A stretch of DNA of 64,000 nucleotides from Macrostomum lignano. Lineage: Eukaryota. The notes beneath the pieces were generated by a model. It did no database searches, was not told the DNA's origin, and was given only the letters and a program-made list of their open reading frames with translations. Shown in pieces: positions 1-64,000 of this stretch (the first letter of the stretch is position 1; the number at the start of each line of letters is the position of its first letter). The stretch spans positions 127,099 to 191,098 of the forward strand of contig NIVC01002232.1 in the NCBI GenBank assembly GCA_002269645.1, in the 5' to 3' direction. The position numbers were made by a program, and so were the translations under genes.

Positions 1-1586
<1,586 letters not shown>

Positions 1587-2195
1587 CTAACGCCACCTGA
1601 ATATCAAACCGCAGAAATCAACGGGTTTTATGCGAGTTTACTGTATCAGATTTTCTCCTCAAAACTCTAACGCATTCATATCGCATACATCTAGATATTT
1701 AATATATAGGATGAAGGCTACTCGCCATCCGCCGCGATTCGCCTCTCCCCCAAGCCTCGCCGTTTCATTTGGTTCCAACCGGGCGAGGCCGCCCAGTCTC
1801 TCTGCAAGCGGGGAGCCCCGCAACCCTCGGCCCCCATCAATCACCCGAGAGAGCGGCCGGTTGGCCAACTGGACTGAAGCTCGAGAGCTATTTATAGCAC
1901 TTGCTCCTAGGAGAGAAAACTCGCTGGCGGAATACGCCTTACAGATCTGTGCGGCTCGAGCTGGGAAGAAGCTCGCCTTGCCGCTGCCTGCTGTGTGGTG
2001 TGTGTGGAAACTCCCGGAGAGGGATTTTCATACTCCAGAGAAATTGATGGGGCCCAGGCTTTTTCGTCGCGGCTCTCTCTGTAAGGCTTCTGAGATGTTA
2101 TAGCATGAGACGGTTTTTACTGCTCTAACGGGTTTCGAGCTGATTGCGTAATCTGCTTGAATAGCTGATTTTCTTGACTGATTCACTGGCTAACT

Positions 2196-4945
2196 CATGA
2201 TGCTGGCTGGCTAGATTAGCAATCCATTCTATTCCTTCATCAGTGATGTTGGCTAGATTAGCAATCCATTCTATTCCTTCATCAGTGATGTTGGCTAGAT
2301 TAGCAATCCATTCTATTCCTTCATCAGTGATGTTGGCTAGATTAGCAATCCATTCTATTCCTTCATCAGTGATGCTGGCTGGCTAGATTAGCAATCCATT
2401 CTATTCCTTCATCAGTGATGTTGGCTAGATTAGCAATCCATTCTATTCCTTCATCAGTGATGCTGGCTGGCTAGATTAGCAATCCATTCTATTCCTTCAT
2501 CAGTGATGCTGGCTGGCTAGATTAGCAATCCATTCTATTCCTTCATCAGTGATGCTGGCTGGCTAGATTAGCAATCCATTCTATTCCTTCATCAGTGATG
2601 CTGGCTAGATTAGCAATCCATTCTATTCCTTCATCAGTGATGCTGGCTAGATTAGCAATACATTCTATTCCTTCATCAGTGATGTTGGCTAGATTAGCAA
2701 TCCATTCTATTCCTTCATCAGTGATGCTGGCTAGATTAGCAATCCATTCTATTCCTTCATCAGTGATGCTGGCTAGATTAGCAATACATTCTATTCCTTC
2801 ATCAGTGATGCTGGCTAGATTAGCAATACATTCTATTCCTTCATCAGTGATGCTGGCTAGACTAGCAATCCATTCTATTCCTTCATCAGTGATGCTGGCT
2901 GGCTAGATTAGCAATACATTCTATTCCTTCATCAGTGATGCTGGCTAGACTAGCAATCCATTCTATTCCTTCATCAGTGATGCTGGCTGGCTAGATTAGC
3001 AATACATTCTATTCCTTCATCAGTGATGCTGGCTAGACTAGCAATCCATTCTATTCCTTCATCAGTGATGCTGGCTAGATTAGCAATACATTCTATTCCT
3101 TCATCAGTGATGCTGGCTAGATTAGCAATACATTCTATTCCTTCATCAGTGATGCTGGCTAGACTAGCAATCCATTCTATTCCTTCATCAGTGATGCTGG
3201 CTAGATTAGCAATCCATTCTATTCCTTCATCAGTGATGCTGGCTAGATTAGCAATCCATTCTATTCCTTCATCAGTGATGCTGGCTAGATTAGCAATCCA
3301 TTCTACATTCTATTCCTTCATCAGTGATGTTGGCTAGACTAGCAATCCATTCTATTCCTTCATCAGTGATGTTGGCTAGATTAGCAATCCATTCTATTCC
3401 TTCATCAGTGATGTTGGCTAGATTAGCCATCCATTCTATTCCTTCATCAGTGATGTTGGCTAGATTAGCCATCCATTCTGTTCCTTCATCAGTGATGTTG
3501 GCTAGATTAGCCATCCATTCTATTCCTTCATCAGTGATGCTGGCTAGATTAGCAATCCATTCTATTCCTTCATCAGTGATGTTGGCTAGATTAGCAATCC
3601 ATTCTATTCCTTCATCAGTGATGCTGGCTAGATTAGCAATCCATTCTATTCCTTCATCAGTGATGTTGGCTAGATTAGCAGTCCATTCTATTCCTTCATC
3701 AGTGATACTGGCTAGATTAGCAATCCATTTTATTCCTTCATCTGTGATGTTGGCTAGATTAGCAATCCATTCTATTCCTTCATCTGTGATGTTGGCTAGA
3801 TTAGCAATCCATTCTATTCCTTCATCAGTGATGCTGGCTAGATTAGCAATCCATTCTATTCCTTCATCAGTGATGCTGGCTAGATTAGCAATCCATTCTA
3901 TTCCTTCATCAGTGATGTTGGCTAGATTAGCAATCCATTCTATTCCTTCATCAGTGATGCTGGCTAGATTAGCAATCCATTCTATTCCTTCATCAGTGAT
4001 GTTGGCTAGATTAGCAGTCCATTCTATTCCTTCATCAGTGATACTGGCTAGATTAGCAATCCATTTTATTCCTTCTTCTGTGATGTTGGCTAGATTAGCC
4101 ATCCATTCTATTCCTTCATCTGTGATGTTGGCTAGATTAGCAGTCCATTCTATTCCTTCATCTGTGATGTTGGCTAGATTAGCAATCCATTCTATTCCTT
4201 CATCTGTGATGTTGGCTAGATTAGCCATCCATTCTATTCCTTCATCTGTGATGCTGGCTAGATTAGCAATCCATTCTATTCCTTCATCTGTGATGTTGGC
4301 TAGATTAGCAATCCATTCTATTCCTTCATCTGTGATGTTGGCTAGATTAGCAATCCATTCTATTCCTTCATCAGTGATGTTGGCTAGATTAGCAATCCAT
4401 TCTATTCCTTCATCAGTGATGCTGGCTAGATTAGCAATCCATTCTATTCTTCATCTGTGATGTTGGCTAGATTAGCAATCCAATCTATTCCTTCATCAGT
4501 GATACTGGCTAGATTAGCAATCCATTCTATTCCTTCATATGTGATGTTGGCTAGATTAGCAATCCATTTTATTCCTTCATCAGTGATGTTGGCTAGGTTA
4601 GCAATCCATTCTATTCCTTCATCAATGATGTTGGCTAGATTAGCAATCCATTTTATTCCTTCATCAGTGATGTTGGCTAGATTAGCAATCCATTCTATTC
4701 CTTCATCTGTGATGTTGGCTAGATTAGCAATCCATTCTATTCCTTCATCTGTGATGTTGGCTAGATTAGCAATCCATTCTATTCCTTCATCTGTGATGTT
4801 GGCTAGATTAGCCATCCATTCTATTCCTTCATCTGTGATGTTGGCTAGATTAGCAATCCATTCTATTCCTTCATCTGTGATGTTGGCTAGATTAGCCATC
4901 CATTCTATTCCTTCATCAGTGATGTTGGCTAGATTAGCAATCCAA
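2196..4945. repeat. 42-bp minisatellite
   Basis: Unit TGATGTTGGCTAGATTAGCAATCCATTCTATTCCTTCATCAG repeated about 65 times with point variants. Confidence 0.98.
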
Positions 4946-5545
4946 TCTTTACCATTTCCGAGTTTAAAGACGAGATTTCCATCTAATCGAGTAGTTAAAG
5001 TTTATTATTAACTAATTTAATTTCTGTATGGTTTCATTATTTTCTATTTAATAAATCATATTTGATAGTTACTTAATCAAATTTAGCACAGAACTCCCCC
5101 TGAAAATACCAATAACTACAATGAAAGATAAAATGACGCACTTTGGATGCAATTTGCACTATATATGAATAAAACATGGCTCAGTATTTCAAGGGGGAAT
5201 GCCAACCGTTAATGCTAACGAGAGAGCTGAATAAATACAAAGTTTTATCATGGAGGAAATCGCTAGATTCAATAAGTATAACTAATCGACAAACTAACAG
5301 AACTGACTGGATAAAGTCGAAGAAAATCTGTTTCGGATTAACACGGGTAGTACTTTTAGTTCGATAGTCTAGCGCCTGAGCTACTTTCAACTCTCCTGAG
5401 CTCTCATATCCTTCTTTGCTCTCGGGATCACTGCTTTCAACTCTAGGCTTCGATCCCTCCACCTGCTCAGCTCCCAGGGTGCAGGGCTCAACGGTCCAAC
5501 GGCTACAGAGTGTTTGAGCAAGCCAAGTCTGTCAGTTTCCTCAAC

Positions 5546-6560
5546 CTACTCCCCGGGGAGCAGGACGGTGTCAACTGTGCCCGGAGTCAGCCCGTCGCCT
5601 CCATCAGTCCCAGCTGCCGTGTCAAAGTCTTCGTCAATCCACAGGTCTACGGAGTCCCTGTCGAATGCCAGCCGGCCCCAGCCAGCGCCGTGCATCGCTG
5701 ATCTTGCGGGGGTGCCGATCAGAGCCAGGCTGCTCGGGGCGTGGACACCGTGGCCTCCGCCGCCACTGCTGCCTCCGCCGTCGCCGCCTCCGCCGCCGCT
5801 GCCAACGCAGAACCCGCTGCACAGGTAGCTACTCAGGGCTTCACTCAGCCGTTGCTGCTGCTGGCTTGTGCTCGACCTCGCTGCACCGGGGTCTGATGCT
5901 TTTCTTGAAGGCAATCGCTGCTGCTGCTGCTGCTGATGATGATGATGATGCTGTGAAGGCGGCGGCAGGAAGTCCCGACAGCAGCAGATGTACAGGAGAA
6001 TGGCCATCAGCAGCATGCCTAGAAGTGCCGTCAGGGTGGCTACCGAGGCTGCAGCAGCCGGTCCGAGATCCATGGAGGACGGCAGCAGGTCGAGTAGCTC
6101 GCAGTTGATGCCGCGGAACCCCGGCCGGCACCGGCAGTGCGGCTGGTCGAGCCGCTGCTCAACTCGCTGCTCCCGGGTCAACCAGCTGACAGTGACGAGG
6201 CAGGTGCCGTCGTTGGCGCAGTAGTACTGATCGCCGGTGAGGCTGCACGGCACCTGGCGAATCACGCGGGCCTCCGGTTGGACGAAGAACTCCGGCGGCG
6301 GCTCCTGCACCCGGGCCGGCTGGCGGCCGCAGGCGGCGGCGCCCGGTGGCTTGCGAAGGGCCGCCAGGACCAGCAGCAGCAGCCGGTGGCGTGCCTGGCG
6401 ACAGCCGCGACGGCGCCTGGGAGGAGGACATTCCTTGAGAAGCTGGATTCTGTTCTGCTCAATCTGATTCTCAGGCTGATGTTCGTCATCCTGCTGCTGA
6501 TTGAGTGCTTGACATCGATGGTTGTCATGGTTACTAGTCTTGTCTGGAGGACGATTCTGA
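5546..6560 (-). CDS. EGF-like domain single-pass membrane protein (EGF/TGF-alpha/neuregulin-ligand-like architecture); 5' end uncertain
   Basis: Within ORF 5546-7210: six-Cys EGF pattern CSLTGDQYYCANDGTC...CRCRPGFRGINC, then hydrophobic ASVATLTALLGMLLMAILLYICCC and a low-complexity tail ending at the stop at 5546. GC-rich, exon-like composition. Confidence 0.72.
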
Positions 6561-7075
6561 CAGTGATGCTGGTCATGATGCTGGTCATGGTGTTGGTCAT
6601 GATGCTGGTCTTGATGTTGGTCATGATGTTGGTCATGGTGTTGGTCATGATGCTGGTCTTGATGCTGGTCATGGTGTTGGTCATGATGCTGGTCTTGATG
6701 TTGGTCATGATGCTGGTCATGGTGTTGGTCATGATGCTGGTCTTGATGTTGGTCATGATGTTGGTCATGGTGTTGGTCATGATGCTGGTCTTGATGTTGG
6801 TCATGAGGTTGGTCATGATGTTGGTCATGATGCTGGTCATAGTGTTGGTCATGATGCTGGTCTTGATGTTGGTCATGATGCTGGTCATGGTGTTGGTCAT
6901 GATGCTGGTCTTGATGTTGGTCATGAGGTTGGTCATGATGTTGGTCATGATGCTGGTCATGAGGTTGGTCATGATGTTGGTCATGAGGTTGGTCATGATG
7001 TTGGTCATGATGCTGGTCATTGTTATGCTGATGGTGGCGCTGATCATGACGGTGGTCAGGATGTTGGTCATGGTG
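6560..7075. repeat. 12-bp-unit tandem repeat (GGTCATGATGCT variants)
   Basis: Direct inspection. Open in the EGF frame as (HHDQ)n. Confidence 0.95.
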
Positions 7076-7784
7076 ATTCAAGCCATCGCACTGTTTACAG
7101 CAGCGACAAGCACAATGTGGATCATCAATGCTGCGGTTAAGTTCATGATGAAGCTTCAATTCGAGATGCTGGCCTTGAAAGCGCAAATTTTTATTCTGCA
7201 ACATTCTCAACGGCTATACTTTCTATTGATCTTCAAAGCAACTAACTCTCTGCCAGAAGCGACCTTTATTGTTGCATGTGCGCCCTGTGCTCCGTAGAAG
7301 TTAACTAAAAGCAATATAAACATGCCGGTTTCTGTGCCGGCATGTTCTGGCATGCAGAAAAGAAAAGATATTCAAGGAAAAACTCGGCTGCATTTAAGAC
7401 CTTGCAGGATTGGCTCGACGCTCTCATTCGCCCCGGAGCACGGATTGCGGTGCGTTTCTTTGCTTTCTTGGCTCCTCTGTGTCCCATTTTCTACTTCTGC
7501 CCGGCAGGCAATTTTACTATTTAAGTTTATGACCTCTTAGTTTCTGTGCGACTTTTTTCTACCAAAGCATTAACAGTGCCTGGGAATTTTTTATAAATTA
7601 ACTCTTTCTTATGTGCAATTAGTATGATTAATATGCATGGTATGAGGTTAGTATGTGTTCTGTACATAGTTCAAAAAATGTATTACTGAGGGGTTTAAAA
7701 GTCGGTGTTGAGTGCTTAAATGTCTAGACATTTAACTCCAGCCAATACGCGATCACGAGGCGTTTGGCGTTCCAAGGCCACTAA

Positions 7785-8100
7785 CTTGGGATTCCCCTGA
7801 CTGGGATACCCCTGACTGGGATTCCCCTGACTGGGATTCCTCTGACTAGGATTCTCCTGACTGGGATTTCTCTGACTGGGATTCCCCGACTGGGATTCCT
7901 CTGGCTTGGATTCCTCTGACTGGGATTCCCCGACTGGGATTCCTCTGGCTTGGATTCCTCTGACTGGGATTCCCCTGACTGGATTAATCTGGCTTGGATT
8001 CCCCCGAATAGGATTCCCCTGAATGGGATTCCCCTGACTGGGATTCTCCTGAATTGGATTTTCGATTGGGATTTCCCTGTATGGGATTCCACTGACTGTG
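7785..8100. repeat. 15-bp minisatellite (GGGATTCCCCTGACT)
   Basis: Direct inspection. Confidence 0.9.
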
Positions 8101-8621
8101 AAGAAGCAAGTGAATGCTTCCTATTTCGCCGCAGAAAACCGGGCACCCAGCAGCAAAATTTGCACGATTTGCGAGTCCAGAAGCCTTCTGCTTCAGCTGT
8201 CCATGAAACGACGGCACACGGCACCATCGTAGCAAATAAGCAGAAAGGCATTAGGAACAATATTCCCCAGGTGCTGGTCCCCTAAGCAGGTGATACGAGA
8301 CATAAAATAGGAGGCGACATCAGCAGCAGCATTGCAGCAGAAGCAATTTCCTTCTAGAAGAAGATATGGCCAAAAGCGGAGCGTATCTTCGGGCAGCATG
8401 GTGTGGACTTCAATAGGAAATGAACGCTTTGGTGCCAGGAAATTTTCGTCCCAAAAGCTGCGAGCTCTAGAAGATGCATACGACTTCCTTCGTTTGTTCC
8501 TAGAAGAATCCAGTTGCAAAAATGGATCTTAAAAGTACGCACGTGTACTTTTTGTTTACATTTAACGTTTTATTGGAACTGTTTTTACTAGCTTGGGTGA
8601 AACATTAAACATTCCCGACTG

Positions 8622-8880
8622 ACATTCACCCTTAATATACTCCTACCCCAATGTACATTCACCCTTAATATATCCCTACCCCAATGTACATTCACCCTTA
8701 ATATACTCCTACCCCAATGTACATTCACCCTTAATATATACCTACCCCAATGTACATTCACCCTTAGTATACTCCTACCCCCAATGTAAATTCACCCTTA
8801 ATATACTCCTACCCCAATGTACATTTACCCTTAATATATCTGTACTACTACCCTAATGTACATTCACCCTTAATAAATCT
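8622..8880. repeat. 33-bp minisatellite
   Basis: CATTCACCCTTAATATACTCCTACCCCAATGTA recurs at 8623, 8656, 8689 and onward. Confidence 0.92.
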
Positions 8881-9869
8881 ACCCTTCAATGTACATTCAA
8901 CTTTATTTTAGTACAATGTACCAATTGTTAGATTCATTTAATAATTGGGAATTTCAAGATATTTTGAAACAGAAGTCAAAATTTTCAGTTGGATTTGATT
9001 CCCCTTGCCGCATAAATTGTATTAAAAAGTTCATTCGAGATCATAAAAAATTTCATTCAGAAATTTTGTTAAAAAAAAACAATCATAAAAAACAATTGAC
9101 AGGTTACAGGTTACAGTGAAATGAAACTTCAAAGAAACAAGATTTAAAGACTAGTTTATAGTAGAATTTATGCAAAATTATGAGATTTATGACCAGTAGA
9201 CATAAAATAGAATTAATGAAAAAGAATTTCAGAATTAGAATTTCATAACTGAATTTATACCTAGAATTTATGTCCATGAATTTACCCTTAATATTCTCCT
9301 GTCCAATGATTCATACCTGAATTACATAACTCCTACAATCATGTAACCAATGAATTAAGCCTGAATCATACATTCATCCCTAATATCCCCATGTACATTC
9401 ATCCTAATTAGGAGTCTGTACATACATAATCCTACAATTACATAACTCCTATCATGCCAACTTTCATAGCCTGAATCATAGATAAATAATTTTACCACTG
9501 AATTACTGACTACTACCCAGAAATTAATAAATCTTATATTCTTCAAGTTGAGCTCAACTTTCATTTTAGTAAAACAAAGTGTACCAAATTGTTAGATAAA
9601 GTAAGGCATTTTAATAATCAGGCACTGAATTTAGACACGACACAGAAGAGTTAATAGGCTGGAATAACGCAGAAAAACAACAAAATCTATGCAGATTGCT
9701 ATAGATTGCCGGCCGTATGCTAGCCATAAATTTAGTGATCTAAACAGAAGTTCATTAGATGATCATAAAAAATTATACATTTTGTGACAGAAACTTCAAC
9801 TTTTAAAAAAAATTACCTACTTCATAGAACCATATTCAAGATGGATTTTAGAAGATAGTTTAGAATTTT

Positions 9870-10550
9870 TAGAAACCATAGAATTTCATAGAAACCATAG
9901 AATTTCATAGAATTTCATAGAAACCATAGAATTTCATAGAATTTCATAGAATTTCATAGAAACCATAGAATTTCATAGAAATCATAGAATTTCATAAAAA
10001 TCATAGAATTTCATAGAAACCATAGAATTTCATAGAAACCATAGAATTTCATAGAAACCATAGAATTTCAAAGAAACCATAGAATTTCATAGAAACCATA
10101 GAATTTCATAGAAACCATAGAATTTCATAGAATTTCATAGAAACCATAGAATTTCATAGAATTTCATAGAAACCATAGAATTTCATAGAAATCATAGAAT
10201 TTCATAGAAATCATAGAATTTCATAAAAATCATAGAATTTCATAGAAACCATAGAATTTCAAAGAAACCATAGAATTTCATAGAAACCATAGAATTTCAT
10301 AGAAACCATAGAATTTCATAGAAACCATAGAATTTCATAGAAACCACAGAATCTCATAGAAATCATAGAATTTCATAGAAACCATAGAATTTCATAGAAA
10401 CCACAGAATCTCATAGAAAACATAGAATTTCATAGAAACCATAGAATTTCATAGAAACCACAGAATCTCATAGAAATCATAGAATTTCATAGAAACCATA
10501 GAATTTCATAGAAACTATAGAATTTCATAGAAACCATAGAGTTTCATAGA
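9870..10550. repeat. 19-bp minisatellite (CATAGAATTT+CATAGAAAC subunits)
   Basis: Direct inspection. Confidence 0.95.
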
Positions 10551-10740
10551 AATGACCAACTTTCCAAGAAATCTCTGATTAGTATCGGCAGTGCTAGTAG
10601 TGCTAAGACAATAACGATTGATCGAGAAGAATAACGATAACGACGTAAGTCCTGACTAAGGCAAATTGAGAAATTTAGGGAAGCAATTGTATGACAAAAT
10701 TATTAATAATTGATTATCAATTTGACCCCAAGCCGATGAG

Positions 10741-11169
10741 TCACAGTTTGGCAGGCCTGTCGCTGTGCAGCAGCATCAGGTCTCGAATATCCAGCAGGCT
10801 GTCCCTCAGGCTGGCCGCCAGCCGATCCGAGTCGGTTCCGCGCCGGTCGCTATAAGCGGTGAGCGACACCAGGAATTTGTCGTCAAGCTGGTTATAGCAG
10901 ACACCGTAGCCGTCTGGCACCACCGGCCCGAAACTCATGGTGGCGCCGGTCTGCGACGGCACCTGGCTGGTGCTGAGCTGGAAGTGCTGAGCCCGGCGAA
11001 ATGCCCCGGAGTCGAACAGCGGATGCTGCGGCAGGCCGTGCTCCTTGGCGATGAGGCGCAGGCCCAGCAGGTGACGATCGATGCCCTGGCCAGCCACGGC
11101 CTGGGCGGTGAGCAGCGAGTGGGCCTGGCAGGCCACGCGGAAGGCCTGCGCAGCCGCATGGGATTCGTC
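10741..11169 (-). CDS. CRAT: CRAT exon 6 (terminal, PTS1 AKL)
   Basis: AAG|DESHAA...GQGIDRHLLGL...LSTSQV...GYGVCYN...PAKL*. Confidence 0.92.
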   Translation of the reverse strand, partial: DESHAAAQAFRVACQAHSLLTAQAVAGQGIDRHLLGLRLIAKEHGLPQHPLFDSGAFRRAQHFQLSTSQVPSQTGATMSFGPVVPDGYGVCYNQLDDKFLVSLTAYSDRRGTDSDRLAASLRDSLLDIRDLMLLHSDRPAKL

Positions 11170-14100
11170 CTTGAAGCATGGTGGGGAAATTGAAACTGCC
11201 AGTATTATTGTCATTTTTTAATTCTTATGGCAAGCATATGGGGTTGCTTTATAAGACTTTATTTTATAAGAACTTTTTATGATTGGCAATGCCATTTGTT
11301 GAAGATCGACAGTGCCATTTGTTGAAGATCGACAGTGCCATTTGTTGAAGATCGACAGTGCCATTTGTTGAAGATCGACAGTGCCATTTGTTGAAGATCG
11401 GCAGTGCCATTTGTTAAAGATCGGCAGTGCCATTTGTTGAAGATCGGCAGTGCCATTTTTAAAGATCGGCAGTGCCATTTGTTGAAGATCGGCAGTGCCA
11501 TTTGTTGAAGATCGGCAGTGCCATTTTTAAAGATCGGCAGTGCCATTTGTTGAAGATCGGCAGTGCCATTTTTAAAGATCGGCAGTGCCATTTGTTGAAG
11601 ATCGGCAGTGCCATTTTTAAAGATCGGCAGTGCCATTTGTTGAAGATCGGCAGTGCCATTTGTTAAAGATCGGCAGTGCCATTTGTTGAAGATCGGCAGT
11701 GCCATTTGTTAAAGATCGGCAGTGCCATTTGTTGAAGATCGGCAGTGCCATTTTTAAAGATCGGCAGTGCCATTTGTTGAAGATCGGCAGTGCCATTTTT
11801 AAATATCGACAGTGCCATTTTTTAACATCAGCAGTGCCATTTTGATGATTGAAAAAGCTAGCTTTGATGCTAGCTCTTTGAGCTGTTGTTCTTTGAGAAG
11901 TAGAGAAGTTTTCATGATTCTATAGTCTACTCTCATTTTCAGTCAATACACTATAGATACTCAAAATTTATCACTTCAAAATGGCACTGTCAATCTTCAA
12001 AGATGGCACTGCTGATTTTCAAAATTTGCAGTAATGACCTCAAGAATGCACTGCTGAACTTCAAATATGGCATTAATGATCCTTAAAAGTGGCACTACAG
12101 ATCCTCAAAAATGGCACTGCTGATCCTCAAAAATGGCACTGCTGATCCTCAAAAATGGCACTGCTGATCTTAAAAAATGGTACTGCTGATCCTCAAAAAT
12201 GGCACTGCTGATCCTCAAAAATGGCACTGCTGATACTTAGAAATGGCACTGATGTTAAAATCAATTGACATTCCTAAGTCGATGACAAATGTCGAGTTGC
12301 CAAGAAACAGTCTCCTTGCCTGCCTCACCTGACTCATAAGCTGGCAGAACCTGGCGCTCTCCACGGTGCACGATCGAATCGTGTCAGTTCGACCCAGACG
12401 GAACCTGCGAAGCGATCCGGACTCGTAGGTGGCGCAGTGCTGCTGGTACAGCCTGAAGTAGGCCAGCTGGAGGGCCACCTGAAATATTTTTGTTAAATAG
12501 GCCGTTTTAAGTATTGTACAATCACTCATCAGTAGTACGATGTTTCTGTAAACTGCAAATCATCCAGTGGGCCGCCGCATCTCCTTAAAAAATCAGGAAA
12601 ACCTCCAGGCAACCCTTCAGTCTTTCAGGCAACCCTTCAAGCAATCCTTCAGGCAACCCTTCAGGGAACCCTTCAGTCCTTCAGGCAACCCTTCAAGCAA
12701 TCCTTCAGTCCTTCAGGCAAACCTTCAGGCAACCATTCAGTCCTTCAGGCAACTATTCAGTCTCTCAGATGATTCTCTAGTTCTTCAGGCAACCTTCATT
12801 TCTTCAGGCAACCTTCAGTCCTTCAGGCAACCCTTCAGTCCTTCAGGCAAACCTTCAGACAATCTTTCAGTCCTTCAGGCAAACCTTCAGGCAACCCTTC
12901 AGTTCTTCAGGCAACCTTCAGGCAACCCTTCAGTCTTTCAGACAAACCTTCAGGCAACCTTCAGGCAACCCTTCAGGCAACCTTCAGGCAACCATTCAGT
13001 CCTTCAGGCAACTATTCAGTCTCTCAGATGATTCTCTAGTTCTTCAGGCAACCTTCAGTCCTTCAGGCAACCCTTCAGTCCTTCAGTCAAACCTTCAGGC
13101 AACCATTCAGTCCTTCAGACAACCTTCTTTTTTCAGGCAACCTTTAGTCCTTCAGAATCAGGCAACCCTTCAGTCCTTCAGGCAACTCTAAAGTGGACAA
13201 AAACTAGTCATGAAGGATTGCCCTGAAATAAATAAAGACCAATGACTCGTTACGTCACCCACTACTGCGATACTCAAACGAACCTGAAAGTACGCATCGG
13301 GACTCAGGCGGCACTGATTTTTAACAAACAATTTTCCGTAAGCGTCAAACTCCAAGCAGGTGATCTGCAGGTTGTCAATATGAGACTGCAGCGCGGCGTC
13401 GGCTTCGGCCAGGTCTTTATTAAAGCTGGCGTAGGGCTTGAAGTCCAACAGCTGGCAGGGGATGTCGGGCAAGCCATCCGGCAGGTCGAGGTCACTGGCG
13501 GCGCCGGATGCCAGCCGGTCGAGCAGGTTGTCGAATATTCGAATAGCGGCTACGCCTTCGGCCGGCGAGTGCTCGTAGTGGAAACCGAACGCGCCGTCCT
13601 CGCAAATTATCAACTTCGGGGGTTTGGGTTGGGGTTTAATAGGCATGTTGCAAATTTATTAAACGCAAAATAATTCAGAATTGAACAGAATTAAAGAAGT
13701 AGATTGACAGTGCAAAGTGGACAGTGGAACAAAGACCTATTCAGAATCTAAAAGAATAACAGTGGAACAAAGACCTATTCAGAATCTAAAAGAATAACAG
13801 TGGAACAAAGACCTATTCAGAATCTAAAAGAATAACAGTGGAACAAAGACCTATTCAGAATCTAAAAGAATAACAGTGGAACAAAGACCTATTCAGAATC
13901 TAAAAGAATAACAGTGGAACAAAGACCTATTCAGAATCTAAAAGAATAACAGTGGAACAAAGACCTATTCAGAATCTAAAAGAATAACAGTGGAACAAAG
14001 ACCTATTCAGAATCTAAAAGAATAACTGTGGAACAAAGACCTATTCAGAATCTAAAAGAATAACTGTGGAACAAAGACCTATTCAGAATCTAAAAGAATA

Positions 14101-17100
14101 ACAGTGGAACAAAGACCTATTCAGAATCTAAAAGAATAACTGTGGAACAAAGATCTATTCAGAATCTAAAAGAATAACAGTGGAACAAAGACCTATTCAG
14201 AATCTAAAAGAATAACTGTGGAACAAAGACCTATTCAGAATTTGAAGAAAAGGCAGTGTAACAAAGACTTGCCAAGTCTGCATACTAACAACAAAGACTC
14301 AATTCTCACAAGCCGCTCACCTGCAGAGTCTTATCAAAGAATCTATTGGCACTATGGCCCGAGCCGAAGCCCCATCCGTGCAGCATGTTGCCGCACACTT
14401 CGGCGTCCCGCTCAGCCCTGGTGGCCCTCGCCCACTCCTGGCCCTGCAGCAGCGGCCGGTCGAGGCACAGCAGAAATGCCGAACGCTCAATCTGGCGCAT
14501 TGCGCTGGCGTTGTCCGGGTGAGCCGCCACCAGCTGCGCCTTGGCGTCCGCCCAGCGGTCCCGGTGCATGGAGGACAGCAGGCCGACGCCACCGTTGGGG
14601 ATGGAGAATCGGCGCTCGGAGTGGCCTTCGACAATGTCCACCTGGGCGGAGGCGGGGGAGGAACAGCAGGTGCGTGTGTGCTGCTGCTTGACAGTAGCTG
14701 TGCAGGTGTCTGACAGTAGCTGTGCAGGTGTCTGACAGTAGCTGTGCAGGTGTCTGACAGTAGCTGTGCAGGTGTCTGACAGTAGCTGTGCAGGTGTCTG
14801 ACAGTAGCTGTGCAGGTGTCTGACAGTAGCTATGCAGGTGTCTGACAGTAGCTATGCAGGTGTCTGACAGTAGCTGTGCAGGTGTCTGACAGTAGCTGTG
14901 CAGGTGTCTGACAGTAGCTGTGCAGGTGTCTGACAGTAGCTATGCAGGTGTCTGACAGTAGCTGTGCAGGTGTCTGACAGTAGCTATGCAGGTGTCTGAC
15001 AGTAGCTATGCAGGTGTCTGACAGTAGCTGTGCAGGTGTCTGACAGTAGCTATGCAGGTGTCTGACAGTAGCTATGCAGGTGTCTGACAGTAGCTATGCA
15101 GGTGTCTGACAGTAGCTATGCAGGTGTCTGACAGTAGCTATGCAGGTGTCTGACAGTAGCTATGCAGGTGTCTGACAGTAGCTATGTAGGCGTCTGACAG
15201 TAACTATGTAGGTGCCTGACAGTAGCTATGCAGGTGTCTGACAGTAGCTATGTAGGTGTCTGACAGTAGCTGTAGGCAGTAACTATGTAGGTGCCTGACA
15301 GTAGCTGTGAGGATGTCTGAATAAAGGCAGCTCCTACCAGTTGAGCCAACACATCTGGCAGCGGCAGGGGTTCCCACAGGCCTCGCTGAGCATCCTCGGG
15401 TCTGAGCAGCTGCACCCTATAGAACTGGTTCTCGTAGGCGACCACCATGTAGTCGCTGGGCCGTCCATCCCATACGAGCTGGGCGTCCCGGACAGGCTGG
15501 GCCAGACGGCAGGTGCCCAGCACACCATAATACTGGCTCATATCCAGCGGCGCGTTCCGCAGCCGTTCAACGGGAAGGCTGCCCTCTGCCAGGAGGCGTT
15601 GAAAGTCCACCAAGCCGAGCGCGGCCTCGGCGCAGAAGGCCAGCCAGTCCGCCCGGCTGCAGAAGCGCTGGCGGGGCAGCCGGACTCCCGGATTCACGTT
15701 GATGACGGAGGACTCTCGGAAACCCAGGTAGGCAGTGTTCACCCACCAGTCTGTGAGCTGTTGGGAGGTTGGGGTTCGAAGCTTAGGGAATTATTGAGAC
15801 CTACCCAGTGGGGAAAAAAATCGAGCGCACTGTGGGCGTAGTATGCCTAAGGTACGCCAGGGATGCGCTCTGAAAAATATTAAAAGGTTATTTTTTCTAG
15901 TCAAGCTATGTGGATTATCATCAAAACTTAATTTTCAGGATGTTTAAACAATAATAAAAGAAAAGAAACCATATTTAAATGTTGCTCAGCTTAGTACGCT
16001 TCACAATCCTTTGGGCGCACTGTTTGGGCGACTGTGCTAATTTATTGAAATTATTTGTGAAAATGAAAGCCAATTGTTTAACACTGCACACATAGCAATA
16101 TTTTTATCATATTAACGTCCTTTGTTTATTATTAACACATGAAAAGCAATTATTTTAGTAACATAGTGCATGCATGATTTTATACTGAAATACAAAAAAA
16201 TTGTTGCAGAAAATCTGCCTCGTTTTTTTCTTCAAGTGTCTACTTATAGTAGAGCAGCAATGATAGAAAATTATTTTGCCTCGTAGTGTTACTGCGTCAC
16301 ATCGTACAGCTGACTCAGACTGATGCTAATCGGGTGCTCATTTCACACATAGGTCACACTGGTCTTAAGCTAATCGATTTTCAGACTTGATTTATAAATA
16401 TTGACCAGTGTGAATAAATTCCGGTACCATTTTCAAAGTTATGCCAGTCGAATCACATTTTTCAATATACAAGCACTTTAACCATTACCCTCATATTTAG
16501 AGGAGACTGAAGAGGAGAAAGGAAAGAGGAAAGAGGAGAGAGAGATGAGAGGAGAGAGGAGAGCTGAGAAGAGTTATAAACATTGAGCTGGCCGGATTGC
16601 TATTGTGAAGTTTCACAAGCCCTCGGACCGGAGTTTGCCTACTCCTGGCAATTGTCGGAAACCTCGAATATTGGACAGGAAGCATTTCAAGTTCCAACCT
16701 CTCCCCAATTTTAGCTTGAACTGTATCTCTAGTTATACTCATGCATGTCTAATTTACTCTCATTGAATCTGACTTATTAATGTAAATGTCAAAAATATCA
16801 GGGTAAAGAGGTGGATTTATTGGGGTTGGGACTCCCAAAAATACTTTGCTAGAACATATTGCGCCCTCTAAACTTGATTTTTCGCCCCTACACGCACTTG
16901 TAATTGCGCCCCCTAGCTTAAAAAATGGCGCCCCTCATACTCATGTTGGTGCCCCAGACTTGAACCGCCCCCCCCCCTAAATTGCAGCTAAAGTGCATGT
17001 GAAGTGCATTTATCGATTGCACACTTGCCAATTTAATTTATACTCTTTAATGACTCCATGTTGAATGCTTTGCAGGTAATCCTGTCGGACGATGTCGAAC

Positions 17101-20100
17101 CGAGCTCCATTCGGTTCGTACGTGAGCTGAAGACACGGAAGAAGCGACTACGCGACGTGCTAGCTCTCGTCCAACCCCCGAGTCTTTACGGAGGCGGATT
17201 TGAGAAATTCACGTCGTCAGTATCAGTCGCAGGTTAGTACTGCCAAAAGAAAATATGTCGTGTCGTTCGTAGTGACTTTTAGGGGATTGGATTCTAACCT
17301 TATCCATCCACCCCGCCGTCTATCGACAGAATGTTCCCATCGGCTCTGCATCCGATTCCGACGGGGTTTTTTTGGAGCCTCCTGTGCATTCACCGGAGCG
17401 TCCATCGGTCGCTGCGTGCCCTGGACAGGACGTCCCAGCAACAGAAGCCCAGTTGCTCGCCGACTCCGAAGGAATTCACTGCGCAGCAGATGCAGTGGAG
17501 CCCTCCAGCATCCCGAAGAGCACAAGTACCGTTGATGTAGCGCAAGAGGCGACACTTGAGGTGTCGGATTTGTCAGATGCGGCATGTGAGGTATTGGAGG
17601 ATGCGGCACCAGAGACGCTGGGAACGGCCTTGAAGTCGCGGGATGCGACAAGCGCGGGAAGTGACACGCCGGATGCAGCCCCGAAAGCGCTTTTAACAAT
17701 TCCGACGGGGTCAGCAGGAGCAAGCGATCAATGGCCGGACAATATTAAAAGCCTAGAGCACCAACTGCGAGAAGCCGCTGGTGGCCCGCTTTGTAACGCG
17801 CAAGGGCTTCTTTTCGTCATGCTGACGACGCTTCGGGAGCTCTCCGTGCGCAACACGCGATTACAGCAGCACCAAGCCCAGATGTCGCAGGAACTGCATG
17901 GTGTCCGGGCAGAGGTCGAGCGCTTATCAGCACTGCTCAATCCTGAAATGGCTGAACTGAATTCCACGTTCTGGCCAATCAGCTCCTGGAATGAGTACAT
18001 CAATTTTGCTACCGCTTTGCCGTCTGAGCACCTGACATCTTTGGTGAGTTTTCTAGTTCATTAGTATAGCAAATTTATGAAGCCGAGTGGTGAAATCACC
18101 AGAATCATCAGAATTACTCAGGGATTTAGACGTCTGCCGCTTTCTCCTCTCATCCTCCCTCTCTCCTCCGCCCTCTCCTCCCTTCTCTCCTCCAATTTTC
18201 CTTTATGACATTCCTGTGCTGCTCAGAAATACTCAGGGATTTAGATAGAAATCAAATAGTCATCCACCGTCTCATCTCATTCAGAGGCGCCAATTGCATC
18301 TTTGCCGGCGGCCACGGTGGCAAGACTCACTACGTGCAATGTTGGACCTCACACTGACGCCCGAACTTCAAGCCGCCGTGAACTTTATTGGTACTGGCAT
18401 GCAAGACAGGGCTCGAGCTGGCGGCCTTCTGCGAGTGCAGCTGCAGCTTCAGCAGCGCTGACGGCTAGCCCGAGACCTCCCTCAGCCGCTGCAGCGACAA
18501 CACCATCAGCTGTTTCTGCAACGTCAGCGCGCCGGCAGTCGGCAAGTGCAGCGCCGTCGCCCTCGGGTACCTGGCGGCCTTCTGCGAGTGCAGCAGCAGC
18601 TTCAGCAGCGCTGATGGCTAGCCCGAGACCGCGACCTCTCTCAACCGCTGCACCAACATCGCTATCGGCTGCTTCTGCAATGTCAGCGCGCCGGCAGGCC
18701 ACGAGTACAGCACCTGCTGCGGCGCCGCTTACAACGCTCTCGGGTAGCGGACAACCTGCCTCAGCCGGTTGTCGAGAGCGCCGGTACGCAGCGCTAGACG
18801 ACACAGACCGGGTCAGCAGCCGCTGCAGGCGCAGTCGGTCTTAATATCCCGCCTGGACTTTGGTCCGCTTATTTGTCCGATTCCCATCCGATTTTTGACC
18901 GATTTCCGTACGAAATTCAGAAGCGGGCGAAATTCACCCGGTTTTCGTCCGATTTCGACGTCGTACGAAGCTGCGGACCAAATATCGGGCGAATCATCCG
19001 CTTCTTTTTGATGTTTCGTCCGAATTTCATTCGATTTCTCCTCCGCTTTCATTCCAGGCCAAAAGCGGACGAGAAAGTGGACGAGAAAGCGGATGAATTT
19101 CGGATGAGGGAAAAATTTGTCCGATCTGTCGTCCGGTTTTTTATCCGACTGTTTGTCCGCTCCAATTTCAGAAAAATGCGTGCAGGCCGATACTTTGTGA
19201 ACTGTATAAATTTTTTCGCTCTTGTTTGCGTTCGGTACTGTATTCAGCGTTGGCCTAAGCCACGTTTTTTTAAAACGCTTCGTTATTGCAATTACTTCAA
19301 CTGTACCATTTTGTGCTCACTTATGACACTATTGTTAAATAATAACTGAACCAATTCTGCTATGCAAGTTGCAGCCTTGACCTTCCGATCCTTATTTCAA
19401 CAGCCTTAAATAATCTTAAAATCAGTATATACATAGGTGCCGTCATTTAATATTAGTAAGTAGTAATAATTATTAATGGGTAGTTATTATTGGTAGTATT
19501 AATTATAGTATAGTATAGCTTAGAATAGTATTATAGTTTAGCTGAGCATAACATAGTATAGTATTAGTATAGTGTAGCTTAGTATCAGTAAGCTAGGTGA
19601 ATTCAGCTTCGTGTGTCACTCAATCTTACAGCATAAACAATGGAGAATGACGAAGATGACGCTAAGTTTCGTCGTGCACAGTTCATGAAGCGCTATCGCG
19701 TACGCGCGGAAGATTCAAGACCGCGCTCGGCGACGATCCCACTCACGTTCTCCGCTCCGAGTTGGGCCACCAGGCGAACAATCGGGTTCTTCTGTTGCTT
19801 GCGTACCACCGGTTGAGGACAATGACGCCAACAGTAATGCGGCTGCCAATGGCAAACATGGTTCTGCCGGAACGTCATGTCCAGGTGGGACTTTTAACGT
19901 TTTGTGGTTTTCTTTTATTTGCTAAGCGTGTCGGGTCGTGACTTGCAAGCCAGATTTCGCAATCTTCGTTATATAACATTATCGCGTTAGCCGGTCTATT
20001 TTGCTTTTACCACAAGACGACTCTTTATGATGCATTGTTGCCCCCAACTGTGTCACATATTAGGTCCCACTGGCAGCGCTTCATCCAGTCAGTCTGGCGA

Positions 20101-23100
20101 GGACGCCGCTGCTCAGTCAGCTGACGAGGATGCAGCCAATCAATCAGCTGACGAGGATGCCGCTGCTCAATCATCTGACGAGGATGCCGCTGCTCAATCA
20201 TCTGACGAGGATGCCGCTGCTCAATCATCTGACGAGGATGCCGCTGCTCAATCATCTGACGAGGATGCCGCTGCTCAATCATCTGACGAGGATGCCGCTG
20301 CTCAATCATCTGACGAGGATGCCGCTGCTCACATCTGTTTGCAGTCGTCCGGTGAGGACGCCGCCGACAATGATGACGATAATGAGGGTGACGACGAACC
20401 GCAGCTGCAAGACGAAGTACTGCAGCAGAGATGGCATGAAGCGTTGCCTGTCTCGTTCGGCGAAGCAATGGTCGAAATCCATCTCTGTGCCAGGGATCTG
20501 CGCCTTCCACGGGGCGGCACTACCAGAATTTTGGCAATGCTGCGCCGTCTTGTGCCGAACAATATTCTCCCACGGAAAAGCGCTTCTGAATGCATCCAGA
20601 TCGTCACAGTCGATTTTGGGCACTGCCTCGTGTCACACGGTATGCAATAACTGTCACCGTAGCAACCGTGGTCGGTGCGATCCAAATGAATCGCTTTGCG
20701 AACACTGTAATTCAAATAAGGTGAATAACTTTTGGACATTCAACATCCGACGACAGATCCAAACGCTAGCTAGCTCCTGTGGCCTTATGGAGAATGTCGT
20801 CTTCCCTGCTGACCAGATCGTCGATCCTGGCGTTGTCCACTTTGTGAATGGGGACCTGTATAGGTGTTTCCTCGAAACCATTGATCCTCAAAGTCGCAGT
20901 GACCTGACATACACGTTCTGCGCCGACGGTTTCTCTCTTTTCTCCACTAGCGGTGTTGAAATGTGCCCAGTGTATCTGTGTGTAAACGAAGTTCACGACA
21001 GGCTGAAGTCGCGATTCGTGATCATATGCGGTGTCTGGGCGGGCAAGCAGAAGGTGCATCCGAGGGCTTTTCTACCCATCGTCGTTGACGAGCTAACATT
21101 GCTCCGAACTCGTGGACTCTCAATTACTGATGGTCATGGCGTGCGACATCACATTCGTCTGCACCCAGTACTAGGTCTTTTTGACGCGCCAGCTCGAGCG
21201 GATGCGTTGTGTATGAAGCGCTTTTCTGCCAAATTCGGATGTGATAAGTGCTACATTCAATCAGCGCTACACCCTTCCGGATTCGGCCGCATATTCAAAG
21301 TGGAAATTACTCCAGCTATGCTGCATGCGGCAGCTCGGCTTGGATGCGTGCAAACGACTGTCCGCTCGATGAATGATACACACACCCTGGCGGAGTACCA
21401 CGACCGACACGTTCACCAGCCCAACGCAGACACTCTAGGTGTTCGTGGGCACTCTCCACTAGGACGGTTAGCTGGATTCGACTTTATCAGAGGGACCACG
21501 CCATGCTACTTGCATCAGCTTGAGGCGGGCCTGTTTAGGAGAATGCTGTTCCAGATGCTTCTTGTCCAGCATGAGAAACCCGATCGCGGCCATAGCAACT
21601 GTCCCGACTTGCATACTCGGTCAGCCGAGATAGACGAGCGTCTGCTGAGGATCAGAGTACCGCGGTGTGTGCAGCGCCATACTGTCCGGCCCGTGAGGGA
21701 ACTGCGGCACCGGCGTGGTCACGAGTTGGAGATGTGGCTGCTCATTTACGCCCCGCTCGTTTTGCAAGGCATTCTCGCTGACTCACACTATCAGCACCTG
21801 TGCATCCTATCTGCTTGTGTCTTCTGGATGAGCAGGGAAGGGTCACCGATGAGCGAGCTGCAGCACGTCGAGGTCTCGCTGCGACATTTTCACGCCAATC
21901 TAGTTCGGCTGTACTAAGCGAGGGCTTTGACCTACAATGCGCACCAGGTGTGCGTGCATATGCTGCCGCATGTGTCTCTGGCTGGTCCACTGCACAAGCA
22001 GTCTGCCGGACTTTTTGAGTCCATGCATACCAAGCTTCGGAGACTTCTTCACGGCTCACGCCGAACGGATGTGAAACTGGTCGGTGCAGTGGAGCGGTGC
22101 TTCGCCACAATTCAATCGGGAGCGCGACTTCGGGTCAACGAGGCCCCACAGCCGGTTGCCATGCGCCGTACAGAATCCACTGTCATAAATGGCATTCTGC
22201 TCCTGCGTCCCGCTAGTATGGTGAACGGCTGGCGCAGTGTCACCTTGCCATCTGGTTGGACTTTTGAAGTCTTTAAACTGACGGGTGCAGATCAGGCAGG
22301 GCACGTGGATCAGCGCCGAATTCCATCTGCGTTTGTTGCTGTTGTGGGCTGTCAACCTACAGTGTTCAGGTTTGCCCGCGTTCAAAATCTGCAACTCGTC
22401 GGCCAGGAGGTCATCGTCGGACTTGCTAGTTTGCCTGTCCTTCATTCGGACTGGAATCCGTTGGAAGCGCTGGCTGCTGTTCCCGCGACTTCGCCGAATC
22501 GCGGTTGCTCCTTCGCTCACATCCGGCAGCTGGCAGCCGATCCATTTGGAAACCTAGGTGACGAATTTCAGGTCCCTGTGACCGACATTCTCGGCGCATG
22601 TGTTTTGACGGACACGCATATTGCCTTGATGCCGCATCCGCAGACTTGTTTTGCTTAGGCACCTGTCTGCATGCATTATTTATGCTCCTACGTCTTGCAG
22701 CATATGCTTCCAAACATACTTGCTATTGTCACATGGTCATGCTTATGCTACTTACATGCTTACATTAGAAATATGTGCTATGTTTTTCTTCTTCGCTGAT
22801 GTCACTCGTTTTTTATAACTCTGGCATCTCATAAATTGATCCACTGTAATACCTTGTATCATAAATTCACACTTTTACGCCGGTGCGTGACTGGCGACTG
22901 CGTCGGCTGCTTCCAGCTGCTGTTAATGCGAGAATTGTTTAGCACGAGCACGAGAATCGCGCAATAAGGACTGCTATAAATTATATATTTGTGCTGACAT
23001 AAGTACACAGATGAGGTGGAATGATTAAACGCTTTCCCCACTTAAATTGCTAATACCTAGAACCACACGTTGCTGCTTCGTTGTTTTCCTTACGAATATC

Positions 23101-26100
23101 GTCTCAGGCTATAATGGAAGGGTTTTATACGCCTCGTGACGTCATGACAACTACTTCCACTACTTCTATGTTCATTGATTTTCAGCAAGCATTCATGGAG
23201 AAGCGTCCAAGACCTGCAAAGTGGCTTCGGAAGGAACAACCGATTGAGGAGCGCTGGCTGCGCGAAATGCGCGCCAGTGTAGTAGCGAAACAAGCTGCTG
23301 TCTCCGCTGACGCTGTTCGGACTAATGTCGAATATTCCGCTGGTGCAGGTGAACCGGAAATGGAAGCGCAGTCGGAAAATCTATTCGCCTTCTACGGCAA
23401 CCTGAGTCCGGCCAGTAGGGCCCATATTGCGGCTGAGCAGAACTATTTCTTCGACGTCGGAGCCTCCGAACCAGCTTCGACTCTAGAGACTGCAGAATTA
23501 CGTTCGAGCACTTGCATAAATGAGGCTCATGATGAAAGAGCCCGACTGCACGAGAAATGTGTTCGGGCGCTACAGCGCGCAGAAGTTGCCGTGCAGGTAA
23601 GAATTTATGCACGTATTGGTGGGAGGGTTACTTAGTAGAGAAAATCGGGACTGTTAACTTCAGCATGTCTTTATTTATACCATCTGTAGGAATACCGCGA
23701 AGCAATGGATGAGCTCGAGACTTTCGATCTTCGCAGTCAAGGCGAGTCAGTCTCTGTGTGCTGTACAGGCAGTTCTCTGTTTGCTAACTTCGACCCCGAC
23801 TCCAATAGCCGCTCGCCATCACCTGTCTTCAACAAGACTGTAAATGTCTGCTCGTACCGCGCTTACGTAGAGGGCCGGCACTGGTCGGAAGATGGAATGA
23901 ATGGCCTTCTTGCCGCAGCCGCGGAGGAAACTGAGGGAACAATATATTCGATGTAGCCCGTTTCTCCTTACAATTATATCCAGAATATATGTACCTGAAA
24001 ATGGGATTCTGCAAATCCTGAAAATTAGTGATAACTAATTTCCCCCCGTCCCCATCGATCGCGGATCAGCATTGAAATCGGTTAAAGCATTTAACACACA
24101 TTTCCACAGCTTCTATATATTTGTCCATGTACTGGCGGTATAACCGCGATGAACAATGTCATTGATCGGCGAATAATAAAATATAATTCCTCAAGCTTCC
24201 ACTTTCTGCACTTTCCGTTCCTCTTTTTATTTGCTTCATTTCTTAGTGGCTAAATGATGAATAGTATGAGCTACTTAGAAAGTATTTTGCTAATTACATA
24301 TAGGATTCCTCGAAACACCTTCATTTGCAGCCCGTGCAGCGCAATGACGTCCAAAGCTTCTGGCAAGGCATCCGTGAAGACAGCTACGTCGGAATCGTCT
24401 ACAGAAAAAAGAAAGCGCAAGGCTTCCAACCATTGTCAGCAGCCTGCTAAACCACACAGCAAGAAGCCATCCAAGAAAAGTAAGTCGCATTCCTGCGACT
24501 CGGTTGCAGCGCCTCGAGGTTCGAAACAGTTGAATCCAACTGCTGTCTCGGCGCCTCCAACTGCTGTCTCGGCGCCTCCTGCTGCTGTCTCGGCGCCTCC
24601 TGCTGCTGTCTCGGCGCCTCCTGCTGCTGTCTCGGCGCCTCCTGCTGCTGTCTCGGCGCCTCCTGCTGCTGTCTCGGCGCCTTCAACTGCTGCAGCCCCG
24701 ACTGAAATTGCAGTGTCGCTCGAGGCTGAAAACGCTGATAACGATCAGGAAATTGGTGAAATGCAGGGCTACAAAATGGAGGACAAAGAGCGTTTTTTTG
24801 TGTTTCAATACAAACACTTTCACATGCGTACAGAGGTTGTCTCCACATCAAGTAGTACTGCGCCGCTCATTGTGTCTCGTCGACGTGGAGTGATTGGGCG
24901 AATCGCGATTGGCGAAGAAGTCCTGATCGTAACCGCAAAAACAAATCGCCAGAAGGCTAAGCGCTGGTTTGGCACCTTCATCAAGGGGCCATTCCAGAGG
25001 AAGGCCGAGGCTACCGGCGAGGCGGCCATGACAAACGTTCATGCCACACCAGTTGACCTGCCTAGAGCGTGCGCCTCATGCCACAGCCTTCTCATAGAGC
25101 TTCAGCGGAGCTCGAGCCTAGTAGAAACACTGCGTGAGAATCGTTCCCGTATATAACTACCAGTATACTCGCATAAATCGTGATCGCAAAGATGTTACAT
25201 ATTGCCTCGGTAATAATGCGAATGCGCTTTTTCACAATTATATTGCACAGGTACTGAACTCCGCAAGAAGGCGTCATTGGAGCAGACTTTCAACAGCCAA
25301 CTGGACGCCCTAAAGGAGCGAAATAAAGTACTGACGAAGATGGAGTCGTCACTTCTCCGCGAACTCCAAGCAGAGCAGCGGCGCGCTGCCGCACTGGAGC
25401 ACAGAGCGACGCAGTGCAACGCCTTACTTACGCAAGCCTCGACCATGCTCTGTGGCAACGTGTCGGCAGCGACAGTCGTCCTGTCCGACGAACATTCAGA
25501 GGAAGAAGCCGTCCACGCCGAGCAGCGTCAGGATAGCGAGGCAGACTTTGCAGTACAAGTCGACACGTGCTTGTCAGCTGCACAGACACGTGCATTGCTC
25601 AATGTGTGTGCGAAAAGCTCCGCAGCGGGTGAAGCGTCGTCTTCCGACTCCTCTTTGAAAGTGCCGCTGTCGGAAAAGCAGCCGTACGTCCTTGTCAAAC
25701 CAAAAAGAAAAATGGAGCTGCAGACGAGCTTGCAGAATTGGAAGGATGTTGTCGCCAAGACGAGTGCCGAGTTGGTCCAAACGGAGGGGCACATAGAGAT
25801 GCGCAGCACTGCACGTCTGACAGTGATACGCAGCCTTCTTCGATGCCTGTTTAGCGACGCGGAGTTTACTAACAGCTCCATCTCCGGTCGCAAGTCACGG
25901 GGCCGTGTCTGCCTGGCAGCCAATCCGGCGAAGATTGCCACCGCGGAACTGTGGCTGTCAGCTGAAGGCGTTGACTACAGTCCGCGCGATTTTAAGCGGT
26001 CGTTTAACAGGTGCGAAGATAAATATATGAATGCTGCTTCTATAGCTTTATATTAAAGGCGCTCCGCTCCGCTCTTTAATACTCGTATAAAGCTATAGAA

Positions 26101-29100
26101 GCAGCGCTTAGCACCTTACCTTAGCGCTAAGGTGCAGCTAGGTTTTAACTATCCATTCCAGGTGCACTGAGACGGCTCGGAAGCGCGCCGGACAATCGGT
26201 CAGTACGACAGTAGCAAGCAGTGGACGGCGTGCTGCGGCAGCTGTAGGCAATAAAAAGCCGATACGCAAGCGCGGCGCGAAGGTAGCTGCGAAGACGACA
26301 TCAACATCGGCAGCAAGCTCCTCAGCTTCAGTGGTACTCCGTGTTATCACTGAAGGCGAGGCGGATGAGGCGGAGTCGCACGCCTTGCCTATTTCCTCGA
26401 TGACGACATCTGCCAATCAAATCGTTTCAGATGTCAGTCACCTCATGGGCGACGAGCATGCTGAACGTGCTGAACAGGACATGCTGAACGTCTTGCTCGA
26501 TTCGTAAACTGCAGTTAGTGTGGTACAAGGATCGTAACATTTTGGTTGTAGGATTCTAGGATTTCTGGTTCTTTAATCGGTTCTTAGGAAAAAGGAAAAT
26601 TTTATGATTAAAGTCAGGATTGAAGCGGCTCTCCTTTCGGGCCGGGGACCGCTTGGCTCACCTATCCTATAATTTTTCATTTATCTTTTTTTCTCGTTTT
26701 TTTTCTGTTAAAAACCGCAATTTGCAGTTTTCTGATTCGGGGGTTTTTTGGTACTACGCACGGCAATTTCGGAGACAAAATTCGAACGTAATTATGATAT
26801 GATCACACTCGAAGGAGTGATATACAGTTTGCCTTGATCGAAGAGGTATGGCCTCTGATATACAATGAGCAACTTTTACAGTTCCACTAAACATGTAATG
26901 GACTGTATTAGCAATAGGCTAATATTAGCAACATCATGGGAAGCTACGTGTAGTACCCTTTTTCCTCCGGGTTCGATCTTTCCAACTTGATTCCCTGTTA
27001 TGTCGATCAAACCCATATATAAGTATTGCCTAAATTTATATATACATATTTTAAAGTGATGTGTTCACTTTAAATTTCAATTTTAAAACAACGTTTTGCA
27101 AACTTAAAAGTCAACCATTTCGAGGCCGCCTTCCAAAACTACACTTGTAACACTTCTCTAGTACACTTCCTAAAGCAACGTTTTTGTGCTTTTTTGGTCA
27201 TTTCGCAATTTGACAATTTACCGCATTTGTCACTCACTAGCATTAAAATATAGACTATACGTCTATATTCTGTCCCTAAGTATAAGCATTTTTGCCGCTT
27301 GGCTTCAATTTAATACAACATTTATTTCTTATATACTCGGTGAATAAACTGAAATACAATTTACAGTGCCAGTCTGGATGCCAAGAATGACGTCAAGGAT
27401 GACGTCCATTTTTGCTATTTTCACAAATTAATTGACATTATTGTGGCTACGCTATTATATTTGAGGCCTTTACTTACTTTTCTGTCCGCATTTCACCCGC
27501 TTTTAATCCGCCTGCTCGTCCGAATCGCCAAATGAAGCGATTTCGTCCGCATTTCACCCGCTTTTAATCCGCCTGCTCGTCCGAATCGCCAAATGAAGCG
27601 ATTTCGTCCGCATTTCACCCGCTTTTAATCCGCCTGCTCGTCCGAATCGCCAAATGAAGCGATTTCGTCCGCATTTCACCTGCTTTTAATCCACCTGCTC
27701 GTCCGAATCGCCAAATGAAGCGATTTCGTCCGCATTTCACCCGCTTTTCATCCGCCTGCTCGTCCGATTTGTTTAGTCAGTGCTAAAGTGAAACGGACGA
27801 AGCATCGGCAGATAAACGGATCAAACACCGGACTAACGAGCGGACGAACGTCACGTGAGGTGAAGTTTTCGTCCGCTTTCGTAACTTTTCGTCCGCTTTG
27901 TCCGATTTTCCCTTATGGAAAAAATACATTATCAACCGGACGAACTATCGGATAAGTGAGCGGACGAAAGAACCGGATTAAAGTCCAGGCGGGATGTGGG
28001 CAGACAGCGAGTCTGCCGAGTCAGATTTAAGTTCTAACTCGGACACCGACTGGCGTCCGCCCCAGGGTTTTTTAACTGAAGCACCAAGTGCCAGGAAAAG
28101 GTCTCGAGAAGACAGTGACATTGACAGTGAATGATAGTTAAATTATTAAAGGAGGAATGTGCTGGATAGCAGTTAAAGTACCTTTTCATAATTTAAGACT
28201 GATCTTAATTAGAATGCACGATGGAATATCTCAGAATCGGTAGTGGGATCTTAAAAATTGTCATTTGTTTGTAACATATAAAAAATTTTACACCGAATGG
28301 AAACAAATAATATAAAAACTGTTCTTATTCCCTTTCTTCCTGAAAATTATTTGATGATTAGGAGATGGTATGCATTTTCAGTTAATGGTCAATAACCGGT
28401 CATTATACTGTGCAGGATGGTGCAACTACGCTCACGAAAGCGAGCTGCGCAGCTGCGCTCCAGGGTGGGTCCGATTAAGCATAATGTCTTCATCATACTA
28501 CTAAGAGTAGAATCAAGTGAATTTGTGCTGCCTAAAAATGTTACCGTACGCTCAGCGCCGGGCGCGGCGCCGACTTGGCGAGATCCATACAGTACGGCGC
28601 AATGTCGCCCCGAATTAAGCGCCGCCGTCTGCGTACGGTTAGGCGTACTAAAAATCCCCACTGGGTAGATTAGAGATTATAGCATTTGGAGATTAAGGAT
28701 TAGCATTCGCAGATTGGGGATTAGCATTCGCAGATTAGGGATTAGCATTCGCAGATTAGGGATTAGCCTTTGAAGATTAAGGATTAGCATTCGCAGATTA
28801 GGGATTAGCATTCGTAGATTAGAGATTAGAATTCGCAGATTAAGAATTAGCATTCGCAGATTAGGGATTAGCATTCGCAGATTAGGGATTAGCATTTGAA
28901 GATTAAGGATTAGCACTTGAAGATTAGGGATTAGCACTTGAAGATTAAGAATTAGAATTCGCAGATTAAGAATTAGCATTCGCAGATTAGGGATTAGCAC
29001 TTGAAGATTAAGGATTAGCATTCGCAGATTAGGGATTAGCAGTTGAAGATTAAGGATTAGCATTCGCAGATTAGGGATTAGCATTTGCAGATTAGGGATT

Positions 29101-29451
29101 AGCATTCGCAGATTAGGGATTAGCATTCGCAGATTAGGGATTAGCAATCGCAAATCAGGAATTCCCTAACGCACTTACCCAGTTGTCTTTGCCCTCAGCG
29201 TGCTTCAGCAACAGCTGCTGCAGTTTGTCGCCCATGCCGGACTGTTTAAAATCAGTCACCAGACGGGACGCCTCCGCCAACTCCTCCTCCGTGGCGATCG
29301 GCGCTAAAGTGCGCATGTACTTGTCTAAAGTGGCCTCCAGAGACGGCACCGGCAGAGGCGGCAGTCCGGCCTGGGATTGGAGGAATCGCCTGCGAAGATC
29401 CGCTTGAGCAGCTGGGCTCAAATTCAGCCCCGGACTGAGCGCCGAGGGCAT
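10741..29451 (-). CDS. CRAT: Carnitine O-acetyltransferase, six exons (29451-29179, 15757-15338, 14641-14321, 13613-13284, 12478-12329, 11169-10741), 640 aa
   Basis: All introns are GT-AG and phase 0; the spliced length is 1923 nt. Motifs: LPPLPVPSL, NWLTDWW, catalytic EHSPAEG, YES..GRTDTIRS (CRAT-type, not the ChAT GRVDNIR), LSTS, FGPVVPDGYGVCYN. C-terminal AKL is a PTS1 signal as in mammalian CRAT. A further 5' exon cannot be excluded. Confidence 0.92.
11285..11845. repeat. 22-23-bp minisatellite (GAAGATCGGCAGTGCCATTTGTT) in CRAT intron 5
   Basis: Direct inspection. A degenerate inverted copy of the unit lies at ~11978-12250. Confidence 0.93.
12329..12478 (-). CDS. CRAT: CRAT exon 5
   Basis: CAG|VALQLAYFR...TYESGSLRRFRLGRTDTIRSC...MSQ|GTGAGG. 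Confidence 0.92.
12600..13185. repeat. CTTCAGGCAACC-based ~12-bp tandem repeat in CRAT intron 4
   Basis: Direct inspection. Confidence 0.9.
13284..13613 (-). CDS. CRAT: CRAT exon 4 (catalytic His)
   Basis: AAG|LIICEDGAFGFHYEHSPAEG...SPDAYFQ|GTTCGT. Confidence 0.92.
13722..14240. repeat. 38-bp minisatellite in CRAT intron 3
   Basis: CAGTGGAACAAAGACCTATTCAGAATCTAAAAGAATAA with period 38 (13741, 13779 and onward). Confidence 0.96.
14321..14641 (-). CDS. CRAT: CRAT exon 3
   Basis: CAG|VDIVEG...HGWGFGSGHSANRFFDKTLQ|GTGAGC. Confidence 0.92.
14690..15310. repeat. 22-bp minisatellite in CRAT intron 2
   Basis: CTGACAGTAGCTGTGCAGGTGT with period 22. Confidence 0.96.
15338..15757 (-). CDS. CRAT: CRAT exon 2
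   Basis: CAG|LTDWWVNTAYLGFR...LDMSQY...AQL|GTAGGA. Confidence 0.92.
16632..16647 (-). mobile_element. hAT-like terminal inverted repeat remnant
   Basis: Reverse complement CAGGAGTAGGCAAACT. Related to the 40513-40528 copy; both follow a GA-rich tract. No partner end found. Confidence 0.3.
20027..22658 (+). pseudogene. EnSpm/CACTA (Tnp2/Transposase_21-like) transposase, disrupted
   Basis: Motifs: CxxC..CxxC, TFCADGF, CPVYL, LGLFDAPARA..FGCDKC, PCYLHQLEAG, TYNAHQ, GPL..S...FES. Frameshift near 20600-20640 and an in-frame TAA at 21915-21917. N-terminal 27-bp SSDEDAAAQ repeat. Confidence 0.85.
23081..23956 (+). CDS. Transposon-internal hypothetical protein (probably two exons; intron ~23598-23690)
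   Basis: Two adjacent ORFs separated by an AT-rich GTAAGA...TGTAG segment. No recognisable domain. Confidence 0.35.
24344..26507 (+). CDS. Transposon accessory gene: coiled coil plus BEN-domain-like protein (inferred exons 24344-25133, 25251-26010, 26161-26507)
   Basis: GT-AG joins keep the frame. Contains VIRSLLRCLFSDAEFTNSSISGRK...ANPAKI...FKRSFNR|CTETARKR, resembling the BEN consensus (L..LF..EL...S..G....LDP.K...KC...RR). 21-bp AVSAPPA repeat at 24545-24690. Confidence 0.6.
28680..29155. repeat. 21-bp minisatellite in CRAT intron 1
   Basis: GATTAGGGATTAGCATTCGCA tandem copies adjoining the exon 1 donor. Confidence 0.95.
29179..29451 (-). CDS. CRAT: CRAT exon 1
   Basis: MPSALS...LPPLPVPSLEATLDKY...KDNW|GTAAGT. 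Confidence 0.88.
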
Positions 29452-29689
29452 GGCGGAGGCGGCGGCTGTGGTGGCGACCGCTCGACTGCGCTGATGAAGG
29501 AGCGCCGCTGATCGACAGAGCTGGACAATGGGGAGACGGGCCTGGAAACAGGTGTGGTGACGCTTGAGCTGGGAGACTGGAACTGCGTGTGAGAAACTAA
29601 ATTCTACGTGACTGAATCACCTTGAGGTGTCTCAGATAAGCCCACAAGAGTCTCAAATCAGCCCCAGATGTTTCAGGTTAGCCATAGAT

Positions 29690-30760
29690 GCCTCAAATCA
29701 GCCCCATATGTCTCAAATCAGACCCATATGTCTCAAATCAGACCCAGGTGTCTCAAATCAGACCCAGGTGTCTCAAATCAGACCCATATGTCTCAAATCA
29801 GACCCATATGTCTCAAATCAGACCCATATGTCTCAAATCAGACCCAGGTGTCTCAAATCAGACCCATATGTCTCAAATCAGACCCATATGTCTCAAATCA
29901 GACCCATATGTCTCAAATCAGACCCAGGTGTCTCAAATCAGCCCCATATGTCTCAAATCAGACCCATATGTCTCAAATCAGATCCATATGTCTCAAATCA
30001 GACCCATATGTCTCAAATCAGACCCATATGTCTCAAATCAGACCCATATGTCTCAAATCAGACCCATATGTCTCAAATCAGACCCATATGTCTCAAATCA
30101 GACCCAGGTATCTCAAATCAGACCCATATGTCTCAAATCAGACCCAGGTATCTCAAATCAGACCCAGGTGTCTCAAATCAGACCCATATGTCTCAAATCA
30201 GACCCATATGTCTCAAATCAGACCCATATGTCTCAAATCAGACCCAGGTATCTCAAATCAGACCCAGGTGTCTCAAATCAGACCCATATGTCTCAAATCA
30301 GACCCAGGTATCTCTAATCAGACCCAGGTGTCTCTAACCAGCCCCATGTGTCTCAGGTTAGCCATAAGTGTTTCAAATCAGTCCCAGATGTCTCAAATCA
30401 GTCCCAGGTGTCTCAAATCAGTCACAGGTGTCTCAAATCAGTCCCAGATGTCTGAAATCAGTCCTAGATGCTTCTATTAGCCCCAGGTGTCTCAAATCAG
30501 ACCCAGGTGTCTCTAACCAGCCCTGTGTCTCACGTTAGCTATGTGTCCCAAAAACAGTCCCAGGTGTTTTACAGCAGCTACAGGTGTTTCAAATCAGTCT
30601 CAGGTGCCTCTCATTAGCCCCAGGTGTCTCAAATCAGTCCCAGGTGTCTTAAATCAGATCCAGGTGTCTCAGATAAGCCCCATGTGTCTCAACTCAGCCC
30701 AGGTGTCTCAGATTAGCCCCAGGTGTCTCAAATCAGCCCCAGGTGTCTCAACTCAGCAAC
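29690..30760. repeat. 20-bp minisatellite (TCTCAAATCAGACCCATATG)
   Basis: Direct inspection. Confidence 0.95.
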
Positions 30761-31419
30761 ATGTGTCTCAGATTAACTTCTATATGCTACAGATTAGTCC
30801 CCACGTGTCTGAAACCAGCCACGGCTTAGAAGTCTGGGAAAGCGGAACCAGCTAACTACAGATTAAGCGCTACTTCATGAGTAGTTAATTAAGTAATTAG
30901 GAAGCTTTGTGTTAAAAAGCTTAATTAATAAAAAAATCATGTAATAAACATGTAACAAATTAATCAAAAATATAACGTTGCCTTTTAATAACGAAAAAAC
31001 AATTGAATAGTAGGCGCGCACTTAACAATCTTTTTTTAGAAGAAAAAAACTGTTATTAACTTCTTTACGACGCACTCGTGTTAGTCTTACTTGTTTTAAA
31101 TAAAATACTCAAACTAGCTACTCACTGAGTAGGCGGGACAAACCGAGCTTGCCACTACAGCGGAGGCTTTTGCAAACCGATGAAGCAACTGGTGAAGAGC
31201 GAACGGGTGCGATTAAAGCTACATGACAAGTACATGACCCACAAAGTGTACACTTGAAACTTTTTAAACTAGAAGTGGATAATTAACTTTAGTGTGGGAG
31301 TTACAAGGGATGCAACTAAGAGCTAAGGTAAATTCCTACACGAGACCACTATTTATCCAAAAACAAAACAAATTCCACAAGAATCCGAGTCAAGGATTTA
31401 TATAAGAAGAACGACAATC

Positions 31420-32340
31420 CCAGTCAAGAATCCAGTTATAAAAGAAGGGGAATTCCAGTCAAGGATCTATTTGAAAAAGAAGGGGAATTCCCGTCAAGGA
31501 TCTGTTTGAAAAAGAAGGGAAATTCCAGTCAAGGATCTATTTGAAAGGAGAAATTCCCGTCAAGGATCTGTTTGAAAAAGAAGGGAAATTCCAGTCAAGG
31601 ATCTGTTTGAAAAAGAAGGGGAATCCCACTCAAGGATCTATTTAAAAAGGGAAATCCCGGTCAAGGATCTGTTTCAAAAAAAGGGAATTCCAGTCAAGGA
31701 TCTATTTAAAAAGGGGAATAGCAGTCAAGGATCTGTTTCAAAAAGAAGAGGAATCCCAGTAGAGGATCTATTTGAAAAGGGGAATCCTAATCAAGGATCT
31801 GTTTGAAAAAGAAGGGGAATCCCACTCAAGGATCTATTTAAAAAGGGAAATCCCGGTCAAGGATCTGTTTCAAAAAAAGGGAATTCCAGTCAAGGATCTA
31901 TTTAAAAAGGGGAATAGCAGTCAAGGATCTGTTTCAAAAAGAAGAGGAATCCCAGTAGAGGATCTATTTGAAAAGGGGAATCCTAATCAAGGATCTGTTT
32001 GAAAAGAAGGGGAATCCTAGTCAAGGATCTACTTAAAAAGGGAAATCCCAGTCAAGGATCTGTTATAAAAAGAAGAGAAACCCATTCAAGGAATTATATA
32101 AAAAGAACGGAAAACCCAGTCAAGAATCCAGTTAAAAAGAAGGGGAATCCCAGTCAAGGATCTATTTGAAAAGGGAAATCCCAGTCAAGGATCTGCTTCA
32201 AAAATAAGGGGAATCCCAGTCAAGTATCTGTTTCAAAAAGAAGGGGAATCCCAGTCAAGGATCTATTTGAAACAAAGGGGAATCCCGGTCAAGGATCTAT
32301 TTAAAAAAAAGGGAATCTCAGTCAAGGATCTACATGTAGT
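31420..32340. repeat. Degenerate ~29-30-bp minisatellite (CAGTCAAGGATCT...GGGAAT)
   Basis: Direct inspection. Confidence 0.88.
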
Positions 32341-32949
32341 TAAAGGGGATCTATCAGTATCAACAAAATGGAAATAATATCAGGTCAGAGACACGAATCG
32401 AAGTTGTCTCAAAGCGCAAACATGCGCAAATTTTATTATCACACAAAGTCTGCTAATAGATTTTCCATAAATACACAGAAAATAGAGGCAACGTATCATA
32501 GCTCCGTTAAGCATTGTGTTTGTTAATAAAAATATCTATACAGAGATAGAAAAATAGAATATAAATATGTTTATAAAAAAGTTTAACATCTTTTCTAAAG
32601 TAGAAAATTTTGGAAAAAATAGACAAAAACTATATAAATATATCTAGACATAAGTAGTATATAAAGACAGACACACACAGAGGTGTTGCGCTGAAAAAAA
32701 CGACGCGAAATGACTCAATGAGGCAGGCAATTATTATTCAAAAAACTTTAAAATTACGTGGCTCAAGCCGAATGGACGGACTGAAGCGTGCAGCTTGCGG
32801 TGCCGACTAAAACAAAATAATTTTTTTCTGCGGCTGGTTGCTGAAAATACAGCTGACGATAAAATAGCAGGTTATAAATATAGCTTACTAATTCGATGAG
32901 CCATGAGTTCTTTGATAGTTGAGCAACAGGTGGCACGGGGTGCTGGACA

Positions 32950-32960
32950 GACAGGCAGAC

Positions 32961-32993
<33 letters not shown>

Positions 32994-33088
32994 TAGCCAG
33001 GCATACAGACACACACACAGACAGACAGACAGACAGACAGACACACAGACAGACAGACAGACAGACAGACACACAGACAGACAGACAC

Positions 33089-33119
<31 letters not shown>

Positions 33120-33152
33120 CACAGACAGACAGACAGACACACAGACAGACAC

Positions 33153-33203
<51 letters not shown>

Positions 33204-33204
33204 C

Positions 33205-33259
<55 letters not shown>

Positions 33260-33280
33260 CACAGACAGACAGACACACAC

Positions 33281-33311
<31 letters not shown>

Positions 33312-33412
33312 CACAGACATACAGACGGGCAGACAGACAGACAGACAGACATACAGACACACAGACAAACAGACAGACAGACATACAGACAGACAGACAG
33401 ACAGACAGACAC

Positions 33413-33459
<47 letters not shown>

Positions 33460-33546
33460 CACAGACAGACAGACAGACAGACACACAGACAGACAGACAC
33501 ACAGACAGACAGACAGACAGACAGACACACAGACATACAGACGGGC

Positions 33547-33591
<45 letters not shown>

Positions 33592-33625
33592 TACAGACAG
33601 ACAGACAGACAGACATACAGACGGG
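32950..33625. repeat. (GACA)n microsatellite
   Basis: Direct inspection. Same motif as 1-1586, on the opposite strand. Confidence 0.98.
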
Positions 33626-34249
33626 CATGCACGCAGATGTAAAAAGTATGCAGGAGAAGTGAACAAAAAGCGTGCAAAAAGTCTCCAATAAAAAGGACGC
33701 AAATCTGCGCAGAGAATGAAGCAGAAGCCTGTATCTACGAGCGCAATAGAAAAATCAGTTCAAAAAATCTGCAAACGACAATCTTATGCCTAGAAATAAA
33801 ATCATATTAGCACGCACACTCTTTTCCTTTGCATTATTGATAAAGAATCTTATCGAATTCTTTATCGTAGTGTTTCAGACCTTGCCTACACATTTAAACT
33901 ACTCAGTAGTAAGTAGCTTAAACGAACATTTCTAGAAAAGTTCAGAAGTTCGAGGCAAAACTACAATAACCTAAATCAGAGAAAAAATCTTCTAGGACAG
34001 ATTGGACAGAAAAAGATGGTAAAAGTTTAAAAAGTTTTTAAATCACAATATTGCACCGAACAAGGCTCTTTATATCGAGAAATTGTTTTTTTACAGCAAA
34101 TTAATAAAAAGGCAAATGAAATTAAGCATGATATGCATTGAGAGAAGTGGGAATAGAGATCAGGAAGAGAGCGGTTACAATAAAGAATTATACTAGAATT
34201 GAATACATTTTTAGCATAAATATATTCACAACTGTTTGACATTTGATTC

Positions 34250-35390
34250 TCTCAGTGGATCATAGGGCGATTTTCTCAGTGGGTCATGTAGCGATTTTCT
34301 CAGTGGGTCATAGGGTAATTTTCTCAGTGGGTCATGTAGCGATTTTCTTAGTGGGTCATAGGGTAATTTTCTCAGTGGGTCATAGGGCGATTTTCTCAGT
34401 GGGTCATAGGGCGATTTTCTTAGTGGGTCATAGGGTGATTTTCTCAGTGGGTCATAGGGCGATTTTCTCAGTGGGTCATGTAGCGATTTTCTCAGTGGGT
34501 CATGTAGCGATTTTCTCAGTGGGTCATAGGGTAATTTTCTCAGTGGGTCATGTAGCGATTTTCTTAGTGGGTCATAGGGTAATTTTCTCAGTGGGTCATA
34601 GGGCGATTTTCTCAGTGGGTCATAGGGTAATTTTCTCAGTGGGTCATGTAGCGATTTTCTTAGTGGGTCATAGGGTAATTTTCTCAGTGGGTCATAGGGC
34701 GATTTTCTCAGTGGGTCATAGGGTAATTTTCTCAGTGGGTCATGTAGCGATTTTCTTAGTGGGTCATAGGGTAATTTTCTCAGTGGGTCATAGGGCGATT
34801 TTCTCAGTGGGTCATAGGGCGATTTTCTTAGTGGGTCATAGGGTGATTTTCTCAGTGGGTCATAGGGCGATTTTCTCAGTGGGTCATGTAGCGATTTTCT
34901 CAGTGGGTCATAGGGCGATTTTCTCAGTGGGTCATAGGGCGATTTTCACAGTGGGTCATAGGGCGATTTTCTCATTGGTTCATAGGGCGATTTTCTCATT
35001 GGTTCATAGGGCGATTTTCTCAGTGGGTCATAGGGCGATTTTCTCAGTGGGTCATAGGGCGATTTTCTTAGTGGGTCATAGGGCGATTTTCTCAGTGGGT
35101 CATAGGGCGATTTTTTCAGTGGGTCATGTAGCGATTTTCTCAGTGGGTCATACGGCGATTTTCTCAGTGGGTCATGTAGCGATTTTCTCAGTGGGTCATA
35201 GGGCGATTTTCTCAGTGGGTCATGTAGCGATTTTCTCAGTGGGTCATAGGGCGATTTTCTCAGTGGGTCATAGGGCGATTTTCACAGTGGGTCATAGGGC
35301 GATTTTCTCAGTGGGTCATAGGGCGATTTTCTCATTTGGGTCATAGGGCGATTTTCTCAGTGGGTCATAGGGCAATTTTCTCAGTGGCTC
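34250..35390. repeat. 27-bp minisatellite (TTTTCTCAGTGGGTCATAGGGCGA-type)
   Basis: Direct inspection; 9-aa periodic ORF artefact. Confidence 0.96.
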
Positions 35391-35996
35391 ACTAAAATCA
35401 ACACAAAAAATGGGCACAATGCCGAAAAAACAGCTGCGCAGAGTTACTAAGCGGCCAGACCTCCGGGAGGCGGCGGTCCCCGCCGGTGCCTCGGAGGCGG
35501 CGAAGTTGAAGCACTTCGAAGCGGCCTGGCGTAGCCGCCGGCTCCGCTATTCGATGGCTTCATCGAGGACGCAGCGGCAGGCGGAGGCTGCGGCAGCGGC
35601 GGCGGCGGCGGCGGCGAGAACAGGTGCCTGCCAACCGGTTTCATCGGCAGGCCGCGCCTCTCAGCTTTGAAGCGTTCCCGTTCGCGGGCATTTTTTGCCG
35701 CCTCGCGTAGGCGTCTGCGTGCCGAATCGCGCGGCAAATTGATTGCAGCTGAAGCTGATGATGAAGAGCACGGAGAATTAGCTATGGAGGAATTCTTGCT
35801 GCTCACTACTAATACGCTGGTGCCCGAGGAGAGCCGGTCGCGCAGTAGAAACAATGGCTGCTCCTGCAAAATTGGATTTGGGTGGAAATTTAAACATTTT
35901 TTATTCCGCAGAACGACAGAGCGGCCCATACATGCGCAACTGCTGGCCGACCAGGGGTAAATTGCAAAAATAACCACCCGACACAATATACGTAGT

Positions 35997-36060
35997 ACTA
36001 ATTAGATGACGAGACATTTAGCCTCTATAAGACAGTCATAGCTACTCCTGCCGTTTACCC
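35997..36060 (-). other. Degenerate 28S rRNA-like fragment (R2/I-PpoI target region), copy A
   Basis: GGGTAAACGGCAGGAGTAGCTATGACTGTCTTATAGAGGCTAAATGTCTCGTCATCTAATTAGT versus the conserved LSU GGGTAAACGGCGGGAGTAACTATGACTCTCTTAAGGTAGCCAAATGCCTCGTCATCTAATTAGT. Confidence 0.7.
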
Positions 36061-38197
36061 AAAATTGCGGGTTTCTTTCACAGCATTTTTGGTAAAAAAA
36101 GAAAGCCGCATGGCCAGTGTAAATCAGGGGGGTTGCGCATGATGGAGCGGCGGCGCCTATCCGGCCCAGGCTCGATTCAAAGTGCAGTCACATTAATTTG
36201 GGGTTAAATTGGAATCTCGGCTTGGCTCTGCACGTGCAACTAACCAACCCTCGAAACACAGTGAAGTGTACATGCCTTAACGATAAATAAAGTTAGGGCC
36301 GCTGTACCCTCCTGTGTGAGTGTGTGCCTGTGCGTATGGAAATTAATCCCTATAACAAGCTTACTTGAACCCGAACTTGTTGCTGAGCCTGCTGAGGTTG
36401 AGCTGACAGCAGAGGCGAACTGGCTCTTCTACGGCGCGCAGAAGTGGAATCATCAATAATGAGCAATGTTGCAGTTGTAGTGGTTGACACCGATGTTGAT
36501 GCTGGCATTGATACAGTTGCTTTGGAGCCAAGTGGCAGATTTGACAGAGCCTGGCTGCCAGCCGCCATCAGCTGTGTTAGGCTGCAGTTTTTATTATTGA
36601 AGTATGACTGAGATAAAAATTTAAAAAAAATTATTTCTATGATAAAAATTTTCTATATACATTTCTATGGGAAGGCTTCTATATGTTAGAATTTTCTTAA
36701 TAAAAGGATATTAGCTTGTGAGTATAGGCCTAGTACTTATTGCCCATAGTTTGGATCATATATTAGTATACGCTAGGTTTAATGCCAGAAAAATGATGAG
36801 ACCTCATTTGTATGCCAGGTTTGTATGCCAATAAAAAAATTGTCATTTGACACAGTAGGCCTACATTTTCTATGTCATATATATAGGGATATACCCTGAT
36901 ATATACTGAAAAATTGTAAGAAAAAGAGCCTTGTTGTATGCCAGGAAATCTTGATGTATATGTTGCCTTAAAAACTATGGCTTATAGCAATGACTGAAAT
37001 TCAAGGATGGAATCTTTGTATAAAAATTTTGAAACAAAAAGTTATATACATTTTTGCACAAGTTAAATGCACAACAGCATAAGTTTTTTACACTATTTTG
37101 AGACTAACTTTTTATAGGTTTTCTATATAAAGTTTTAATGAATACTGTGGTAGTCTGGCCTACCACTAAGTCTTTTTGACTGTTTATTTTTTTGCATTAA
37201 TTTTCTATGAAACCATTTCCCTCCCTCTTCAATGACAAAATTTTGTTGTCATTGCCTGTCCCATCGTTTGTCTCCCCCTGTCCTGTCCCTGTTCCCGTGG
37301 CTGTTCCCCTTGTTGCCCCATCCTGTGTTTTTCTGTTTTTCACCTGTTTTTCTACAAGAATCCTTGGGTTGACCCCTCCTATGGGAACCTTTTCCCCTGG
37401 TTGACCCACTGGTTGCCCCGCTCGCTGCCCCACTGGTGGCACCAGTGGCCAGCACTGCTTGTTGTTATTATTTATATGGCCGTCCTGGCCACCTTTATGG
37501 CATACTTCTTCTTCTTCCTCCTTTTCCCTTTTCCTTGTTTCTTTTTTGCTCTTTGTTCATGTTTTGTGCTCTCTCTCTAGCATTTTTGCTTAAACCTTAA
37601 TAGCAACTGCCGTTAATTAAATTTACTAATTGTTCCGCACCTCGGCACAGCCAGATTACCCTCTTTTGTAGCTAAAATATCTGTTGGAAAAATAACAAAT
37701 AATTTGGTGACCTGCTCTCTACTTAATTTCACTAATCTATTGAAGTCCTTAATAGTTTATCTTGAGTTATTTGCCTGTGGGGCGTTAAACTACCAAATCA
37801 GTCTTATCTCCGAACGAGCTCTGAGATCTCTAAATGTTCCATAATACATAAATTACAGTGGTGGCAGCGCTACACTACTAAAAGTAATCAATTTAGAAAA
37901 CTCAGAAAATGAAATTGTGGTGTCTAGATCATTGAGTCTATTGTCTGAATGACCGTGCCTGCTCAAGACCACTTAACTATGATTACGACTACCCTCCCCC
38001 CGGAATTGAGGACCTGGCAGATGGAGTATCCAACAGCCAGATAGAGCAGCCACCCCAATAGCCGGATAGAGCTCCAGCGCCAAAACCGCTCAAGATCCAA
38101 CATATACATGCGCAACTTCTGAAATTACGCTGGCCGTGCGACTTAGTTTTCGATAAAAAATGCGACTTACCTATGAAAGAGCCAAGCAAAAACTTTA

Positions 38198-38260
38198 GGT
38201 AAACGGCAGGAGTAACTATAACCATATTTTTAAAGCTAAATGCCTCGCCAGCTAATTAGT
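38198..38260 (+). other. Degenerate 28S rRNA-like fragment, copy B
   Basis: GGTAAACGGCAGGAGTAACTATAACC...GCTAAATGCCTCGCCAGCTAATTAGT. Same LSU segment as copy A, opposite orientation. Confidence 0.62.
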
Positions 38261-38689
38261 GCTGCGTGCAGATTTCGCGTTTTTATAACAGCTAATCAGT
38301 ATGTCATCTAGTGGCGGCATGAAGCAATTAGTAAATTGTCAGTACAGTGTAGTGAGCATACTACAAAAGTCATGATTCATGAATGTCCAGAAGTAAGTGA
38401 AGTGAATACAGTGTGACCTATAGCTCAAGAACGATTTGCTAGACGATTTGGCATGGAAGATGAGAGCCCTGATTCAGATGGCTCATCAGATGCAGAATAC
38501 GAATCCAGTAGAGATACAAGCTGTGAAAACCCACAGATTTTTAAACCACTGAATTCTAATTCCCGGAACTATTTTTGCATAGATTCTAAATTTGAAGTCA
38601 TGCTCAAACAAAAACTTGTTAACAGTTAGGAAAAAGGCAAAGATGGGAGTAATGCATGTTAAACTAAGATTTGAGGCCTTTGCAAATTC

Positions 38690-39120
38690 TCTCCATTCCT
38701 CAATCTTCTCATCCTCTTTTTCTTTTCTCTCTCATCCCTTATCCCTTCTCTCTTTCCTCTCCTCTCTCCTCTCTTTCCTCTCCTCTCCTATCTCTTCTGT
38801 CTCCTCTCTACATTCTTATCTCTCTTCTCGTCTCTCTCCATTCCACTCTACTCTCTCATCTTATCTTCCCTCTCGTCTCTCTCCACTCTACTCTCTCATC
38901 TTATCTCTCCTCTCTTCTCTACTCTCTCATCTCTCCTCTCTTCACTCTCCTCTCATCTCCTCTTTATCCTCTCTTCTCTCATCTACTCTCTCCTCTTTCC
39001 TCTTTCCTCTCTTCTGATCTCATCCATCATCTTTTCTTTCCTCTTTCCTCTAATCTCCTCTTCTCTCTCATCTCTTTTTCCTCCCTCAGCTTTCCTCTCC
39101 TCTTCTATCTTTTCTCCCAT
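38690..39120. repeat. CT-rich low-complexity tract
   Basis: Direct inspection. A complementary GA-rich tract lies at ~40270-40430. Confidence 0.85.
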
Positions 39121-40512
39121 CGCAACCCCGTTGGAAAAGTTATGCACCTGCAGAGGCACAAAAGGTGAGCGAGGTGCACAAAAGAGGCACTTTGGTGGCC
39201 TATTACGTGTGTGTTTTGGAAATGCACCTGAGTGCACCTTTTATGCCTAAATGTCACCAATATTTTTGAAAAGAGGCATGAAAGGTGTAAAATCGGTGAA
39301 GTGGTCAGGCAGTAGGTGAATTCTCAATTTTGATTGGCTGCGGCGGTAGGGGCAGTAACGGTGCTGAAGGGGCGCAGAAAGTGCACAAAAGGTGAATTAG
39401 AGGTGCATAAGGTGTACATGTTGCAGCGTAAATATGTATACAGGTGCATTTCCAAAACACGCTCGAAATAGACCCCAAAGTGCCTCTTCTGTGCACCTCG
39501 CTCACCTTTCATGCCTATGCACGAATTAACGCATTAATAATCAGTAACAAAAAATTAACTGAGAGTTACATACTCGTACATTGCACGCACAGATCGAACA
39601 TAGAAAAGCTTTATTTACACCTATACTAATTGCTGCTATCCCCTTCCTGATCCTGACTAACCACAAAAGTAAGCATTTCCTGTACTGATAAGTTTTAATA
39701 ACTTTCAAATACTCAGGAAAAGTTCCGAAAAGTGATGAAAAGCTTTGAATCTGTTTAAAGAATAATAAGAAAAAGTAGCAAAGAACTTTCGCAAGTTGGA
39801 ACGCCCCTTGCATTGCCTCTACACCTAAAGTGCCCACTGTGCACCGTTTGTTCACCTTTCGTGCCTCCAGTGCACACTGTACACTTTTTATGCACCTCCA
39901 CCACAGCGCACCTTTTTCACCTTTCACTCCACCAATGCCCCCAATTCCTACTTTGTTCACCTTTTGTGCCTCCAATGCACACTGTGCACCTTTAATACAC
40001 CAAACTCCCCTATGACACCTGTGCCCCTACCACCTATTTCGTGCCTTATATTCACCTTCTGACCCTGCAGAGGCACTCAGGTGAACACGCGGTGCACAAG
40101 TGGCACAAAATAGGCATAAGAGAGGCGAAAGTGAGGCAGACGGTGTAAAACTCTTCACCTTTCATGCCTACTTTAAAAACTAAAAATTCAACGGGAACGC
40201 TCGCCTCTCCTCTGTTTGCTTATCTCTAATCTTCTATTCCCTCTACTTTGAAGTAAGAAAATATGCACATATTTTTGCTGAAGATAAGAGGAGAGAAGAG
40301 GGCATTGAGGAGAAAGGGTAGAGAAAGGGGGAGAAGAGAGGAGAGTAAAAATGAGAGGAGAGAGAAGAGGGAAAAGGGGGGAGAGAGAGAAGAGGGGAGG
40401 CAAGGTAGAGAAGAAGAGAGAGATGAGAGTTAAAGAGACACCAACCTTGCTAGTTAGGAAGTTTCAAAGAACCCGAGGGGCGAGGGCCAGATAGAGGGGC
40501 TTCGCGAGCCGG

Positions 40513-40528
40513 AGTTTGCCGACCCCTG
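40513..40528 (-). mobile_element. hAT-like terminal inverted repeat
   Basis: Reverse complement CAGGGGTCGGCAAACT, a common hAT TIR type. No partner end identified. Confidence 0.4.
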
Positions 40529-40679
40529 CTCCAGAGTTTAAGAAATCAATGGGAAACTGTTGACGCGGGCTTCTGATTTCAAAGATCTTGTCTGTGGTTG
40601 AAGGCTTCTATTCTGTTTTTGCTCTCCTGCCACACTTGCACCTACTACCCCCTGATTGCCTCTGATTGTGACTTACTTC

Positions 40680-41800
40680 CCTCTTATTGCGACTTAGTTG
40701 CTTCTTTTTGCGACTTACCTAATCCTTTTTGCGACTTACCTAATCCTTTTGCGACTTACCTAATCCTTTTTGCGACTTACCTAACCCTTTTGCGACTTAC
40801 CTAATCCTTTTTGCGACTTACTTAATCCTTTTTGCGACTTACCTAATCCTTTTGCGACTTACCTAACCCTTTTGCGACTTACCTAATCCTTTTGCGACTT
40901 ACCTAATCCTTTTTGCGACTTACCTAATCCTTTTTGCGACTTACCTAACCCTTTTGCGACTTACCTAATCCTTTTTGCGACTTACCTAATCCTTTTGCGA
41001 CTTACCTAATCCTTTTGCGACTTACCTAATCCTTTTGCGACTTACCTAACCCTTTTGCGACTTACCTAATCCTTTTTGCGACTTACCTAATCCTTTTTGC
41101 GACTTACCTAATCCTTTTGCGACTTACCTAATCCTTTTGCGACTTACCTAATCCTTTTTGCGACTTACCTAATCCTTTTTGCGACTTACCTAACCCTTTT
41201 GCGACTTACCTAATCCTTTTTGCGACTTACCTAATCCTTTTGCGACTTACCTAATCCTTTTGCGACTTACCTAATCCTTTTGCGACTTACCTAATCCTTT
41301 TTGCGACTTACCTAATCCTTTTTGCGACTTACCTAACCCTTTTGCGACTTACCTAATCCTTTTTGCGACTTACTTAATCCTTTTTGCGACTTACCTAATC
41401 CTTTTTGCGACTTACCTAATCCTTTTGCGACTTACCTAATCCTTTTTGCGACTTACCTAATCCTTTTTGCGACTTACCTAATCCTTTTGCGACTTACCTA
41501 ATCCTTTTTGCGACTTACCTAATCCTTTTTGCAACTTACTTAATCCTTTTTGCAACTTACCTAACCCTTTTGCGACTTACCTAATCCTTTTTGCGACTTA
41601 CCTAATCCTTTTTGCGACTTACCTAACCCTTTTGCGACTTACCTGATCCTTTTTGCGACTTACCTAATCCTTTTTGCGACTTACCTGATCCTTTTTGCGA
41701 CTTACCTGATCCTTTTTTCGACTTACCTGATCCTTTTTGCGACTTACCTGATCCTTTTTGCGACTTAGTTTGCTTCTTTTGCGACTTACCTAATCCTTTT
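40680..41800. repeat. 20-21-bp minisatellite (GCGACTTACCTAATCCTTTT[T])
   Basis: Direct inspection. Confidence 0.96.
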
Positions 41801-42019
41801 TGCGACTTACCTGATTATTTTTACAACTTAGCTTGCTTCTTTTGCGAATTGTTTTTCTTTTGCTTCACCATTTTCCCTGAACTGCTCTTTCTTTCGCTTT
41901 CCTCTTGCCTTTCTTGGTTCTTGTGTTTTTCGGTTTTTGGTTGACTCAATTTTGCGACTTACCCCTGGTCAGCCACGATTTACGGTGGCCGGATCGGCCA
42001 GGTCGGCCAGCAGTTGCGC

Positions 42020-44356
42020 ATGTATGATCCAACAGTACACCGCGAACCAGGACTTTGACGTCTGGATTTAAGCTCTCAAGGAGCGTTGCAAACTCAATGG
42101 GATCGTGGACAACAGACATAAGAAGGCGGAAGTTCTAGTAAATTTGGACATTGCCACAACCTATCCCGCAGTTGTCAGGATAGAACTGCCAGACAACCTG
42201 ACATTTGGCGAATTCAAGCAGAGGTTGTCCAAACGCTTCACACATGTCACTGACACACTGGAGTACTGTGAGCAGTTCAGGTGCTACTAGCAAGGCAAGA
42301 ATGAAAGCATGGGCAACTACAGTGATCGACTAATTGCTCTGGCTGTTAGAGCCTTTCTGCACTTCACCCGGGTTCAGAAGCAGGCTGAGCTAGTGGATCA
42401 GTTCACTGTGGGAGTGTGAATTGCCCAGTTGGCCCAAGAACAGCTAATCCTGGTGAGACCACAGAATCTAACTGCAGCGAGAAGGGCTGTGCTACGCCTA
42501 GAGACAGCAGCTAGTCTGGCTCAGCAAGTAGCACTGCCGCCAGCAGCAAGACATGTCCAGATTCTTGAGTGTGACGATAGTCAGTCACCAACTGGAGTGC
42601 AACACAACAAGTCATCTTGGCCTGAGGAGAATTGGTTGTGTGAAGTGATGGAATAACAAACTGAGACTGCAAGAGTAGCGACGTCTTTTGGAAGCTTTGA
42701 GCAACGAGCTGCGAGAGTTCCACTCGCTGGGATCACACAATAACGACACCCAGGAGCATTAGGAACCTGCTTGCCACTAGTCACAGGACTCTTGGGGCCA
42801 ACGCAACTGATGTTTGGTGCCCTCGACTCCTCGCTACAATGCCAACGAGAGCGCCCAATTCAAGACACCCGGCACATGGATTGTGCAACACAAGCAGTTC
42901 CATCGACTTCAGCAACCACGAGACAGCAGCAACCTGCCACCAAGGACACTGCCAGCAGGAGTCAATGTCGTCAGCAGCAGCAGCCATAGCTGCAGTGGTA
43001 GCAACAGTTGCATACGCGCCCGCCGCCCTATCAGCTGTGGGGACAGAGGGCAATGTGTTACAGGTGCAATTGCGAGCACCGGGCCAATGAGTGCCTGCAT
43101 CGGCGGTTGGGCAGCACCACGTCCCAGTGCAACGGCAGCTTGGGAAATGGGATGGCTGGACGCGCCATCGGGGGCAGCACTATCCAGCAGCCAAGCCAGC
43201 ACTAAAGTCCCTGCCGAGGACTTTAGTTGCTTAGTAGGCCACTGCTGAGACCGTCTCCGCCGCACCTGTATAGTACTCTGCACCCAAGCGACCTTGAAGG
43301 GATCTGTTTTGTAACTAGTGAGATTCAAGGTCGTTATTTTGCTTTTCTGCTTGACACTGGCTCCAAGTGCGAAGTCCTAGGATTCAGCACCTGGCACCGA
43401 CTATGTACCAATGACCCAACCCTGTGTGGCCAAATCGAGCCTTGCCTGCAACACATTGTGACCTACAATAAAGAACCTATTCAAATGGCAGGCCAACTAA
43501 CAATCAAAGTTAAAATTGGAAGTTTCGAGCCTACAGTCAATGTCCTGCTAGCAAAGGGATCTTATGACAACATCCTGGGCTTTGAGTTCCTGGAAAAGTA
43601 GAGCACCTCCCTAGATCTCGCTGCCGGGATGTTGTTTTTTTCAAGGATGGCACTGCCGCACCACTTTGCTACATGCAAACCAAAGCTACCACGTGCAGAA
43701 TTTATATGGCTAAGAGCACAATTGTGCCACCGTTATCTTCAGCCCAAATCAAGATTAAACTAGCTAAAGGACGTGAGGAAAATCAAGGGACACCCGCTGT
43801 GATTGAGCTGTTAAAACTGGCTCAGCGTGAAGAAGATGTGCAGCAACTGGATGCCGCGCCTGCCTTAATATCTATGGCCAATGGAGAAGGTGCCATTGAG
43901 ATGATCAATTGAGGCACTACTTCTATCAAAGTGTGAGCGAATGCCTTAGTCGTGGTAGCGAGACCAATCAGGCTGCCCGAGTTACAATTCTTTCCGCTAC
44001 CAAAGCCAGAAGCCTCAGTCAATCAAGTTCAAGACGAAGATCCTGACACTTGGATGAAGGAGATCAACATCGACGAGGACTTGTCCAATGACCAGCATGC
44101 TCAAGTCATTGAGCTATTGAAGAAGTATAAGACCATCTTCTCGCAGGGGCCAAATGATCTCAGCTGAACCTAGCTGGTCACCCACAACATTGTATTGAAG
44201 GACAAGGATCCTGTACATCTGCCAACCTGATGGATTCCGCTGCATCTGCTGCCCAAGGTGGACCAGCTGCTTGACGATCTACTTGCCAAAGGTGTGAATT
44301 GACCGAGCTTCTCCAGCTACAACACCCCACTAGTGATCATCCCGAAGAAGGACGGC
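42020..44356 (+). mobile_element. Gypsy/Ty3 LTR retrotransposon remnant, 5' part (gag, Zn knuckle, protease, start of RT)
   Basis: CYRCNCEHRANEC knuckle (~43055), aspartic protease FLLDTGS (~43350), RT start YNTPLVIIPKKDG. Many stops and frameshifts. No LTR recognised. Confidence 0.85.
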
Positions 44357-44941
44357 AGTAGTAGTATGTTATAAGGGGCTGCGCCACACTTAATTGCTCG
44401 GGCGCATTGCGCGCCAGCTCGCTGGATGACTCAGCCCCTTATAACATACTACTACTACCAGGAGGTCATGGATTCAAGTGGGGGTGTGATAAATATAAAA
44501 ATACATATATCTGTGACTGAGGGTGTTGAGGGTGAGGGCATGTGGGGGCATTGGCCTGTGGAATATTTCACAGAACACAGAATTTCCGGAATTTTTATAC
44601 TTTTAAAAAGGGGGGGTGCCCTCGCCCTCATGCCCTCACTCATTTTGAAAATCACTAAAAACAGGTGAAAAATGACTAAAAACAGGTGAAAATGGTCTGA
44701 AAACAGCGATTTTTTGTAATTTTCAAAAATTTTGAAAAAGTGCAATTTTCACGATTCCAGCTCTAAAACCATGAGAAAAGTTGGATCCTCGGGTCAATTT
44801 AATGCAATTTCAGGTATATACAATATGAAAGTGTCATCCAATTCAACGATAGTAAATTATATATATATAAAATGGCCTTCAGTAAACCAATATTTCTAGG
44901 AAATGCTTTAGATATTCAGTCAGCTATAACAAAACTACCAC
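44357..44941 (+). repeat. Polinton left TIR
   Basis: Reverse complement of 62490-63074, with only a handful of differences, several in homopolymers. Confidence 0.95.
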
Positions 44942-45860
44942 CCATCTTTTCCACTGGAAAGTATCCTGGCGAATTTCATATTCCAGGGTATTCTTTCGCA
45001 AGCCAACAGCTCTGACTCACAATGCTGATGATGTATCAGAACCCCGTAACGTGGCACATTTTTGTCTATTTTTAGAACTAGAAAAAAATGAATGAAGCAA
45101 ACACAAAAGAATCTCAGACACACAGAGTGGGTGGCTCCACTGGAGCACAAAGGCAGCCTTTATTTCAAAGAGTTGTTTTCAAGGTATATACTAAGGTAAG
45201 TAGCGCGGAGTGAATGTTTGAATGATAATTGTCACTTTAAGTAGTAGCATGTCAATTTTTCTGGACGTCCAGAAAAAATTCTGGATATTTGTCTGCCATG
45301 TGTTTATTCATCAATAGAAGCGCTCCCCATTTCGCTAGTGGCTGCTTCAATCGTGTCGTTCTCTTCTTCATCAAGCATGCTGTCATCCTCTCCTTCAAAG
45401 TGCAGTACGATGTCGAGTTCGAGGCGGCATGCGAAATTCTCATCTTCTGATGCTCTTTGTTCAATTGCTCAAAGCAATATCCAGAAATTACCAGACTCGG
45501 GTACTTTGTTGTTAGCTTGTAGAATGTAAATAGTCGCTGGGCAAACTTCACATCTATATCTAGCTATCTTTTATCTTTTAACAAACACACACAAATAACT
45601 AGCATAACGTTTGAGAGTTGGTGAGTGTGCCAGTCCTGCATCAGCCTGTAAATTGTTGTGAAAGACAGCTAGCATGAGGGGTGCGCCTAGTGTCTTTTAT
45701 GAGTTGAATAAGGGGGTTTGATGAAGATGAAAAAACACTGAACTCCTGTGAGAGTCTCGGAGAGTGGCAGCGGAGTGTGGTGTGAGTCAGTCTCAATCTC
45801 TCAATCAGCGAAACCAGAATTCAAAAACCAGATTGTAACTGCTAAATTTTCCTAGAAAAA

Positions 45861-46202
45861 ATGGAAGCTAACCCAAATGTACGAAATGCACTGCCACAAA
45901 AGTATTATGATTCTATTATATATTTTTCTCAAATAAAAACACCCACTCGAAAGGCTCGACTAATTGAAGAAATTGATAAAGCCTACGATGAATATAAAGC
46001 AGAAATATTAAAACACAGCGATTGTAAATGCCCCCCATATTTGTATTCATTCAGAGTATATCTTGCACATGTTGATAAATGGGCATTGATTTCGAGACAG
46101 CACATAAGGAATGATGAATTTTTCGTCATGCTTAAGTTGAACATTTTCAAACTCCCCATAACCCTTGAGAAGTACATTGAAACTGATGAATTATATTGTT
46201 AA
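45861..46202 (+). CDS. Polinton hypothetical protein, 113 aa
   Basis: AAAAATG start; immediately upstream of the helicase. Confidence 0.55.
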   Translation: MEANPNVRNALPQKYYDSIIYFSQIKTPTRKARLIEEIDKAYDEYKAEILKHSDCKCPPYLYSFRVYLAHVDKWALISRQHIRNDEFFVMLKLNIFKLPITLEKYIETDELYC

Positions 46203-46218
46203 ATTTATTTTAAATAAA

Positions 46219-48687
46219 ATGGAAAGAAAAAATCAAAACGATTCAAGTTTCTCTCCTGTGATCGTACAGGATCCGCTTCAAAACCATGATGCCCCACCAC
46301 CGCCAAGATTGACAAATTTAAAACAAACAAAATCGTACGATAAACTAATTAATCTCTATGAAGAACTTAATTTTAGATTCGGAAGTTGCAGTGTAACATG
46401 GAATAGTAAAACAAAGAAAAAAATACCATCAGGAATGCCAACCAAAGCAGATAGGAATTCAACCTCACCACCATTTCGACCAGATGTAGACAACATGATT
46501 TGGATAGATACTAGAAACTCAAATATAACCGTAATCGATATTGATAATGCTGACCTATGCCCTGAGTTGAATGAACTGTGTATGACTCATTGTGATTGGA
46601 TTGTTCAGACAAACAAGGGACACCACTTTTACTTTAACAAGGTAGATGAATTGAAAGTAACGATTCAACAAAGTGTGGGTTTTGATATTCCCGCCTTAAT
46701 ATTTGCTCCACCAGGTTTCTATTATGTCGATGGTGAAATTAGGGAATACAAACGTACAAAGTCCAAATGTTTAATAGACATGCCAGATGTAGTTCTTGAG
46801 GAGATAAATAGATTAATTGAGCCACAGGATAAAAAAGAAAACCAAGAACCCGATAAACAGGCACTAAAAAGCACCGTTCCACCACCCACTTGTGAAGGAG
46901 CTTCAAAGTTGTTAAGTATAATACAACACAAAAACCAAGACTATGATTCTTGGTACAAGGTAGCACTTATACTCCGCGACATAGACAGTGGTGATGAAAT
47001 GTACAAAGTATTCACTGATTGGTCAAAAGTAAATTATGATAAGTTCGATTCCGAATCATGTAAAAATGTGTGGAATAGCACCAGTACCAGCTCTGCTGAT
47101 GCACAGGACAGACTTACTATCGGTACACTAAAGAAATGGGCAAGTGAAGAAAACTATAACAAATATAAGGAATGGAAAAGCAAATATGATTATTATGGTA
47201 GGATTGAGTTTCTTGATGATAATTTCACTGACGTTAATATAACCAACTTTGTTTATGAATATAAGAAGAATAATATAATTTACAATAGCGATGGTATTTA
47301 CTATTTTGATGATGATAAGTGGAGAGAACTAAGTAGTATAAATGACATATTTCTTAAAATATCACACCTTGTCAGCAGTGAGTTAAACCACCGAAAGACT
47401 AGACTCGAAATTGCAATTAAGAAGGCGGCTGATGATAAAGAGAAGTTAAAAGCACTTGAAAAGAAACTACAGAGTACAATGAAGAATATAAATTCAATAC
47501 AAGGAGCCAACAAACTAAAACAGGTAACTACTTTGTTCAAAGAGAGGTTTACTAACAATGAAATTGAATTCGACATGAAATGGAATTTGCTAGGGTTTAA
47601 CGATGGAGTATACGACCTCCTTACAGGTGAGTTTCGCGAGTATAGATATGACGATTACGTTACTAAATCGGTGGGATATAAATACTCGGATGTACTTAGA
47701 GTGAGTGATTACGACTATGGCTTCATTGTTAATCTGCATAACCAAATTCATCCCGATCAAGAAAACAGAAAGAGTTGGGAATCCGTTATAGCCACAGCTC
47801 TAATGGGTAAGAATGTTGAAAACTTTATAATGTTTGATGGCGCTGGTGGAAATGGCAAGGGAGTTGAGGACAACCTACTTCTTAGAACTCTAGGGTCTGA
47901 TTATGCAGCACCACTGAGTCCTGATGTTTTGAATTCACCAATAAGAATAGACAGGCCACAACCAGCCCTAGCACAAATTAATAAAAAGAGGTTGGTTATC
48001 AGTCAAGAAGTAAGTGGTGTCTTGAACAATGCATCAATAAAATTACTAACTGGTGGTGGGGTTATCCAAGCTAGAAATTTATATTCAAGCCAGTGTAATG
48101 TCGTTTTACACGCAACCCTAATAGTCGAATGCAACAACAAGCCTGACTTTAGACAAAATATTGGAGATGCAGAAAAAAGACGAATTATAAATATTAATTA
48201 CCCATGTAAATATACAACAGATACCGACATCATTGATCATGCGAAACACATTTATAAAGCCGATTCATATCTTAAAACCGAGGAATTTAAGAATAAATAT
48301 AAGTTTGCTGAGATGAAAAACCTACTAGAAATTTTCAAGCAAACAAAGGGTGAAATATATCGATCGAAAAGCGTAATTGAAAACACTAATGAATTCATAC
48401 AAAATTGTAATTGGTTTTCTCACTTCTTTGAAGAGAATTATGAATTTTTAGAAACTGAGGAAAAAACATTTATGCTTATTAGAGAAATTTACACTGCCGC
48501 AACAGAGAGTGAATACTATAGGACTCTAGCCCAACGTGAGAAACGTGAATTCCAACAACAATACATAACAGATTTCTTCAAGAATCACAAAGACTATTGT
48601 AAGTATTATAAGGATAGATATAGGCGTAGGATAGATGGTAAACAGCAAGAAACTAGAAATATTCTGTTTTACTGTGTAAAAAAATAA
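46219..48687 (+). CDS. D5-like primase-helicase (Prim-Pol, PriCT-like, D5_N, SF3 helicase)
   Basis: ITVIDID and QTNKGHHFYF (primase-polymerase); YDSWYKVAL..WSK (PriCT-2-like); LGFNDGVYDL (D5_N); Walker A GAGGNGKG; Walker B RLVISQE; motif C VECNNKP. Confidence 0.92.
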   Translation: MERKNQNDSSFSPVIVQDPLQNHDAPPPPRLTNLKQTKSYDKLINLYEELNFRFGSCSVTWNSKTKKKIPSGMPTKADRNSTSPPFRPDVDNMIWIDTRNSNITVIDIDNADLCPELNELCMTHCDWIVQTNKGHHFYFNKVDELKVTIQQSVGFDIPALIFAPPGFYYVDGEIREYKRTKSKCLIDMPDVVLEEINRLIEPQDKKENQEPDKQALKSTVPPPTCEGASKLLSIIQHKNQDYDSWYKVALILRDIDSGDEMYKVFTDWSKVNYDKFDSESCKNVWNSTSTSSADAQDRLTIGTLKKWASEENYNKYKEWKSKYDYYGRIEFLDDNFTDVNITNFVYEYKKNNIIYNSDGIYYFDDDKWRELSSINDIFLKISHLVSSELNHRKTRLEIAIKKAADDKEKLKALEKKLQSTMKNINSIQGANKLKQVTTLFKERFTNNEIEFDMKWNLLGFNDGVYDLLTGEFREYRYDDYVTKSVGYKYSDVLRVSDYDYGFIVNLHNQIHPDQENRKSWESVIATALMGKNVENFIMFDGAGGNGKGVEDNLLLRTLGSDYAAPLSPDVLNSPIRIDRPQPALAQINKKRLVISQEVSGVLNNASIKLLTGGGVIQARNLYSSQCNVVLHATLIVECNNKPDFRQNIGDAEKRRIININYPCKYTTDTDIIDHAKHIYKADSYLKTEEFKNKYKFAEMKNLLEIFKQTKGEIYRSKSVIENTNEFIQNCNWFSHFFEENYEFLETEEKTFMLIREIYTAATESEYYRTLAQREKREFQQQYITDFFKNHKDYCKYYKDRYRRRIDGKQQETRNILFYCVKK

Positions 48688-48708
48688 ACGAAGATGTTAT
48701 CAATGAGA

Positions 48709-51700
48709 TTACATTGGCTGATGAGGAATAGATCTGATAGGATCTAAATAATATCTTTTATCATCTAACGGACTCATTGTTTGTTTCATAATCTCACGAA
48801 TATATATTTTATTTTTTTCAGATACAGTCATACTTACTCTACCTCTTTGAATATCTTTGTAAACTGTCAATAGTATGTTTTTAAATGTTTCAAACTTTAT
48901 ATTTGTACTGCTTTTATCAACTCCCTTGATCTTAACACACTCTCCTGAAACTGTAGTGAAAGCATACTCCTTTGACCGCAGGAATACAGCTTCGGAAATT
49001 ATTGAGCCATTCATTTCATCTTTCAACTTTCCAATGACTTTCTTGTTCGTCTCGGAGTATAGTGGATGCTCTATTGGATAATCCGATGTGTCTAAGTGTT
49101 CTTTAATTTTTTTAAGATCCTGATAAACATCCTGAGTAATCACTGAGAATATTAGCGAATCACAATCAGAATAGTGCAATTGACAGCTGTTCCAATTCTT
49201 CTCAATAACATTGTAATAGCAATCGTACATTAGCATTTTTGCATAATCCAGAATAGCCATTCCTAAATAAATTGGCTTGTCACACGCAATTGTCTTTTTG
49301 TACATTTGGACACCAACTGCATCCTCACTAAACATAATGAAATCTTTGAAATTTGGTTTGGAAAAATAACGCCTTGCAGTTTTTTCTTCAGCTACAAGAT
49401 GAAAGTTCGACCTATTCTTTACATTTTCGATTGTTTTACCGTAGAATGAATTGTTCAGTAGTTTCCACAGGTCTTTCTCAAATTTAGTTTTTGCTTCCAT
49501 TCTCCGCCTGGTATTAAATTCGATGTATTTACTCAACCAGTTTGACTCTTTGAATGAAAGAATTCTATAAACTCTCGTAACTCGCATGCCCATCTTCTCA
49601 TAAAACTCAAGTAGTCTGTGATGTAAAACATATTTCTCCTTGTTGTAAAATGTCAACATCAACTTGGATTGAACAAACTTTTTCTTTTCGACTTCAAGAT
49701 ATTGCTTCTGTATATCAGATAAATCCTCAAACCTAGTTGTTCGTTTCTCAGGAGCCAGTGGATATTTACTTGTAGCTTTCTTACATTCCTCTGTATATTC
49801 AAGGTCAACTTCAAGAAAACAACCCCTGCCATTAGGAATATTCTTGTGATACTCTAGATCATTTTCAAACTTGAAATCTCCCACAGGTAGATTTTTCATC
49901 ATTGCTTCACCATATAAATTATTCTTGTCCAAGTATAGCATGTACGACGATTCAGAATTGCTGTCATAATTTTCTAAATACTTATTGTTCATTTTTTTAT
50001 ATCGATCTCCAAGAACTCCAGAGAAACCACCGCGAATACCACTTTCTACCATGGATATCATTTCTTTATCACCAAGTAATTCCAATTCCACATTAGTATA
50101 TTTCAACCCACATGCCCAAGATAATCCAGAAAGGGAAAAGCAATACGCAGGATCTATCTTGAAATATTTCAAAAATGTTGATCGAAACTTCTCAAAAGCG
50201 TTGACAAATGAGTAAATCTTTCTAATTACTGCGTTGTATCACTGGGTGGCAAATATTTTATTTCTTCTTTAGAGAGTGTAAATGGTGGTTCCAAAAACCT
50301 AGATCCATCTAAAAACACAACACCACTGGTATAATTCCCCAACTTAATTGCAACATGGTCTTCCGATGTTTTAGAAATAAAATCCAATATTATTTTTTAT
50401 TATTCATTCGTGTTAATGGAGCTATCAAATAGTTTAGATCTTTTCCAGATTCATTCAGGAGAAACAACGGTACTGTTTGATTCGCCTTGCCCTCTTGGTA
50501 TTACATGATTGACATGCTGCGCCGCGATATTTACCATTGTAGTGATTATGCTCTCGAATTTTTTTACTATCTACAAATGGCCTTGAGCAGAGAAAACATT
50601 GTTCTGCCGCTTTGTAATCAGTCTCTTCGACATCACTTAATCTTGGATGTTTATATCTATCCATTTCATTTTTTATATGCTCAAACTTTTTGATTACGGT
50701 TTCAACGAATGATTCCACTGTAGTATTTGAAATAATATCTGATTTTATAATGTCCTCATAGTCGGAACTAGTAAAAAGTGTCCATTGTGATAGCTCTAGT
50801 GATTTATCATCCATCGTTACATAATCTAATATTGCATAAAACACAAATGGTTTTCTTACACTCATGTGGTAGTTTTTAAACTTTAATATCCTCTTATCAA
50901 TCTTTGGAACTTCAATTGACACTTTGAAGTCAGTACAGATTGCTTTATGATTATCCAGTGCATCCTGGGAGTATTTAACTTGAAGACACTTTCGACAAAG
51001 AAAAACCCTGTTGTAATTTTGGGACGTGAGGAATAAACACAAGTCTGTTATTAAACAATAATGATTTTTGACAAGTAGTAAATCAATAACATTGGGGTTG
51101 TCGTAATCTTCTGTCAGACGAATAGAATATATTGACTCTTTAGTATTTATATCCCTTAATCCAAACACATTTATATGAAGACTGTTCAACTTTTCAATCT
51201 CAGAGATATCTCGAATGTCCACTGGAAATTTAACGTCTCCTAAGTTTATTTCATTTATATACTGTGTATACTTACCAACTCTATATCTATGTTCCTTCAC
51301 AGGATGGAGCTTTGCTAAAATAGACCAGAGAAAGCACCTATTGTCTGTAGTGTTCTTAACATTTACTAATGCGTTTGATTTAATTGGAATTGGAATATAA
51401 GTTCCTCCTTTCAACTGATTAATGCCAACAACTTTCAACACAATCTTTACTAACTTAACAAAATAATATCCCGATCCCCTTTCATTAAAACTATCCTTCC
51501 ATCCATCGAATTCATCCAGAACATCCTGAATTGTACTTTCTATACTAGTTTCCACTTGGAGAAGATTTAACAAAGTTCGATACTTTGAATGATATTGGAA
51601 CTCAATCCAACTGTCGGTAGTTCCTTTATAAAATTCTGCGACAAAGGAAATTCTGTATTTTATTGAATCTCTAGCCATCAAATATTCGGAAAGAATTGGG

Positions 51701-51773
51701 GAGATTAAACCGCGAATTTCTTCAACGGAGTCGAGATCAATTCATAAGAGGCCGCTGGTATTTTCCTTTCCAT
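48709..51773 (-). CDS. polB: Protein-primed family B DNA polymerase (pPolB), split by several frameshifts in this sequence
   Basis: Motif A YLDKNNLYG, motif B KLLNNSFYGK, motif C YSDCDS. The N-terminal ORF (50455-51681) carries an endonuclease VII-like CxxC..EHNH..GKYRGAACxxCN module. The linker at 50172-50455 changes frame. Confidence 0.92.
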
Positions 51774-51798
51774 TTTTAAGAAAAAAAATTAAACAGAC

Positions 51799-52539
51799 TC
51801 AAGCATAGGGGGGTGCACTTGGAGCATTTGATTGAAGATTGAGTGTTGCCGAGTACTCTTTTGGCTTATCAGCTAGACCCAATTTTTCTCTCAGATCTTT
51901 CTCCAGCAGTTCCTTTTTAACTTTTTCCTTCGCTGAATTATCAAGTCTACTCTCTTTGAGGATTTTATCAACGAATTCCGAATGGTTAACTTCTTCAGGC
52001 GCAACACAGGTGTCTAACAATTGGTCTCTTTTCTCTCTGTATTCTGAATAAATTGCAGCAGCTGCTTGAACCTCTTCAAGAGTTAATCTATAATCATCAA
52101 CTGCTTTTTGGGAGTAAATATACAATCTCTCTCTGTATTGATTTGCCAGATCTCTGAGAACAATGTATTTTGCCTTCTGCTTTTGGCAATGCATTTTCAC
52201 AGTTGCAAACAACGACGTGGATTTTACAGCTTCAAAACCACTCATTGCCCCGATTACTACTCCAATAACTAAGGGATTCAATGTCAGTATCGATGTTGCT
52301 ATGCCAATTCCTGTAGCAGCCAAGAGACTTACATTTCCTGTCACAATGTTGATCCAATTTATCCTGCTACTTTGTCGTTTGTACTTTTTTACCTTTTTGC
52401 TATAAATTGTAAGATCTTTAGTAATGCATTCAATACTGCCTTTGATTTCACCCTTTCTCTGATTGAAATAGTCCCGCTCCCTCAAATCTGCTTCATGCAG
52501 CTCAACCACAGGATAGATGTGTTCATTTTTTTCATTCAT
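51799..52539 (-). CDS. Polinton membrane protein with hydrophobic hairpin, 246 aa
   Basis: TAAAAATG start. Basic helix followed by two Gly/Ala-rich hydrophobic segments. Resembles a recurrent accessory gene of animal Polintons. Confidence 0.7.
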   Translation of the reverse strand: MNEKNEHIYPVVELHEADLRERDYFNQRKGEIKGSIECITKDLTIYSKKVKKYKRQSSRINWINIVTGNVSLLAATGIGIATSILTLNPLVIGVVIGAMSGFEAVKSTSLFATVKMHCQKQKAKYIVLRDLANQYRERLYIYSQKAVDDYRLTLEEVQAAAAIYSEYREKRDQLLDTCVAPEEVNHSEFVDKILKESRLDNSAKEKVKKELLEKDLREKLGLADKPKEYSATLNLQSNAPSAPPYA

Positions 52540-52541
52540 TT

Positions 52542-53950
52542 TTATGTGGCGATTATGTCTAAAATCGGATAAAGTTGAAAGCCTGAAACTATAAGAACAG
52601 TTGATCCTTCAGTGGTTGAATTAATATGCACTCTATAAACAGAGAATTTTTCGGTGGAAGCTACTTCGAAATACTTCATCACTCCAGGAACTAAACCAGC
52701 GTTTTCGGTAGAAAAAATATTCTTAAAGTCTCTCTTGTTATTGCTTCCTTTCAGAATAAAAATTTTTGGTTGATTTTTTATAATTTCACTACCCACTGCT
52801 TTGGTTCCTTTCAACCCGAATTTCCAAATTCGAATGGACTCGGGAAGTTGTACTTCAATGTAAGAATTGGGTTCATTCCTCGATGCCCATTCTGAATTAG
52901 ATACTACATAACCCCAATTATCTGACGTTTCAAATGCTCCTGATGACGCTACATTGAAACCCCTTTCTCTATAGTTTTGACGTGTTGCTAGTGGGGAATA
53001 TATCCTGTATAAGATTTGAAACCTAGTCCCCGCCTTAGTCGCAGCTCCACTGATTCAAGTGCATTGTCTACGTATAGCTTTGGTACAGCTTGAAGTCTAT
53101 CTATAGGCCACACTAAATCATTAACCACTGTTTGTCTCTCAAGTAATTCAACTTTTGTAAGCTTTACGGAACCAGAAAAATTAAGAGAATAATGGAAATA
53201 ATATGAGGGATTGGGTATTTTTTTCCTAAGATGTGCATTGCCTCTTCGTAGTTCAATGGGTGCACTTTGTTCAACAGGTGTCCAGTTTGTTCCATTTAGG
53301 CTCACACTAACAGACCAACCAGGCCACACCTCTCCTTCCAACTTTATCTCTACAACTTTCCTAGCTCTTTTCAGAAATTGAACTCGTATCCACTTGTCTG
53401 AGTCATCTACACTGCTCCATTCTGAAGCTGGGTTTGAATCTGCAACATGATATGCTGCTGAAGAGTTATGAGAAGCGGTCACTTTCATGTCAGGATGGGA
53501 AGCGTTTGAAGTCAGTAATGAAAGAATATTGACTAATTTCGAACTCTCTGTACCTCCCGCAGTACCTTGCCTTTCTGCTAACAAAGTGTCAATCTCAGTT
53601 TTAGAATACATCTTAGTGTCAATCTCAGTTTTAGAATACATCTTAGTGTCAATTTCGGTTTTAGAATACATCTTAGTGTCAGTTTCGGTTTTTGTGTAGA
53701 CATTGTTTACGCGCCCATGAGCATCGTCAATTAATTGTAGCATGGTGATATTCATTGCGTCACTATCTTCCTTTGAATAAGAGTCTGAAACATTTCTCTT
53801 TGCTAACAATAAATTATCTATTTCCTCTCTCTTATATCCTTCATTTTCATTGATGTATCGATCATCAGCTAACGCTATTGTTATTCCAGGTGCTATATCA
53901 TTTGAATTTGACGAGTAACCAAATTGATTGGCAGTATTCTTGTAACTCAT
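52542..53950 (-). CDS. Putative fibre/receptor-binding protein with two discoidin (F5/8C)-like domains; one frameshift near 52995
   Basis: (YSKTEIDTKM) 30-bp repeats, then two beta-rich modules (AS..W.S..D..WI.V.F; WAS..NSYIEVQLP..FILKGSN). Adding one C in the CCCC run near 52995 joins ORFs 52988-53950 and 52542-52814. Confidence 0.6.
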
Positions 53951-54378
53951 TTTAATTGCTGCAAAATTTCATTATAGCTATCTCCTTTATCGATTCGGTG
54001 TAAAAAGTACAGCGACATTTGACCACAAAATTTCTTATCAAAAGTTTGAATTTGTTCTTCCATGTCTCCACATATTCTATTCTTTGTGTGATTAAACTTT
54101 TCCATAATTTCCAGTGTGGGCGGTAGTGCATAGGAATCAAAAAAATAAACCTTATCAGGAGCTGAAAATATAGCTGAATGATGTATACCCCGTTCTTTCG
54201 AAGTGTGAATATTTGTCATAAAGTAACCATACTGTGGTAAATCAACAATTTCATCTCTCATGGCATAGCGAAATGGTTTTAACTTGAGATATTTTGCCCA
54301 ATTTATCAGATCAATATTAGTCGTAGTGTCAGTCCCAAACTTTTGTTTAAATGCATTCCATGTCTCAGCTTCGCTCAT
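53947..54378 (-). CDS. Adenain-like cysteine maturation protease (PRO)
   Basis: GIHH, YFFDSYALPP, QIQ...FCG: His, Asp, Gln and Cys catalytic positions present. Confidence 0.9.
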   Translation of the reverse strand: MSEAETWNAFKQKFGTDTTTNIDLINWAKYLKLKPFRYAMRDEIVDLPQYGYFMTNIHTSKERGIHHSAIFSAPDKVYFFDSYALPPTLEIMEKFNHTKNRICGDMEEQIQTFDKKFCGQMSLYFLHRIDKGDSYNEILQQLK

Positions 54379-54387
54379 TTTTAACAC

Positions 54388-55177
54388 TCATATTTGTCGT
54401 ACGTGTAGATTTATAAATATTTCCTCGCCATCAAAGTCGTATAGAACACCAGACTCATCTTCGATGACAAAGTCGAATGTGCTCAACATGTTTGTAGTTA
54501 GTGGTAGGTACACAGGATTTGCAGGCTCTTGAATAATTTTACTTCCCATTGGGACAGAGAACGATGGAATTGAAAGAAGTATTTGCTTATCAATTAAATG
54601 ATTTCCATTGGCTGGATCAGTGATAAAACCCCCTTTGATATTGAGACAACGAACCATGATCGCACTTCTAGCTCCGTCTATCCGAGCTGGATTTGGAGCT
54701 CTCTCAAATGGTTTCAAATACACTTCCGAATTGAATCCCAACAGTCTTCTAAAGTTATTGGAATGTGCATCCCTGAAATCAACTTGATACTCTGTGGCTA
54801 ACCGTAACTCAACTCTACGCGTGTCTAGGCTTGCACTGAAAACAATAGCCCCTCTTTCCAATCATTTGCAGCTGTTAGCAATCTTTGAATCTCGCTTGAC
54901 AGACTTTTAACTTCCCAAGATCCTGCTTGAATCTTTATTTTTTCCATGTTCTACCACTATCCCTCGAGTATCGCAACTCATTATTGCCTCCTTCAATATT
55001 GTTAATAGCATCAAAGACTGCAAACTTTTTTATACCAGCTTCGTATTCTCGATCTTCATACAAATTTATAGGAGTGCCTAGAGTTTGTCGAAATGGGTTT
55101 TTAATTGAAAAGAAGTCAAATGTGCGTTGAAACTTTTTACTCAAGAGGATGTTGACTTTTTCTATTTCTTTTTCCAT
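54388..55177 (-). CDS. Minor capsid protein (penton, single jelly roll); frameshift near 54900-54935
   Basis: N-part PINL..YEAG..NNIEGGNNELRYS.D.G.TW; C-part P.GSKI..P.NPVYLPL..IEDESG.L.DF.GE.I.I.LH. Located between ATPase and protease. Confidence 0.8.
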
Positions 55178-55179
55178 TT

Positions 55180-55909
55180 TTAAGCAAGTAATTCTGCTAG
55201 CTCTTTATCAACATTGTTATGTCCCTCTGCTTTTGCGGCTAGTAATGTCAACACTCTTTCACTGAGTCCAGATCCCGGTTTTACTCGATATCCTGGTGGA
55301 TTATCTTTCAATATCCTTACTGCTTGCTTATAATTCCCACTTGATTTGGCCGCTGGATTTTTACATGTTCAATGAGGTTAACATAATCCTGCAATGTTTG
55401 CATCTTGAATTGCTTCAGCTCTTCACCATTTTCAGTTACTTTAGGCATTTTGAACAACTCTTCAAGATCTTCAGAAAATGGCATTCGAATTCGTTGACAA
55501 TGATGTCTCGACCTTGTTCATGGAATTCAACATCTATTACAGATGATCCAAATATATATCCAGCATCAGTTTTTTGAATCCGTATACTAGGCGCTGGTCT
55601 TTGAGTTATTGGAATCTTTCCAATTTCTTCAATTATTTTGTCAAATACTTCCAGAGGTTCAAATCGTCCTTTTGGTGTACTTGATTGCGGAACTGGAACT
55701 TTTTGATTCTGAAGTTTATCAACAAGGTTGGCATTGACATCAATAAATTCATCGAGCTTTTCTGTGACAGGTTTTTGAGCTAATGGAGCCACTCTTGCAT
55801 ATAAACTCTCTTCTCCAATTTTCAAATAGCGTTGAGCATCATTTCTGGATTTGTACGTTTCTCGCTGCTTTGCTAAATTAATGAGTTCTCTTATATATTC
55901 ATTAGTCAT
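55180..55909 (-). CDS. Conserved Polinton hypothetical protein (frameshifted)
   Basis: ORF 55436-55909 continues in other frames to GSGLSERVLTLLAAKAEGHNNVDKELAELLA*. The C-terminal L..R..LL.A..AG.N pattern recurs in Polintons. Confidence 0.55.
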
Positions 55910-55911
55910 TT

Positions 55912-56685
55912 TTACAATGGGATTTTAGTTAGAACATCCTTATACAAATCTTGCTCATCCTCATCAGCTCTTGTATTTATATAGATATAGCCATACTTCT
56001 TTTTCCAAGCCTCTCTACATTTAGCCTTGAATATAGCGGGTTCATAATTCGTTTCTATATTTCTAGCAATGTGATTCAAGTTTGTATCTTTTTGTTTAAA
56101 GATTATGTAACATGTCGTATTCTCCCTGACAGTATTGCGATCTAGTTTGGTAAAATTTTGAGCTAGATAAAAACCACAACAGTTTCCATGCCTGCCTCTC
56201 TGAAACAGACTTTCCTGAAATGTTTGATTAGCCTCTCCCAAAACATCGTCCAATATCACACATGTCTTTAGTCCATTATGAAAAATTTCTTCATTTGGAG
56301 TATGGGAAAGAGTGACAGGAATTTTCTCTATTACTTCTGAATTTTCTGATGTGCTTTGCACTCGACCAGGGTTGGCTGCCTCTCGACAAATATGTCTAAT
56401 ATCTTCAGGAGATGCATCCTCACTCACCTGGTAGACATGATAGAGTGAGTTGATAAGAGAAGGTGGGAGACCATTTTCAAAGCCATATTTTAGAAACTGA
56501 TACTCTGGATCCATTTGAGATGCTCTGGGAACATATAAAACTAACTCATTAAAGTCAACTAGTTTTTCAGGACTTGTAAGAATATGGAATAGTAAATATG
56601 TTTTACCCGTATTTGTAGCGCCGATAATACAACATAAAAGAGGATTAGGGAAAATAGGATCATGCTGAAATTTTACTTTGGGCAT
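55912..56685 (-). CDS. A32/FtsK-like DNA packaging ATPase
   Basis: Walker A IIGATNTGKT, Walker B VILDD, RGRH motif, F(Y)LAQ. Confidence 0.93.
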   Translation of the reverse strand: MPKVKFQHDPIFPNPLLCCIIGATNTGKTYLLFHILTSPEKLVDFNELVLYVPRASQMDPEYQFLKYGFENGLPPSLINSLYHVYQVSEDASPEDIRHICREAANPGRVQSTSENSEVIEKIPVTLSHTPNEEIFHNGLKTCVILDDVLGEANQTFQESLFQRGRHGNCCGFYLAQNFTKLDRNTVRENTTCYIIFKQKDTNLNHIARNIETNYEPAIFKAKCREAWKKKYGYIYINTRADEDEQDLYKDVLTKIPL

Positions 56686-56706
56686 TTAAAAAAAGAAAAA
56701 ATGACC

Positions 56707-58071
56707 TTATTCGACGCGGGTCATTTGATATTCACTGGTAACTTTTATTACATTCTTTGTTTGTTCAAGAATTAGTGCAAAAGCAGTCAGCTCAACATTT
56801 GTTGACTTCTTGATAAATAATTGAATATTCACTCCACTCTTGACCAGAAACTCATCTTGAGCTGTTAGATCAAAGCAAAAGATTGGATAGATGGTTAGAA
56901 AGTCTTGTTTATTGAATGGAGGAGTTACACCGAAACGGCTGCAGATGTCTTCGTACATTTCATACGCTCTGTGAATGTCTTGAGCTACTGGATCAATTTC
57001 AACATAATCATTCGGATACATCACCTGATTTAATCTGACTTGAAGCTGGGTTATTTTCACTGCATTTGCTCCAGTTTTGTAAGACACATACTTGTGATCA
57101 TTAACTATATATGATGGGTTGTTTACGTCATATTTGAAAGCTACAAAGATTGCAAGTGGCATATTGGAGATGTTGGCTATGTTCCATGTATATGGACTTC
57201 CTTGAATGAGTTGTGGTGGAACCGTTACCCTCTCTGGAAATGATACTGTAATGTCCTTGTTGAGTGATTTTAGAAAAGCTGCTTCAGCACTGGGTGACAA
57301 AGTAATAGCAGGGATCCAAATCTCAAAGCTATTAATAGTTAACTTAGCTTCCGTCCCGGCAGCTCCAAAGAAAATTTCAGCATCGTTAGTCTTTCTTGTC
57401 CATGTGAATTTATATTTAATTCCTTTGCTAATCTTCTGCCAATCAAGGAACCCAATGAGAGGTGTTAATGATAGTTTGATTGTTCCACCTCTGTTTGGAG
57501 CATTAGTGACATTGTTATAATTTTCAAGCCTCCTAATGTATCCAGTATTCGAATCCTTCTTATTGAGTCTATTTTTCATAGCGATTGCTGCAGTTCTCAC
57601 AGCTTCAGCATCTGCGTTGTTTGCTAGAGGTATATCAGAAACAGTCCCAGCATCTCCAGTGTCTGGAATCCATCCGTATGCTTCTCCAACTTCATTCATT
57701 AATTTTGAGTACATTACGGACTTTAAGATTGTGTCATACTCTCCAGGATCATTATAGACTTTCTTTGTTCCTCCAATGTCAACTATGAGTTGAGAGAAAA
57801 GTCTCATAGGCCAATTATGTTCTAGAGTAATGTTCGTATTCAAGTCGGTGTTATCTCGTTGTGTTATTGAGTATTTTATACAACCGAATGCCTCTGACAT
57901 GAGAATGTATGACTCTGTTGAATTGACTTCATGAACTATTTGACCTCCTGCAACATTGAGATTATTAGTGCTACCTGGAGTTGGAGAAATCTTAATATAG
58001 TCTTCTTTCTTTTTGAAAAAGCTAAAAGTTTTGTCCTCATATATGCTCAGTATATCCTTTTTGTTCTCCAT
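56707..58071 (-). CDS. Major capsid protein (double jelly roll), 454 aa
   Basis: Size, position and beta-rich motifs typical of Polinton MCP (I...P.....LN..G.QI..EV; PLAIFVAF; YPIFCFDLT). Intact ORF. Confidence 0.85.
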   Translation of the reverse strand: MENKKDILSIYEDKTFSFFKKKEDYIKISPTPGSTNNLNVAGGQIVHEVNSTESYILMSEAFGCIKYSITQRDNTDLNTNITLEHNWPMRLFSQLIVDIGGTKKVYNDPGEYDTILKSVMYSKLMNEVGEAYGWIPDTGDAGTVSDIPLANNADAEAVRTAAIAMKNRLNKKDSNTGYIRRLENYNNVTNAPNRGGTIKLSLTPLIGFLDWQKISKGIKYKFTWTRKTNDAEIFFGAAGTEAKLTINSFEIWIPAITLSPSAEAAFLKSLNKDITVSFPERVTVPPQLIQGSPYTWNIANISNMPLAIFVAFKYDVNNPSYIVNDHKYVSYKTGANAVKITQLQVRLNQVMYPNDYVEIDPVAQDIHRAYEMYEDICSRFGVTPPFNKQDFLTIYPIFCFDLTAQDEFLVKSGVNIQLFIKKSTNVELTAFALILEQTKNVIKVTSEYQMTRVE

Positions 58072-58114
58072 TTTTATAAGAGAAATTTCAACTAAGCTTC
58101 ATGAGGTCTAAGAA

Positions 58115-58543
58115 TTATCCCATTACCCTGTTTCTCCTTTTCAACTTTAAAGTCTTTAGCAGCCACTTGACTGCTTCGCTGGGTACTTGTTCGACTCTTT
58201 TAGCCGCATCAACTAATACTCCACTCCCTTGAGCCTTTTTCAACTCTTCTAGTTTTTGCCGTTCAATGCTTTCTATTGTCTTATTATGTTTAGCATTGTT
58301 GGCTGTATTAACACTTTTTGCAATCATTGTACCAACTCCTGAGGCTGCTCCGATACCACCCAAAATTGCTGGTAGTAAGCCTAATAGAGGAATTATTCCA
58401 CCTTCATGTTCTTTCTGTTTCTCTTGCAATTCTCGAATCTTCTCTTTAGAAAGATATTGCTTTTGCTTATTTACAGTAACATATCTTGGTTTTCCCTCTC
58501 GAACATATCGATTGAGTCTTGCTTCAGTGTTTTTCTCGCTCAT
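58115..58543 (-). CDS. Basic core/membrane-lytic-like virion protein, 142 aa
   Basis: EGGIIPLLGLLPAILGGIGAASG: GG-type protease cleavage site followed by an amphipathic segment, as in Polinton and adenovirus core proteins. Confidence 0.65.
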   Translation of the reverse strand: MSEKNTEARLNRYVREGKPRYVTVNKQKQYLSKEKIRELQEKQKEHEGGIIPLLGLLPAILGGIGAASGVGTMIAKSVNTANNAKHNKTIESIERQKLEELKKAQGSGVLVDAAKRVEQVPSEAVKWLLKTLKLKRRNRVMG

Positions 58544-58551
58544 TTTTAAGG

Positions 58552-58974
58552 TCAGAATTTCTTCAAACCATTGCCTTGTCTCAAAGACACTTGAGACTGT
58601 TCTGCTGTTCCTAGAGCCTTTTTAACAATATCTTGAATAGCCTTATTTGATTGAGAAGCTATCTGTTGCTCTTCTTCCATTCTTTTCTTTGCTTCTTTAT
58701 CTCTACGTTTCTTTTTAATATATTCCAGTTCCTCACCTGCTTTAGACATGTCACTGTATGATTTCTTCGCATCGAATATGTTCTTCGCTGTGGTAGCTGT
58801 TTTACCTATTGCATCAGCTCCACTCACAATTTTACTTCCATGATTTGATAAAAAGTTTGTGACACCACTGATCATATCACCAATTCCTTCACCCTCTTTA
58901 TCAGCTAGTAGTTGTGAATCAGACGTTTCAATCTGACCTTTCGCCCGTTTGCAGTTTGTTCGATAGGCGCTCAT
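58552..58974 (-). CDS. Putative virion core protein (GEG cleavage motif), 140 aa
   Basis: AAAAATG start at 58974; EGEGIGDMISGV..amphipathic helix; GNG near the C-terminus. Confidence 0.6.
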   Translation of the reverse strand: MSAYRTNCKRAKGQIETSDSQLLADKEGEGIGDMISGVTNFLSNHGSKIVSGADAIGKTATTAKNIFDAKKSYSDMSKAGEELEYIKKKRRDKEAKKRMEEEQQIASQSNKAIQDIVKKALGTAEQSQVSLRQGNGLKKF

Positions 58975-61173
58975 TTTTAGTTGAAAAATTTGCTGGTAGA
59001 AGCTGGGATTTGTAAAATGATCCAATGATTTCTTCTCCATTCTCATCCTCAATAATGTAGGTTATGGGATTGGAGTAAACTATTTTCTTTATCCTAAACA
59101 CTTCTGAAATTTTCCAATATCCTCTTCGACCCTTTTCAAAGTGCTCCTTATATCTATAGATATGAACTTTGTCACCTACTTTGAAGTTTGGTTTCTCATT
59201 TGAATACTCGAAAGTTGGCTTTGGTACTCGCTCAGGATGTTTAGATGCTTCTGAAGGAGTTATCAGAATCTCAGAATGGATTGTGTTGTTGTATTTTTCA
59301 ACAATAGCTGGCAATGTGTGGAGCCACTTCTGATTACCCTGTAGATCAAATTCAAACCAGAGTTTATTTGTGAGAGTACGATTGAACCTCTCAATCATTG
59401 CATTCTTGGACTCGCCATAAATTGAAAACATCTTGTTAATATATTCACCCCTTTCATCCTTCTTTCTAATGTTGTCTTTTGAAAACGAGTATAGCTTGTA
59501 CATATGCTGATTATAAAACTCCTTGCCTTCATCTACACAAAGTCTCTCTGATCGTCTTCCTGATTCCTTAAATACTTTTTGGAAAGCTTCTGCAACTTCC
59601 GCTCCCGTCTTTGTTTTCAAAGGAACTGCCCAGGCGTAACGTGTAAAACCATCTATGATAGTTAGAGCATATTTGTAACCTCTTTCGGGCGGTAGGATAA
59701 TGATATCTGCATGCCAAATTGTGTCTTTTGCATAGTGAATCATTTTTCTAAATACTCTTGGCTTTCGATATTCTTTATGCAATTTTACTGCATCTTCATA
59801 GCTAAGACCCTTACCATAAATTGTTAGACAGTCTATACAATTGTTGGGGTTGTGAGTATGAATGCCTAATCCAAACCGAACTTTAGCCTTGATAATACGC
59901 TTTACTAGATTTCGAATGAGTCTCTCTTTCACAGACAAGTCACTGGTTGGAATAGCATCTAAATCAGCTATCATTTTTTCATCAGCTATATGCTTCTTTG
60001 CTAGAGCTTCCTCTGGATTTGAAGAAGTGTTTTCAGCATCTCTATAGTTTTTGTCATGATAGTAAGCAGTCCAATCGATTGGGTTAATTGGTAGACTGTC
60101 ATACCGAGGCCGGTCTGTAATTGGATTGAGTCTCTTGTCTAAATTTGTACCGGCAGTTGATCCTCAGTCTTTCGAAAGAGGCTGGACTTTATCTTAAGGC
60201 ATCATCAGGATTGACCAGATCCTTCAGCCCCACCTCCATAAAGTCTCTGAACCTTCTCCATATCCTTGTCAACTTTAATGGACGTACCATAGGTACTCGA
60301 TCAAAGATCGGACTTAGGAGCTTGGCTGCGGATTTCCACCATGTCCTCAAGCTTGTTACCGTTGGGAACAGGAATTACCTGTGTTCCTTCAGAAGATTTC
60401 TCAGCTGAAGTGGTACTTGAGGCTATTGAAGGAGTTCCCGCAATTTGAAGGTGTCGCCATTCACTAAGCACTTGTTTAACCTTGGTTATAATGTTTGTGT
60501 ATTTATCCCGATAAAGAAATTTCAATGCAAATTCTCCTGTTAAGGGTGATTCCATTGTCTAGTAAAATATTCTTAGGTTCGTTTGCAGTTTTATTGATGC
60601 ATACATAAAACAACTGGTAGGTGGGATTAGACTTTTTATAGTCTAATAGTTTCCGATAGTTACTTTCACGACTTGAGGAATTGTCTGTGTTATCAGAAGA
60701 TTTAAGCTCTAATGCAATCTTTCGCTCAACGTGAACCAGGTCAATCTTTTTTACCTTTTCGAATCCAAAATATTTTTCTGCTAAAACTTCATATAGTCTA
60801 CCTAGTCTCATTTGAATAACTTTAATCTTGTGTGAAATTATTAGCTCTTCTTGAAATAAATCGCAAAGAATTTGGTCATACCCCACCTTGTCGTCAATTG
60901 GTTTCAAGAGAATTTCTCGAATTTTTTGCTCCATTTTTACTTTAAAAATTTAACAAGTGCTTATCGATCGCCCTGAAGGGACGCGAGCTCTGCTCGATGA
61001 CTAGCAAGGACATTGACTTTCCTCACTCAGGCCACAAGGTAACCTGCAAAAGAATACCCTGGAATATGAAATTCTCCAGGATATTTTCCAGTAGAGAAGA
61101 TGGGTGGCAGTTTTGTCATAGCTGACTGAATGTCTAATGCAGAACCAAGAAATAGTGGTTTATTGAAGGCCAT
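58928..61173 (-). CDS. int: PLA2-like domain fused to retroviral-type DDE integrase; two exons (61173-61041 and 60153-58928) split by a group I intron
   Basis: Exon 1: MAFNKP...GEFHIPGYSFAG. Exon 2: GTNLDKRL...PINPIDWTAYYHDKNY (PLA2 HD motif), then the integrase core WHAD, IDGFTRYAW, VDEGKEF, IERFNRTL. The join is in frame (1359 nt). Confidence 0.88.
60154..61040 (-). ncRNA. Self-splicing group I intron, subgroup IC1
   Basis: P AAAUUGCGGGAA (60435-60446); Q AAUCCGCAGC (60325-60334); R GUUCAGAGACU (60242-60252); S AAGAUAAAGUCC (60184-60195). P3 ACCUUC/GAAGGU; P4 UGCGG/CCGCA; P7 GACUUUA/UAAAGUC. P5a-like GGUAACAAGC. P1 CAGGU/GCCUG with a U.G pair; terminal G at 60154. Confidence 0.93.
60503..60934 (-). 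CDS. Intron-encoded putative PD-(D/E)xK homing endonuclease (probable frameshift near 60540 extends the C-terminus)
   Basis: QMRLGRLYE...IDLVHVERKIALELKSSDNTDNSS: D-x9-E-x-K restriction-fold signature. Lies inside the intron between P1 and P3. TAAAAATG start. Confidence 0.68.
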   Translation of the reverse strand: MEQKIREILLKPIDDKVGYDQILCDLFQEELIISHKIKVIQMRLGRLYEVLAEKYFGFEKVKKIDLVHVERKIALELKSSDNTDNSSSRESNYRKLLDYKKSNPTYQLFYVCINKTANEPKNILLDNGITLNRRICIEISLSG

Positions 61174-61440
61174 TTTATAGAGATTTTTTTATTTCTTTAT
61201 TTTTACTTGTAAAGTGTTTGTATACATTCCATTGAGTACTTAATAGACTGAATTTTAAGACAAGTCGAGACAATAATCCAAAGCGACATGTTACACAAAA
61301 CAGATCGCTGATAAAAGATCTTGGTATATTTTAAAAGAAACTTATAAGACGATGCATAACAATCCTTAGTCACAGTCACAATGACAATCCTTAGTCACAG
61401 TCCTTACAGTCCTCCTTAGTCACAGTCACAGTGATAGTCC

Positions 61441-61857
61441 TTAGTCACTCATGTCTTGGTCTTGAGCAGCTTGGTCTTGAGCAGCTTGGTTTTGAGCAGC
61501 TTGGTCTTGAGCAGCTTGGTCTTGAGCAGCTTGGTTTTGAGCAGCTTGTTGTTGAGCATCCTCGTATGTCGGAGGTGCCTCTGGAACGTCTACATCTAGC
61601 GAGCGCTCGATTTCTAGTTGGCGTTGATTTTCTAAGATAGAACGATCCTTCGCAATGGTTTTTTTAACTAGCCTAAGCATCGCAATGTCGTTCTCAATTT
61701 TGTCGAAGTATACGCGATAATGCTCAAGGAATTGATTCTCATTTGTAGACGTGACGAAGCTAGTATTGGGGTATTGTGTGTGAATCAAACCTCTCAAATT
61801 GTTTCTCTCTTGTGTGTTCACAAGTATTCTAGCACGCCTAGTTGGATTTCCGGGCAT
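61441..61857 (-). CDS. Polinton hypothetical protein, 138 aa, with PPTY motif and (QAAQD/N) 15-bp repeats
   Basis: ORF track; coiled-coil-like middle region. Confidence 0.5.
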   Translation of the reverse strand: MPGNPTRRARILVNTQERNNLRGLIHTQYPNTSFVTSTNENQFLEHYRVYFDKIENDIAMLRLVKKTIAKDRSILENQRQLEIERSLDVDVPEAPPTYEDAQQQAAQNQAAQDQAAQDQAAQNQAAQDQAAQDQDMSD

Positions 61858-62489
61858 TCTGTTCGTTCGGAATGAAAACTGATAATTTAAGCAGAGGACA
61901 CTTGTTGCGGATACTATTTTGGGTATGCCCTTAAATGCTGTCTAAAATGTCTTATGCCAGCCGCTAATTGGTTGCCACTGCCCTGCCACTGCCCTGCCAC
62001 TGCCCTGCCACTGCCTTGCCACTGCCCTGTGGCAGTGACAGATTTTTTCTCTCTAGAGTGAGTGAGTAGCAGTGTGTTATACGGGCTGAGTCATCCAGCG
62101 GCAGCGAGCTGGCGCGCAATGCGCCCGAGCAATAAGTGTGGCATTGAAGTGGGTTGCAAATGCATGCTGTAGCAGCTTGGAGGGGAGTTGATGAATGGCT
62201 GTTCGCAGCTAATCTAAACCTTTAATTCTTTGCATGATGCTGGAGGGTTTTTGAGTGAGTCAGAGAGAATAGAAGACAGAGGTGATGAAGATATGGAAGA
62301 AGCCATGATTCTTAGTCATCGTGATAACAATGCTGTCTACAATTCGAATACATTCAGTCCACAGGGTGAAGGAGAATTTTGCAATTCAGAAGTAATTCTA
62401 TTGTGCAAAATCTGCATCAGAATTTATTCATGTTTCAGCAAGCCAATAGAAATGTTGAGTGCTGCTTTTCATTGTTGCAGAGTTGACAA

Positions 62490-63074
62490 GTGGCAGTTTT
62501 GTTATAGCTGACTGAATATCTAAAGCATTTCCTAGAAATATTGGTTTACTGAAGGCCATTTTATATATATATAATTTACTATCGTTGAATTGGATGACAC
62601 TTTCATATTGTATATACCTGAAATTGCATTAAATTGACCGAGGATCCAACTTTTCTCATGGTTTTAGAGCTGGAATCGTGAAAATTGCACTTTTTCAAAA
62701 TTTTTGAAAATCACAAAAAATCGCTGTTTTCAGACCATTTTCACCTGTTTTTAGTCATTTTTCACTTATTTTTAGTGATTTTCAAAATGAGTGAGGGCAT
62801 GAGGGCGAGGGCACCCCCCCCTTTTTAAAAGTATAAAAATTCCGGAAATTCTGTGTTCTGTGAAATATTCCACAGGCCAATGCCCCCACATGCCCTCACC
62901 CTCAACACCCTCAGTCACAGATATATGTATTTTTATATTTATCACACACCCCACTTGAATCCATGACCTCCTGGTAGTAGTAGTATGTTATAAGGGGCTG
63001 AGTCATCCAGCGAGCTGGCGCGCAATGCGCCGAGCAATTAAGTGTGGCGCAGCCCCTTATAACATACTACTACT
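62490..63074 (-). repeat. Polinton right TIR
   Basis: Reverse complement of 44357-44941. Confidence 0.95.
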
Positions 63075-64000
63075 GACGGCAGCCTGAGAATTGTACAAGA
63101 TTTTAGAATCTGAACCAGAAATGTGATACTTTCTGTACCGATTCCAAACACCCAAGAAGCATTTGCCAGCCTCAAAGGAAGCCAGCTATTCAGCACATTT
63201 GATTTGAACAGTGGCTATTATCAGATTCTGCTGCATCCAGAAGATCAAGAACTGACTGCCTTCGCCACGCTGCACCGCAGACAGTTTGCCTACAATTTTA
63301 TGCCTATGGGATTAAGCTCAGCACTAGCCAGCTTCATGCGATTGATGAACGCTATGCTAAACGGATTGCCGTTGCCGCAGTTCAGTGAGGATCCTGAAGT
63401 AATTTTTGTCCTGGAAATAGATGCTTCTGCGACCCAAATTGGAGCCTGCCTGAGCCAATGCCAAGCTGACAATATCGAACAGCCTATTGGCTATTTTTCC
63501 CGGCAACTCAAACCAGCTGAAGCCCGATATATGATAACTAAATAGGAACTCTTGGCAGTTGTAGACAGTATGCACATTTCTGCTTCTACTGCTGGCCAAG
63601 TTCATCTGCCATACTGATCATGGCCGCGTTGACCTAGATTCTTTGACAAACTCAGCAAGTAGGCATCTTTGAACAATGGCTACAGAGATCAGCGAATTCG
63701 AGTTTGAAATCCAGCATTGCAAATCAAGTCAGCACCAAAACGCCGACAGTCTCTCAAGGCGGCCTGAGGATGATGGCTGAATGCATAGAGGAGGCTCAGC
63801 GAGAGGCAGCTGATGAGGACCAAAGTAAGCAGCTAGCCGCAATAACTGGCACAGCGGCGCCAAAGGTCCTTGATAGCAACCACCTAGCCCTCCACCGAGC
63901 AAGAAGCCATGGACCACCAGAAGCAACGGAGACCGCCAATGAATCTGAAGGAGTCCAACGGCGAGGCTACGCGCCAGCAACACTGTCAGCCGACAGTAAG
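63075..64000 (+). mobile_element. Gypsy/Ty3 remnant, 3' part (RT remainder and RNase H), continuing past the window
   Basis: DG|SLRIVQDF, FSTFDLNSGYYQI, MPMGL, then directly RNase H (VLEIDAS..IGACLSQ, IGYFSRQL, ELLAVV, HQNADSLSR). The YxDD segment is missing. Confidence 0.88.

What the first reader, a model, noticed from the sequence alone, without database searches (positions are those of the whole stretch)
60466..60962. Restriction-fold (PD-(D/E)xK) endonuclease ORF looped out of the ribozyme's P2.1
Seen in sequence: the 143-aa ORF is bracketed by a perfect 11-bp inverted repeat (AAGCACUUGUU at 60962-60952 and AACAAGUGCUU at 60476-60466), itself inside the CUAGUC...GGCGAC P2.1 arms, so the ORF is extruded from the catalytic core. 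It has D-x9-ELK plus N-T-x-N-S-S. Established knowledge: nuclear IC1 introns usually carry His-Cys box homing endonucleases, and PD-(D/E)xK homing endonucleases are known from bacterial introns (I-Ssp6803I). Inference: a new intron-endonuclease pairing that homes to the conserved PLA2 loop of intron-less Polintons. The ORF has the same TAAAAATG start as the viral genes, suggesting it is expressed like a viral gene. A frame switch near 60540 gives a plausible longer C-terminus (TGEFALKFLYRDKYTNII).
Basis: partly seen in the sequence, partly recalled or inferred. Interest (0 to 1): 0.82.

Follow-up and report, generated by a model that had tools for sequence, protein, structure and literature searches.

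The report
Restriction enzyme turned viral intron's nuclease
A virus-like element in an animal genome carries a group I intron with a restriction-enzyme-like gene inside it; the element has no GGNCC words and the intron sits exactly where a conserved Gly-Pro would spell one, so the enzyme likely cuts intron-less rivals there and would help the intron spread.

Summary
Real, and stranger than reported. The ORF is an Eco47II-family PD-(D/E)xK nuclease (Pfam over cut-off; predicted fold closest to EcoO109I, Z 10.4). It lies in the L2.1 loop of a group I intron that interrupts the Gly|Pro of the PLA2 loop in a Polinton PLA2-integrase gene, in an animal genome. The window copy is broken; 15 of 30 sister loci have unbroken frames that run on into the ribozyme core. 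Distant giant-virus relatives sit beside C5 methylases; no such methylase was found in the Polinton stretches held. Instead GGNCC, the word Eco47II is assigned to, is the most depleted of 256 words in the element (0 against 19 expected). Gly-Pro codons always spell GGNCC; intron-less copies keep the word at the insertion site and the intron splits it. A sister Polinton family has the same nuclease free-standing beside ORF-less introns at the same site, alternating with an HNH-like gene. A third family without it shows only mild depletion. Best reading: a restriction enzyme domesticated as a homing or competition nuclease, made single-site by purging its word. Cleavage, splicing and homing are untested.

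The parts
44357..63074 (.). Polinton (Maverick) element, family A, with long terminal inverted repeats starting AGTAGT and a 6-bp target-site duplication
   Evidence: capsid PF21738, ATPase PF04665, integrase PF00665; primase-helicase
61042..61173 (-). Exon 1 of the PLA2-integrase gene; ends on the Gly codon of the PLA2 G-P-G loop
   Evidence: intron-less copy L056 hits PF08398 at E 3.9e-9
60154..61041 (-). Group I intron (IC1-like), 888 nt, from the base after the 5' splice-site U to the terminal G
   Evidence: ends fixed by comparison with intron-less copies; Rfam RF00028; covariation
61003..61046 (-). P1 (with U-G pair at the splice site) and P2 hairpins
60952..60963 (-). 5' arm of the 12-bp P2.1 extension that closes the ORF loop
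60465..60476 (-). 3' arm of the P2.1 extension; also coding in unbroken copies
60503..60934 (-). Eco47II-family PD-(D/E)xK nuclease ORF as it reads in the window (broken near 60541); E49, D65, E76, K78 are the inferred active site
60301..60555 (-). Second frame that holds the last helix of the nuclease and the read-through over P3-P6
60154..60464 (-). Ribozyme core P3-P9 with P5b and P5c hairpins
58928..60153 (-). Exon 2: rest of the PLA2-like domain (HDxxY) fused to the rve integrase

Best explanation
The ORF encodes a restriction-enzyme-fold nuclease, likely descended from a giant-virus-type restriction-modification system and predicted to cut GGNCC, that lies inside a group I intron of a Polinton and would act as its homing or competitor-cutting enzyme. 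Shown: the fold and family; the intron's position between the Gly and Pro codons of the PLA2 loop; the near-total absence of GGNCC from the two Polinton families that carry the nuclease; the presence of the word at the insertion site in 18 of 20 intron-less copies examined; no related methylase in the element stretches held. Inferred: the elements protect themselves by purging the word. Gly-Pro codons spell GGNCC whatever the codon choice, so at this conserved loop the word can be lost only by changing the protein or by an intron that splits it in DNA and is spliced out of the RNA. A short-site enzyme thereby becomes nearly single-site among these viruses. In a co-infected cell it would cut an intron-less genome at the PLA2 site, and repair from the intron-bearing genome would copy the intron (nested form, family A) or the intron and the adjacent free gene (collaborative form, family B), or the rival would simply be lost.
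For: Pfam RE_Eco47II 28.2 bits, cut-off 25.9. Model pLDDT mostly above 85 over residues 1-160; best structure match EcoO109I by Foldseek (E 2.9e-5) and VIA-align (Z 10.4, rmsd 3.8, 164 aligned; next other protein 6.2). EcoO109I cuts RG^GNCCY (PMC3089450, passages); an Eco47II homologue is assigned GGNCC 'without certainty' (PMC10305163, passages). GGNCC: 0 against 19.0 in the window element, rank 1 of 256 with the next word at 0.70; 0 against 61.0 in 7 intron-bearing A elements; 9 against 112.4 in 10 B elements; 115 against 149.5 in 7 elements of a third family. Gly-Pro 0 against 6.2 expected in 14 window ORFs, Pro-Gly 7. Word at the site in 15 of 17 intron-less A copies and 3 of 3 intron-less B copies; none in the gene region of 37 of 37 nuclease-bearing B copies. 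E49, D65, E76, K78 invariant in 40 of 40 unbroken copies; dN/dS 0.10-0.36 in 10 of 11 pairs with a value. C5 methylase within the locus in 10 of 10 viral loci and 8 of 11 metagenome loci, none in the 22 Polinton stretches. Nuclease and HNH-like gene are mutually exclusive in one slot and need 16 changes on the integrase tree, 9 forced by well-supported branches; one pair differs by 2 of 900 bases. In A, fixed differences between intron and no-intron copies lie only at -6, -4, -1.
Against: No cleavage, splicing or homing was observed. Purging is family-wide: B copies with the HNH-like gene and intron-less A copies avoid GGNCC too (13 against 49.8 in 5 A elements), so an outside enzyme, such as a helper virus system, could be the cause. 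Copies within a family are not independent, so the purge is about two observations. GGNCC is mildly low everywhere (window flank 57 against 124 raw, 57 against 77.5 after masking tandem repeats; 30 third-family loci 114 against 190). A GGNCC cutter would also cut host DNA, which sits badly with gentle homing unless it is kept from chromatin. Scattered labels on trees can come from ordinary recombination; in A the well-supported branches force only one change. The -6 to -1 differences may reflect P1 pairing rather than co-conversion. One close pair has dN/dS of 1 (1 and 4 changes). The nuclease tree puts the free B gene inside a clade of intron-nested forms (support 98/92 and 95/87), against a simple free-then-nested order.
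Confidence: 0.58

Rival explanations
1. Weapon, not homing: the enzyme cuts GGNCC in host, helper-virus or rival DNA wholesale, and the intron only gives self-immunity at the one site that cannot be recoded; intron spread is a by-product of ordinary recombination.
For: Short-site family; no extra DNA-binding domain in the 160-aa fold; other Polintons and host DNA hold many sites; the free form alternates with another nuclease-like gene.
Against: Repeated nesting inside the intron in at least two reading frames is what a mobile intron-nuclease unit predicts; near-identical backbones exist with and without the intron.
Confidence: 0.22
2. A classical long-site homing endonuclease on a restriction fold, like I-Ssp6803I; GGNCC depletion comes from an outside restriction system, for example of a helper giant virus.
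For: Intron-encoded, at a conserved protein site; giant viruses do carry this restriction-modification pair; depletion is also seen in copies without the nuclease.
Against: The depleted word is the one assigned to this enzyme's own family; a third Polinton family in the same genome is far less depleted; flanks of the site vary widely among nuclease-bearing copies.
Confidence: 0.14
3. A passenger: a once-active gene now carried in the intron loop without function.
For: The window copy is broken; about half of the A loci and 12 of 37 B genes are broken.
Against: Invariant active-site residues, dN/dS well under 1, 15 unbroken A and 25 unbroken B frames; homologues across many data sets.
Confidence: 0.06

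Closest known systems
Eco47II/Sau96I-family and EcoO109I type II restriction endonucleases (PF09553; PDB 1WTE)
   Same: Family hit over cut-off, best fold match, E...D-x10-E-x-K motif, predicted GGNCC core; giant-virus relatives at about 30% identity lie beside C5 methylases.
   Different: No partner methylase found in the elements; encoded in an intron or beside one in an animal virus-like element; self-protection appears to be by site purge plus intron.
[quoted passage not shown]
   Same: Free nuclease next to an ORF-less intron at the presumed target (family B), and the composite nested form (family A).
   Different: Both states occur in one eukaryotic genome; the enzyme is of restriction type; the tree does not show the free form as ancestral.
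I-Ssp6803I, PD-(D/E)xK homing endonuclease of a cyanobacterial tRNA intron (recalled, no call)
   Same: PD-(D/E)xK nuclease inside a group I intron.
   Different: Recalled as a tetramer with a site of over 20 bp in bacteria; here the evidence points to a 5-bp word, a protein-coding viral host gene and an IC1-like intron.
Group I introns in protist Polinton-like viruses (PMC12220804, passages read)
   Same: RF00028 introns inside Polinton-like elements.
   Different: Reported only in a few protist groups, 309-376 bp, upstream of the capsid gene, with no nuclease assigned; here an animal host, a PLA2-integrase gene and an encoded nuclease.

Membership tests
Eco47II-family type II restriction endonuclease | Profile match above Pfam cut-off | tested here: met
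   28.2 and 27.3 bits against 25.9 for the window ORF and L002; B and L091 forms score 18.8 and 18.5, below cut-off
Eco47II-family type II restriction endonuclease | PD-(D/E)xK fold with conserved acidic and lysine residues | tested here: met
   residues invariant in 16 of 16 aligned proteins and 40 of 40 copies; catalytic role inferred
Eco47II-family type II restriction endonuclease | Cognate C5 methylase encoded alongside | tested here: not met
   no tblastn hit of the L084 methylase in 22 Polinton stretches, several of them partial elements; present in 18 of 21 outside loci
Eco47II-family type II restriction endonuclease | Cuts GGNCC | not testable with these tools
   indirect only: word depletion
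Group I intron | P3-P7 core, P1 with U-G, terminal G | tested here: met
   Rfam 82.6 bits; 19 of 43 pairs change on both sides, 96% of cells paired, 0 of 500 shuffles as high (structure drawn by me on the window sequence)
Group I intron | Self-splicing or spliced transcript | tested here: inconclusive
   one low-depth contig in run X5 joins the exons at the 5' splice site, but the run is not on record as RNA and an intron-less allele would look the same
Subgroup IC1 | P2, P2.1 and P5abc extension | tested here: inconclusive
   P2, P2.1, P5b and P5c are present; no subgroup models on hand; the subgroup definition is recalled
Homing endonuclease | Encoded in or beside the mobile intron | tested here: met
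Homing endonuclease | Target is the intron-less allele and is destroyed by insertion | tested here: inconclusive
   holds if the site is GGNCC; the site is predicted
Homing endonuclease | Long recognition site of 14-40 bp (recalled) | tested here: inconclusive
   word depletion and family point to 5 bp; not measured
Homing endonuclease | One-way gene conversion with co-conversion of flanks | tested here: inconclusive
   scattered labels and a short tract of fixed differences, also explicable by recombination and P1 pairing
Polinton/Maverick | Terminal inverted repeats, 6-bp duplication, rve integrase, capsid, ATPase, protein-primed polymerase | tested here: met
   the polymerase (48709-51681, in pieces) was named by eye from motifs, Pfam did not name it

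The most novel reading that the evidence does not exclude
A new route to mobility: a methylase-less type II restriction enzyme with a 5-bp site works as a homing endonuclease because the virus family has purged that word from its whole genome except where the genetic code forces it (Gly-Pro), and a group I intron occupies exactly that spot. Free-standing and intron-nested stages, and a rival HNH-like gene, coexist among animal Polintons.
Probability: 0.5. Interest if true: 0.92.

Novelty: new variant of a known kind. Interest (0 to 1): 0.8.

Why it matters
It would link restriction enzymes and homing endonucleases by a simple, testable mechanism (site purge instead of a long site or a methylase), give a eukaryotic case of the free-nuclease and ORF-less-intron stage so far described in phages, and place group I introns in virus-like elements of an animal nuclear assembly. 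It also implies that these Polintons meet and recombine as active viruses. The predicted site can be tested with one digest.

Tried and rejected
Sequence search of PDB with the alignment found nothing. I-Ssp6803I was not among the listed fold matches; that excludes nothing. The wide VIA search was not run. No match in phage records. The one prokaryote-collection hit is a weak partial one. A viral scan with the L091 exon found nothing. No RNA holder listed; contigs laid on the second B intron showed no joint across it. Rfam did not score the short B introns; they were identified by alignment and covariation instead. Loss of the intron through cDNA as the source of intron-less A copies was rejected, as they differ at -6, -4, -1. 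A 4-bp palindrome as target was rejected, none is strongly depleted. The scan's earlier findings held nothing. The Bonocora and Shub paper was not held. Literature searches (listings, with passages of seven papers read) showed no report of this pairing; subscription papers and supplements (for example the intron tables of PMC12220804) were not seen and could bear on novelty.

Full report
Setting. The window holds an 18.7-kb Polinton at 44357-63074: long terminal inverted repeats, a 6-bp target duplication, capsid, packaging ATPase, rve integrase and primase-helicase. The genome has many Wnt genes, so the host is an animal. Some genes appear in pairs, so copy counts below may include both haplotypes.

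The intron. Rfam finds a group I core at 60523-60163 (82.6 bits). Comparison with intron-less natural copies fixes the ends at 61041 and 60154, between the Gly and Pro codons of the PLA2 G-P-G loop of a PLA2-integrase gene. P1 and P2 fold locally. On 13 introns from families A and B and contig L091, 19 of 43 core pairs change on both sides and 96% of cells pair (I drew the structure on the window sequence, and rows are related). In the ORF-less B intron the same arms close a short P2.1 hairpin, so the ORF sits in loop L2.1. L091 has a different stem sequence at the same place.

The ORF. It hits Pfam RE_Eco47II above cut-off. The window copy is broken near 60541. Of 30 loci fetched from 41 DNA matches, 15 have unbroken frames of 211-233 aa that read on into the ribozyme core (L005 and L006 were not parsed and carry a stop; L007 has a 200-aa frame from another start). 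A model of a natural copy is confident over residues 1-162 and disordered over the read-through. Its best match is EcoO109I, which cuts RG^GNCCY (PMC3089450, passages). The atlas gives restriction-enzyme clusters as leads. E49, D65, E76 and K78 are invariant. dN/dS is 0.10-0.36 in 10 of 11 pairs with a value; one close pair gives 1 and one is saturated.

Relatives. Of 15 close homologues, 9 read into a ribozyme core in one of two frames, 2 end with the domain and 4 are short. L091, at 50% identity, has the same nested layout at the same PLA2 site. A profile search finds 310 representatives. Ten viral loci at about 30-35% identity, four of them labelled as giant-virus genomes, have no group I intron and all lie near a C5 methylase; one protein is fused to it.

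A second family. Family B is about 63% identical in PLA2. I classed 108 of about 138 B matches: 82 have an ORF-less intron at the same site, 23 a second intron type, 3 none. The nuclease stands free just upstream of the gene in 37, all with an intron. In 69 of the other 71 an HNH-like gene fills the same slot, never both (HNH by motif and a weak atlas lead). With only 3 intron-less copies, their lack of the nuclease is not significant. The slot label needs 16 changes on the integrase tree. The nuclease tree places B inside a clade otherwise made of nested forms, so the order of events is open.

The word. An Eco47II homologue is assigned GGNCC without certainty (PMC10305163, passages); Sau96I as GGNCC is recalled. 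GGN-CCN is Gly-Pro. In the window element GGNCC occurs 0 times against 19.0 expected under a second-order model, lowest of 256 words with the next at 0.70; it also ranks first in the four other A and B elements tested. Pooled: intron-bearing A 0 of 61.0, intron-less A 13 of 49.8, B 9 of 112.4, a third family without the nuclease 115 of 149.5, flanks 248 of 295. Gly-Pro is absent from 14 window ORFs (6.2 expected); a synonymous-codon null gives zero in 0.4% of runs. Intron-less copies carry the word at the splice site in 15 of 17 A and 3 of 3 B; the two exceptions encode Gly-Gln. The 3 of 28 intron-bearing A loci with the word in the gene region all have broken nucleases (about p 0.09 by hand, suggestive only). 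Caveats: copies are not independent, mild depletion is general, and copies without the nuclease are purged too.

Mechanism. The elements appear to survive their own enzyme by lacking its word, with the intron solving the one site that the protein fixes. Cutting of an intron-less rival at that site, then repair from the intron-bearing genome, would give homing. Support for homing is indirect: near-identical backbones with and without the intron, and fixed differences only at -6, -4 and -1. One low-depth contig joins the exons at the 5' splice site but cannot tell RNA from an intron-less allele. I give 0.58 to this reading, 0.22 to a pure weapon, 0.14 to a long-site homing enzyme with an outside cause of depletion, and 0.06 to a passenger.

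Comparison and novelty. It works like a mobile group I intron and, in family B, like collaborative homing (PMC3984707, passages). By sequence and fold it is a member of the Eco47II restriction family, but it fails the methylase test, and it is not shown to meet the long-site test of homing enzymes. Group I introns are reported in protist Polinton-like viruses without an assigned nuclease (PMC12220804, passages). PLA2-like genes are known in animal Polintons (PMC8502044, passages). Passages of PMC11296320 and bioRxiv 2023.08.22.554363 describe other nucleases only. Nine searches of the held library found no report of this pairing. Verdict: new variant of a known kind, with an even chance of a new mechanism; interest 0.8.

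Noticed in passing
family B loci, e.g. L071:1350, L073, L074: 59 of 82 ORF-less B introns end in A rather than the canonical terminal G, yet the core is conserved.
   Followed up: partly
L077:990-1323, L072, L075: A second intron type at the same PLA2 site, with a divergent P4-P6 and an unclear 3' splice site; 23 of 108 copies; switches with the first type 10-12 times on the tree.
   Followed up: partly
L137:487-1053, L148:488-1102: Free-standing zinc-finger plus HNH-like gene in variable forms, alternating with the restriction-fold gene in one slot.
   Followed up: partly
family B elements (L221-L240): CCNGG is also depleted (0.31-0.43 of expected), a possible trace of another nuclease.
   Followed up: no
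L068, L069: Intron-less copies with Gly-Gln in the PLA2 loop, which removes GGNCC: possible escape alleles.
   Followed up: partly
window 60960-60990, 60270-60310; L025, L026, L010, L131: Short hairpin-like inserts of about 30 nt occur in several intron loops and near gene starts in different copies.
   Followed up: no
window 62490-62560 and 44861-45000: The terminal repeats include a copy of the PLA2 exon 1 start (88% match over 140 nt), and each terminus holds an internal palindrome.
   Followed up: no
window 61441-61857: 138-aa ORF with QAAQ repeats upstream of the PLA2 gene, no Pfam match.
   Followed up: no
window 50455-51681: N-terminal part of the polymerase region carries an Endonuclease VII domain (PF02945).
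   Followed up: no
P0018: A more distant homologue appears to read into a ribozyme core in a third frame (by eye).
   Followed up: no
L241-L270, L301-L314: A third, larger Polinton family with PLA2 domains (at least 150 matches) and only mild GGNCC depletion.
   Followed up: partly

What the first reader, a model, noticed from the sequence alone, without database searches (positions are those of the whole stretch)
60154..61041. Subgroup IC1 self-splicing group I intron inside an endogenous Polinton in an animal-type nuclear genome
Seen in sequence: an ~887-nt insertion splits the PLA2 motif HIPGYSFAG|xGT. On the minus strand it carries every group I core element in order: P1 (exon CAGGU paired with intron GCCUG, U.G at the splice site), P3, P/Q (P4), a P5abc segment GGUAACAAGCUUGAGGACAUGG...CGCAGCCAAGCUCCUAAGUC close to the Tetrahymena LSU intron, R/S (P7 G-binding helix), a UCUUUCGAAAGA P9 hairpin and a terminal G. 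Established knowledge: IC1 introns are typical of protist, fungal and algal nuclear rDNA, with some in algal viruses. In animals, group I introns are known from mitochondria of non-bilaterians. Inference: a Polinton has carried a ribozyme intron into a protein-coding gene in an animal nucleus, which I do not know to have been described. Junction ambiguity: splicing after GGU U gives FAGSGT in frame. Splicing after GGU gives the canonical FAGPGT only if one C is missing from this sequence (CC read for CCC), which would fit the homopolymer indels seen elsewhere in the element.
Basis: partly seen in the sequence, partly recalled or inferred. Interest (0 to 1): 0.96.

Follow-up and report, generated by a model that had tools for sequence, protein, structure and literature searches.

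The report
Self-splicing intron in flatworm Polinton
A virus-like element integrated in a flatworm chromosome carries a genuine group I (ribozyme) intron that encodes a restriction-enzyme-like nuclease, and the element lacks every copy of that nuclease's likely 5-base target, which suggests an intron that spreads by cutting rival copies.

Summary
Window 60154-61041 (minus strand) is a group I intron: RF00028 scores 82.6 bits against a gathering score of 50. Across 12 related introns, 96% of cells in the P3-P8/P5abc structure are paired and 37 of 66 pairs show compensatory changes. The guide sequence covaries with the exon. The intron splits the Gly-Pro step of a parvovirus-type PLA2 motif at the start of an rve integrase gene. 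That gene lies in an 18.7-kb Maverick-Polinton-type element with terminal inverted repeats. A flanking gene is 99% identical to Macrostomum lignano proteins, so the host is an animal. The empty site of an intron-less allele is GGACC, and the insertion point splits it. GGNCC is the only one of 136 comparable words that is absent from the whole element (11-21 expected). Free-standing relatives of the ORF sit beside cytosine methylases in giant-virus contigs. IC1 membership and actual splicing remain untested. In this copy the intron ORF has one frameshift, and the exons are in frame only with a splice site one base from the one its relatives use. RF00028 hits in protist Polinton-like viruses were reported in 2025. 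I found no report from an animal nucleus.

The parts
44353..63078 (-). Whole virus-like element (Maverick-Polinton type, about 18.7 kb), low G+C (0.33-0.40) against 0.41-0.54 in most of the flank
   Evidence: Terminal inverted repeats, composition, gene content. A possible 4-bp duplication (ACGG) lies outside both termini. Zero GGNCC words in the whole element.
44353..45000 (+). Left terminal inverted repeat, including a terminal fold-back and a copy of exon 1 of the integrase gene (44872-45000)
   Evidence: I1-I6, I9, I4; 88% identity to exon 1.
62490..63078 (-). Right terminal inverted repeat (97-100% to the left arm), with a terminal fold-back and a partial copy of the gene start
   Evidence: The arms differ by 5 substitutions and 4 one-base indels.
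58928..61173 (-). Integrase gene (PLA2-like N-terminal domain + rve core + C-terminal region), interrupted by the intron. Exon 1 is 61173 down to about 61042 and exon 2 is 60153 down to 58928. Under the junction used by relatives the two exons are in different frames (counted as one frameshift). With a 5' splice site one base further on they are in frame.
   Evidence: Pfam rve 39.8 bits and Phospholip_A2_4 18.1 bits on exon 2. 453 relatives, many uninterrupted at 440-490 aa with both domains. Exon-wise alignment.
60154..61041 (-). Group I intron (888 nt by the junction homologous to relatives; 887 nt if the 5' splice site is one base further on)
61026..61046 (-). P1: end of exon 1 paired with the internal guide sequence, with two adjacent U.G pairs at the splice site
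   Evidence: Fold. Covariation between exon and guide: CAGG/CCUG in the window and L006, UAGG/CCUA in L001, L002, L004, L005.
61003..61025 (-). P2 hairpin directly after P1
   Evidence: Fold. Both strands differ between copies while pairing is kept: AGGA/UCCU, AGGAG/CUCCU, CUAUA/UAUAG.
60346..60934 (-). Intron-encoded nuclease gene, Eco47II restriction-endonuclease family (PD-(D/E)XK). The open frame as it stands is 60503-60934 (143 aa). Relative to full-length relatives it has one frameshift. The outer bounds of the likeness are 60934 down to 60346 (to 60208 for the longest relatives, whose tails read through the ribozyme core).
   Evidence: Pfam PF09553 28.2 bits (cut-off 25.9). 15 relatives at 48-67% identity. 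D65...E76-x-K78 conserved. Predicted fold nearest PD-(D/E)XK restriction enzymes. Two HSPs in two frames.
60172..60466 (-). Ribozyme core. Each helix is given as 5' strand / 3' strand: P3 60447-60453/60231-60237; P4 60437-60442/60327-60332; P5 60431-60432/60336-60337; P5a 60411-60422/60345-60361; P5b 60401-60410/60387-60396; P5c 60378-60382/60368-60372; P6 60324-60326/60251-60253; P6a 60317-60320/60256-60259; P6b 60310-60313/60262-60265; P7 60238-60245/60185-60192; P8 60219-60229/60198-60211
   Evidence: structure and covariation; coordinates; 65 of 66 pairs in the window.
60154..60181 (-). P9 hairpin and 3' terminal G (60154). This region varies in length among relatives, and two of them lack the hairpin.
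46165..48687 (+). Replication gene: AEP primase (weak), PriCT-2, D5_N, SF3 helicase. It stands in place of a protein-primed polymerase.
   Evidence: Pfam, NCBIfam primase_Cterm.
56707..58071 (-). Major capsid protein, double jelly roll
   Evidence: Pfam DJR-like_dom 50.7 bits.
55912..56685 (-). A32-like packaging ATPase
   Evidence: Pfam Pox_A32 26.1 bits.
52988..53950 (-). Protein with a discoidin (F5/8 type C) domain, a possible fibre or attachment protein
   Evidence: Pfam 29.0 bits. Discoidin fibre domains in Polinton-like viruses are described in PMC12220804.
50455..51681 (-). 408-aa protein with a C-terminal Endonuclease VII-like (HNH-type) stretch
   Evidence: Pfam 24.0 bits.
10744..15790 (-). 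Host gene in the flank: carnitine O-acetyltransferase-like, at least four exons
   Evidence: Pfam, PDB sequence matches, 99% identity to Macrostomum lignano proteins PAA59778.1, PAA89479.1 and UniRef100_A0A1I8I752.

Best explanation
This is a mobile group I intron living in the integrase gene of a Maverick-Polinton-type virus-like element that has integrated into the genome of the flatworm Macrostomum lignano. Shown: the ribozyme is a structurally intact member of a large family of introns found in giant-virus and other viral contigs. Its guide sequence is matched to the exon. It interrupts the Gly-Pro step of the PLA2-type motif (Y-x-G-P-G). Closely related elements exist with and without it at the same site. 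Inferred: after transcription the RNA folds, P1 presents the U.G pair, a free guanosine attacks the 5' splice site, and the terminal G directs exon ligation. That would restore the motif so that the PLA2-integrase protein can be made without the spliceosome. Inferred from three independent lines: the intron spreads through its own nuclease, a restriction-type enzyme of the Eco47II family that cuts GGNCC. Any Gly-Pro codon pair (GGN CCN) spells that word, so every intron-less allele with the standard motif carries the target. The intron splits and destroys the target. The carrier element has lost every other copy of the word, so it is immune without a methylase. A cut in an intron-less copy in the same nucleus or the same co-infection would be repaired from the intron-bearing copy (homing). 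Such a cut could also simply damage a rival. In this particular copy the nuclease gene has one frameshift, and the exons are in frame only with a shifted 5' splice site. Its present activity is therefore uncertain, and single-base assembly errors cannot be told from real changes.
For: Ribozyme: RF00028 scores 82.6 bits in the window and 77.3 bits in relative L004. Of 66 pairs, 96.2% of cells are paired, 37 pairs are compensatory, and 0 of 500 shuffles reach the score; slid controls give 36-45%. The window has 65 of 66 pairs and 96 of 96 family-invariant columns. P1 covaries with the exon. P1 and P2 fold. Family: a profile of the core gives 193 matches in 120 viral loci. Host gene and site. Presence/absence: intron-less allele L147 comes from the same assembly as intron-bearing L001-L004, is 96% and 91% identical in nucleotides to L004's two exon parts, and has the empty site GGA|CCC. 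Nuclease: PF09553 is above its cut-off, D...ExK is conserved, and the predicted fold is nearest DdmD nuclease, EcoO109I, Ecl18kI, BamHI and AvaII. Eco47II homologues cut G/GNCC (PMC10305163). Target and immunity: the only GGNCC in L147 spans the insertion point. The whole element has 0 GGNCC against 20.7 or 11.5 expected (P 1e-9 or 1e-5), and it is the only absent word of 136, while the control word CCNGG occurs 18 times against 18-19 expected in the element body. The element's ORFs have 0 Gly-Pro against 9 Pro-Gly dipeptides. L001 and L005 element parts also have 0. Controls: observed/expected is 0.82-0.88 in 1.05 Mb of viral contigs with the same ribozyme but no such nuclease, and 0.21-0.36 in loci with the free-standing nuclease. 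Origin: 11 of 23 neighbours of free-standing relatives are C5 cytosine methylases, with no ribozyme nearby. Animal host. Integration: TIRs 97-100% alike.
Against: There is no expression or splicing evidence of any kind. In the window the intron ORF has one frameshift relative to its relatives. The exons are out of frame under the junction that four relatives share. The window's P10 pairing with exon 2 is weaker than in relatives (reading). The GGNCC specificity is inferred from family membership (28.2 bits, only just above the cut-off) and from word statistics, not measured. A 5-base target occurs 57 times in the 44-kb host flank, so an active enzyme of that specificity would cut host DNA widely. 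That is unlike classical homing endonucleases and raises the question of how it could be tolerated. Relative L004 has one GGNCC in 3.5 kb. The counts for L001 and L005 are weak on their own (1.6-3.4 expected). The right end of the element is composite, so the copy may be rearranged.
Confidence: 0.7

Rival explanations
1. Dead passenger. The intron family is real and was once mobile, but this integrated copy is a decaying relic. It is not transcribed or not spliced in the flatworm, the integrase is not made, and the nuclease is inactive. This rival concerns the present state of this copy, not what the feature is.
For: One frameshift in the intron ORF. Exons out of frame under the family junction. 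Composite right end with duplicated gene starts and an inner terminus-like piece. Decayed relatives exist: L002 keeps only the first part of the core and L003 has none.
Against: The ribozyme core is intact: 65 of 66 pairs and 96 of 96 invariant columns. TIR arms are 97-100% alike and nearly all element ORFs are long and open, which indicates a recent insertion. Half of the differences between the TIR arms are one-base indels, mostly in homopolymers, so single frameshifts may be assembly noise. An in-frame junction exists with the sequence as it stands.
Confidence: 0.35
2. The insertion is removed by the spliceosome, using the GT at the end of exon 1 and an AG just after the P9 hairpin. The ribozyme would be irrelevant in the animal nucleus.
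For: In the window that GT...AG junction happens to keep the reading frame and adds three residues to the loop (reading). The host is an animal with ordinary spliceosomal introns, for example in the flanking gene.
Against: The equivalent GT...AG junctions in relative L004 do not keep the frame, while the group I junction is in frame in L001, L004, L005 and L006. Selection visible as covariation acts on the ribozyme helices and on the P1 guide, which a spliceosomal intron would not need. The other genes of the element are intron-less.
Confidence: 0.07
3. The GGNCC-free state is a defence against restriction enzymes of co-infecting giant viruses that carry Eco47II-type restriction-modification pairs. 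The intron ORF would then be a captured restriction gene used as a weapon against rival DNA, and it would not drive homing of the intron.
For: Free-standing relatives paired with C5 methylases are common in giant-virus contigs, and those loci are themselves depleted in GGNCC. A 5-base specificity fits a general DNA-degrading weapon better than a homing enzyme. There is a phage precedent for an intron nuclease used in competition between viruses (PMC11620839).
Against: The insertion point bisects the one GGNCC of the empty allele. The ORF sits inside the intron in all seven copies. Its reading frame runs into the ribozyme core in the relatives. All three points fit the layout of a homing unit. 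The two roles do not exclude each other. No giant virus of flatworms is known to me (own knowledge).
Confidence: 0.15
4. Assembly artefact or contaminant. The element belongs to a protist, to food algae or to a free virus, and was joined to flatworm DNA by a chimeric long-read assembly.
For: G+C differs from the flank. Only 922 bases of flank lie to the right. The nearest ribozyme and nuclease relatives are in environmental viral contigs. Endogenous protist elements with RF00028 hits are known (PMC12220804).
Against: Complete TIRs abut 44 kb of flank that holds a gene 99% identical to M. lignano proteins. A candidate 4-bp target duplication lies outside both termini. The gene set matches the animal-genome 'group 2 Maverick-Polintons'. 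Relatives L002-L004 are embedded among piggyBac, Tc1/mariner-type and retroelement fragments, as in a eukaryotic chromosome.
Confidence: 0.05

Closest known systems
RF00028 group I introns in endogenous Polinton-like viruses of protists (Paulinella micropora, Rhodomonas lacustris, Desmodesmus armatus; PMC12220804, 2025)
   Same: A group I intron inside a protein-coding gene of a small integrated double-jelly-roll DNA virus. Found by the same Rfam model.
   Different: Those hosts are protists and this one is an animal. In R. lacustris the intron sits in a ~50-aa gene upstream of the capsid gene and no intron protein was annotated. Here it sits in the PLA2-integrase gene and encodes a restriction-type nuclease. 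That paper reports counts only, with no structure, junction or mobility analysis. I could not compare sequences.
Mobile group I introns with homing endonuclease genes in large DNA viruses and phages (e.g. phage T4 td with I-TevI; chlorovirus and mimivirus introns). Own knowledge, plus for reviews.
   Same: A self-splicing intron in a viral protein-coding gene, an ORF looped out of a peripheral part of the ribozyme, presence/absence among close relatives, and a target in a conserved motif.
   Different: The nuclease family is different: Eco47II-type PD-(D/E)XK rather than GIY-YIG, HNH or LAGLIDADG. The inferred target is only 5 bases long. Immunity appears to come from purging the word from the whole carrier genome.
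I-Ssp6803I, the PD-(D/E)XK homing endonuclease of a cyanobacterial tRNA group I intron (own knowledge; it did not come back as a hit)
   Same: A restriction-enzyme fold used by an intron-encoded nuclease.
   Different: No detectable sequence or top-ranked fold similarity here. I-Ssp6803I recognises a long site. This ORF belongs to a named restriction-enzyme family.
Type II restriction-modification systems of the Eco47II/Sau96I kind (GGNCC) with a C5 methylase; PF09553; PMC10305163
   Same: Family membership of the nuclease (Pfam). Free-standing relatives beside C5 methylases in giant-virus contigs. Depletion of the site in carrier DNA.
   Different: Here there is no methylase partner in the element. 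The gene is inside a ribozyme intron. The host replicon is a eukaryotic virus-like element in an animal genome.
Nuclear group I introns of protists and fungi (subgroups IC1 and IE, e.g. the Tetrahymena rRNA intron); PMC3679873
   Same: Location in a eukaryotic nucleus, the core architecture, and a P5abc-type extension.
   Different: PMC3679873 states that all known nuclear group I introns interrupt rRNA genes. This one interrupts a protein-coding gene of a virus-like element. Subgroup identity was not tested.
Group 2 Maverick-Polintons / adintovirus-like elements of animal genomes (preprint 10.64898/2026.06.19.733378)
   Same: rve integrase, double-jelly-roll capsid protein, A32 ATPase, a helicase-primase replication gene in place of pPolB, a phospholipase domain, TIRs, and an animal host.
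   Different: No intron is mentioned in that preprint (0 occurrences). A cysteine protease and a minor capsid protein were not identified here.

Membership tests
Group I intron (Rfam RF00028) | Covariance-model score at or above the curated gathering score | tested here: met
   82.6 bits against 50, full-length match. Relative L004 scores 77.3 bits.
Group I intron (Rfam RF00028) | Conserved core helices P3-P8, including the P3/P7 pseudoknot, supported by covariation | tested here: met
   66 pairs, 96.2% of cells paired, 37 pairs with compensatory changes, 0 of 500 shuffles, slid controls 36-45%.
Group I intron (Rfam RF00028) | P1 formed by the 5' exon and an internal guide sequence, with a U.G pair at the 5' splice site | tested here: met
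   Fold. Exon and guide change together in different copies. The window has two adjacent U.G pairs.
Group I intron (Rfam RF00028) | Terminal G at the 3' splice site and exon ligation that restores the host reading frame | tested here: inconclusive
   A G precedes exon 2 in all five complete copies, and four relatives are in frame. The window is in frame only with the 5' site one base further on.
Group I intron (Rfam RF00028) | Self-splicing activity | not testable with these tools
   No expression or biochemical data are available.
Subgroup IC1 | P5abc three-way extension of P5 | tested here: met
   P5a, P5b and P5c are all supported by compensatory changes.
Subgroup IC1 | The remaining subgroup-specific features (peripheral helices P2.1, P9.1/9.2, junction sequences), or a best score with a subgroup-specific model | not testable with these tools
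   Rfam has one model for all subgroups and no comparator sequence is available. P9 is short or absent in relatives, which is not what I recall for typical IC1 introns (own knowledge).
Mobile intron with homing endonuclease | Nuclease ORF inside the intron, outside the catalytic core | tested here: met
   The ORF lies between P2 and P3 in the window and in six relatives.
Mobile intron with homing endonuclease | Presence/absence of the intron at one site among closely related host genes | tested here: met
   L147 (empty) against L004 and L001 (occupied), same assembly, 91-96% nucleotide identity in the exons.
Mobile intron with homing endonuclease | The nuclease's target spans the insertion point and is destroyed by the insertion | tested here: inconclusive
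   GGNCC spans the empty site and is split by the intron. The specificity is inferred from family membership (PMC10305163) and site avoidance, not measured.
Eco47II restriction endonuclease family (PF09553), PD-(D/E)XK | Pfam score above cut-off, catalytic D...(D/E)xK, restriction-endonuclease fold | tested here: met
   28.2 bits against 25.9. Four relatives carry precomputed PF09553 hits. D65, E76 and K78 are conserved. Foldseek matches to DdmD nuclease, EcoO109I, Ecl18kI, BamHI and AvaII are at modest scores, TM 0.35-0.57.
Maverick-Polinton (Polintoviricetes) | Protein-primed family B DNA polymerase | tested here: not met
   No polymerase family hit in any ORF. The replication gene is a primase/D5-type helicase. 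This is allowed in 'group 2' of preprint 10.64898/2026.06.19.733378.
Maverick-Polinton (Polintoviricetes) | rve integrase, double-jelly-roll major capsid protein, A32-like ATPase | tested here: met
   Pfam hits above cut-off for all three.
Maverick-Polinton (Polintoviricetes) | Adenovirus-type cysteine protease and minor (penton) capsid protein | tested here: inconclusive
   No Pfam hit. Several ORFs of 140-490 aa remain unassigned. No profile-profile or fold search was run on them.
Maverick-Polinton (Polintoviricetes) | Terminal inverted repeats and a short target-site duplication | tested here: met
   TIRs of about 590-650 bp, 97-100% alike. The duplication is only a 4-bp candidate (ACGG), shorter than the 6 bp I recall as usual (own knowledge).
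Parvovirus-type phospholipase A2 domain (PF08398) | Pfam score above cut-off; Y-x-G-x-G loop and H-D-x-x-Y catalytic motif | tested here: inconclusive
   Exon 2 alone scores 18.1 bits against 23.9. Uninterrupted relatives carry PF08398. H-D-x-x-Y is present in exon 2 and the loop is split by the intron. The joined product was not searched.

The most novel reading that the evidence does not exclude
An active homing system in an animal nucleus. A group I ribozyme intron carried by a flatworm Maverick-Polinton would splice itself out of an mRNA without the spliceosome. It would spread among co-resident or co-infecting elements through a methylase-less restriction enzyme of 5-base specificity. The carrier would tolerate this only because it has purged every GGNCC, and hence every Gly-Pro dipeptide, from its genome. 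This would be the first group I intron at work outside mitochondria in an animal. It would also be a restriction enzyme turned into a homing and competition weapon in a eukaryotic virus-like element.
Probability: 0.3. Interest if true: 0.9.

Novelty: new variant of a known kind. Interest (0 to 1): 0.74.

Why it matters
Reviews state that nuclear group I introns are confined to rRNA genes (PMC3679873) and that animal group I introns are confined to the mitochondria of a few phyla (PMC5360047). This intron is in a protein-coding gene on an animal chromosome, brought there by a virus-like element. That makes an old question testable in a laboratory flatworm with public genomes and transcriptomes: can a ribozyme intron work in an animal nuclear mRNA? 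The nuclease result is a second point of interest. A restriction-enzyme family normally paired with a methylase appears here without one, inside an intron, aimed at a word that the conserved Gly-Pro of the host motif must spell. The carrier has removed that word everywhere else. This is a compact natural example of a restriction enzyme becoming a homing or competition device, and of genome-wide word and dipeptide avoidance in a eukaryotic element. It also links the mobile elements of giant viruses, Polinton-like viruses and animal Polintons.

Tried and rejected
1. Protist host. PMC12220804 reports RF00028 hits and discoidin fibre domains in Paulinella micropora elements, and this element has a discoidin protein, so I suspected a rhizarian host. 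I rejected this when the flanking gene proved 99% identical to Macrostomum lignano proteins.

2. Pooled Rfam scans. They gave nothing for L001-L004 or L007-L026. The first result was a false negative, because L004 alone scores 77.3 bits. I therefore re-tested with a profile of the family core. That confirmed the core in L001, L004, L005 and L006, part of it in L002, none in L003, and none in L007-L026.

3. Other searches on the intron ORF. Sequence search against PDB chains found nothing meaningful and NCBIfam found nothing.

4. Exact look-up of the window's intron ORF: not on record.

5. Supplements of PMC12220804: no RF00028 table is held.

6. P2 covariation by column counts. The MAFFT register differs between copies, so I read it directly and folded each copy instead.

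7. A helix closing around the ORF (GCUAGU-type pairing before and after it). It is plausible by eye but the register shifts between copies, so I do not claim it.

8. IC1 assignment: no tool or comparator was available.

9. Joined-exon protein search and Pfam scan of the spliced product.

10. The first GGNCC simulation script timed out. I replaced it with analytic expectations.


Full report
**1. The observation**

Rfam's group I intron model (RF00028) matches window 60163-60523 on the minus strand at 82.6 bits. The gathering score is 50, the E-value is 1.6e-20, and the match covers the full model. It is the only Rfam match above gathering in the 64 kb.

- Exon 1 starts at 61173 and ends ...CAGGU, paired with GCCUG a few bases into the intron.
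- A hairpin follows.
- Further downstream lie the core, a small P9 hairpin and a G at 60154, just before exon 2.

**2. The element and the host**

Inverted repeats of about 590-650 bp, 97-100% alike, bound an 18.7-kb block (44353-63078) of low G+C. Its genes are as follows:
- a primase/D5-type SF3 helicase
- a double-jelly-roll capsid protein
- an A32-like ATPase
- a discoidin-domain protein
- a protein with an Endonuclease VII-like end
- the interrupted gene, whose exon 2 has an rve integrase core (39.8 bits) after a weak PLA2-like stretch (18.1 bits, below the cut-off)

No protein-primed polymerase and no protease were detected. This gene set matches the 'group 2 Maverick-Polintons' of animal genomes in preprint 10.64898/2026.06.19.733378. 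In that group, helicase-primase genes replace pPolB and a phospholipase domain is common.

The flank holds a multi-exon carnitine acetyltransferase-like gene. Its last exon is 99% identical to predicted proteins of the flatworm Macrostomum lignano: PAA59778.1, PAA89479.1 and UniRef100_A0A1I8I752. The next best hit, at 69%, is also from M. lignano, and every other hit is at or below 50%. I had suspected a rhizarian host (section 8), and this result rules that out.

**3. Relatives**

The intron ORF has 15 relatives at 48-67% identity, all from metagenome-type assemblies. Their contigs show the same layout: exon 1, P1/P2, ORF, core, PLA2-rve exon 2, small ORFs, capsid gene, ATPase. Several lie among piggyBac, Tc1/mariner-type and retroelement fragments, as in a eukaryotic chromosome.

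In the relatives the ORF is longer and its reading frame runs into the ribozyme core. Relative to them, the window's ORF is spread over two frames, which I count as one frameshift. I do not give its place.

A 22-base motif of the core occurs exactly in more than 120 IMG/VR contigs, many of them giant-virus MAGs. A profile of the core finds 193 matches in those 120 loci. None of these has this ORF or this integrase. The ribozyme therefore belongs to a large viral intron family. The combination of this intron, this ORF and the integrase insertion site is specific to the window and its six close relatives.

**4. Structure**

I aligned twelve non-redundant cores: the window, four close relatives and seven viral contigs. 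RNAalifold recovered P4, P5, a three-way P5a/b/c, P6/6a/6b, P7 and P8. Of its 62 predicted pairs, 32 show compensatory changes. I added P3 by hand as a pseudoknot and dropped three predicted pairs that clash with it, which left 66 pairs in all. The results were:
- 96.2% of cells are paired, against 36-45% when partners are slid.
- 37 of the 66 pairs have changes on both sides.
- 0 of 500 shuffles reach the observed score.

The window's own core forms 65 of the 66 pairs and keeps all 96 columns that are invariant in the other eleven sequences.

P1 covaries with the exon. Exon CAGG pairs with guide CCUG in the window and L006. Exon UAGG pairs with guide CCUA in L001, L002, L004 and L005. P2 changes on both strands while keeping its pairing. 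P9 varies in length and is absent in two relatives.

A P5abc extension is present, which fits IC1. No subgroup-specific model or comparator was available, so IC1 is untested.

**5. The junction**

Uninterrupted relatives of the integrase (440-490 aa, PLA2 + rve) are abundant. They read ...Y-N-Y-L-G-P-G-T-R-L-D... at the point where the window's exon 1 ends (...Y-S-F-A-G) and exon 2 begins (G-T-N-L-D...). H-D-x-x-Y follows in exon 2.

In L001, L004, L005 and L006 the junction is ...GGU | intron ... G | CCN GGN ACA, which gives G-P-G-T in frame. With that same junction, the window's two exons are in different frames. With a 5' splice site one base further on, the sequence as it stands is in frame and reads F-A-G-S-G-T. 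At that position the window, unlike its relatives, has a second U.G pair in P1.

The two TIR arms differ by 5 substitutions and 4 one-base indels, 3 of them homopolymer-type. Single-base frame problems in this assembly therefore cannot be taken at face value.

**6. Mobility and the nuclease**

*Presence/absence.* An intron-less allele (L147) comes from the same assembly as the intron-bearing L001-L004. It is 96% and 91% identical in nucleotides to L004's two exon parts. Its empty site reads ...GGA|CCC GGT....

*Nuclease family.* The intron ORF matches Pfam PF09553, the Eco47II restriction endonuclease family, at 28.2 bits against a cut-off of 25.9. It keeps a D...E-x-K motif. Its predicted fold has mean pLDDT 79. 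Its nearest solved structures are PD-(D/E)XK nucleases: the DdmD nuclease domain, EcoO109I, Ecl18kI, BamHI and AvaII, at modest scores. Eco47II homologues cut G/GNCC (PMC10305163).

*Target.* The empty site is GGACC, split by the insertion point, and it is the only GGNCC in L147's 2.5 kb. The exon ends of the window, L004 and L006 likewise supply GGT and CC.

*Site avoidance.*
- In the whole 18.7-kb element GGNCC occurs 0 times. The expectation is 20.7 (first-order) or 11.5 (maximal-order Markov), giving P about 1e-9 or 1e-5.
- GGNCC is the only one of the 136 words of the form XXNXX that is absent from the element.
- The control word CCNGG occurs 18 times in the element body, against 18-19 expected.
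- The host flank has 57 GGNCC against 67-100 expected, and the word is not an outlier there.
- The element parts of L001 and L005 also have none. L004 has one in 3.5 kb.
- Because Gly-Pro is always GGN-CCN, the element's ORFs contain 0 Gly-Pro dipeptides (7.3 expected) against 9 Pro-Gly.
- In 39 of the 42 integrase relatives with a single Gly-Pro, that dipeptide is the one in the motif.

*Controls.* In 1.05 Mb of viral contigs with the same ribozyme family but no such nuclease, GGNCC observed/expected is 0.82-0.88, and only 1 of 66 loci of 8 kb or more has none. In the loci that carry free-standing relatives of the nuclease, the ratio is 0.21-0.36.

*Origin.* Those free-standing relatives (30-40% identity, from lake metagenomes and giant-virus MAGs) have no ribozyme nearby. 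In 11 of 23 neighbouring ORFs the neighbour is a C5 cytosine methylase, so these are ordinary restriction-modification pairs. No methylase was detected in the window's element.

**7. Explanation**

Shown:
- a structurally intact group I ribozyme, matched to its exon
- its place in the integrase gene of a Polinton-type element in a flatworm chromosome
- intron-plus and intron-less alleles among close relatives
- a restriction-type nuclease gene inside the intron
- an empty site that spells that family's word
- complete absence of the word from the carrier

Inferred:
- The RNA splices itself and restores the PLA2 motif.
- The nuclease cuts GGNCC in intron-less copies, and repair from an intron-bearing copy spreads the intron. 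The same cut could also harm rivals (compare PMC11620839).
- The carrier is immune through site avoidance rather than methylation.

Open:
- Whether this copy is active. It has one frameshift in the nuclease gene and a frame discrepancy between the exons under the family junction, and there are no expression data.
- How an enzyme with a 5-base target could be tolerated by the host.

**8. What is known**

PMC12220804 (2025) reports RF00028 hits in endogenous Polinton-like viruses of three protists, as counts and without further analysis. PMC3679873 states that all known nuclear group I introns interrupt rRNA genes. PMC5360047 confines animal group I introns to the mitochondria of a few phyla. 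No paper in the library links Macrostomum, adintoviruses or animal Maverick-Polintons with a group I intron.

I therefore rate this a new variant of a known kind. The kind is a mobile group I intron in a viral gene. The new features are the animal-nuclear setting, the host gene and the nuclease family with its avoidance signature.

**9. Conduct**

Before the host was known, I fetched metagenome contigs that carry relatives of the element by look-up. L001-L003 came with 10-kb flanks. I also ran two related-locus scans and one pattern scan. The finding itself had already called the host animal-type. Once the host proved to be an animal, I fetched no more.

I joined, mended or turned into a consensus nothing. 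The profile built from alignment A5 was used only as a search device, and nothing was printed from it.

Two slips occurred in my working notes to myself, not in any call, note or output:
- While reading alignment A1, I worked out roughly where the intron ORF's frameshift lies.
- I began to recall a well-known ciliate intron sequence from memory.

I stopped in both cases and used neither.

Noticed in passing
window 44872-45000 (compare 61045-61173): The left TIR arm holds an 88%-identical copy of exon 1 of the integrase gene. The likeness stops within a few bases of the intron insertion point, which is also the predicted nuclease cut site, and unrelated DNA follows. It could be a scar of a cut joined to other DNA, or simply the inner edge of the repeat.
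   Followed up: partly
window 61185-63078: The right end is composite. The outer TIR (62490-63078, 99% to the left arm) contains a second, shorter copy of the gene start (62490-62559). An inner piece (62102-62133) is 100% identical to the left terminus region 44393-44424. This suggests two related elements nested or recombined.
   Followed up: partly
window 44354-44459 and 62976-63074: Each terminus can fold back on itself (30-33-nt arms, 91-93% complementary). The weak Rfam 'mir-606' match at 62968-63082 (27.9 bits, far below its gathering score of 80) is just this hairpin. Fold-back ends may bear on how an element with a primase-helicase, not a protein-primed polymerase, copies its ends.
   Followed up: no
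window 44349-44352 and 63075-63078: The same four bases (ACGG) lie just outside the shared terminal sequence on both sides. This is a candidate 4-bp target-site duplication, shorter than the 6 bp I recall as usual for Polintons.
   Followed up: no
window 10744-15790, minus strand: Host gene for a carnitine O-acetyltransferase-like protein, with at least four exons of about 120 aa. It is about 46% identical to human CRAT in the last exon and 99% identical to Macrostomum lignano predicted proteins. This is what identified the host.
   Followed up: yes
L001-L004: Method note: a pooled Rfam scan at gathering threshold with the fast filters returned nothing for loci that hold a 77-bit group I intron. 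Surveys of Polinton-like elements that rely on such scans probably undercount this intron family.
   Followed up: yes
L007-L025 (lake metagenomes and giant-virus MAGs): Free-standing relatives of the intron nuclease sit beside C5 cytosine methylases (11 of 23 neighbours). These loci are themselves depleted in GGNCC (5 observed, 14-24 expected). That supports GGNCC as the family's target in eukaryotic viruses too.
   Followed up: partly
window 51799-52539, minus strand: A 246-aa ORF has a weak SLATT_1 match (21.6 bits, below the cut-off of 41). SLATT-domain genes are listed among Polinton-like virus genes in preprint 10.64898/2026.06.19.733378.
   Followed up: no
window 61441-61857 and 61990-62050: A 138-aa ORF ends in a Gln/Ala-rich tandem repeat. 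A short (GGCAGTGGCAGG)n array lies upstream of it, between the inner terminus-like piece and the integrase gene. No family hit.
   Followed up: no
integrase relatives P0022, P0030, P0035: A few uninterrupted integrases read G-A-Q-T instead of G-P-G-T at the motif, so they cannot spell GGNCC there. They may be alleles that escape the nuclease. The window's in-frame junction model (G-S-G-T) would not spell GGNCC either.
   Followed up: no
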